Positions 1 through 64,000 of a DNA stretch of 64,000 nt are shown here, piece after piece (positions within the stretch are counted from its first letter, which is position 1; each line of letters starts with the position of its first letter). Position numbers and translations under genes: made by a program. The stretch comes from Antedon mediterranea (taxonomy: Eukaryota > Animalia > Echinodermata): positions 30,253,648 to 30,317,647 of the forward strand of contig NC_092673.1 in the NCBI RefSeq assembly GCF_964355755.1, written 5' to 3'. The notes below the pieces were generated by a model. That model was not told where the DNA came from, searched no databases, and saw only the letters and a program-made list of their open reading frames with translations.

Positions 1-1342
1 TGCTTTTCATTTCTATAGCAATGGCAATAATGTACAATTTTTAAATGTAAACACAATTCCTGGTTAAAACATGGTGCAGATCCAGGGTAGAGTTAAAGAG
101 GGCTACCTCATGCACTTTTTTTGCCAATCCTAGATAACTAGCAGGCAAATTACCTTCATCTAATAGGCTAGGCCTAAATCTTAGTTCATGCCTGCACTTC
201 CCTTTTTTGCGGAAAAAGAACCCCCTGTAAAAATCCTGAGTACGAGCTTGAGTCATAGATATCAAAAAGTAGTTCATAATTTTCATTTTAGCCTCTAGTA
301 CTACTGTACCCTCCTCTCACCCATGTGATTTTGGTATGCTTTGCATAAAGACGGGTCCAAATAACAATTGGGTTACTTTCTATAAAGGTAAATCATAGTA
401 ACCTACTTTTTAATTAATAATTGAATAATGAAAGGCAACCCTGCAAGAGAATCCTGGTTTGAGACAGACAGCCATGATTTGGTTTCATGTCTATAACGAC
501 AAACTTTGCCTGAATCATCCGTTACATTGCGTTTTTTTTAAAACAGAAGTAGTGCATAGTAAAAATCAAATTACTACTTTGCTCATTGAATCACTTTCTT
601 TTTTCACATTTACTAGCAAAAAACACATGATTAGAGAAAACATGATTTCATGGTGCATATGTGATGGTTTGAAACATTGTTAAAATGTATTTGTGCATTT
701 AAGATGATTTTTCAGAGTTTTCAAAGGTTACTTTTCAATTTAGACAAATGAAACTGGGAAAGTCAAAAATAGAGTATCGATTTGGAATAAAACGAACCGT
801 ACAAAAAAGTACTAAAACAATAAAATATGATTTCTGAAATATAGTTATTATGTTAAATGGTAATGATTTTTTTTTCAGTTAATATTTTATAAGTGATGTC
901 ATATTGATTAGGGAATTAGAGATAGTATTTGTGTCCATAAAATTGAATATTCTCTCTTATCAATTAATTGATACAAATTAAATTATGTATTAGTAATTTC
1001 ATAGTTTTTCTGTCATTAATACAATTACGTGGGACATGGTGCCAAACACTCCATCAAGGAGGACAGTAAATTGAATAAATTTTGTATATATGTCATCCCA
1101 TTAGTGACAAAGGAGTTTTTGTAACTTTTATCAATCGAGAAACAAATTTATTATCAATATTAATCTAAAATACATTTCTAAAAATATATTCAATAAGCAT
1201 GTTTACAATTTTGTATTTTATTAAACATAAAAATCATGTCGTTGATAGAGATGATTTAATAGGAAAGAAAATAGATGAAAATGATAATAAAGAAGATGAC
1301 AATGTTGTATTGTGGTAATAAAAATAATTGAAGATGATAATA

Positions 1343-1545
1343 ATATTGATTGATGAAGCAGATGATTCTTGATATAAGGATGTTTGCAAAGTGGTGATAA
1401 CTAGTACCATGATAGAAAGAGGTACAAGATATGATGATAATGATATTGATTGATGAAGCAGATGATTCTTGATATAAGGATGTTTGCAAAGTGGTGATAA
1501 CTAGTACCATGATAGAAAAAGGTACAAGATATGATGATAATGATA
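1343..1545. repeat. Two-copy direct tandem duplication, ~100-bp unit
   Basis: atattgattgatgaagcagatg...ggtacaagatatgatgataatg occurs at ~1343 and ~1443. Confidence 0.85.
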
Positions 1546-2454
1546 ATATAATTTAAATTTTAATCTGATTGTCTGATGATGATAACAAGCATGATAAATG
1601 ATGAAATAGATAATGAGAAGTATAATGGATGATGAGGTCAATAACAATCATTATAGATGGTACTATATAACACCTAAATAAATTCCTGTCATTTGATTGG
1701 ACAATGGTGGTTCACATGGTGTGCAATAGTAGGTACTATTTAACGATCATGTAATAGTTTTTTTTTTCCTTTTTTTGTGTATGAAAAAATATCTGCTTGA
1801 AATCTAATAGCAGCATTGTCTGTTCTAGATCTCACAGAAATTTCATTTTTCATCTTATCAAATTATTTGTACCATTGCATTTATAAACATTCATTATTTG
1901 TATACTGAATGGTGACATTTTCAGATGATGAAATATAGATACTGTACTACTGTATAATAATACAAATTAGTGGTGCAGAGGATAAACTATTATGATTGAT
2001 GATTATGAATGACATATGACAATAATGATGATGATGTTGAGTGGTAAAAACAATAATAAGATGAGATAGAAACAGAAAAAAAGTAGCAATGAAACTTTTT
2101 CTAGGTAATTGTAGTTCTACAAGCAATTTAAAACATAATTAATATGTTCTATATTTATTAATATTTATTTTTAATAAATGTTAAAGTAGTTATAGCATTT
2201 AAAAAGGCATAAAATACCCATTTGTATGTAAAATTCATTTACTATGCTTTTAAAATAAATTGCAATCCTTTTTTAGGATTATAGAAGGTTATTATTGTAT
2301 GTTGCAGTAATTTACAGCGACTCCCATGTGAATCACATACTATACATAAGCAAGCTATTGTAATGTTAAATAATCTGACCTTTAAAGGATATTATTAATA
2401 AATGGAAAGTCCAAAAACAATAAAAACAGACTACTGATAACGAGAATCATACAA

Positions 2455-4185
2455 TACTGATGATTTTGCTGACATTGATGGTGACAATTATGGTGTGGTG
2501 ATGATTTTGCTGACATTGATGGTGACAATTATGGTGTGGTGATGATTTTGCTGACGTTGATGGTGACAATTATGGTGTGGTGATGATTTTGCTGACTTTG
2601 ATGGTGACAATTATGGTGTGGTGATGATTTTGCTGACATTGATGGTGACAATTATGGTGTGGTGATGATTTTGCTGACTTTGATGGTGACAATTATGGTG
2701 TGGTGATGATTTTGCTGACTTTGATGGTGACAATTATGGTGTGGTGATGATTTTGCTGACATTGATGGTGACAATTATGGTGTGGTGATGATTTTGCTGA
2801 CTTTGATGGTGACAATTTTAGCATGATGTTGATGACATTGATAGTGACAATATTGGCATGGTGCTGTTGATGACATTGATAGTAGCAATGTTGGCATGAT
2901 GCTGTTGGTGACATTGATGGTGACAATGTTGGCATGGTGTTGGTGACATTGGTGGTAAAAATGTTGGCATGATGTTGGTGGCATTGATGGTGACAATTTT
3001 AGCATGATGTTGATGACATTGATAGCGACAATATTGGCATGGTGCTGTTGATGACATTGATAGTAGCAATGTTGGCATGGTGATATTGATGACATTGATA
3101 GTGACAATATTGGCATGGTGTTGGTGACATTGGTGGTAAAAATGTTGGCACACGATGTTGGTGGCATTGATAGTAACAATGTTGGCATGGTGATGTTGAT
3201 GACATTGATGGTAACAATGTTGGCATGGTGATGTTGGTGACATTGATGGTAACAATGTTGGCATGGTGATGTTGATGACATTCATAGTGAAAATGTTGGC
3301 ATGGTGTTGGTGACATTGGTGGTAAAAATGTTGGCACGATGTTGGTGACATTGATGGTAACAATGTTGGCATGGTGATGTTGATGACATTGATGGTAACA
3401 ATGTTCGCATGGTGATGTTGGTGACATTGATGGTGACAATTTTGGCATGCTGTAGTGTTGATGACATTGATAGTGACAATGTTGGCATGGTGATGTTGAT
3501 GACATTGATAGTAACAATGTTGGCATGGTGATGTCACAGGGAAAAATTTCATTTTAAAATTTTGTTTAGCATTATTGCTAATCAAACTGATTTTTAGGCG
3601 AGAAACATAGTTTTGTATTGTCTTTTTTGCTACATAATTTTAGAAATGTGTAGCAATAAGGTTGTTTTGTATAGCTTTTTGCTATGCTACACTGGCGAAA
3701 TTATTCCCTGGTCATGTTGATGACATTGATAGTGACAATGTTGGCATGGTATTGATGGTGACAATGTTGGCATGGTGTAGTGTTGATGACATTGCTAGTG
3801 GCAATGCTGGCATGGTTATGATGGTGACAATGTTGGCATGATGATGTTGATGACATTGATAGTGACAATATTGGCATGATGTTGATGACATTGATGGTGA
3901 CAATGTTGGCATGGTGCTGTTGGTGACATTGATGGTGACAATGTTTGCATGGTGTAGTGTTGATGACATTGATAGTGACAATGTTGCTGACATTGATGTG
4001 GCAATGCTGGCATGGTGCTGCTGGTGACATTGGTGGTGACAATGTTGGCATGGTGTAGTGTTGATGACATTGATGGTGACAATGTTGGCATGGTGTAGTG
4101 TTGATGACATTGATAGTGACAATGTTGGCATGGTATTGATAGTGACAATGTTGGCATGATGTTGGTGACATTGATGGTGACAATG
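2455..4185. repeat. Intronic minisatellite: 41-bp units grading into 35-41-bp variants
   Basis: The unit tgatgattttgctgacattgatggtgacaattatggtgtgg (period 41) runs to ~2815. Units of the type aatgttggcatggtgatgttgatgacattgatggtaac (period ~38) follow. A MITE interrupts the array at 3537-3710. Confidence 0.95.
3537..3710. mobile_element. Small TIR element (MITE) inserted in the minisatellite
   Basis: Termini cagggaaaaatttc / gaaattattccctg; flanked by GTCA on both sides (3533-3536, 3711-3714). Confidence 0.6.
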
Positions 4186-4320
4186 TTAATTCATTGTGGG
4201 CATGCAGAGATATTGGGACATGTGTCCTCACTCCTCACAGGTTTGTAGGTCTAGACAACGACCGACCGATTGACCTGAGCTAGGTTCGTCGATGGTTTTC
4301 GCAAATCGAAAGCTCCCTAA
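4186..4320. mobile_element. Partial MITE, same family as 55897-56086 in the opposite orientation
   Basis: Ends in gcaaatcgaaagctccctaa. The internal segments attgacctgagctaggtt and atattgggac match the reverse complement of 55897-56045. Confidence 0.65.
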
Positions 4321-4625
4321 TGTTGGTGACAATGATGTTGGTGACAATGATGTTGGTGACAATGATGTTGGTGACAATGATGTTGGTGACAATGATGTTG
4401 GTGACAATGATGTTGGTGACAATGATGTTGGTGACAATGATGTTGGTGACAATGATGTTGGTGACAATGATGTTGGTGACAATGATGTTGGTGACAATGA
4501 TGTTGGTGACAATGATGTTGGTGACAATGATGTTAGTGACAATGATGTTGGTGACAATGATGTTGGTGACAATTATGTTGGTGACAATTATGTTGGTGAC
4601 AATTATGTTGGTGACACTGGTGACA
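4321..4625. repeat. 15-bp tandem repeat (tgttggtgacaatga)n
   Basis: About 20 near-perfect copies; they generate the repetitive ORFs at 4228-4723. Confidence 0.97.
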
Positions 4626-4688
4626 ATGTTAATGTTAATGACAATAACAATGACAAACTGAAGTTGACAATTCGAGGTCAAGGATTAA

Positions 4689-5016
4689 AGATATATTGTC
4701 CCACTAAAAAAATATTTTTTTAAATTTTGTTGTTTTGTTTATGTTATTTTAATGTCACATAGTAGTTATTCACTCTCACAAAATATTGGGTCTGAAAAAT
4801 TTTTATTTACCTGAGAAAAATGTAATTTAAAGCAAAAAATGGTCAAATTGTCTGGATAATTTAACTGTTTATTTTGTCTTTTTATAGGTGAAATCATTTT
4901 TTCCCCTGTTTTTTTTCTTATGGAAGTGAACAACTTCATTAAAACTGCAAAATGGCCTATTCAAAGTCCAATTTTAAAAATCTTTATTTTTCATGATTTT
5001 GGGGGACAATACATCT
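4689..5016. mobile_element. Kolobok-like non-autonomous DNA transposon
   Basis: TIRs agat(a/g)tattgtccc / gggacaatacatct with AG...CT ends, flanked by TTAA. Other copies at 30297, 38612 and 56756. Confidence 0.75.
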
Positions 5017-5548
5017 TTAACAATGAAGGTCTTAATTTCAATGATGGAAACTAAAAATAGGCCTAAATAGTAAAATTCACTTATCATTTCCAAACAAAAT
5101 CCAAAACTCACGACAATAATACAAGCTTTAAAAAGAAACTTGATATTTAGAATGTTAGTTTCAAGGACATAATATCAGACAATTTCTAAATGAATCAATT
5201 TAACTTCCTAGATTAACTAAATTGAAAATATCAAAATAATCTTTCATGAAATTATGTACAAGAGTAAAAACAAATTAAATGCTAGTAATGTTGTTGAACA
5301 GTATCTGTCGTTGCAATGATATATGAAGCCGTCACATTTCTCTATCAATCTTAAGTACACTCCCTGGAGCAATACAGACTAACCAGTTTCATGCCTTAGG
5401 CTCATGGGTGTTTAGTTGCAGGGCCTAGGGGAGTATATCCTGTATCATTTTACAGTCTGATGGGTGTAATGTATCCCAATTTTCTCCATAACATAATCTA
5501 TGAATTAATCTAAACCATTATTGGAGTTTAGTCAACAATATTTTGTTT

Positions 5549-5716
5549 ATTGAAAATATTGTTTTTTTCAAACCAATAATTAGTAAAAACTAACCTTGAC
5601 AGTTTCGCTGTCCTGATCGGACAGCTTCTTCAGAAATAATGACGATCTATCATCAAACAGATTGACCTCTAGAGTTTTTATTAATTATTGGTTTGAAAAA
5701 AAGAATATTTTCAATA
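5549..5716. mobile_element. Penelope-like element remnant with inverted arms around a hammerhead motif
   Basis: A ~43-bp inverted repeat (attgaaaatattgtttttttcaaaccaataattagtaaaaact / agtttttattaattattggtttgaaaaaaagaatattttcaat) encloses a hammerhead core. Confidence 0.55.
5598..5633 (-). ncRNA. Minimal (Penelope-type) hammerhead ribozyme motif
   Basis: The minus strand reads CUGAAGA-A-GCUGUCC-GAUCA-GGACAGC-GAAAC-UGUC: CUGANGA box, perfect 7-bp helix II, GAAA box and a GUC cleavage triplet. Helix I pairing is weak. Confidence 0.6.
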
Positions 5717-6246
5717 TACTTATACTAACAAACCAGATGAACATTTTCAATCATAATATTTTGTTTATGCTAAAGTGATTGATTATCTTTGTTGACTTCA
5801 CTACTTAATTAATTTTGTAATTGACAAGTTTAAGTGCATGTGTGGATAGTCGTTTTTGGTTTGTTAATTTGTAAATACTGCCACTGAATGTTATGATTAT
5901 TATTACAAATGATATTTCTGAACATTCACTGCAGCAGGATCCAGCAATAGAGGGTGCTACTGTATATAATGTTGATTCTGTGTCAAAAGTAAATTGTTTC
6001 TACTATCGCTATTATAGCGGCTACTATATAAACATTTCTGCAATGTCTTATTTCCAGAGTAACATGGTGAACCGTGTTTTAGCATTTCAAAGGGAAGACA
6101 CTTCATGTGTAACACTCTTAGCAGGGAAATGATTATGTTTGACTTTCTTATTTTCTGGAATATGAAAATGTTTAACTGCAAGCTGTTACTCAAACAATTC
6201 TTTACTTCATATCAAATGATAAACAATACTGAACTACAAAAAAAAG

Positions 6247-6314
6247 CGCTGAAACACCGGTTCTCGTCAGATCATCGAAGTTTAGCAACGTTGGGTGCGG
6301 TTGTGTTCTGGATG
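6247..6314 (+). pseudogene. 5S rRNA-derived fragment (pseudogene or SINE3 head)
   Basis: caccggttctcgtcagatcatcgaagtttagcaacgttgggtgcggttg...ggatg matches the central part of invertebrate 5S rRNA; both ends are missing. Confidence 0.75.
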
Positions 6315-6407
6315 ATCCAAGTGTATATAAAAAGTTTAGTATTAATATGTGCAGTGCTGTCTACATAAACTAAAGCGCAGAAAAAAACAAACAAGTTTTT
6401 GGCTTAC

Positions 6408-9400
6408 CTCTTTGTCCAAGTTTGGCTTCTGACACGCATCTACCCGTCTTTCGATGGTCTTCAGGTAGTTCAGGATCTTCTGAGCTTGTGAATTGCTGTC
6501 GGCTACCTCTGCTTTGATCTTTACTTGGGTGTTGGTTAACCATCGGGTGAGTTTCTCAATAAATGTCAGGTCAAATAAGTGATTCTTAAATCTGAAATTT
6601 TTCAAAAGGCTTCTTTATTAAGTTATTTTAGAGAAATGAAATATTAGAAGTAAGCAATGCTTGTAAGCAAAACAATTAATAAGTAAACAATGGGCCTTAA
6701 AGATGTATTTAGACACGAAATAATATTGTAGACATCCACAAGCATAGATTATTTACAAGATAGACTCTCCTACTTTATGTTACACAAAATGGAGGTAAGA
6801 TTGCCCTTGTCTGGTCTTTATATCAATAAAAGACATAGATTACCTGTCTTCAAACTTGGTAGCAATCTCCGAAGCTTGCTGTAGACGTCTGGATTCCATC
6901 CCTTCAAGGTCTGCCATGACAAACCCTTCTGATGAATCAATTTTGGTGGCAAGCTTTTCCAACCGTTTCTTGTAACCATCAGTCTCTTCCGGACAAAAGT
7001 TACCTCCATCAGAAAACAATCTTACAAAAAAAAAAACATTTGATTGCATTAATTCATGTAGTAAAACATCAAGAAATAAAAGTTTGACAACAACATTTAT
7101 ATTATATTAGCAGAAAATGATAAATAACATTAGTGGCACAATGACATTACAAAAACATTAGTGGCACAATGACATTACAAAAACATTAGTGGGACAATGA
7201 CATTACAAAAACATTAGTGGCACAATGAGATTACAAAAACATTAGTGGGACAATGACATTACAAAAACATTAGTGGGACAATGACATTACAAAAACATTA
7301 GTGGGACAATGACATTACAAAAACATTAGTGGGACAATGACATTACAAAAACATTAGTGGCACAATGACATTACAAAACATTAGTGGCACAATGACATTA
7401 CAAAAACATTAGTGGCACAATGACATTACAAAAATATTAGTGGCACAATGACATTACAAAAACATAGTGGCACAATGACATTACAAAAACATTAGTGGCA
7501 CAATGACATTACAAAAACATTAGTGGGACAATGACATTACAAAAACATTAGTGGCACAATGACATTACAAAAACATTAGTGGGACAATGACATTACAAAA
7601 ACATTAGTGGGACAATGACATTACAAAAACATTAGTGGCACAATGACATTACAAAAACATTAGTGGGACAATGACATTACAAAAACATTAGTGGCACAAT
7701 GACATTACAAAAACATTAGTGGCACAATGACATTACAAAAACATTAGTGGCACAATGACATTACAAAAACATTAGTGGCACAATGACATTACAAAAACAT
7801 TAGTGGCACAATGACATTACAAAAACATTAGTGGCACAATGACATTACAAAAACATTAGTGGCACAATGACATTACAAAAACATTAGTGGGACAATGACA
7901 TTGGTGGGACAATGACATTCCAATGACATTGGTGGGACAATGACATTCCAATGACATTGGTGGGAAGTAGGACAATAACACTACAATGGCATTGGTGGGA
8001 CAATGACATTACAATGGCATTGGTGAGACAATGACATTGATGGGACAATGACAGTACAATGGCATTGGTGGGACAATGATATTACAATGACATTGATGAG
8101 GCAATGATATTACATTGGCATTGGTGGGACAATGACATTACAATGACATTGGTGGGACAATGATATTGGTGGGATAATGGCATTGGTGGGACAATGACAT
8201 TGATGGGATAATGATATTACAATGACATTGGTGGGACAATGATATTGGTGGGATAATGGCATTGGTGGGACAATGACATTGATGGGATAATGATATTACA
8301 ATGACATTGGTGGGACAATGACATTATTGGGACAATGACATTACAATGACAAAACATACTTACTTGAAAGACATAATGAACCTGGCATTTGATTCACGCA
8401 ACATTTGCAACGTGTCATCCAAGTACTGGCGGAACTTGCGTAAGGAAGCCCGGATCACCTGCATGTAACTGTCAAGTTTTGTGCTAACTTGAGTTGACAA
8501 AACCGACAACCTGTAAATAACAAGTAAGCACTTAAATCATTTTGATGTGTTTTTTTTATCATGACAATAGAAATTGTGTGTTCTGAAGAAGATGAAACAG
8601 GTATCCTGGCTATTAATTTTCACCACAAATAATGAGAAATTAGTTTGATTTGGTGTTAAGCTTTTTCTACACTACACTTGTTTGACAAAAAAGTGTGATT
8701 TGCCCAAATATGGTCGTGATATACTCAAATATGGTAGTGATATGACATCATGTCATATGGGCACATCGCAGTTTTCTTTTCACATAAGGTTTGATGGTGC
8801 AGACAGAGCATTAGTCAACTCTCCAACCAGAGACCTAGAACCTACAATAGAAGTCCTGAAGGTCTCACATTTTTATACCTTATAAATTTACATTTGTTAT
8901 ACTTTTCAGGCAAGCCTCCAATGAGTGTGACTTGGGTATCATAAATGTTCTTTCAGTACTTACATAGAAGATTTCGTGGCATTGACAAAAATTGATTCTA
9001 AAGAATCAATTTCCTCTCTAAAATTATCCGCCAACTTGTCATGTTCAAGTTGCATGTTAATGAAGCGATCTTTACAGTCTTTTAAAGCAGAGGTAATCCC
9101 TCTGGAATGACGACTGACACGCTCCTGATGCATCACCAACTCTGCTGCTCTCACGTTGTGGATGTCGAGCTCTGCACGCCGGCAACGAGGGCCGTGTAAA
9201 TGTAATCGTAAGTCAAGTTCACTGTTTAACTCCTCAATCTTTAGTAACAAAAGAAAACACATTTATTGTATTCCTTTTCACACACAGCATTGCAAAACTA
9301 GTCATAGAATCTATGACGATACAGATTAGTTCTCTATTCAAAAAACTGTTCCAATCACTGACAAAGCAGTTCCAGATATTTATGGTATGAAAACAAAAGA

Positions 9401-12400
9401 AATCGTACCTTAGCAGCAACCACACTGCTAGCCCGTTCAACAGCTTGGACAGACCATTCCTCAAGATTGTCAATAAAGGCCATTCTCATTCTGCGAAATA
9501 AATAATTTCATTAATTTTGTTTTTATTAATATTTTATTCAGATAGCAAGCTAAAACCTTAGATTTCATTCTAGTTTGATTTTTGATGAAATTAACTTTAA
9601 TTCCAAAATAGTGAATGGAATTGAAAACTTACTCTTTTCTGACGTGCTGGAACAACTCCTGGTCAATAAGGACCTTCTCCACCACAGGAAGCAGATAACT
9701 TGAAGCTGGAGACTTCTCTAATGATGGCAAATCCAATATATCTTCATCTTTATCTGTTTGTTGAGAAGCATCTTCAGCAGATGTGAGAACGTAAAATGTT
9801 GTTCCTTGCTTCGAGGAAAGTACCTCTTTAACACAAAGTTGGGCGGGGTAGGAAGACGTACCTACTACAGAGTCTCGAGAAATTACAGACACACTCTGTA
9901 AATACAACACAATTCGCAATCAGTCTTTGGAAGGAAAATTTGAAATTTAGCGTTCCTAAAGAGCCAACAATATCGGCTGGTGGTGAAATAATTCTTCTCG
10001 GAAGGACTATAAGATGCAGGTCAAGTGTACAGTTTGCCTGTGTGCCACTTTAAAGAACCCAAGTTCATCATTTGAGATGAAAAGCGGGTTACGCTGGTGA
10101 ACAGGTTGACAAAATAGCCCCTGTGTCAGGGGATTCTCACCTATCTGATAGGACAGTTACTACAATGTAAATATAAAAAACAACTGATTGGCATTGGTTC
10201 ACTGATTGAAATTGGTTAACTGATTAGTAAAACAAGTAAAATTAAACAAATTAATAAAAAACTTGAATAACACACAATAGTATTAACAGCTAAAAATAAA
10301 AAAAACAATAAAGGTGGAATAAATAACAATTAAAAGACAAAGCAAATTTAAAAAATATTATAATAGTAAAAAAAAAACAATGTAATATAAATTATGTAAA
10401 AATAAAGTAATAGCAAAATGTCTACAACTTTTCTCTTTATCTTACCCTCTTCATTATTTTCTTCCATTTGTGTTTGTATTCAGGTAACAATGTCTGACAT
10501 AAACATATATATTACTTGAAACCTCACGTTAAGGTTGTGTGTTTTCATTTTTTTTTTTTTTTTTTTTTTTTTTTTATTTCATTTCATCACATACATAATA
10601 CAAAATTAATATATAAAGGCAACGTAACTATTAAAACGAAATAATACTCTCTCAAAAATAAGAGAGTAATAAAAAAAAAAAAAAAAAAAAAAAAAATATA
10701 GGATTATATATAATTATAGGATTTCATACGTTTAAAATTAAATCTACTTTTCTAAATATTAAAAATATCCAATTAAATCAGTATACATTAAATAAAACGT
10801 TTTTATGTACAGTATTTTTTAAGAACCTAATTTCAGGAAAAAAATATTCATCATCATCGTTCACCGAAATCATTAAATGTATGAGAAAGAGAACTAACCC
10901 CAGTTTTGGAAAGCCTTCTGCTGTCGGTTGGACTTGGTGTAGCTTGGTTACGAGAGCTAGACCTTTGTTGTTTTCTTAGTCTACTCTGCTCAGCACTCTC
11001 TTCTTTCTTTTTCTTTTCCTAAAAACAAATTATTTGCATAGAAAAATTTCAAAATAGATGCCATGGTGTTATTCTAGAACATCAGCATCTACAGTAAATA
11101 GGTGTTATGCCACTTGCTTTATGTAAATCAAATTGAACATTAATGTTTCGTTTTCATGCGGCTATGCGCATATTGATTGGCATATAGTTGTATGGAGCAC
11201 AGTATGGAAACGTGCTGGAAAAGCTTTGAAAGACCCAAGTGTGCCATATGTTGATGTGCATTGTAAAAAATGTGTAACCAATTAATTTTTTGTCTTCAGT
11301 TAAACAAGTAGTAAAACCTGGATAATGGGATGGTTTTTTTGTATTCAAAACAATAGTGAGAAATCTCCTCTATCTCCATAGGGAGAAAAGAAACTGTGAC
11401 GAAAGTGTGATGTGCCCAAATATGGTAGTGATTTGACATCATGATGTCTATATATGGGCACATCACAATTTTTCTGTCGAACTAGTTGGTAGACAGAGCT
11501 TTAGACTTACAGTTGGATGAAGTCTGTCCACTTCGAAAAACTTGCAGACGGATTTGTCATAACGCTTTAACTCATCCTGTACCATGCCTGGGTATTGTTT
11601 GACAATGCTGAACTGTTGCTCATGGAATGTATCATAGCTGCAAATAATATAGATTTGAAAAGTGAGGTTGCAAACAAAATTGAGCTGCCAAAAAAAACAG
11701 TCATTGAAGCTACAGTCTGATAGTATACTTGATGTTTTTGATACTTGAACAATCCGTGGATCAAGAGGTTTTTTTAAGGTTGTATTCTCAAAATTAGTCA
11801 TGAATCAACTATAACAAAAATAAGTAATTTCAAAACCCATGCAAGAACTTAGAACAACTGTGGAAATGTGCAGTTTGTTTTTCCGTGTTCTGGACCCCAA
11901 TTGAATTAAGTATTTTACTTTTTGGGGATTTCCATTTAACTCGAGCCTTACTGTTGTACTGATTGATTGTATTGTTTGTAACTCCTGTGGAGTAGCTTTG
12001 CGTCAGGGTGTTGAGTAATTGGTCAGATGTTTACAATGTAAATATTTATATTGTATGTATTTGTGTGACTCTGGTTAATCAATAAAATCAATCAATGAAA
12101 ACTTGTAATAAACCATCTTCTTACCTGCTTTTGATGTTGTCCAGTGCTAGCATAGCCTTAGACAGTTTATCCTTAAGTGTATCTTCTGTGGCTTCTTGTC
12201 TCATCCTGTCCATTACAATATCTAGATTTGCTTCCATATCCTGTAAAGTTAACAAGCACAAATGTGATAAAATATTCTGGGACATGGGACACTAGTTTAC
12301 TCCAAGCATATGATATCATCTATACACAGTGAGTGAAGAGAGAGAGAGACATAAGTATTTAATACAAAGTGTGCTTTGAGGAAAACAGGTAGCAATATTG

Positions 12401-15400
12401 TACAGTATCATAGAGTTGAGTTGAGGCTTGGTGGTGGATGCTTGGCTACCAATCCAAAGGTCCTGAGTTTAAGTCCTGTCAGTGCCAATTTATAACTCCA
12501 CATCGAAAGATCTGTAATAAGACTTTGTTTATGTACACCCTCTTGTGTATGTTTGTCTTGTGAACAGGATTGCCACCTTTAAGAAGGATAGTGAATTAAT
12601 TCACTTATGGTTATCCTTGGCAATTTTCCTATCCATGTAACACAATTTGCATTAGTAGGAACTAACCTGATTTAGATTGTCATGTTCATGACGACAAGCC
12701 TCTAACATTTCTTGAAGTTTTCTTTCTTGCTTTGCAAGGCCAATCTCGTGAACATCCCATAGATGTCCCGCACCTTGAGCATACTTGAACAGACTGTGTA
12801 GCTGACTTGCATAAGCTACTGACAGATTCTCCAAAGATTTCTAGTAAAAAAACAAAAATTAGGTTTAAACAATCTTTATGCAACTGATGTTCTACACAAA
12901 TTATTATTATTACAACAAGAATGAGTGGACAACCAAAATATACATGCTGTAGTTTTTCTTAACAAAACAAAAATGTATTTCAGAGCCAAAAACCTAAATC
13001 TATGTGTAGAAAGCAAGGATGTACTAACACAAAATGATGCACAAAAGCTCTCTGACAGTGGCGTAAACAGCTATGAGTGCTCACTGGTTAAACTCAGGGG
13101 CCTCAAAGCTTTGAGGTAGAAAACAGGCACTCAAATAATGTTCAAAAAGGCCTAAAATTCCAGAGGTATCCAACGTTGGAGGGTCACTTAGGTTCCCTAA
13201 ACAAGTGGCCTGCTCCATGATCTTCTATACCTGTTAACAATGGCAAAGTTCATGTACTGTACATGTCTATATCATCTTGTGTCTCTTTACGAAATGATTG
13301 ATTTATTGACTTACATCCATGGTTTGAAGAATTTCTTCAAAGACTTTCTGTCGTTCGCCAATAAGTGGAAGAAACTTCTCTTCTATCACCGACAAGACTC
13401 TCTCCTCTGAGCACACTCCGGCCTCCATCAAAGAACTCTGTAAATATGGAGAAAGTAAATGCATTGTCAAGTTCACATTGGCATAATTCGGTGGAAACAT
13501 AAAAGGTAACTGAAATCCTATGGCTAAGAGACTGTGTTTCCATCTGACAGGATTTGAACCCAGGACCTTGGGATTGGTAGCCAAGCATCTTCACCACCAA
13601 GCTACAACTCCACACGAATCATACACACCTTGTGATTCTCCATCTCCGCAAGACAACCTTGACAAATCCGTTCATATTCTTCATGCATCTTATCAAGATA
13701 TGCAACATGGACTTGTTCGATTTGTTTGTTGATAGAGCCAATTTCATTATTCCATTGGTAAACAGCAGCCTTTGTAGAGCTCGGAGGCTTCATTTCCCTG
13801 AATATAATTGATACAAGAGATTACAGGTTAAAACAGGAGGTGGGTGAAGAGGAGAGGGGCAACAAGAAAAGGAATAAATTAATTTCACAGGAGAAACTTA
13901 AATGGAGAACCTAGGATTATAATGCAAGAATGTGAGTTGAGTCACATTCACATTAGTTAAATAATGGAAAATCATATAACAAATTGAACAGCGCCGTATT
14001 CTGTTCAGAACAAGTGTGAATGTAGCTTTAGCCTGTGTAGTGCCTCATGCTGTGCCAGGTGGCTTAAGCTAAGCCTTATGCTTGAGCATTGCAAGGAAAT
14101 ACTAGTAAACGTAGGTACCTAAGTGACTGGATTAGCTTAAGTCTTTTTGTATTCAGTTCATCTTGCTCTTCTCTCAGCTGTTGTATAAACTCATCGACTT
14201 TAGGTGGCTTGGTGATGTCATTGCTCTTCATAAAATTTCTAAAATATAAACAATATTATCATTAAATATCTTTGTGGTAAAAACTGTAAATTGACATAAT
14301 ATTTATATGCATTACTGTACTAATAATTTCAACTTACTAATTTTGACTAAACTAAACTCTGTCTACACTATCAAACTAATTTGACAAATAAGGTCTGATG
14401 TGCGCAAATATGGTAGTGCTATGCTTAAATATGGTAGTGATATGACATCATCATGTCCATAATGGGCACATCCCATTTTTTGTCACATAAAGTTTGATAG
14501 TGTAGACATGGCTTTAACCAGTGAAGGACTTACTGAAAGGACTTGATAGCTACTTCAGTGTTTAGTTGCCTCCAGTCTTCCACTCGGCCTTCCCAAACAT
14601 AATGTAGGTCTTTCTCACGCTCAATGTCTGCTTTCATCAAGCGGACATACAGGTTACTATATGAGCGTCTATTATGAATTAAGGTTTGGTTGACAACCTG
14701 TGACTCTTTCTCTATGTATCGACTCACATCTGGTGGCATTAGGTGAGCTATCTGTTCAAGAGACTTGGCATATGCCTTAAGGACTTCTCTAATCTACACA
14801 AATAAACAAGAAATAAAGTATAAAAATATCTATAATAGTGCCAATTGTCTCAGACCTACAGTATTGCTAATCAAAATTACTGTTTACTCTACCATAGCAG
14901 AATCAGTTGATTTCACCCGGTTTAAAACAGGTAATTTACTAGGTCACTTAACACTAAACAGGTTTATTTGGTCTAGTTCCTATAACTGATCCAGTCTCAA
15001 TGCAGGTCAATTTTTGACTGAGGAATACTAATTCTGTGCATCCCCCGTTACGATTCAATTACCTTTTGCATCCGTTGGCCTTCATAGCTTTGAAACTGCT
15101 TATCTAATTCTATGATCCAATTTCTACGATATTCAGATTGCTTAGCTATGTCATTCCACAATTCTATCAATCCTTGTAATGTGTAACCTCGCAACTCCTG
15201 CAAATAAAACATTTTCCAGTGAGGTTTACTGTGGCTGCTTTGTGAGTTGTTTATTACAGTGATATTATAGGCATAAGGAAACACAAGTGTCTTTACAGCC
15301 TTTTTGAAAAACAATTATATACTTTTAGTTAGAAATCAACAGCAAGTAAAATTACAGAATAGGAAAAATGAAATATCAAGTTTTTATAAAAGCATGTCCA

Positions 15401-18289
15401 AACTATAGAGGGTGCTATAACATTTAAAAAAATATACAAAATCATAGACTATTAGAAAATCTAAAGATTGGTTTCTATAGCAAACATGGGTATGTCGGGA
15501 GAGTTGGGAGGTGCGACATTCTTTCTAAACTAATTTTATGTACACAATTAATAAAAATACGAAAAAATAAACAATTTATTGCTTAAAAAGTGAAAATAAA
15601 ACAGATATTTTACCACGTCATCTTGTATTTTAGACAGGAACTGTTCAATAACTGAAAAAAAAAAAGATGATGTTGTATAATGGCAATAGCTTCCTCCTTA
15701 TAAATAAGTAAATCTAATATATTTTGTTAGTATCAAGGGATCTGATTTGGAAAGGTTAGTAAATTTCTTAATTTGTTCTGTACTTTTAGGAAAGTTCAGT
15801 GCAACATTCGTCACATGTTCCAACTGTACAGTAGAACCTCCATTTTACGTACGGTACGGGACCGAAAGGCGTACGTAAAACAAGGGATTCGTAAAATCCA
15901 GGTTGACCTTAAATTGACCCCCAAATACGTAGATCGTAACTAAAAAGGCTGCCGTGTTTGCCTACAGCATGCAGGTGGTCACTAACTTAGCTAGGCCTAG
16001 ACTAATCTAGGCCAGGCTAGCAAGATGTGAGGCCTAGAAAAGTACAGTATATACAGGCTGTGCGACTTAGTTTAAATAAAGTGTTATAAATAAAATATCA
16101 ATGTTCTTGTATTTTCTATCAATAAAACAGTCGCTGCTGTAGGGGAATGCATATTGTTAAATTGCGCCCTCAATGTAAGAAAATGATGACGTCATCGGTC
16201 ATTTAAGCGTACGTAAAATCAAGGGAACGTAAAATCAGGGTACGTAAAACGAAGGTTCTACTGTATAAACAAAACAATTTTAGTGACTCTCTATCTAGGA
16301 AATTTGAATACGATACTATAGTAATTCACCAAGACTACATTATCTAAATTTTATTTTATTAAGTAGCTAAATACATAAAATAAATTATTATTGTACCTTT
16401 ATCATTGTCTTGCATACTAGAAAGTAATTGTTTTCCAGAAGCAGTAATATGAGGTTCAAACTCCTGTCAAATGAAATATAAAGACAGATAACTAACATAT
16501 TAGCATTTATAAATAATGATTATTACATGAAATGGTGCCTACACCCCTCATGATGGAAACAGTGGTGTAACGGCTTTGATATGAGCGTACACTGCGTACA
16601 AAATCAGGGGCTCCAGAGCTCAAGGGGTCCCAGAGCTCAAGGGGCTCTGGGACCCCAGAGCATGTGCAGTCTAATGCGTCGGAAGGCCCCTTAGAAGTGC
16701 TAAACCAGGGTCATTTGTCTTGTGCATTACGGCACTGGATGAAAAAATATCAGGATGTTGTCCAGTTGGGCATAGTTTGGGATATATTTTATTTATTTCT
16801 TGTTAAACTGTGTTTAATGAGGGTAAAACAAAACCGTGTACTTCGCATTCAGACTTAGTCGTATGCTGTATAAACGTGGTCTGGACAGGCACTAAGTTAC
16901 ATCAAACAGGGTTATTAACCTTAGCAATGATTGACAGTTCCTGCTGCAGATCTTCCACGGCTTCTTCGTGTCGTTGTCGCCTGCTTTCACTGATTCTGTC
17001 TATTATATCAGAACCAGATTGCTCTTTGCCTATAATAGAAATGTACAAACCAAAAATGCTGTAAGTTTTCATTACACAATCTAGCTAGCAGTCCAGCCTC
17101 CGTGGACAAATAAAGTTGAATTGAATTAAACAAAATGTGGGTATATTATACTATAAAGCATTATTCTTTGGCTCATCATATAAAATTTACAATTTATTGT
17201 ACAAACTCATCAAGAATGAAACGTATTAAAAAGTAAAATGTATGGAAATATTTACATGCATGCAATTTATGCATTGTGGATGTATACACTAGGTATCAAC
17301 CAAAACATCCCAAAGTCTTTAACTTTATAAATAAACTAAAACTACAAACCAGCTACACCAAATATGGTAGCGACATGCCCAACTATGGTAGCGACATGCC
17401 CAAATATGGTAGCGACATGCCCAACTATGGTAGCGACATGCCCAACTATGGTAGTGATATGATATCATCATCATCATCCATATATGGCCACTTAAAATGT
17501 TTTGTCACATCAAGTTTGATAGTGTAGACAGAGCTTTAGGTATTAGTTTTATATCAAAGATATTTAAATTCTTACTGATGATATCACTTAGACCTCTGAC
17601 ATCTCTAGCTGCCGTTATATGCTCTGGCTCAACTGATGCTTCTATTGATTTCAAAACCGTTTGCCTTAAAATAAAAAATGTAAATCAATAAAACAAAATT
17701 GGTATTATACTCTAGTTTAAGATATAGTTTACTCTTACAAAACCATCCTCCTGGACTTGAACTTTGACCCAAACCTACCTATACAATACAGGATTCTCCG
17801 ACTTGTCATCATTTGGGTTACCTTCAATCCACAGCACTTGACGTTTATTCAGTGACCTTTCACCCATCTCCTTCCTATTTTCTTTAACAAGTGGGATGCC
17901 ATTTTGTTTAGGAATAACTTTCTTAGGATTTGCTTTTGATTTCTCTAAAGCTTGCACAAGTTGAACCTATGAATAACATAATTTATAGTATTATCTAAAG
18001 TATTTTGAAAAAAATTTTAATATAATAATTACCATATATATTACATATTTTATTATGTAACTATATACCTGTGTGTGCTAATTATATGTAGTATGTACAG
18101 TATACTTTACAATAATTTGGTAAAAAATATGAATACTGTGTATGTGATAATTAGAAAACAGTACAATAGTTACAAAACAATGATACATTTTATTGATAGA
18201 CCAAGGCTTCCTCTTACCTCTGCATCGAATATCTGTCTGTACACTTTACCACTTTGAATCACCTTGCAGGGTTGCTGTGTGTTAGCCAT
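6408..18289 (-). CDS. CCDC180: Coiled-coil domain-containing protein 180 (ciliary); 3'-partial, continues beyond the left edge
   Basis: GT-AG exons: 18218-18289, 17779-17966, 17576-17664, 16920-17029, 16397-16463, 15614-15651, 15063-15197, 14534-14793, 14119-14238, 13629-13797, 13315-13437, 12667-12840, 12125-12240, 11511-11637, 10898-11018, 9633-~9865/9895 (acceptor uncertain), 9409-9490, 8964-9238, 8364-8510, 6844-7020, 6408-6591. Phases are consistent apart from the uncertain acceptor. Motifs SGKVYRQIFDAEVQLV, ENPVLYR, AARDVRGL, YTLQGLIELW, ELDLRLHLHGPR and LFSDGGNF match CCDC180. Confidence 0.92.
7127..8350. repeat. Intronic 28-bp minisatellite (acattagtgg[c/g]acaatgacattacaaaa)n with a degenerate tail
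   Basis: About 27 homogeneous copies to ~7900, then variant ggtgggacaatgacatt units up to the splice donor near 8360. Confidence 0.97.
8657..8812. mobile_element. Palindromic Harbinger-like MITE (other copies ~11395-11503, 14352-14516, 17336-17538, 52520-52633)
   Basis: Shared core gtgtgatgtgcccaaatatggtagtgatatgacatcat...atatgggcacatc; termini (a)gctctgtctacact / agtgtagacagagct flanked by TAA/TTA. Confidence 0.7.
9975..10110 (+). mobile_element. Diverged Deu-domain SINE fragment
   Basis: ggactataagatgcaggtc...cactttaaagaacccaag resembles the SINE at 40963-41258. Confidence 0.55.
12412..12640 (+). mobile_element. tRNA-derived SINE (related heads at 13540-13612 minus and 52145-52220 minus)
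   Basis: Head gcttggtggtggatgcttggctaccaatccaaaggtcctgagtttaagtcctgtcag has A-box and B-box-like motifs and recurs three times in the window. Confidence 0.6.
14352..14516. mobile_element. Palindromic Harbinger-like MITE, full copy
   Basis: ctctgtctacactatcaaact ... agtttgatagtgtagaca inverted termini. Confidence 0.75.
15829..16263. mobile_element. Tc1/mariner (pogo/Tigger-like) MITE
   Basis: TIRs cagtagaacct / aggttctactg, TA on both sides, and subterminal cgtaaaa repeats. Confidence 0.85.
16560..16737. mobile_element. hAT-like MITE
   Basis: CAGTG...CACTG termini; 8-bp TSD gatggaaa / gatgaaaa (one mismatch). A related fragment lies near 13056. Confidence 0.65.
17336..17538. mobile_element. 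Harbinger-like MITE copy with an internal 21-bp tandem expansion
   Basis: (ccaa[a/c]tatggtagcgacatgc) occurs 4-5 times inside the same family as 14352-14516. Confidence 0.7.
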
Positions 18290-19093
18290 ATTGTTGTATG
18301 ACGCTTAGGCCTAGTCAGAAAACAGAAATAAAAAAATCATGTTGGCCTTAGTCTATAACCCATCAACAGTGATGTTCTTTAAAAAAAAAAAGGTTTCGGA
18401 ACAGCTGGTTGGTTGATGTAGCTTGACAACTTTCATATTTTATTATAAACATTTTTTAGAGAGGACTAATAATCACAATGGCAATGCGGCTGATGCCGGC
18501 TCTTTATGGTCATCGAGAGTGGATATATTAGGCCTATCTAGGCTAGGCCCTTCTAGTCTTTAGTTGGTATATATATAGGCTCAGGCTAGGCCTAACTCCT
18601 AGGCCCCTACACTTTTTAACTCTAGTAGGCCTAGCCCACTCCACTTGCTGCTTCTTATTATATTATATAGGCCTAGGGGGCCTAGCAAATTTTAGGCCTA
18701 GCCTCTCTCTTATTATTATATTAGCTAGCTAGCCTATCCTAGCTAGGCCAGGCCTAACTGGGCCTAGCACTAGGCCTAGGCTAACTTATGATAGCTCCCC
18801 CAGGCCCTAGCTAACTAGAAAGGTAGAGTATACCTACTATATACTAGCTAGGGGCCTTAGTCTACTAGCCTACTACTACTATTATTATTAGGCTAGCGAC
18901 GTTTTTATTTAAGTTAAAAATATTCTATAATATATACCGGTTTCAGAACCACAGAAACTGTTTTCAATATTGCAAGTTTTAGAATCAACAGTCTAAACTA
19001 TGTTTAGTGAAAAATAACTAGTAGAGTTAATGATTTTTTGGAATTAAACTGCCACATTTTTCTCGGTTTTCTACCTTCGAAGTAGTTGTTTTA

Positions 19094-19122
19094 GTTCGCC
19101 GTAGCAACAATATGCGCATGCG
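19094..19122. promoter_or_regulatory. Putative bidirectional promoter core: RFX X-box plus NRF1-like site
   Basis: GTTCGCCGTAGCAAC (X-box-like, 19094-19108) and TGCGCATGCG (19113-19122) lie between the divergent CCDC180 and OCIAD genes. Confidence 0.6.
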
Positions 19123-19684
19123 TTATATGGCAATAACTTTATTTCTATCCAAACGTTGGTGGGGTAGTTGTGTTTCGTGTGAGGACCGGAGCTGAGTGGG
19201 ATTTGGTGCTGAAGTTCTGGATAAAAAATACTGCATTTTCCTTTGAAATTTCAAATGATTGCAATATATACTTAAACATAACTGATATTTACAACATAGG
19301 TATTACTTTTATCACATAGTTTGTGATGGCGGCTAGCCAAACTAGGTAATAAGCCTAGGAATGTACCTAGGCTAGGCTTGCCCTCGTACCAACCAGCAGG
19401 CTCAATTTAGGAGTCCCGACCAAACAGAGCACCCTCTAGAGGTCCCAGATGTTAGATTCCAGCTAGTGCCTACTTCCATACCGAGAATGTAGAAGGATCA
19501 CCGTAGAGCACACACCTACCTACCTACTGCTCTGATACAAAATTGTTTTATGCCCCACTAATTTAAGTATTGGCCAGATATACTCTACTAGTACTAGAGT
19601 AATAATAAGGCCTCAATCAATACCACCAGCATGCAATACATTTCAATAAAATAAAAAACTACTTCTTATTAATATTTTTGTAGG

Positions 19685-20476
19685 ATGGCATACTCTGGCA
19701 GTGGTGAGACAAATTCAGCAGGTTATCCACCAGTTAATCAAAGTCGTGGACGACGTGGAGAAAAAGTGCAAAACATTAATCTTACTCCGGGTGATTTGGA
19801 GATAGTAGCTGAATGCAGGAGGGAAAGTTTTTACTACAGATCACTGCCACTTTCAACATTGGCTGCGATAGGTACTCACCAACTAATAAGAATGGGCTAC
19901 CTAACAACAGGGCGTCTTGGTCAAATACCAAAGATTGGCTTTGCTATGTTAACCGGGTATTTAGTTGGCAAAATATCGTACGTTAATGAGTGCAAGAAAA
20001 AATTTATGAGGCTTGAAAATTCCGAGGTTGGAGAAATGTTAAGGAAGGGAAAAAATATTGGGCCCGGGACATTTGCTGGTGTACCAAATATTGCAATGGA
20101 AACCGAAGAATATGATGAACGTGAAAGTGAAAGGAACGCGATACGTAGCAGTGACCCACATGTTAATCTTGATATCGACACGAGTACATTACCATCACTG
20201 GATGATAAAATGGACAGACCAGAAACACTTTACCAATTTGATAATGATTTAAACGAAAGTCAAGCAGCTAAACCAATGACCACGTATGAAGAATTACGAA
20301 AAAGGAATCGTGATCAATCTAATCGCAACACGATGCAGAATAATTTTGATAATAAGCAACTTGTAGCATCTGATAGGAGTGGTTCGAAACCGCGTTCTAA
20401 ACATTTTGAAGATACCGGTTTCTCAAAATCTGTGAAGACTAAAGTCAATACTTATGGTGACTCTTGGGACGAATAA
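19685..20476 (+). CDS. OCIAD1: OCIA domain-containing protein (OCIAD1/Asrij-like), single coding exon
   Basis: 263-aa ORF. The OCIA domain reads ECRRESFYYRSLPL...GYLVGKISYVNECKKKFMRLENS, followed by TYEELR and a C-terminal KVNTYGDSWDE typical of OCIAD1. A splice acceptor (ttttgtag) just before the ATG implies a 5'UTR intron. Confidence 0.93.
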   Translation: MAYSGSGETNSAGYPPVNQSRGRRGEKVQNINLTPGDLEIVAECRRESFYYRSLPLSTLAAIGTHQLIRMGYLTTGRLGQIPKIGFAMLTGYLVGKISYVNECKKKFMRLENSEVGEMLRKGKNIGPGTFAGVPNIAMETEEYDERESERNAIRSSDPHVNLDIDTSTLPSLDDKMDRPETLYQFDNDLNESQAAKPMTTYEELRKRNRDQSNRNTMQNNFDNKQLVASDRSGSKPRSKHFEDTGFSKSVKTKVNTYGDSWDE

Positions 20477-21681
20477 AATCCAATTTGTGGAGAGTCCCGA
20501 GTCAACTAAAATACATACAATAACTATATAATCATTGAGTGATTAGTGTTCTAAATAAACATTAAACATTGCGGAATATTGACATTATCAGTGATGAATT
20601 TCATGAATAATTTGTAATTGTTGTAATGAGATGAGTAACATATAACATGATGGAAAGTTAGAATGAAATGAATAAACTTGAATCAGTAAAACTCTTGTGT
20701 AACTGGTGCTGATTTTACTTTTCATGTTATTGTTAGTCCACCAATCGACGTTTTGATTTTTGTCATTGTGAGCTCAAGTATTGTGTGTGTGTGTGCCAAA
20801 ATATTTATCTTTTACTAATTTTGGTCTAATTAACTAACTAATTAACAGTAACATATCTGCAACATAAACATTATCTGTACTAATTTTAGTCAATATTACT
20901 ATGACAAATAAAAAATATCAATAATGATGAAAAGAGTCATATTTATTAATACTGTAAAGAAGCATTCACTATTCTTACTCATTAAAAATAAAATAGAAAA
21001 CATTAAACAAATGCCTCGATTAGATAACTTCACCTATTTAGGATATCAGAAAAAAAAGAAAAATTGTGGTGCGGCATGTTGGTCTCTCCAACTACAAAAG
21101 TACACTATGTTGTGTTCTAGCAGTATATTTTGCAAATCATCTTTCTTGAGGAGAAGACATTTAGAATTTGCGAATAACCATCTACCTAGTTGTAGACCTA
21201 ACGTGATTGTGGTTGTTCCCTGGTTCTAACAATTGGTTGCAATTAATATAAAGAACCAGGATGCATCCAGTCGATCTCCTGCAGACAGAACCATTCATCA
21301 TTGTGTGTACCATGACCACAAAGGAAAGCACAACCTAGTTGGTAACTAAATCTATTTAGGGTGAGCAGGGAGTTCTAATAACAACTCCCTGGTGTGAGCA
21401 GTTTTAATTCTGCTCCATTCACCAAGCATCCCCAATTATTCGTGACTCAGATGTAACCCCAATCCCTGTATTATTGTCCACCAGTCAAAATATTTATCTT
21501 GTTACTAATGTCGGTCTAGAACCCAGACTATAATACTGTATACAATCATAGACAAGAATTTACAGCAGAGTCTCACCACCTGCAGCAGCCAGTTCAGCTT
21601 TAAATTAGAATTAATTCCAAATTAAAAACAATTTGCGTACAAAAGCAAACAATTAAAATTTTGACATCTGTTTAAGTTATT

Positions 21682-23711
21682 TTAAATTTGATGGGCGATC
21701 AGTGAGGGGTTCTTTCCAGACGAGGATGGTAAATGTTCTGTAGAAAAGAAAATTTTTAAACAAATTAAAACATTTGAGATTATATGTGTATGTATACAAA
21801 TGTCGATCATCTAGTATATACATTTTGTTCTATAGTATTACTAAACTTGTGTCTAGAATATTTAAAGCAGGGTTCGAAAAATCATCATGACCTTATAGGC
21901 CTCAGTGGGTTTATTTACCGTCACTTCTACTGCTGTCCTATAGTTTAAAAACAGAAAAAAGTGGGGTTCGTTTGACCCTCGAATGCCCCACTGGCTACAG
22001 GCATATATTTACTACCTTACCATTGTTGTTCTGTGTTGTAGGCCTCACTGGGAGGGGGATTGCCCCGGGCTGACCAGGTATCGGAAGCTGCTTCTCAATA
22101 CTTTTAGGTATCTCTCTGTTGTTGTTTTTCATGTTTGCTTGAGTGTCACTTTCGTCTAGAACTCTTGAACTAATAATTTCATCATCACTGGGTCTTGGTT
22201 TTCTCTCAGCAACTTAATAAAAGAGGGAAATATTTATATTAATAAAACAGTAATTAACTATACAATAATACTTTATTCTCAGGTTCAGGTTATCAAATCG
22301 CAATGAAAATAGTTTTCCAGAAAGTGAAATGAATCACTCTGAATAGTTAAAATTCTAAATGTCTTTATTAAATCTAAAACACCTGAAAATCCACGAAGAA
22401 GCAGACAAAGTTGTTGACCAGTAAAGCTTAAATGTCGTTAATGAATGTGAAAGCAGCAACAAGCTACATTGACAAAATACCATAGGTTTACGGTACTTAC
22501 TTGAAACAGGTGGGTGATTCTTGAGGTCCTCTAATGCAACATTTAACCGTTTAACTATAAAAACTTGTGTTCTGTTTTTCATTAGAGACTTAACAAAAAT
22601 TTGGAAAGCAGTATGTCCGCGTCTTTTTAGATAGCCAAGGAATGTTCTACACCTCTGCCTCGTTGTGGTCTGTGACATTATGTCTTCAACGGTTTCTTGA
22701 TCAAATATTCGTTCTGAACGCAAGAAATCGACATGGTCTGAGGGGTTGATGTTATCACAGAGAAAGGCAAAGTTATTTTCAATAACCTGTTGAGGAAAGC
22801 AATGGGTTATTATTTATATATGAAATAAGTGTTTAATTAATAAATTATTTTATGTTTACCACATTATTCTAAGTAATTAAACTGTCCGGAATGTGGGATG
22901 TCTCCCCATTTATTGAGTTTGCTACGTTGTGCATGTGGTTCGTCCCGGCCCCGGTCCCGGCTCAAATACGTCATGTAAAAGGGAAACCCCCATGTATTTT
23001 TTTTTTGTAATTTTCGTTACCAAGCTGCTAAAGTTCTGGCCAATCAACAACTATGAATTTTTGCGCGCAATATGTTACGCACCAGTAGTTGCCCAGGGAA
23101 TAACCATGTCCAACCATTGCATTCTAAATCTTGCAGTCGAACGGAATACAGTAGGCTTATGGTATTGCTCATGGAGGATACCTCCATGGTATTGCTTAAT
23201 TGTGTGATAATTTAAAAAACAATTATTTTAAGTACGTGCAAGGTAAGTAATTTTTCGAACAATCCACGCATGCATCCTGGGATATTTTGTCCAGACGACG
23301 GTTTCTTTGGCATTTAATATCAACAAACAAAAATAATATAATTCAGTCACAACTAAACGAAGACATGGAATAATCGGCTACTGACTGCCACCCAGAGGTC
23401 TTATTAATCACTTATCTAAATTGATTTCTGTTTCTTTATTTGACTAAACATAAGTTAGGGATATTCTTTTATTTTGCAATACTAAAGGTAAGCCTCTATT
23501 ATTCAAATATCATTATTCACATTCCACCCACCGACCACCGACCACGTCATCAAAATTTATTCAACAATAAACAAACATACTTCCTGAATGTCGCCGACAT
23601 TCCATGTTCAATACAACATACTTAGCTAGGCCTACAGAGCACTGAATGATCGTGTCTTACCTCACAATGCAGGAAATGTTCATATTCTTCTTTTATTGAA
23701 AATCGTGCCAT
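21682..23711 (-). CDS. BCL10: B-cell lymphoma 10-like CARD adaptor, 194 aa
   Basis: Exons 23661-23711, 22501-22786, 22021-22212 and 21682-21737 give 585 nt with consistent phases. The CARD (FLCDNI...HVDFLRSERIF...TRQRCRTFLGYL...TQVFIVK) and C-terminal LPIPGQPGAIPLP match BCL10 (LPRPGDPGAPPLP). Confidence 0.88.
22967..22990. promoter_or_regulatory. CRE-like plus NF-kB composite site in BCL10 intron 1
   Basis: TACGTCA-tgtaaaa-GGGAAACCCC. Confidence 0.55.
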
Positions 23712-24260
23712 ATTTAGACCTATAGAGAGATTTATCACGGGGTTTTGACTAACGTCGAACACAGCTTCGTTACTTTTGTAAGTACAGTATTGTAAGTCTT
23801 CAGTCAGTTGTTACATCGAGGCTATAATTACTTAGTCTATTACAGTATTGAAGTCTGTATGTAGTACTGTAGTTTAAGTGTTGATTTAGGTGAATAACTG
23901 GTCTATAACTGGTGATAGTTTAATTTCGACAAACAATCGGTGATAAATCGTAAGTCTCGTCAAATTGTAGTACTGTATCAGACGACGTGAACATTCCTTG
24001 GTTCTCATGATTCGTTACACCCGGAAGTAGCATGATTATTTTTGTATTGTGCAAACTGGTAATGGACCCGTCCATTTTCAGTGTATAATTCTTAGGCCCT
24101 TCTTATTAATAATGAATATTAACATTAACAGTAGTATTAACCATTTGACATTAATCGTTACTTTATGTTTAATAGATTATTTGGATTAATTAAATTCAGG
24201 TCGGTTAAGAATGTTTATTTTTAGTATTTAGGTCCCTTGCGAAAAGTCGTACGTCCTAAT

Positions 24261-24284
24261 TACGTCATGCAAAAGGGAAACCCC
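24261..24284. promoter_or_regulatory. CRE-like plus NF-kB composite site upstream of BCL10
   Basis: TACGTCA-tgcaaaa-GGGAAACCCC, 23/24 identical to 22967-22990. An ETS-type CCGGAAGT lies near 24021. Confidence 0.55.
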
Positions 24285-26200
24285 CTTAACACTGTTGATA
24301 TTATACGACGTATGTGTTATACAGATTCGACAACCACAATGTTAAAGTAATTAATTTTCTTTTATTACAAATAATTATTTAAAGCAATCATGCATAAATT
24401 AATTAGGTGCACTACTGAGTGCAATAACGTTAACAAATATTAAACAATCAAATTATCAAGAAAAGTGCGATATGGGTGTATATACAGTATTTTTTTAGGC
24501 AAGGTAACTAACTACACTAGTAACTAACTACACTAATAACTACATATACTTTCAAAACTATGCTTATTTAAACTAAGCCTCAATATGAGGTAGCTTAGTA
24601 CTATATTACTATTACACTTATTTCCAATGAAATTGCCTGATATATGATGACTATACAGGTTGAACCAGGGCCTTGAGATAAGGAGGGAAAGTACAATACC
24701 ATTAAACCACAATACTTTCAAACATGTCTACTCTACTACTACACCTCAATATGAGGCTTAGTTAGATAGCAGTACTCGGATGCACAATTCAAGGAATTTG
24801 ATTAAATCCACAATCGAACCAGAACCTCAAAATGAGAAGGGAGGACACTACACCAGTAATAATTTACAATATATAGAAATGTATACTGTACTATTAATGT
24901 TCGATATACAAGACAAAAATCACTTTGAATGGTTAATAGTTTTTTAAACATTGTTATATACTGTACAAGTTTACTTTACTATAGTCTGGCTGGTGAGTTC
25001 ATTGGTGGTTATACAAGAATAAGAATAAAAAGCAGACAAAACAACAGCTAGCCAGTAGCTGTTTTTATTAATTTTTTTTCTTATTTTCTTGTACAATCCA
25101 CCACTCTAGCACAGTTACATATTCTACTTAATATTTGTTAGATACAATTTTTTTAATTTATACAAATCCACTAATATGTCTTATGTATATCATACATTTT
25201 GAATGAATAGTAAATCTTTCAGAAACCCAAAGTTCTTTCCTACTTTTAAAAATGCATTCTGAAACTTCTTGAAAAATGACCAGCCCAAGATTGTCTTTGA
25301 ATGTATATACAGTATTATTTTACCTATTATCATGTTAAGAGGCAGTTTTTTGTGTTTGTTATTTCAACATGCACCGAGTATTCATATGCGAGTCATGAGG
25401 CAAGTGTGCTGTAGTAAGACTTTTTTTCTTATCTTGGCCACAAAAAAACAAAACAACTCGTCAGCTCATTTATAAATCTCAGTGCATGTCAAGTTTACTC
25501 ATTAGCAGTGAATGCCAGTGAGTGGCACAAGGGCCTCAAATTTACTCCTACAAGAGGATTGGTTTAGACCACTCGCTTACAGAGTTCAAAATATTTGTTC
25601 TAGAGCCAAACACAAACAAACTTGAGAATAAACAGTAAAATGAAATGGAAATATGGAAATTCTTTATTCCCAAATTGAAAAAAACAAAACAAAAGACAAA
25701 ATTACTGGTGCAAATTTCAAACCTTCTGTTTTCTAAACTAATAATTAGATAATAGAGTAGGGATAATCTATTATTATAGCGAGACAATTACAACAGCATT
25801 TAGGCCTCTAATATAGAGCCTCTTCTGACACTACCTTGGATTGCTACATTTCTATACTGTATGCCTACTTATTTACAATCATTCATTGATAACATTCCTG
25901 CTACCATAAAAAATATATTTTTAGATAGAATAAGACCACAATATTTCTATTCAAGGCCGTGTCAATATTAGACTAATATAAGACTTTTGAAATGATAAAT
26001 AAAAGGAAATTAAAATTATCTTCTAGTATAATCTTAAAAAGAAACTCCAACAGCTTAATACAGTAATACAGTTTTTTTTTGTGATATTAAAAAAATAAAT
26101 CACAAAAAAAACTTAGTTTAGATACGTTCTTATAATTCTGAATATATTTTATCATTTATAATGACTTCCGTTTTGTCTTGAAAATAGGGACTAAAACATT

Positions 26201-26423
26201 GGATGTCTAGAAAACTAAGATCTAGAAAACTAAGACCTAAAGATATCTTAGTTTTCTAGCTAGAAAACTAAGATATCTTAGGTCTTAGTTTTCTAGACTA
26301 GAAAACTAAGATATCTTAGGTCTTAGTTTTCTAGACTAGAAAACTAAGATATCTTAGGTCTTACTTTTCTACACTAGAAAACTAAGGTCTTAGTTTTCTA
26401 GATCTTCGTTTTCTAGACACACC
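26201..26423. mobile_element. Foldback-like MITE in the TRAF 3'UTR
   Basis: Built from ctagaaaactaaga / tcttagttttctag units in both orientations; TSD aaaacatt at 26193-26200 and 26424-26431. Confidence 0.85.
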
Positions 26424-26432
26424 AAAACATTT

Positions 26433-29400
26433 CTATTGCTGCTTTAACTCAACACTCACTCTAATAAACATAGTGTCTTCTTTTATGTAAGCATTTCTGC
26501 TCTTCTCTACTTCATTTGGTGTAATAAACAGTGGGCATCCTGTCGGGATATTACGTTCAGATTTCGGTCTCTGGAACGACGTACTGTTTGGTTCTGGTTT
26601 GAAACCATCCATGATGTGCTCGAAGTTATTCTGGTCGATTAACATGAACTTAACAATGTGTTTGAAAGGCCACGGCAGAGTAGCGTCATACTTACCACGC
26701 AACAACATAAAGAAAATGGAGAAGTGCGAGCCTTTGCCGACTCCATCACCATTCAGAAACAAGCGGCAGCACATCTTATAACCGTGTGGACCAGAGTAGA
26801 ACACTGGTGAGTAAATAGATGACCCCTGCTGTATTGCTTCTCTTCTCTTTTTTCCATAATCAGAAATTTTCCAGATTATGATTCCATTATGGGTGGCGTT
26901 TTCATTCTCAGTTATCTTCTCCTGCATTTCCAAAATGGTGTTTTGCAAAACAGCTAACTGCGTTGGTAACGATGTCATGCTGCTCTTAAATTCTTCTAAA
27001 ACTTTCAACCTTTCATTAATCTTATTAATTTGTTTTCCAATCTCTTCTGATTGGTCACTAAGTACCTGCATAGCATCCTGGTATGTTTTTCCATTTCTGT
27101 CCAAGATCCGCAAATCTTTCTCTAATTTCTTGATCTGTCTTCCTTGCTTGGTTACCATATCTTTGAGACTAATATCCTCCTTATCTGCAACTATGGCATC
27201 TACAATCTTTGCAAGCCCTTTTCCAACCTCTTCAACAGTCTCTGTCTTCTTGTCTTTGATCTTAATATTCATGTGACCTACTTCAGTAGCAAGAGATTCT
27301 ACAGGAGTAGCAGTTGCAGTTGCACCTATGTTATCTCCAATCTTTGCAAGTTTATCTGCACCCTCTGAAAACTTGTTTAACTCTTCTTTAACTTTGACAT
27401 TAATATCTTCACCTTCTCCATGACTAGCAGTACTTGCTGCATTTATGCTATCTCCAATCTTTGACGGACTCTCTGCAGCCTTCTCATAATTCGAATCCTC
27501 ACTTACTTGAGGTCGAAAACCACTCTTCAAGTGAACTTCCATGAATTCCTTTACAAGAATGGAAATAAACTGCCGTACTTCAGCAGATTTCAATAGCGTC
27601 GGAGTTGCCAACAGGCTTTCCGATGCAAGCTGCTTCAGCTGTTCGACATCCTCCAATTCAGAACTTGTTGAGGCACCTGCTTGTTGTTCATCACAAGAGT
27701 CTACAGATTTGCTTTCTGGTTTACCAAACGAAATCTTATCTTGCTGTTTTATTTTTGTATTGAAATCTGATTTGTGGTACACTTTGAAGAAAGGTAGAAA
27801 GGCGCGGCAGAGTAAGGTTAGATGCTCTTGGATGTTATCTTGCAAATGTTTTTCAGCTGTGTACAAACTCAACTAAAAATCAAACGATATTTCTAATTAT
27901 ATTTAGGTGATTATAAACTAAATGCAAGGAACAATAAAAAAATGTATTCTACTTAAGCTTACTGCAGTAATATGTTAAATTATTGAAATTTCTTTTTCAT
28001 ATACAATATTTCTATAAATTAGAGCAAACTGTATTGCAGTAAATGTAATTTCTGCAGTAACTGCAGTAGAATAAGTTTGACATGATTCTTTTAACATTTT
28101 CTACAGAATAAAAGTAATAACCATTAGTGTAGTCCAGCGTCAGTGTACAATGTAATTTCATAATTTACTTACTTTTGTGTTACAACCAAATTGTGCAAAG
28201 ACACAGTTGTTGCTTTGAGAACGGGGGCAGTCTCCGGTTTCATTATCTTGATGAGATGATAACTATAAGAAAAAAACACATGGTATTTTTGTTGTTTAAC
28301 AGTTTCATCAGAGTTACACTTGTTTGTATACAAAATTAAATAATTAATACACACACTGTAAGTTAATAGTAGCATAATTAAAAACTCTGATAGCCAAACT
28401 TTTTCATAGATTTAAATCCTCTATTAGGCACAGTACCAAAGAGTCTATGAATGGATATTTTCAACCTAGAATATTGTTTGTTTTTTTAGTATACTTGCCT
28501 AACCAAATTTCGTATATTGTTTATTTGATTATAACTTACAGTATCTCTGAAGAGCTTCTTCCCACAATACTGACATTCAACTTCTGATTTTGGACATTCT
28601 GTGGTGTTGTGTTTCTAAAAGAAAAAATAAAAATTTGAACAACTTTCTACAATAAATATTATAACAAATTCCACCTGAAGTAAAGTTCAGAATGATTGTC
28701 CTTTATGAAGTAATGTGGACATAAAAATACATCAGGCACTTTAAAAAAAGGACCTTGCTCAACGCAGAAAGCAATGGAAAACCATATGAACTGGATGACA
28801 TATATATGGATTTACAATAACAATTTCTATTTTTTTGAAATTTAAAAGATATACTGTATCTGTTTGGTTAAGCACCTTAAGCATTTTTGGTACTCATTGG
28901 TGCTACATCTCTTTCAAAACGCATTGGAGAGGGATGGAAGTGGTTCATATTCAAATATGGCACTTCTTCATGACACAATAAATATAAATTTAACAATACC
29001 TTAAGAAACTTATATGCAATCGCACCATTACAGCGTTTGCAGTAGAATGGCCGGTATGGACATTCTTTTTCAGTGTGAAATTTGTATGCTGCTGTTTGGA
29101 TGTATTTTCCACAACCAGGATGAGAACACAGTTTGGTTTTGTAACTACAGTTGGCTTCATGGGCCTGAAATAAAAATGTAAAAAAAAAAAAAAATAGTTT
29201 GCTTCGTAGAGCAAAGTGATACATACTGAAACTGGACGTATGGCAGTTACTGTTTCAGATTAATCATTATAATATTTGGATCATAAGATATTAGCTTTTT
29301 TCTGTAATTGTTTCTGTAATGTAATCAATGATGCAAATTTATAAATGTGTATATAATGCATTTTATTTAATGTTTTTACAATCTTGAATTTTACCTACTT

Positions 29401-31563
29401 TTGTATTTTTGAATTTTATGTCTTTTGACGTTTCTTGTATGTATTTTAATGTTTGCGCTGATTGTACATATTGGGCAAATAAAGGCTGTGTGTAACTGTA
29501 AGCAAGCAGCGCATTCATCATAATTATATTATTTGAACATTTTTCATAACCAGATGTGAAAATGTTTACATACTTTTTTTATTACTATGTAAAGTTTTTG
29601 ATATTCATATTTTTATATATACATATTTTAATTGTTTTAACTCTGAGAATTTTTACGTATGTTAGTATTGGAGTGTGTGTTTCTAATATTTATTGGTGCA
29701 TTTCTTCTCTTTATATGTATTGTTTTTATCGTACTTTTTATAATAATCATTATTATGTAAAGTTTTTGATATTAATATTTTTATATATATATATATATAC
29801 ATATTTTAATTGTTTTAACTTCTCCTTTGGAGATCAATAACATTATTCTGATTCTGATTCAGGGGTGGATCCTTTTGAAATTGTGGAGTGCTAATTGGAG
29901 ATGCCCAGGCTGCATATGCCGCACGCACCTCCAGGGCGGCGATCTCATAATTTTATCTTGACTTTAAAAAGGCAAAAGACTACTGCTTGATTTTATTTAC
30001 CTCATAATTTCCAAAAACGCCCTTCCAACTACATCCATTATTGATACATTTAACAGCAATCGTTATAAACTCTCGTTTTAAAACAAAGTCTGGAACAAAC
30101 TGTAGAAATGAAAATGTTATAAAACCAAATACAACATATGAATGAAATTAAAATTAAAACTAGATTATGGTGACTTTGGTCACCATGCTGAATTTGTAAT
30201 ACTGTAGGTTCAAATTACTGGCAATCGTGCATGAACAATTTACATTTTTTCTTTAAAATTAAATATGGTGAAATGAATCAGAAATGAAATGATTAAAGAT
30301 GTATTGTAAAACCTGAAATATTAAGATTAATTAAATCAGATTTGAATAGGTTATTTTGTAGTTTTAATAAAGTATATCCCTTTCATAAAAAAAATAAATA
30401 TAAAATGACAAAATAAATAAATTCAACCCAAAACCCATTGGCTGACAGCCAATTTGACTATATTTTGCTTTAAATTACAGTTTTTCAGGTAAATACATTT
30501 TTTTTTTTTAATTCAATTTTTTTAAAAAGTGGATAACTATTATGTGACATTAAAATGGAATATTTGACAAAAAGAATTAAAACAAATATTTTTTCAGGGG
30601 GACAATACATCTTTAAATAACCTTTAAGGTGAGGTTATGTCTATAAGAGCATGATCATCTTTTCGAGTTGAACTGAATGGAACTAGTGTGTGGAACTAAT
30701 GTTGACACTGGAACTGATTTGATGATGACCAGATGACCAGAATTCAAGCTCAGTGTGAATATAATAAAAAAATTATGTAAATAAAAAGGATAATCACATC
30801 AGCATCAATTGTAGAATCTCCTTCAGAACAACCTTCTTGTAAACATCGAGGACATAAATGAGTCTGAGAACTTCTAAAATAAAAAAAATTTCCCTCAATT
30901 TATAAATGTGTATCTTAATAATATGACATAAAAACATATGCTGCAGTTAATTATTAATTTGTATGTTAGGCTATAGATTAATAATTGATCGCATATTCAC
31001 TGTGAGCAATAGAAATAAATAAAATTTGAAAGAGAACTATAAAAAACATTGAATTAAACTTGCCTACCTGTAAGGGGACCATGTAAAAATTATTCTACTA
31101 CATACAGTAACCTCTGTTTAATATCTAACCAATTCTTGCAATGATATGTAAGTTTAAAAAAAAAATACACTGTTTATTGCCTGCTTGCATTGAATCAAAC
31201 TAAAATATATTACTGCAATAAAAAAATATAGTTACTGCAGTACATGAATTTTGACATGATCCCAATCTGGATGATCCAAGTTTACATACTAGATTGATTA
31301 GCTTACAAGTTTATAAAAAATAAAACACAGAATTAAATAGTTTGTACAAACAAGACCACTACATAATGAAACTGAGACTACTCTCAGAATGTACGGACAA
31401 ACATGGTTTATACTTACTCGATTAATGTTTGAAGGCAATCTTTACAGTATCTGTGTCCACATGAACTTTGAACTGGATCATTAAGTATCAATTCACACTG
31501 AGGGCAAAGGTGTTTTTCGGGATTGATCTTGACAGTTAAAATACCTCGATTAAAGCCTGGCAT
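26433..31563 (-). CDS. TRAF2: TNF receptor-associated factor, TRAF2-like (RING, TRAF zinc fingers, coiled coil, MATH), 696 aa
   Basis: Exons 31418-31563, 30798-30873, 30001-30099, 29000-29164, 28540-28614, 28173-28262 and 26433-27872 give 2091 nt with consistent phases. RING: MPGF...LCPQCELILNDPVQSSCGHRYCKDC. MATH: GIIIWKI...YSPVFYSGPHGYKMCCRLFLNGDG...WPF...FQRP. Exact paralog assignment (TRAF2 vs 3) is uncertain. Confidence 0.85.
30297..30612. mobile_element. Kolobok-like non-autonomous element
   Basis: ttaa-agatgtattgt ... gggacaatacatct-ttaa; same family as 4689-5016. Confidence 0.7.
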
Positions 31564-32259
31564 ATTATTAACATTTGGTCTGTGTCACCTGCTGAATGTC
31601 AAAATACAATCAGTTGTGATGAGTCATGAGTTTGAAAAATTGTATAATTTAAATCAATGTTCCGCAAAAGTTTTTATTTTGCCCAATCACTCAGGTAGAC
31701 CCCACAATTAGGGCTGAGGTAAGAACATCTTATGGGGTATGGACCTCTGGTCCCTGGAAATTTCATACTACAGTAATTTGATATTTGGAGGGTCAAAATT
31801 GCGTTGACCTGACCCACCGACCAATGTCAAGAAAAAAGTCAGTGCAGCCTGGAGGTTCCCTTTAACGCACATAACACATGTCACTGTATCACATATGGTT
31901 CACACAAGATTTTACATTACATTGCGATCACTAGTCTGACACACAATAAAAGGCACTTTGACATTTGTGTATCAACGTTTGAGTAGGATAATTAGTTATT
32001 GACAATTAACAAATTTAGCGATTTGTCCCAAATACTGTAGGGGTGTTTTCTGATTGTGGTATACACTGTCTAATGGATGCCCATCTTGAAAAATACCCGC
32101 ATACGAGGATGCTTCGCATTTACCTATCTCTTACTACGATAATTGTTTTTTTTTAACATCTTTAAAATAGGCAGTTACAAGGCTAAAACATCTGCCGTCC
32201 TTCAAAAAAGACTAGATAGAGTGACAGCTCAATCCATTAATTGACTGCAGTCGAGCTCA

Positions 32260-35200
32260 GGGTGTCACAAAACCTAAGACCACAAAAGCTAAGACCCACT
32301 AAGACCTAAGATCACAAAAGCTAAGACCCAAGATTACAAATATTTACCTTTCGCACCTGCCTTGTATTTTAACTCCAACATTTATTATGAATACCACACC
32401 TTAGAATTACCACTTTTATGAAAAAGAATCGCATAAAAAGTAACAAATAAATTCTTAAATTGATGATTTCAGACGTTTTTCACGCACCTACCCCACCATG
32501 TTATTGTTCAATATTTTTGTTTCTATGGAACGTCAACAAATTATATAGAGGGCTATAAACTCTGTGGAGTCCATCTATTTTAACAAATTTTTTAGTGAAA
32601 ATTATGTTACAGTACTTGTTCATTTAATCATAATTTTAACATAGTAGGCCTAGGTTTAATTTATTAATGCTTGTAACCCTAAATATCATTAGATATTGTA
32701 CCCACAACAGAATAAATTTCACTCGCAATATTTTTGTCTGTGGAGCATAATACTTTTGTTTCACAACATTTAGGGAAAGGTTTAACTCGCGACTGGTTAT
32801 TATTAGCTCGCAAGAAGTGGTTTTTACTATGGTGGTTAGGCAGCGCCTGAGTCCGGGATGACCAAGGCACAATGATGCTGACCAGTGTTTAATTTAGATG
32901 ATCACCAAACCCATGGTGGTTAGTGATGAGGGCATATCATGTTTCGGGTTTTTTTTTTCTCTTGTCATCACGAAGTCACTACACTTTGTGTGGATGAAAC
33001 AATGTAAAATTCAAATTGTAATGATAATACCTGTAGTATAATGATGCTAGTACGAAGAATAAATACCCGAAAATAAATTTTAATTTAAAAATCATGATAA
33101 TCACGGGAATGATAACTAAAGGTTATATAATTATGCATAGGCATATAATATGCAAAATATAAGCTTAAAAAAATAAAATAAAATAAATGCTTATTATTAC
33201 TGTAATATTAGTTTTACGCACTATTATTTAAAGGGATACAAATTTTTCATACAAAAAAAGTAGAAAGTGATTGGTAATTGATATCGACGTGCGCTGATAT
33301 ACCAATCATTATTCGTAACAAAAACGCGTAAACACAATAACGATGCACAATCCATGTTGGGCCATGCAAGAAGTTAGATATTTACTCTGTGCATATGGCT
33401 TCGGTTATGTTTGGTTGAAACAATACATATTGTCAATTTCTTAATGACTTTAAGTTAAGGGTTACAGACATTGTGAAACAAAAATTACATCACATTCTAA
33501 GTTGAAATATTATCGTTTAGTAAACATGACATCATAAGTATAGTTACCATATTGTGAATGTTTATAATCTTAAGTAGGCCTACATTATTATTTTAACTAA
33601 ATTTCACCTTGGAACTCAAAACCTAAAAGGCGATTTAGAGGGCTATTCCTGTTACCTGTACCATACAAAGTTTTTTGTTTTGTTTTCTTCCTGTTTTTAT
33701 ACTTGTACTATTATTGTTGCTCTTTTGGCGCTCCATAAAAACGAAAATATTGAGCATGGGGAGTAGTTACATTATAAAGAAACACGTCTGTAAAATCATC
33801 AATTTAAAGGATTTATTTATTTGTTTGTATGTGTTTCTCCTTCTTAAAGTACTAAATTTAAGGTGTGGTATTCAGGATAAAGTTAGTTAACAAATTTGGA
33901 GTCAAAATACAAGGCAGATGCAAAAGAAAAACATCCTCCAAACCAACACAATGTAGTAAATATATACCAACAAATAACCCATCAAGTTGTTGTAAAGAAA
34001 AAAATATACATTTACTCAACGGGTGAAAATAATGTGAGTTTATCTATGTTTTGTGGTAAGTATTTAATTATATTTATGGTAATAAATGAACCCTACTGTG
34101 GGAAACTGGAAGTACGGATAGGGGGATCTATACTGTAATCATTCAGGGGTGACGGACATGCGCGGTAGAATAATTTTAGACCGGAGTGGGTACAGGTTGT
34201 GTATATCCATCGTTGCTGAGTAGAGGCAGTTACTATTTAAATTATCAGTTAATCGTTTCCAGGTACGTTGTAATACTGTATCATAGATTAAGATATACAC
34301 GTTATTGAATCAATTGTTGTATTTAGTCATGATAATGAATAGTAGTATTGTATTAAATGTGTTATTTATGCTCATATATGTAGTTATAATTGATGATAGA
34401 TTGACTCGCCGATACAATGTGCGAGTTCGGATTTCAATATGGCGACCAATGTTGGGGTCATATCTAGTTGTAAATAGTATTATGTTAATAACCTGGTTTT
34501 ACATGTATTTATTTAATAGATTGGGCTGAATGGAGATGGAGGCTGAGTAAAGATGGGTATGCACATCCAAAATTAACATCGTTTAATCCAGGTATAGATG
34601 TGGTTATCACTTGTTATATATTTATAATGATAATAATGTAACGCTGATGCTATGTTAGTCTGGGCTCCAGACGGAGTTTTGTCTTAATATTTGTAAAAAT
34701 ATAAATATTTTTGCACATATGGCGTTTCATACATGTATTAACTATTACTTGAGTTTGGATACTCCGTCTGGGGAAACACGCAAAAGTCACATGGTTTGAC
34801 ACCAAGAATTCTTGGTGCATAGATTATCCATTTGACTAGTTTCAGCCGCATCCGATTGGCTACACACTCGTATGCTGTTTTAATATTCATGTTTTAGAAT
34901 TTCAAAGACTCACAACAACTAAGATAATGCGCATGCGCTATGTTACGTTTAGACAATGTGTGTTGTGTGGAGGAGACGTACACACGTGTGTACTTTTGTA
35001 CATTGATGAAAGTTTCTGAAGGTTAGAAATGATTTTATATGCCTAGTAGTGTGGTAAAAATTTGATGGGATTTATCTCCAAGAACATGAAAACTCTTCTT
35101 GATAATGATAGGCTAGCTTCTCCGCAAATCGAACATTTAAATGATTTATTATGCGGAGAGTATTTAATTCCCACCCAGAACCTGTCCTGTCTGTGTGGTG

Positions 35201-35774
35201 GTGTAGCTCTGTTGTGTGCCGGTAGTGGTATGTACCTTTTTGACGTTTTATGGCAGGTCATAGGCCTACGTACGAGTTGAGTAGGCCTACGAAGGAGGCC
35301 TAGACAATAATAAACAAAACAACTTGGCAACACGATTTTATACAGTATTTCAATAATTATTCAGTCTCGATCGTACATTCAGCACTGTACGGACTCGATT
35401 GTTTCATTTTTAAACAAAATGATCATTGGTTGATTCGAAATCCATATTTACATACCGCTCGCCCCATATAGCCAAATACGGTATGATAACCTACGTCATT
35501 CTTATCGGATGTTTGCGGTCTGCAAATCGATTTCTATATGTGTTTCACAAGTCTGTATTTTCAGACAAAAATCAAAACAACGACGTGTGGAATGACTTAA
35601 AAAAGACAATAAATACATAATGCTATGTGTATGTTTTGCACTAAAGATAACGTACTGTAATAAGTATAACAATGGTTAGCAATTGTGCAAATGTGGATTA
35701 TTATGTATGGTTGCTTTCGTGATCTTAGGTCTTAGGGGGTCTTAGCTTTCGTGGTCTTAGGTTTCGTGACACCC
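32260..35774. mobile_element. ~3.5-kb non-autonomous Mutator (MULE)-like DNA transposon upstream of the TRAF coding region
   Basis: TIRs gggtgtcac(a/g)aaacctaagaccac... / ...gtggtcttaggtttcgtgacaccc with subterminal ctaagac repeats; 10-bp TSD gtcgagctca at 32250-32259 and 35775-35784. Confidence 0.85.
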
Positions 35775-36082
35775 GTCGAGCTCAATATAATATAATTTAT
35801 ATAATAGAATATAGGGCGACTAAATTCAGATTAAAACAAGAAATATTTCTTACAAAAAACACAGCTCGCTTGTTGATGTAACAGTTTTAAAGATATGTAG
35901 TCCCCCTAACAAAATTTTTTTTTTACATTTTTTTTTTAATGTGTCATTTTAATATCACATATAATAATATTTATTCACTTTAACCAACAACTGGATTTAT
36001 TGCTAAGGGATCATGTCATCAAGGCTAGACTAAGTCAACAAGTGATAAATGGCCAGTACCAAAAGGTGCTATAAAGGAGGGA

Positions 36083-36993
36083 TGTCAGACCAAAATCAGT
36101 CCGGGCCAAAATCGGTCCGGCGGACCAGTTTTGGCTGCCAAAATCAGTCCGGTGGACCATTTATGGCTGCCAAAACCTGTCCGGCCGGACCAATTTTGGC
36201 CGCCAAAACTGGTCCGGCCTGGATAAAATTGGTCCGGGCAGTAGGACTGTTTTTGGCTGCCAAATATGGTCCGGTCTTACAAATATATAGTTCGCAAAAT
36301 GAGTCATAATGTATATATCATTAAAAAAAGGCCATGATTAGTCATTATATTGAAAACTACGGGTTTTATTTGTTTTTTTAATATTATAAATTAAGCCTGT
36401 TTTTTTTATTATCATTATTAGTAGTAACTCATCAATAATTAGTACTAATTGTTAGGCTTTTTGTATACAATATGTATCTCTGCCTGTTTTTAATCCATTT
36501 TGGTCTTTTTTAACATCTTCGTTTCCCCATGATGTTAAAAACAATTTAATTTATTAATTATTTATGGTTAATCAATCAATATATCAATTCAATACAATTA
36601 TTATAAAACAATTATCCAATATTGATTAGGCTGAGGAAGGAAAAAGGCCTCAATCATAAATAAAATCTAGCTGGCAATATCAGCGTCTCATACCCGTTCA
36701 TGTGAGTGTGTGGCAGGCCGAAATATGAGTGAACACCTAAGTCATGTTTTTAGATAAAATACATTTATTTATAGTATTTATCCGACAAGATAACTTACTA
36801 ATATATATCATGGGATATTTTTCTAGCTATAAACAACTTAAAACAGCATCATAGGCCTAGTAATTCAATTAAAATCGACAGAAGAAAAGCTCGGACCGAT
36901 TTTGGCAGTGGCGGACTGCTTTTGGCCACAATTTTAGAGCCAAAACTGGTCCGGCCGGACCGATTTTGGCCCCGGACCATATTTATCGTGACA
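36083..36993. mobile_element. Non-autonomous TIR element with TGTCA...TGACA ends (Ginger2-like)
   Basis: Subterminal ccaaaa-ggtccgg-ggacc-ttttgg repeats at both ends; 4-bp TSD GGGA at 36079-36082 and 36994-36997. Confidence 0.7.
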
Positions 36994-37159
36994 GGGACAT
37001 TCAAGTGTGAACAAATTGTATCCTATAATACAAACAAAAACTTTACTATGGACTGTTTTGATCGTAATTCAATGACAGCAAATTTTTATAATATCAGCCT
37101 AGATTGACAGTCAAATGGAAGTCATTGTAAATACCTGCCTATTATACCAAAATAAAGTA

Positions 37160-37548
37160 CGAAGTGGTTAGGATTCCGGCAGAATGAACGCATTTTATTG
37201 GTCAATTGAAAATTGCTCATGCATGCACATTTTTATAACATCATGTACACAGTTCAACACCAATTTTTCCGACTGGTTGGATGGCTTAGTGGCGTGGTAC
37301 TGCGGCTAGGGGTTTAGAGGTTTTGCTGGTCATTGTAGGTTCAATTCTCGATCAATTTTTAAATTTTTTTTTTAATTCAAAAAATTGTATTTTATTGACC
37401 ATCGTCTTTATTCATCATCATCTTTACCCACCATTGCCTAGAGGGATGTTTTTTTTTAGTTTTAGGTTTTAGTTCTCAGTGGAAAGTTTCTGTCGGAATC
37501 TGTTACAATGGGCAGTTGAGTTCCGGTGCCGGAATCCTAACCACGGCG
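37160..37548. mobile_element. MULE-like MITE
   Basis: TIR gtggttaggattccggca / tgccggaatcctaaccac; 9-bp TSD aataaagta at 37151-37159 and 37549-37557. Confidence 0.85.
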
Positions 37549-38611
37549 AATAAAGTATGGTTTATTATTATAATACCTGCCTAGGTTGACAGGCAAGAAC
37601 AAAGTCATTATTTATTTATTGAACAAGATTTTACAGATTACTGTCTACATGCATCTATATAATCCAGATGTGCTTTGGGGTTTGTAATTTTAGCATGACC
37701 TGTCCTAGTTTACAAATTCCCAAAAACGTCAGTCTCTAGTACTATAACTGCTGCTTGCTTTCAGCTTCTAAATGAGTCATCCTCTTGGGACGTACCTGGC
37801 TAAAGCAGCAGCAGCGTGAAAAAACACTTAATGGCAGCCAACAACGACGTGCCAAGCTGAACGGGAGCTGAACATCCTACTAATATTAGGCTAGGCCTGG
37901 CCTAGGCCTAGACTACAATCATTATAGACCTGCCCTACAATATTTAGGCCTAGGCCTAGGTAGAGTTTAGAGAGCCTACTAGGCCCTAGGCCTAGCCTAG
38001 ATCCTTCTCTGGAGGCTAGCCTAGAAACTTGACAAAATGACAGGCTAATAATGCTCCTGGGCAGGCTAGGTCTTTCTCTACTCTCTAGCTATGCCTAGCC
38101 TCTGGTTAAACTATGTAGTAGTACTACTACTACTAGGCCTAGGCTAGGCCTAGACTGACTGTATTGTTGTTGTTTTTGAGAATTCAAATAACATCCAATA
38201 AGGTCAAGCTTGTTTGTTGCGTTTTCAAACGATATAATGAATATGCATCGATTCGTATCACATTACACAACGACCCTAGACAGCTAGCTAGGTACCTAGC
38301 TGTATTAACTATTTAATACGCTAGTTCTAAGGCAGAACAACATTTCGCTCTTTTACTGCTAGTATTTCTTAAATTAATAGTACAAACCTTGTAAAAATGG
38401 TATGCAAGTTAACCTAAACGATATTTCTTCTTTTTCGCGCCATTTATAGTGCCCACAAAAGGGTTAGGGTGATATTCTCCCTTTCCGATCCCAAAGGCGG
38501 GAATGTGGTTGTTGTTTTGATCGTCACAGATCACTAATCTAAGTACGTACCTGGACGTACACGCATGACAGGGCATATCATGAATTATTCATTTTTAATA
38601 TTATTTTAGAA

Positions 38612-38931
38612 AGATATATTGTCCCTAATTTTTTTTCTTTCTTTCAATATTTTTGTTGGATGCAATTTTAATATCACGTAATAGTTATTCACTTTGACCA
38701 AGAACTGGATCGAAAAAAAAATGTATTTATCTGAAAAAATGTAATTTAAATAAAAAAATACTGTCAGACAATGGTTTTTGGTTAAAATTAACAGTTTCTT
38801 TTGTCTTTTTATAAATTAATTAATCATTTTTTTTACCGAAGTGAATAACTTTATTAAAACTGCAAAATGGTCTATTTAAAATCTGATTTTATTAATCTAC
38901 ATTTTTCATGTTTTTGGGGGACAATATATCT
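38612..38931. mobile_element. Kolobok-like non-autonomous element
   Basis: agatatattgtccc ... gggacaatatatct; same family as 4689-5016. Confidence 0.7.
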
Positions 38932-39060
38932 TTTAACTGTTTCCCATGAATATTCATCTCCATGGTAATATTATTAATATTTTATAAATCTTAGTTGAAA
39001 TAAAAAATATATAACTACTAGAGGGTGAGCTCACTTCGCTCGCTCCCCCTCTAGGAAATA

Positions 39061-40183
39061 CCCCTTTTACACTATCACTGTAACAGCGGTGTAACCCCGC
39101 AGTTGTTAGTACACCGGGTCGTTAAACGCCGGTGTTGTGGTTTTTATTGACTGGTGTAAATGGGAAAATCCAACCACCCCGGTGTGGTCTCCCCGGGGTG
39201 AAACGAAGCTGAATGTTTTCCGGTGTACCTTCTCCGGTGTAGTCGAATCTACACCGGGGACAAGAAGTGTAAACGGTTTTTGTGGTTCAACACCGAGCTG
39301 TTAAAGGTCATTGACGTGAAAATGTAACATTTTGTCACAGAAATACAATATATTATGCGAACAAAATAGGTTTTTTTGCTTAAAATACACCCTTTTTGCT
39401 TAAAATAATAATTGTACGATATATTGTGCTGTTCGTTATTTTATTATTTATCTATTTATATTTAAAGGCAAAAACAAATTTGTGATTTTTTTTTCTGCTG
39501 AAAATATTGAAATTTTTCGTGTGCATTCTACCTTACCAGAAAGCCTAAAATAATGTAATATTGGTGTAACTCTACCCTGGCCGATTCTATATGTAGGCCT
39601 AATTATTGAAAAAGGGAAAAATATATATAATACTGAAGTCTTTAGGAACTGAAAAAGTAGGCCTACCATATAATAATTTTCCTTCATTGATACATTGTTA
39701 TGCTAATTAACAAATATATTTTTTATTTTAAATACTTACCATACCTACCCTATTTTTACGACGCCAACCTAACAATTTAAGGCCTATTTGTACGTACAGT
39801 CTACAAGGCGGAAATGCAGTCATTTTAAAAATAAAAATAATTGTTAGGCCCTAATTTTTAAAGAATAAATGATAATCTTAATAGCCACAAAGAAAATATA
39901 ACACTGGACTACATTCAAAATTAAATAAATTGTGTGTAAATTCGGATTATTATGTTTTTATATGAGATTTATCGATATGTTCCAGTATTTTAACATAAAC
40001 CATTAGTCAGTTAAGTTCCACGTGTGCGCTTGCAATAGTGATTTGATTGACAGCACCGGGGTGATCGATGTAGTGTAAATGGGCGCAACTCGAGTTCATC
40101 TCGCAGTTTTTTTGGCTAGTGTAAATGGAAATTGCCTCCGAGTTTAACTCGTGTTCCTCTCTCAGTCGATAGTGTAAAAAGGG
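39061..40183. mobile_element. TA-flanked TIR element (superfamily unassigned)
   Basis: TIR cccttttacactatc / gatagtgtaaaaaggg, with repeated gtgtaaa and caccggg motifs near both ends. Confidence 0.7.
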
Positions 40184-40962
40184 TAGGAAAGGTAGACGAT
40201 GGTTCTTGGAATGATAATGACTCGGGTAAAACGGTTTTAGAAGGACGTTCTCCTTGTACGTTTTCTGTCGGTTACCATTATTATGCTTGACATTCGTAAA
40301 ACTAAAGCCTGTTTTCCTGTCGATTATTATTCAAAGTGACTTTTTATTGGGGACGTTTTGGGCGTTTATTCAATATTATTTAATTTAAGCATCTTTTGAA
40401 ACTAACTTCCGCGACAGAGTGGGCCGTTTCGACCCAAGAAGGAAGACGTTTTAGACGGCTTCCAACATGGGCATAGACGTATCCCGGTTCGAACGCGACA
40501 AAGATAGCCCACAGTTATTCCTGCCAGCTTACTCAATAAAACTCGGCTATCGGGATTTCACTCGATTTTAAACAAAAGGTCTTATCGTCAGATCTCCCTA
40601 TGTAATTTTATAATACTATTCCCCACAATATACTCCGATGCTTTATGGCGTATGTTTAATTTTATCTTTATTATTTTCAGTATAATTTTTATTTTGTACC
40701 TTTACACGCGCGGTCCGATTCGAAAGAAACAAAAAACTAAAATGGCTATATAGCCACTAACGGCCAACTTAGTTGAAACCAGGAAGTTGCAAGGTGAACT
40801 CATCGTGAACCCGGAATTACTTGGACCGCGTACAATTGAAATTGAATTGGAAATCTACCAATGAAATCAGAAATTTGGTGTTAAAATCCTTTACTTTATA
40901 ATATCTTCCTAAGATAGAAATATGGAACAATGTCGTAATAGTGGAACTAATGTTATCAAATC

Positions 40963-41258
40963 AGGTGAGTGAGTGGCCGAGCGGTTAAGACAGTGGAACC
41001 GTAATCACGTAGCCATAACATCGGCATGGTTCTGGTGGTAGAACGAGTCTTTTCGGATAAGGACTATAAACCGCAGGTCCAGTTTACACAACTTGCTCGT
41101 GTGCACTTTAAAGAACCTAGTACATCTTTCGAGACGAGTAGGGGGTTACCCCGGTGTATTAGTACATCACAGCCACTGATCACCAACTGGGCCCTCTGGG
41201 AGATCAGTCTTTGACTGAAGAGGTCACACGCGTATAAAGATAAAACAAACAAACAAAC
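40963..41258 (+). mobile_element. tRNA-derived Deu-domain SINE
   Basis: A-box gtggccgagcggttaag; central tcggataaggactataaaccgcaggtcc...cactttaaagaacc...gagtagggggttaccccggtgt resembles the Deu/Nin domain; (aaac)n tail. Confidence 0.75.
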
Positions 41259-41728
41259 GTTTCACGGTACATCTGAGATAGATAAGGTAGGTAACCAAGG
41301 CGGAGATATGTCCCGTAGTTTTTCCATTGTGCTCGATCGCCTATATCAGAATTATCCATAATTTATATAGATTATAGGAACATCTAGCATTGACAATTGA
41401 ATAAATTGGTTGTCAAGTAAAGTTGATCAATGGTTTATGATTATGGTAAGATAAAAAGTTTATCCAATGCCAAAAAAAAAAAAAATTATTTCAAAGCTGA
41501 CTCTAATGACATACATATTCAATTGATTAATTTACAAAGTGAATGACTTGACTAAATAATTTAGAGTATAAAGAAACTGAAATTGAAAATTATTTAATGA
41601 AACATTCCAACTGGACAAATTAAAATTTAAAAAAGAAAGTACTTAAGAAGTAGAAACTAAATAATTATTAGGTTGAGTTGCTACTTGTTTACCATTGCTT
41701 ATAAGTTATATCGCTCAGTTGAGTCATG

Positions 41729-43187
41729 TTAAACCAAGGTTCTTTCAATAATTACAACAGCTTCACAAGCGATTCCTTCTTTTTGCCCTATGAAACCCAA
41801 CTGTTCTGTGGATGTGGCTTTTACGTTAACGTTGCTGATGTCCGTTTCAAGATTCTCTGAAATAACTTTGCAGCATCAATATAAGGTGCCATTTTAGGGG
41901 CTTGCGCCATGATGGACATCAACGTTTCCAATGACATAGCCTTTTGTTTTGAATTTGCCATAGACATCACGTAATAAATCACCACTATCTGCACCTTTCC
42001 ATTGTTTGTCTGTATCTGGAAAATGTCGGCCTAGGTCACCGGCTGCTATCGCATCTAACAAGGCATCACACAGTGCATAGAGTACAACATCCCCATCAGA
42101 ATGAGCAATGATCCCAAAGATCAGTAAACATCTTGGTGTAAACATTGATGAAACGCTAAGCTGGAATATACTCGTGCGAAGGCTCTAAAAGGTTTAGGTA
42201 TGCTCAAACGATGTAGACACATTTTTCAAAATAATATATTATTAAGAAATATTGCAAATTTTATTATTATTTTGTTCTACTCTACTTTCTGCTATTATTA
42301 TATTATTTTGTAACTTTGTAGGTTTACTTGTAATTTGTGTTTTTCATATTTGTATTTTGATGGAATAATTTGTATTGTAATCCACCCTTTTCAGCTTTTG
42401 CTGCTGGTGTGGAAGTTGTTTTAAACCATAATAAATAGATAAATAAAAATTATCCCACATTTAACTTATTGTATTGTAATGTGGGGTAATTGTGGCTCGA
42501 GCTTTATAAAAAGAGTACAAACTGTACAAAATAGAACAGCCCGAATCATAGTTGGCCTATCTTAGGGCACACCAAGTAAAGATGCACTTGAGAGAGTAAT
42601 ATGGCTTACCCTCTCAATTAAAGATAAGTATGAATGTTGCATGTTAATTTATAAAGTTATGACGGGGCGTGTACCTATATATCTATCAAATCTGGTTAAA
42701 CAAAATAATTTCAAATATAACTTTAGACATAATGATACAAACCTCTAGGCCTTTATGTTCCGAAACCGCGCACTGAGTATAAAAAACGTATATTTCTTAT
42801 AGGGGGGTTATAACCTGGAATAAACATAATATTGATATCAACAAGATGCCACAATCTCTGAACGTATTAAAAAAAGAAATTGCAAACATATTTAAACAGG
42901 AAGCCTAATGCTGTATTATTTTATAAATTCTTTCTTTTAATGTTTTTCTATAAATATGTATACACTGTATTATTTGTATACATGCATTACCTATCACGAA
43001 CTTGTTGAAGAACACCTTTATTTTATGGTGAACGAGCTTTATATTTTGTACTATTGTAGGCCTGTTTTATAATTTCGTGAATAAATAAAGGTTCTGATTG
43101 TTCATAAGGAATGGGAACACCACCTAAAATAACTGGCCCTTCTCTGCCGACTCTATGCACATCAAAACCAAGACCAATACGAATCAT
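41729..43187 (-). pseudogene. ispF: Disrupted paralog of ispF
   Basis: The 5' part (43098-43187, [23 protein letters not shown]...) and the 3' part (41729-42115) are split by a LINE. It also has 2-bp and 4-bp frameshift deletions and a His-to-Tyr change at a Zn ligand (VLYAL). Confidence 0.93.
42116..43097 (+). mobile_element. 5'-truncated CR1-group (L2/Crack/Daphne-like) LINE, with a probable nested LINE 3' fragment at ~42260-42448
   Basis: Degenerate ORF2 C-terminal motifs occur in order: [74 protein letters not shown]...WN. An AT-rich 3'UTR ends in gaataaataaag. Confidence 0.88.
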
Positions 43188-43512
43188 TGTTTAACCTTAC
43201 CTCTCAATCTTTTATTTACTGGATAGTAGGCCTACAAGGAAGGTAGGGTTATTTACTTCTTTTAAATATCAAAGATAGTTTGTACTATGAGCTATTTTGT
43301 CATAAGAAGATACCTGGTATATTGGCCAACATCATACACTATCAACAACCTCGATTGGGTGCGGCAACATGGGATTCCCAGAGAATTTGGGAATCCCGAA
43401 AGAAAGAGGGGGTAATTCCAAAAAGTATGGAAGGCCTTCACTGCCTTCTGCAGCGCCTTTTTCTGTTCGGCCCTTTTATCAATTATGATTTTTCCAAGAA
43501 AAAAAAAAGTAC

Positions 43513-44735
43513 AAGCCGAATCTTTAATGACATACATTTATTTAATTTTATTAAGTTACAAAGTGAAGTGACTCCTCAGCCTAAATGTTAGAAAATAATT
43601 TACAGCTTGTAGTAAAAGATATTTCACATCTTTCAATTAACTTATGAGGATTGAAATTTCATAATTCAATACCAATAATCTTAAATATTAATTTCCATTA
43701 CTTTTAATTCACATAAACAACATATTTATGGTAAAATACTTATACAATATTGTTTGATTTTTGTACTACTGTATAATACTGTATATAAATAAACAAGCTA
43801 GATTGTCCACAACTGTTGGCCATATTATAATCAGCATACAGTATATAGTATCTCTTAAAACTCACACTACAAACGGATTGAAACGATGGGATTGGAAGAA
43901 CTGAACTAGCTAAACATTAAACAAACTTCACTATAAATAATTGACATACAATCATTAGTATGTTATAGTACAATATAACCAATAATCTTGATACTAGTAT
44001 TATGTATTTAGTACAGTAGGGTAACACTATGTTTTTTCAACAGGTATACAATTTGATATGTGAAAAACTAAAAAAAAAGAAAAGAAAATATACACTTTTT
44101 TCCCTCCAGAATAAACTTTAAAGGGAAAAATATTGCGAAACTCCTACATAATAGTGAAAACAGAAATAACACATTATATATGAACAATATCTTAAGTTGG
44201 ATAATTCATATTGAAGAAAATAAAAATAATCATGGTTTAAGTTTTCTTAAAATATAGTAAACAGATGAATTTGAAATAATTGTTGACTTCCTCAGGTAGC
44301 GCATAACAAAACTACCTAATTCAGTAACAAACATACAGTACAACACTCCTCCTTTCAGCTGATCTTAAAAAGATGTCCCCTTGATATGTCTATTGTACTT
44401 TAATTGTTCATTTTGACTAATTTTTCTTCTGAAATTGTGTAATTTACTATTTGACCACAATAGGGGACAATAGGCCTATTGCTTAGATGTGTTTAACAAA
44501 TAAATATACTTTTTCTTGTATATTACAACACAAATTTAATTATATATCAGATAGGTAGGCCTACAAACGTTTTCATATTCAATATTTGAATATTCTTTTC
44601 ATTCATTGCCCTACACATATACAACCACAGTATAACGAAACTGAAAATTATTTAATGAAAAATATTTAATGAAAATTTCCAATTGGACAAATTAAAATTT
44701 AAAAAAGAAAGTACTTAAGAAGTAGAAACTAAATA
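43513..44735. repeat. Copy of a ~1.2-kb host block X (other copies: 45877-47095 full, 41494-41663 internally deleted)
   Basis: Collinear near-identity with 45877-47095 from aagccga..taatgacatacatttatt to tagaaactaaata. Confidence 0.9.
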
Positions 44736-44764
44736 ATGCAGTAGCGCCAATAATTATTAGGTTG

Positions 44765-44816
44765 AGTTGCTACTTGTTTACCATTGCTTATAAGTTATAT
44801 CGCTCAGTTGAGCCAT
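44765..44816 (-). pseudogene. truD: Putative decayed N-terminal relic of bacterial truD
   Basis: Starts right after the ispF stop (TAA-C-ATG) and reads MAQLSDITYK[+1]NGKQVAT. This aligns without gaps to the remembered E. coli TruD start MIEFDNLTYLHGKPQGT. truD follows ispF in gammaproteobacterial operons. Confidence 0.55.
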
Positions 44817-44817
44817 G

Positions 44818-45300
44818 TTAAACCAAGGTTCTTTCGATAATTACAACAGCTTCACAAGCGATTCCTTCTTTTCGCCCTATGAAACCCAAATGTTCTGTGG
44901 ATGTGGCTTTTACGTTAACACTGCTGATGTCCGTTTCAAGATTCTCTGAAATAACTTTGCACATAGCATCAATATAAGGTGCCATTTTAGGAGCTTGCGC
45001 CATAATGGTGATATCAACGTTTCCAATGACATAACCTTTCATTTTGACTTTGCCATAGACATCACGTAATAAATCACCGCTATCTGCACCTTTCCATTGT
45101 TCGTCTGTATCTGGAAAATGTCGGCCTAGGTCACCGGCTGCTATCGCACCTAACAAGGCATCACACAGTGCATGGAGTACAACATCCCCATCAGAATGAG
45201 CAATGATCCCTTGTTCATAAGGAATAGGAACACCACCTAAAATAACTGGCCCTTCTCCACCGAATTTATGCACATCAAAACCATGACCAATACGAATCAT
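44818..45300 (-). CDS. ispF: 2-C-methyl-D-erythritol 2,4-cyclodiphosphate synthase (bacterial-type, Vibrionaceae-like), 160 aa, intronless; probable horizontal transfer
   Basis: [11 protein letters not shown]...[19 protein letters not shown]...[11 protein letters not shown]...AQAPKMAPY...[24 protein letters not shown]. The Zn ligands (D8/H10/H42, E. coli numbering), the HSDGD motif and E135 are intact. The ATG context is ACAATG. Confidence 0.96.
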
Positions 45301-45552
45301 TGTTAGTGTGTGTTTCCTTACCTTAATCAACCTATACCCAAAGAATGATATATTATTATATTCTTTGCTATACCTTATCTACAAGAGTAGGCCGCGCCTA
45401 CAAGGAAAAGGGAAGGTAGGTGTGTTGGCTTATTTACTTCTTTTAAATATCAAGCAAGGATAGTTTGACTATTTTGTCATAAAATACCTGTTATAGGCCA
45501 ACAAATCATACACTTATCAACAACTTAACCTCGTTTGGGTGCGGCAGCGATA

Positions 45553-45616
45553 GGGGATTCCCAGAGAATTGCTCGAATTCGGAAAATCATGAGAGAAAAA
45601 AAGAGGGGGTAATTCC
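45553..45616. promoter_or_regulatory. Clustered NF-kB-type sites upstream of ispF
   Basis: GGGGATTCCC (45553-45562) and GGGTAATTCC (45607-45616). The paralog has three such sites at 43370-43419. Confidence 0.55.
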
Positions 45617-45876
45617 AAAAAGTATGGAAGGCCTTCACTGCCTTCTACAGCGCCTTTTTCTGCTCGGCCCTTTTATTACGTACATTCTTGTCCGCAAAAT
45701 TGAAATGTCTGTTGTTGAAAATGTATTTTTTCGCCGAAATGGAATTCGATAAAACGTCTGAAATGACGTGTACAAAGTTCTATGATTGGATCTTTGGCAA
45801 AAATTATTGTTTTACCGTATTCAATTTATTGCAATTTTATAAAAAAAAATGTAAATTATGGTTTAAAAATAAGCAT

Positions 45877-47095
45877 AAGCCGACTCTCTAATGACATACA
45901 TTTATTCAATTTATTAAGTTACAAAGTGAATGACTTGACTAAATGTTAGAAAATAATTTACAGCTTGTTGTAGTAAAAGATATTTCACATCTTTCAATCA
46001 AATAATTTGAGGATTGAAATTTCATAATTCCATACCAATAATCTTAAATATTAATTTCCATTACTTTTAATTCACATAAACAACATATTTATGGTAAAAT
46101 ACTAATACAATATTGTTTGATTTTTGTACTACTGTATAATACTGTATATAAATAAACAAGCTAGATTGTCCACAACTTTTGGCCATATTATAATCAGCAT
46201 ACAGTATATAGTATCTCTTAAAACTATAAAAGGGCACCATTCACGCAGACTACAAACTGATTGAAACGATGGGATTGGAAGAACTGAACTAGCTAAACAT
46301 TCACTATAAATAATTGACAGTATGCATACAATCATTAGTATGTTATAGTACAATAAACCAACAATCTTGATACTACTAGTATTATGTATTTAGTACAATA
46401 GGGTAACACTCTGTATGTCTGTCTTTTCAACGGGTATACAAATTGATATGCGGAAAACTAAAAAGAATGTAAAAACCTTTTTTTTCTCTCCAGAATAACC
46501 TTTAAAGGGCAAAATAATGTGAAACTCACACATAAAGGTTAAAACAGAAATAATACATTATATATTAACAATATTGTAAGTTGGAGGAATCCACTACTGT
46601 AAAAGGTAAATAATAGGTTTTCTTCAAATAGAGTGAACAGATGAATTTTAAATAATTTATGACTTCTTCAGTTACCTACATTAGTAACAGAACATACAAC
46701 AGTAGAACACTCCTCCAAGAGGCAAACTTTGTTTTGTTCTAAAGACTAAAGATGTCATCTTGATAAGTTTTTCTACTGTAATTTGTTTTGACTAATTTTT
46801 CTTCTGAAATTGTGAAATTCACTATTTGACCACAATATTGCTTAGATGTATGACAAATAAATATTACATTCTTTCTTATATTAATACAATACAACTTTAA
46901 AAACTAACATTTTAAATTATATAAGACAAGTAGGTATGTTTTCATCTTCAATATTTGAATATTCTTTCATTCATTGCCCTACACATATACAACCACAGTA
47001 TAAAGAACATTAAATTGGAAATTATTTAATGAAAATGTCCAACTGGACAAACTAAAGTTTAGATAAGAAAGTTGATGAGAAACTAGAAACTAAAT
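45877..47095. repeat. Block X, probable source copy (likely the distal EEIG1 3'UTR, minus-strand AATAAA at 45901-45906)
   Basis: Similar to 43513-44735 and continues into unique sequence toward EEIG1. Confidence 0.75.
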
Positions 47096-50000
47096 ATAAA
47101 AGATATGAAAATAAAATAAAACTATATATGTTGTATATTATTGAAAGCAAAACTAATTAAAGCTAAATTAATTTCCGTCAACATTGATTTTTATTCATCA
47201 TATTCTTCAACAAAATTATATTCATTTTGTTATTTGTTCATATTATTTCAAAATCAAACATTCCAAATGTCATCATAATGTATTTGAATACGGTTTCTGT
47301 TGATAAAATAACATAAACAAAAATATCTATTACCACTAGAAAACTAGCTATTTTTTTTATAAGCTATAAAAAATTATAAAAACTGAAACGGAAGACGTCT
47401 AGCAGAAAAGAACCAACAGAAAATACCACTCAAGATCTATGACTAAAAATGTTATATCAGTAAATCATTAATAATTCCTTTTAGAAAATATTCTTGGTCC
47501 AGAAACGTGAATGGCACATGAAAAACATACAAATTCATATTTGAAGCAAAATAAAATCTCCAATAATTAAATCATAAAACAATATATTTAAAATAAAAAA
47601 TTGTTGTAATAATTTCCACCAATTCAACAATACATATATCTCTTTCTTATCAAAAAAATCAGGTTCTATATAGTTTTTTCATTTCATTTTCATAATTAAA
47701 TGAATTTTCTGTAACATTCACAAATCAATCTATCCAAAGGGTCTCCTCAATATAGAATATACTGTATATAAAACATGGTTCTACGTTGTAGGGGCACTTT
47801 TGTTAAAACAACTGCCAGTAAAAGCAATTTTTCTACAGAATTTTTTAAACAATTTTTGTTCCTGGCCAGCAAGATAACAGTCACAAACTATACATTTAAT
47901 AAATAATATATATTAATAAATCATTATGCAATAGTGGAGGCTTTTTTCTCTCATAACAATCAAAACTTTAAATACCAAATTCAATTTTACTCTATAGCAC
48001 TTTACCCCAATAAGAAGCAACCTGACGAGATTCTGCTTATTGTATGTTGTTCATCTGTTATTTAAAATAAATATAAATGATAACCATGCCATTCTCTATT
48101 TAATATTATAGTTGGCATTATTCAAATGCCAACTATATTTTGATAATTGATGCCATTTTTTTCGTACAACAGTTCTTCATTGGTTCAAATGCACTTGGTG
48201 AAATGTTTCAAACACATTTCAGAACATGCACCAAACTCTTTTAATGTCTCAACACAAAAATTGGAAAAACCAAATGCACCATGGAGGCTTTCAAGTTGGT
48301 TGATCATCAAACATCCAAACATATTCAAGCAAAAATTGAATGAGAGAATGCTATTTTTAATTATTTTTACAGTGATTAACATCCAGGGTGCATCTGAACC
48401 AATGGAAGAACTCTTGTATAGAAAATAATCAGCATCTGGAATACTAACAACTTATTTATTTATTTTAATGTTAATTAGCATTCAATACTAACTAACTTTC
48501 ATATTAATATCAGTCCATGTGTGTAAAGATCCGTTTACGACAAAAAAGTTGATGAAACCTTTAAAAATTATCATTCTGCAAATAAAGTTATTTACACACT
48601 TCCTCTTTTGATTTCGGTTTTCCCTCCACTAAAGCCTCAAAATTAAAATTTATTAGATGTATTTTTAATCAATTTTGCAAAAGATGGTTTTTGAAATTGC
48701 TTAGTTAATGCTTAATCTACTCTAACTTTCCTAAATTCTGAGATTGCTCGAGTTTGCAAACAAAAGTTTGCCAGTGTTAGTTTTTACCAAACTAGTGTAC
48801 TTTGCCAAAGTTTTTCAACTGGTCTACACAAGCAAAAATTTGAAACTTTTCTTGACAAACACAGGATTTTTGCTCAAGTTTGCAAACAAAAGTTTGCCAG
48901 TGTTATAGTTTTACCAAACTTGTTTTCAAAGTTTTTTCCGAGTTCCTTAAAACTACTGTCTCTGAGTAATTGTTTCCACCTGCAGAAACACATTGAAAAC
49001 AACTTGACTAGATTTGATTCGCTGAATTCACAAATCTCAGAAAACTAGTTTGTTAAGTAGATGGATGTCCAAACTGTTGCTAACTAGTTTTCTGCAGTTT
49101 ACCAAAGTTTGATCTGCAAGAAACTTTGCAAACATTTTCTCTAAAGGTTTCTAACTAGTGTAGACTTTTGTATAAAAATAAATTGCGTGACTTGCTTGTT
49201 AACACACAAGTTACCTAAAATTAAAACCAACCCATCCTCATAAATTTTCAGAAGGGGAGGGCAAAGAAAATATTATTCTTTTGGCCTAACTTTCTCCAAA
49301 AACACGGTTTCAATATCTTTATTTGGACCAGATTTTTGCACATCATTTGTACAATAATATTCACTATATCCATGATACACTAATAGATATAATGAGGCCT
49401 ATACTAAAAATGTAGAATTATATACAATATGAATTTAATAAAATCTATATCTTTTCTACATTGTCATTGTAAAATGCATCACAACAAACATTTTTCACGA
49501 TTGAACGATTCACCAAGCACTTGAAATGCATCACAACAAACATTTCTTAATTACAGTCGCTCCAAAATTAACCTGGGTGCTATTTTTGGAGAATTGACTG
49601 CCTATATTTTAATAAATTATTCAAATTATTATAAGCCAATAAAATGTTGGTAGTTAGATACCATTTACCTATTTTGAACAAATTAGTAATATTTGATATC
49701 TACAATGTTTATAACCATTGAGATATTATATGGCCTTACAGATTGCACATTTTACCCAACAATAAACACATAGTATATTAATCGTAATGTTCACATAAAT
49801 GATTAAATATAACAATAATAATTATCACGAAACTGGTTAATTATAATAGTAGTGTATACCATGTAGACAAAAACGGTATAATTAACATTTTATGTGTAAG
49901 TTAGTAGATACTTAGAAATAGTAATACTAAAATAATACTATATTTATTAAGATTTTGTGTATAGATACTGAAAACAGGTAGTTAATTAGATGCAACAAAT

Positions 50001-51919
50001 GTCATTGTACTTTAAAAGAACATTTTTAAGAAACTGTGTCAACATTATTTTACTGCAATTTACTGCAGTAACCATGCTTTGTTCGGCATTAACATGTTTA
50101 TCTAAATATTTGCTTTTTTAAAGATATCACACGCTCTGTTTATTACACTACAGTGACTACTTTATAAACTACATTGAAACAAACTATGTTATTGCAGTAG
50201 CAGTTACTGCAGTAACTTCAGTAGAATAATTTTGACACATTCTAAGAGTATAGAACAACCTATCATTTCTATCCAGGAGTATTTAGATCCATTTTTTACT
50301 TATTTTTACCTAAGGTAGAAAGATAAACACTTGTTACCATTTTTTCCCAGCAATAGTTCATATGTGTTCTGTTCTCATAAGTTAGTATCTTTGGGACTTT
50401 TAAAGAATTTATTGTTGGTTGAACAACTTTGGTTTTTCTTAACTTTTGGTAAGCACACATATAACTTTATGGTAATAAAATAATTATATGAAAAATCCCT
50501 TACCATTTATTTAGTGAGCTTTATATTTAAATCTATGGAGAAAGGGAATTCTTTTATAAACCATTACAGTGTCATGGAAACATACTGTAACAGATTAAAT
50601 ATGGTAAGTCACCAGAAAGATAACCTTTGACATTTGTGTTTAATATCTCAAACCCTTTTTTATTTAATTAGAAATTATAAACTTTGAAAATATTTTTGTA
50701 TTGTTAAAAAATATATCTTCTTAATTTTTTTACAGGTGTGCGCTGCAATAGCTTTTGTAGCTTTGTAAAATGGAAGTTAATGCAAAATAAAAGTACAATT
50801 AAATTGTCTTACAAATAGAAAAAGAATGTGTATTTAAGAAAATTATAAACCATATGCACACACCAATAATAAAGGGTGCTTTTTTCCCCAAACCATGACT
50901 TGCATGTATTTCATACAGGATATTTGCATTGATATTAACTTATGTAAACATTTGAACTATTGATTCAAATAAAGGAATTGATCGTAACGCAAGATAAAGT
51001 CATTTTTGGGTCATTAAACTTGCCTATGATATGGCCTATGGACTAATGCTGTATTTTGATCATAACGTAACGTATTTGTAGATACAGCAGCGAGAACTGG
51101 GTGCATGGTTCTTGTACAATCACTAACACTCAAGTATTTCAACAAATGATTGATCGAGGTATATAACTATACCTGTAGTTAAACATTGTTTTCAATTAAT
51201 AATCAACATTACTATATGCACATCATACAGATGATATAAATAATCATTAATTATACCACAAGATGTACATGATTAAGATTAAAATATTCAATATTATTAA
51301 CCAATTAAAGGACAATATCAAGCCCAAGGTGATGTAGAAATTATATTATATTTGACAAAACTTTTTTTTATTATTATTATGTCCTGGTTGAGACTGATGT
51401 GTAAATGATTTTCATAAACTAAAAACTGTTGAATTTAGTGAATCTACAACATTCATTGATATTGTGAGTTATTGTCAAAAAGAAAAATTATGGTCGATTC
51501 AAAATGTTGATGACATAATTAAAATCAAAGTATTGATCCCGAATCAAAGATACTGTGCGTTTTTCTTTTTACTTTCGTTCATTAGGACATCGGTTAATAT
51601 ATCTTGATTCTAATTGGTATTGCATTGATTTGAAGCACATGGAACTATAAAGGCGTGCTAGGAAACAAAACATACGATTATCAACAATGTTTTGTGGAAA
51701 AAAACTTGATAGGTTGTTCAAAAAATAGACATTCAGAGTGTTATAGATATGTCAAGTCCGAAAATAATCACGAAGCTCGTACATACACATGCATGCTGGG
51801 CTTGAAGTCTGCTATCGGTTGCCATCTGCATTTCTCAAGTATCACCACCTTGTTCGATAGTTATCACAGCCAAATACTATAAATACTGAAAAGGCTGTGA
51901 AATTTATCTTTAGACTGTG

Positions 51920-60572
<8,653 letters not shown>

Positions 60573-62160
60573 TTAAAATGAAAATATTAAATTAATTTCT
60601 AAAAATAAAATGCTCGAATATGTTCAAATTACTCTGTATCAATTTTAATAGTGTTTATGCCATTTGAACATATTTTAATGGAAGTTGCACAATACAATGA
60701 ATAAATTATTAAAATTAATATTAAATTATTCAATCCAGGCACCAACACAAACATAAGGTGAATCACATACAGTACTGTAGATATTGTACATTCTTTCGAT
60801 GTAAAAACAATTGGATTGAAAAAAAAACCCTAAACAACACTCCAACCTGAAAAAAATTTAAGATCAAACTGTAAATTTAAAAAAAAATTGTTGTCTTAAT
60901 AATGTGTTTATTTTTTGTTGGAAAAAGTGAATAACTAACTGGACAATACAAAATAACATATATTCAAAGTATCATATTCATACATAATTTTTAGTTGGGG
61001 TTTTCTGTAAGATTATATAAAAATTAAGCATTGTACTACTAGTTGTAGTAGTATATAAATGAAATGTACAAATTGTATCAGTTTGGATTAATTAAAGTAA
61101 ACAAACCATAGATCTACTCAACAAAATGTCAAAATTGCGTGTTTATTGAAGCATGACCTTAAATCTAATTATCAATCAATACAAACTGAATGCTCGTCAA
61201 TAATTTACTTCCGAAAACATGTATTGTTTACGAATCTAATATTAATAAACATAATAATATTGCACTTTTTATTTTTATAATTAACTCTGCAATTATTATG
61301 ACATTTGACGAATTATATCAGACCTTACTACATTGTAAATGTAGTTGTAATAAAGTTTTTTGAGTTTCAGACAATACCCACCCATTATGGAACTGTACCA
61401 TTGTTATTGTTGTTTGGGGTGTATGACAATGTAAGGTGTTGGCTTTTTTTTAAAAATCAATCTCTACAATAGAATGAGATTACATTTGTTACCGTACTTG
61501 GTGGTTATTGTCCTACATTTTAAGTTTCGGACTATTCGGAAAATTTTCCAACTCTTTTCCTTCTAAAGTTTCACATTGAAAATGTACCATACTAATTACA
61601 AACTCTTTCGTTTTAATTATAAATTCTTTTTAAATTAAAAAATCACTTATTATAATTTTATGCATTTGCGACAGATACAACGGATGTAGTAATTAGATCT
61701 TGTTGCAAATGTTTACTATAAAGCGAAAACTAAAATAAGATAGAGTCCACTTTAGACCCCTAATACAATGGTTCAAGTCAAAAGACACAGTTTAACTGTG
61801 CACATACTGTACAGTCAAGTGGTCTAATGGTCATTTATCCAAATTTCTACAATAATTTTTTAGATTAAGTACAGCATATCATATAATTTTTTACTCGGGG
61901 TACCCGAGTCTAGTACTTACTCATTTTCTCCTTCTCTTCCTCCATCTGGACACTATTGAGTAAAAAGTGCGATTTTTAAAGTACTACTCCTCCCTTATTC
62001 GTTATAGTATTGAGCTGGGATTTGGCATGAACATACTACAGGGACATGTCCTCAAAGCTATAGAGCCGGATTTTTAATTTTTTGTTAATTAATTTGTTTA
62101 ATTAAGAAGCCACAATGTGTGACACACACCACAGCATTATGTAGTTATATGGTTATATGC

Positions 62161-62232
62161 GGATTCTTGGCGTAGTGGTTATCACGTTTGCTTAACACGC
62201 AGAAGGTACCTGGTTCGAGCCCGGACGAAACC
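62161..62232 (+). tRNA. tRNA-Val(AAC)-like, degenerate (probable pseudogene)
   Basis: Anticodon arm tttgc-ttAACac-gcaga, B box ggttcgagcc and a downstream T-run; the acceptor stem has mismatches. Confidence 0.65.
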
Positions 62233-62444
62233 TTTTTTTTTTAATTTATGGTGAAAAGTACTGTATACGCAATATGATAATTATACAGAGTATATCTTAT
62301 TTTTATTATTTTTTAAAATACTTATTTTGTGTAATCGGTAATTATCACTTTTACACATGTTTATTTTGCTTTGTGCTTATTACCATTTATTTGTAATTTA
62401 AATGGATTAAAAAACTTTCTGTAACCCACATTTTTAATGTAAGA

Positions 62445-62516
62445 GGTTTCGTAGTGTAGTGGTTGTCAAGTCTGCTTAACACGCAGAAGGTCCCGGTTCG
62501 AGCCCTGGCGAAACCT
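62445..62516 (+). tRNA. tRNA-Val(AAC)-like, second tandem copy (possibly a pseudogene)
   Basis: Acceptor stem GGTTTCG / CGAAACC is perfect and the anticodon arm is tctgc-ttAACac-gcaga; the D and T stems have mismatches. Confidence 0.7.
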
Positions 62517-64000
62517 ATTTTCTTTACTTTCTAACTGTATACGTCTGTATACAGCTTCTTTCGCTGTACCCCGAGTATTGCACATTCGTGCTTGTTAAGC
62601 TTCCATGCCCTTTAATTTCAAAATCTTGAATTGACCACTGAATGACTTGTTTTGTAGCTAATTAAAGAACGATAATTAGTGTAAGACTCAAGAGGCTGCT
62701 AATCTACCAAATACACAGGACAGGTAATACTGGTAAGATCATAATTTTACCGCACGTTAAAAGATAGAGTGACTGACTGACTGCCATATATTCTCAACTG
62801 TTTAAATTGTATTTCTAAATGTAAAGTTGCAATAAAACGCTCTAGTAGGCTTAGGCTAAGGAATTATGAAATTTTTATGTGACATTTTTGTAACTAATAA
62901 AAATATGTATGTTGACACATAATTGATCATATGAAATATAGTATGTACTGTATTTCATTAAATATAGCTTTTTTTTTGTGCAAAAATATCATGGATTGCT
63001 AGATTTAATAATTTGATAAATTTATTTTAAATTAATAACCTCTGCTCCTACAGTATTAATTGCATATAATGTTCAATCTGCCAACATTACCTACAGTAAT
63101 TCTCAGTCAATCACTGTGTCAGAAAACAATTCAAATTAAACAAGGACAAATTTGTGTAAAAATTGTTTGTCAATTATTTACTACTTTATAACTTTTTTTT
63201 ATACTTACAATTACAATCAATTTTAATGTAATATTTACTATGATTATTATTATGAATATGAATTAATTAAAACTACTAAATAACATATATTTTTAATTAT
63301 TATTATTATTACTTACTACTACTATTACTAAATACTAAAGAAAATATTTTAAGATTCATAGCTTAAATTAATATACAGTAGCTCCAAGTAATTCATTTTT
63401 TTCAATCAAAATCTTCAAATTAGGCTAGAGTAGTTGGGTGGCTTTTGCTTAAAAGAGATTGAATCACTCACTATTCAACCAAAAACATTACCATCTGAAA
63501 GGAGAAGATTGTTTTAAGAAATTTTTTATTAAAATTGCAAATTGGTTTCAAAAGTTATATCATGGGTTCAATCCAAAACAGAGTCTAATAATTATACTGT
63601 CAATTTGTTTTATCATTAAACAATTTTGTTCTTCTTGTTCTTTCTAAGTTCTTCATTTGCCTATTTATTAATTCAATTCAACATTTATTTCGACCAAAAT
63701 CAACATGTATACAACCAAGAAACAACTTAAATAAATCCAAAAGACTATACCATTTGTGGAGAGGGGAATTCGATGAAAACCTCTACTTTTCGAGTTATAT
63801 CTCACTCTTCAAGGAGAAGGGGCTATTGTTGGTTTATCCAGGTAAGCTAGGCACGAAATAGACAAATATATCCAAAAGACTGACAATTACCAGTCAATTG
63901 AATGCAGAGAACATTTTTTTTCTGCCAAAAAGATTCTAAATTTATACAATGCATAATACTATCTTTTTTCTTGAATTGGGTTAAAATGTCACACCCTAAA

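Follow-up and report, generated by a model that had tools for sequence, protein, structure and literature searches.

How an intact gene of the MEP pathway came to lie in an animal chromosome, and whether the animal makes use of it, are the questions raised by a short open reading frame (ORF) for IspF in the feather star Antedon mediterranea. In passages of PMC10663253, the MEP route is described as one used by bacteria and plastids. Its absence from animals underlies the choice of IspF as a drug target, and an intact, apparently selected animal IspF therefore needs explaining. The window, that is, the whole stretch of DNA that was analyzed, comprises 64,000 nucleotides (contig NC_092673.1, positions 30,253,648 to 30,317,647 of the forward strand). 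Features of the locus are collected in Table 1, and all positions are those of the window.

Table 1. Features of the ispF locus and its host neighbors, in window coordinates.
Feature	Positions	Strand	Remarks
TRAF-family host gene (RING, zinc finger, and MATH exons)	26433..31584	-	Downstream neighbor
Second truD remnant (from 41727), then U3, an internally deleted third copy of U	41501..41727	-	
ispF pseudogene, tandem copy	41729..43187	-	Two frameshifting deletions, 982-bp insertion, Zn ligand His43 lost
Multicopy host repeat inside pseudogene	42116..43097	+	Depth of 259 to 536 in run X1, versus 52 to 60 for single-copy contigs
U2, direct copy of U1, downstream of ispF	43501..44735	-	Paralogous AATAAA at 43537-43542 and 43547-43552
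Probable decayed remnant of truD 5' end, frameshifted	44762..44816	-	ATG one base past ispF stop
Intact ispF ORF, 160 amino acids, intronless	44818..45300	-	Start position the same as in bacterial IspF
Probable decayed remnant of ispD 3' end (upstream operon neighbor)	45346..45385	-	Moderate support
Host-like spacer, EEIG1 3' region to ispF	45386..45864	-	
U1, segment likely ending the EEIG1 3' UTR	45865..47096	-	AATAAA at 45901-45906 and 45910-45915
EEIG1/FAM102-like host gene (NT-C2 exon and last five exons)	51942..60572	-	Upstream neighbor, same strand as ispF

The preliminary description of the window had claimed a full-length, intronless IspF ORF of 160 amino acids, and this was borne out. 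The frame runs uninterrupted to a TAA stop and matched Pfam YgbB (PF02542) over residues 2 to 155 (E = 2.7e-67; 226.4 bits versus a cutoff of 26.7) and TIGR00151 (ispF) over its full length (223.5 bits versus a curated cutoff of 116.45). Its alignment with the three best solved IspF sequences shown was gap-free, and identity to solved IspF was 62 to 65% for E. coli, Salmonella, and Shewanella and 41% for the Arabidopsis structure. An AlphaFold2 model, for which a 51-sequence alignment served as input, had a pLDDT of 95.8 and superimposed on solved IspF structures 1gx1, 1t0a, and 3ghz with TM scores of 0.96 to 0.98 and rmsd values of 0.6 to 0.8; because the model was built on a family alignment, this agreement in fold is expected from sequence likeness. 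The exact protein was absent from a collection of 15 billion proteins, though the protein of the neighbor gene was present there, and no animal name was found among the best 120 matches of near-equal length or the best 120 longer ones. Thus, the feather star ispF is probably unannotated. No fused animal form of IspF occurred among the best 120 longer proteins.

The placement of ispF between spliced animal genes, also proposed from the sequence, was confirmed. The downstream neighbor has TRAF-type RING (31417-31584) and MATH (26436-27872) exons and a weak zf-TRAF match (E = 0.016). In the upstream neighbor, an NT-C2/EEIG1 exon at 60318-60572 matched with an E value of 2.5e-5 and 24.4 bits, slightly below the cutoff of 25.2, and the last five predicted exons splice into a single open frame, with the EEIG1-type gene ending at 51942. 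Several other features were observed in the window. Immediately downstream of the TRAF gene is a CARD-domain exon (22355-22723, minus strand; E = 1.9e-7), which may be part of a small immune-signaling cluster beside ispF. Exons matching DUF4455 are present at 8960-13584 (minus strand). An OCIA-domain gene at 19685-20476 (plus strand) is a single uninterrupted ORF of 263 codons with a full match to a collection protein and may be a retrocopy or a product of intron loss; the OCIA protein shares 58% identity with its counterpart in the crinoid Anneissia japonica and 40 to 41% with those of sea stars, in keeping with a feather star host. Arrays of simple tandem repeats, together with a long imperfect palindrome directly behind the TRAF stop, were noted at 2775-4723, 7123-8351, and 26204-26419.

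Read depth against the flanks and reads joining ispF to host sequence had been named as checks on integration. The locus was present in five sequencing runs from two samples and two studies (four of the five runs come from one sample, which may be the source of the assembly), and contigs of four runs were placed on the window. The depth of the ORF bin was 74, 350, and 34 in DNA runs X1, X4, and X2, respectively, and that of the listed host contigs at 46.5 to 54.5 kb was 52 to 60, 265 to 303, and 12 to 23, so that depth over ispF was host-like in three DNA runs. At the upstream junction, X1 record 3 (45229-45573, no differences) spans the ORF start with 72 letters of ORF and 273 of upstream flank, and X5 record 27 (45080-45448), from the second sample and study, joins 221 letters of ORF to 148 of flank with 1 other letter and 6 gap letters at unlisted positions. 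The upstream junction is thus bridged in two samples, but none of the listed contigs bridges the 3' junction or spans the whole locus. Contamination is hard to square with a locus in which a host repeat lies inside a frameshifted copy of the gene. We regard true nuclear integration of ispF as nearly certain.

That repeat belongs to a second copy of ispF, correctly described beforehand as a decayed duplicate. The insert follows codon 30 and splits the copy into pieces at 41729-42115 and 43098-43187; the two frameshifting deletions remove 2 and 4 bases. The frames of the inserted repeat appear similar to a LINE reverse transcriptase in its C-terminal tail; Pfam gave no match in support of a LINE identity. 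Elsewhere around the locus, very high-copy short repeats were seen at 40965-41260 and 52521-52595 (summed bin depth of >150,000 in DNA runs; no Rfam match), and GC-rich inverted repeats at 36099-36216 and 36931-36977, about 880 bases apart, presumably resemble the ends of a small DNA transposon. The region from 36000 to 54500 had no Rfam matches.

Read along the minus strand, the locus consists of EEIG1, U1, a spacer, ispF, U2, a spacer, the pseudogene, and U3, with the TRAF gene following 10 kb further on. The U segment measures 1.2 kb and contains two AATAAA signals. The U ends adjoining the two ispF copies differ by 6% from each other and by 16 to 18% from U1, and U2 is a mosaic with respect to U1, with a divergence of 1 to 2% over 46020-46346 and 7 to 18% elsewhere. 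Given these divergences and this mosaicism, the arrangement would fit an older host duplication around ispF that was followed by unequal crossing-over, yielding the second copy. The little-diverged patch itself, which corresponds to about 43655-43970 in U2, suggests recent gene conversion or a crossover point. A joint from 46324 to 43945 in the DNA runs was considered as a rearrangement and rejected, as it is best read as the near-identical U1/U2 patch. Contigs of the duplicated region had about half depth (33 to 35 in X1), and so the second haplotype may differ there.

The donor was sought among bacterial relatives, for which a Vibrio/Aliivibrio-like origin had been suggested. All named matches among the best 120 proteins, and all 80 of the best genome loci, were from the Vibrionaceae. 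The top identities were to Grimontia and Enterovibrio (80 to 83%; Grimontia hollisae IspF, 82% across 157 residues), and among 151 genomes drawn from across the order, the top seven had 75 to 82% identity and the remainder ≤71%. No closer donor was found in metagenomes, with a best identity of 81% among the 80 loci kept. Two loci, L050 (bad start) and L081 (duplicate of L001), were left out, and for a 43-row tree, 30 Vibrionaceae were taken from 79 and 12 outgroup loci from 23. In this tree, ispF grouped with the 30 Vibrionaceae versus 12 other members of the order (support, 94/92), on a terminal branch of 0.29 versus a median of 0.046; nested and sister placements relative to the Vibrionaceae were not separated (AU P = 0.32). 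The suggested origin is therefore supported for the family, but not for the genera. A placement with Photobacterium, Enterovibrio, and Grimontia in a quick 109-row tree (SH-aLRT, 96) was set aside because the careful tree did not repeat it. The dN to the nearest bacteria was 0.10 and dS was saturated (at least 1.55; finite for 30 of 79), indicating that the direct donor is unsampled or old. The GC3 of ispF was 0.29, versus 0.30 and 0.39 for two host genes and 0.24 to 0.61 for 79 Vibrionaceae, and GC3 was therefore dropped as a sign of amelioration.

In Vibrionaceae relatives, ispF is located between ispD and truD, and probable scraps of both neighbors flank the feather star gene. The ispD scrap, about 45 to 85 bases upstream of the start, reached a DNA local score of 36 against Vibrionaceae upstream regions, a score also attained in 3 of 900 segments drawn at random from the window and in 1 of 300 shuffled sequences; at the protein level it ranked only 60th of 127,930 positions. 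With a TruD N-terminal profile allowing one codon gap and one frameshift, the truD site and its twin behind the pseudogene ranked second and first of 2,750 ATG sites in the window, in a test that was chosen after the sequence had been seen and was applied alike to all sites. An ungapped anchored test placed the site in midpack (1,029 of the 2,750 sites were as high), nhmmer gave no match there and a chance match at 31729 (E = 0.002), and the DNA test of the truD scrap gave 11 of 400. As a separate observation, the 66 bases from the ispF stop, which include the truD-like scrap (44755-44820 and 41666-41731), differ at 1 position between the copies, fewer than in other flanks, which might reflect chance, conversion, or a role in the 3' UTR. 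The ispD-like and truD-like scraps on both sides suggest that a piece of about 0.6 kb of a Vibrionaceae ispD-ispF-truD operon would have been inserted as DNA, of which ispF alone stayed whole. A Vibrionaceae-type donor and a DNA-level transfer of about 0.6 kb are very probable.

Transcription of ispF is likely, though not specific to the intact copy. No run was recorded as RNA; X5 was taken to be RNA from the guess of the tool and from its splicing pattern. X5 record 32, of which 671 of 1,656 letters were placed, ends at 51990, the predicted acceptor of the last EEIG1 exon, and because it leaves the window at that acceptor, X5 fits spliced RNA. X5 depth was 11 to 13 over the ispF ORF (12.9) and similar over the pseudogene body (10.3); the contigs are uninformative on strand, transcript start, and level. 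The spacer upstream of ispF likely contains its promoter and 5' leader: no ATG occurs between 45448 and the start codon, and an A is present at position -3. U2 would provide the 3' end of the mRNA. There is thus a good probability that ispF is transcribed from host sequence and that the transcript ends in the duplicated piece of the EEIG1 3' region. Some features of X5 were treated as hints and not counted as evidence, including the lack of cover at 45449-45807 beyond record 27 and at 43388-43871 and the match of three EEIG1 bins to exon-only arithmetic (25.2/25.2, 20.9/22.6, and 10.6/10.8). The hole in U2 cover may reflect the collapse of reads onto the near-identical U1. A GTAAGG motif ahead of the ATG in both copies was rejected as a splice donor, since X5 record 27 reads through it unspliced; we presume that it may be a former ribosome-binding site. 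Separately, an X5 contig at 46003-46668 had a depth of 212, 4 to 14 times that of the rest of the EEIG1 3' region, 6 kb past the EEIG1 stop, which fits a long 3' UTR ending near 45900.

The decayed sister copy allows selection on the intact one to be judged. The two copies differ by 7 synonymous changes on 109 sites and by 13 changed residues. At columns invariant in 80 of 80 Vibrionaceae, the pseudogene had 7 changes, including that of Zn ligand His43, and the intact copy 0 (P = 0.016). When all polarized changes were counted, the contrast was 9 versus 2 (P = 0.065), or 9 versus 4 if two ambiguous changes were given to the intact copy (P = 0.27). Of the 15 residues in the intact protein that are novel with respect to 193 close homologues, 14 were found two or more times in 150 distant IspFs, compared with 37% expected for random changes (P = 8e-6); of the 9 pseudogene changes, 4 were absent from a set of about 150 distant IspFs. 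No indels were present in the ORF, versus about 7 predicted from the flank rate and 3 in the pseudogene (P = 0.001 to 0.14, depending on rate and rule), a contrast to be read with the caveat that the intact copy was selected for study because it is intact. In the second sample, a single difference is listed within the ORF, at 45259, and it is synonymous. The protein evolves, as judged from its sequence, faster than bacterial IspF: it departs at 10 of 109 Vibrionaceae-invariant columns, versus 0 to 5 departures in 193 bacterial sequences, and its novel residues showed no significant shortfall at invariant columns (10 of 109, versus 8 of 49 variable columns; P = 0.28). Because synonymous sites are saturated, part of the filtering along the long branch may predate the transfer, in an unsampled bacterial donor. 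The pairing of an intact with a decayed copy is suggestive, but taken alone, it would also be expected from the loss of a redundant copy. On balance, purifying selection while in the animal, in a relaxed form, appears likely.

The residues of the active site were compared with those of E. coli IspF, the numbering being that of E. coli plus 1 and the ligand residues being taken from PMC2151065. Family-wide conserved columns were kept at 33 of 35 positions, and the two changes, I58L and T134S, are conservative; the earlier statement that all catalytic motifs are intact is correct apart from these. Zn ligands D9, H11, and H43 are present and invariant in the 51-sequence alignment, and the second-cation ligand E136 (E. 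coli Glu135) is kept. The CDP pocket retained D47, D57, G59, P104, and A132, of which D47, D57, G59, and A132 contact the ribose. E. coli Thr133 of this pocket is called strictly conserved in PMC2151065; the corresponding S134 retains the hydroxyl, and Ser at this position was found in 3 of 146 distant homologues and in none of 215 close ones. In the pockets for the 2-phosphate and methyl group of ME2P, H35, S36, and L77 were kept and L58 is the residue of Mycobacterium smegmatis IspF (E. coli His34, Ser35, Leu76, and Ile57, respectively); F62 is also among the residues matching named IspF ligand positions. The residues of the trimer cavity (H6, F8, F140, R143, E145, and E150) are present, with one change, T141I; the pseudogene altered H6 and R143. 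With the named metal, ribose, 2-phosphate, and cavity residues all present, the protein is predicted to be an active, Zn/Mg-dependent enzyme of the IspF type.

What such an enzyme would act on is less plain. As it carries no signal peptide, targeting sequence, or other extension, it is predicted to be cytosolic, and CDP-ME2P is not expected in the animal cytosol. The claim that the window holds no other MEP gene agreed with a Pfam scan of a subset of its ORFs (10 plus 63), in which dxs, dxr, ispD, ispE, ispG, and ispH were all absent. With no pathway partners seen nearby, a substrate other than the usual one would be needed. Herz et al. reportedly described in 2000 a side activity of IspF in which unphosphorylated CDP-ME is converted to a 3,4-cyclophosphate. 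CDP-ribitol is made in the animal cytosol by ISPD, according to passages of PMC8478517, and a cytosolic IspF would cleave CDP-ribitol or another host CDP-polyol into CMP and a cyclic polyol phosphate. Such cleavage is the single most likely activity that we can put forward, although in itself a doubtful one, and with the 2-phosphate and methyl pockets retained, nothing in the sequence points to CDP-ribitol. The preliminary description had gone further and claimed selection for a new role; the contrast between the copies does point to purifying selection, but the residues for the native substrate are kept and no switch in specificity is visible.

Other explanations of the locus can be weighed against these results. 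Wrong joining of bacterial DNA into the chromosome during assembly would account for a bacterial-type gene without introns, for the half-depth contigs, and for a locus that no listed contig spans. However, an artifact of this kind would have to bridge the same junction in two samples of two studies, at host-like depth, with a host repeat within the pseudogene; the copies also bear frameshifts that are not expected in an essential gene of a living bacterium, and no bacterial sequence with >83% identity was found in three collections. It is therefore extremely improbable. A real insertion with no function, which is read from nearby host sequence, has not yet been disabled, and will decay as the pseudogene did, deserves more attention, and we consider it unlikely. 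The long terminal branch and the 10 departures at invariant columns agree with it, as do the X5 cover of the pseudogene and the lack of pathway partners among the window ORFs scanned, and the chance of escaping 3 disabling events is 0.05 to 0.14 for a copy that was chosen because it was intact. What speaks against it is the distribution of changes: 7 versus 0 at invariant columns, novel residues that distant IspFs tolerate in nearly every case, and pseudogene changes of which nearly half are unseen there. The truD scrap, moreover, is frameshifted in both copies, whereas ispF is whole.

If the gene does function, its product might still perform the native conversion of CDP-ME2P to MEcPP, with substrate from other transferred MEP genes or from an intracellular symbiont. 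In favor of this, none of the pockets that accommodate the native substrate has been lost, and PMC10663253 calls IspF evolutionarily rigid within the MEP pathway. Yet the ispD and truD neighbors of the same insert have decayed, the protein lacks a targeting extension and no ATG lies upstream from 45300 to 45448, and an Antedon symbiont was not found in the review passages searched (PMC8826689); native chemistry thus seems improbable. Alternatively, the protein could be a binder and not a catalyst, its trimer cavity holding FPP, GPP, or IPP from the mevalonate route of the host. These ligands are reported to occupy the central cavity of the E. coli trimer in passages of PMC2151065, and the cavity residues were kept in the intact copy where the pseudogene changed two of them. 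However, a pure binder would have no use for the metal and CDP sites, yet these are as strictly kept as the cavity, and the cavity-lining residue 141 has changed, so that this role is highly improbable. Our preferred reading, to which we incline only slightly as a whole, is that a piece of a Vibrionaceae operon arrived in the feather star lineage, that its ispF is likely transcribed and under purifying selection, and that the product is predicted to be a CMP-releasing enzyme acting on a host CDP-polyol outside isoprenoid synthesis. The proposal that this domesticated MEP enzyme runs IspF chemistry in feather star cells, converting a CDP-linked substrate to a cyclic polyol (di)phosphate, is tentative and somewhat short of an even chance.

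The locus is real and probably domesticated, and it has its own controls of the same age in the decayed sister copy and the decayed neighbor scraps. With these built-in controls, early steps of domestication (borrowing of a host promoter and a duplicated 3' end, followed by relaxed but nonneutral evolution) are directly testable. If IspF chemistry proves true, this would be the first working animal IspF, caught early, with operon scraps and a dead sister copy recording its capture; if the gene turns out to be neutral, the locus nevertheless remains a clear case of bacterial DNA inserted in an echinoderm germ line. A search of the literature outside subscription journals and genome-paper supplements found no account of an animal ispF or of the transfer described here.

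Among known systems, the closest is Vibrionaceae IspF, such as that of Grimontia hollisae, with which the feather star IspF shares its start, fold, and metal, CDP, and ME2P contact residues. In contrast to the Vibrionaceae gene, that of the feather star lies in an animal chromosome without an intact ispD or truD, and its protein has 15 residues, I58L, R75G, T134S, and T141I among them, that few or none of 193 close homologues share. The plastid and apicoplast IspFs of plants, algae, and Apicomplexa are likewise encoded in a eukaryotic nucleus; these enzymes carry targeting peptides and take part in a pathway that is complete in the organelle. ISPD (CRPPA), which we take to be an old animal gene, offers a parallel within animals. 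It too is an MEP-pathway-like CDP enzyme outside isoprenoid synthesis, as far as passages of PMC8478517 describe it, but ISPD makes a CDP-polyol, whereas the feather star IspF is a newcomer specific to its lineage and would use up a CDP-linked substrate. The arthropod cyanide-detoxifying gene (PMC4011162) and echinoderm msp130 (PMC11878542) are likewise intronless bacterial genes that settled among host genes and were later duplicated. Those genes occur across large clades, and roles for them have been proposed or tested, whereas the feather star ispF is known from one species, keeps scraps of its operon, and encodes a mid-pathway enzyme whose substrate is not known in animals. Neither the IspF family nor transfer from bacteria to animals is new; the novelty lies in an echinoderm that has kept a single mid-pathway MEP enzyme and in which signs of how the gene was captured can still be read.
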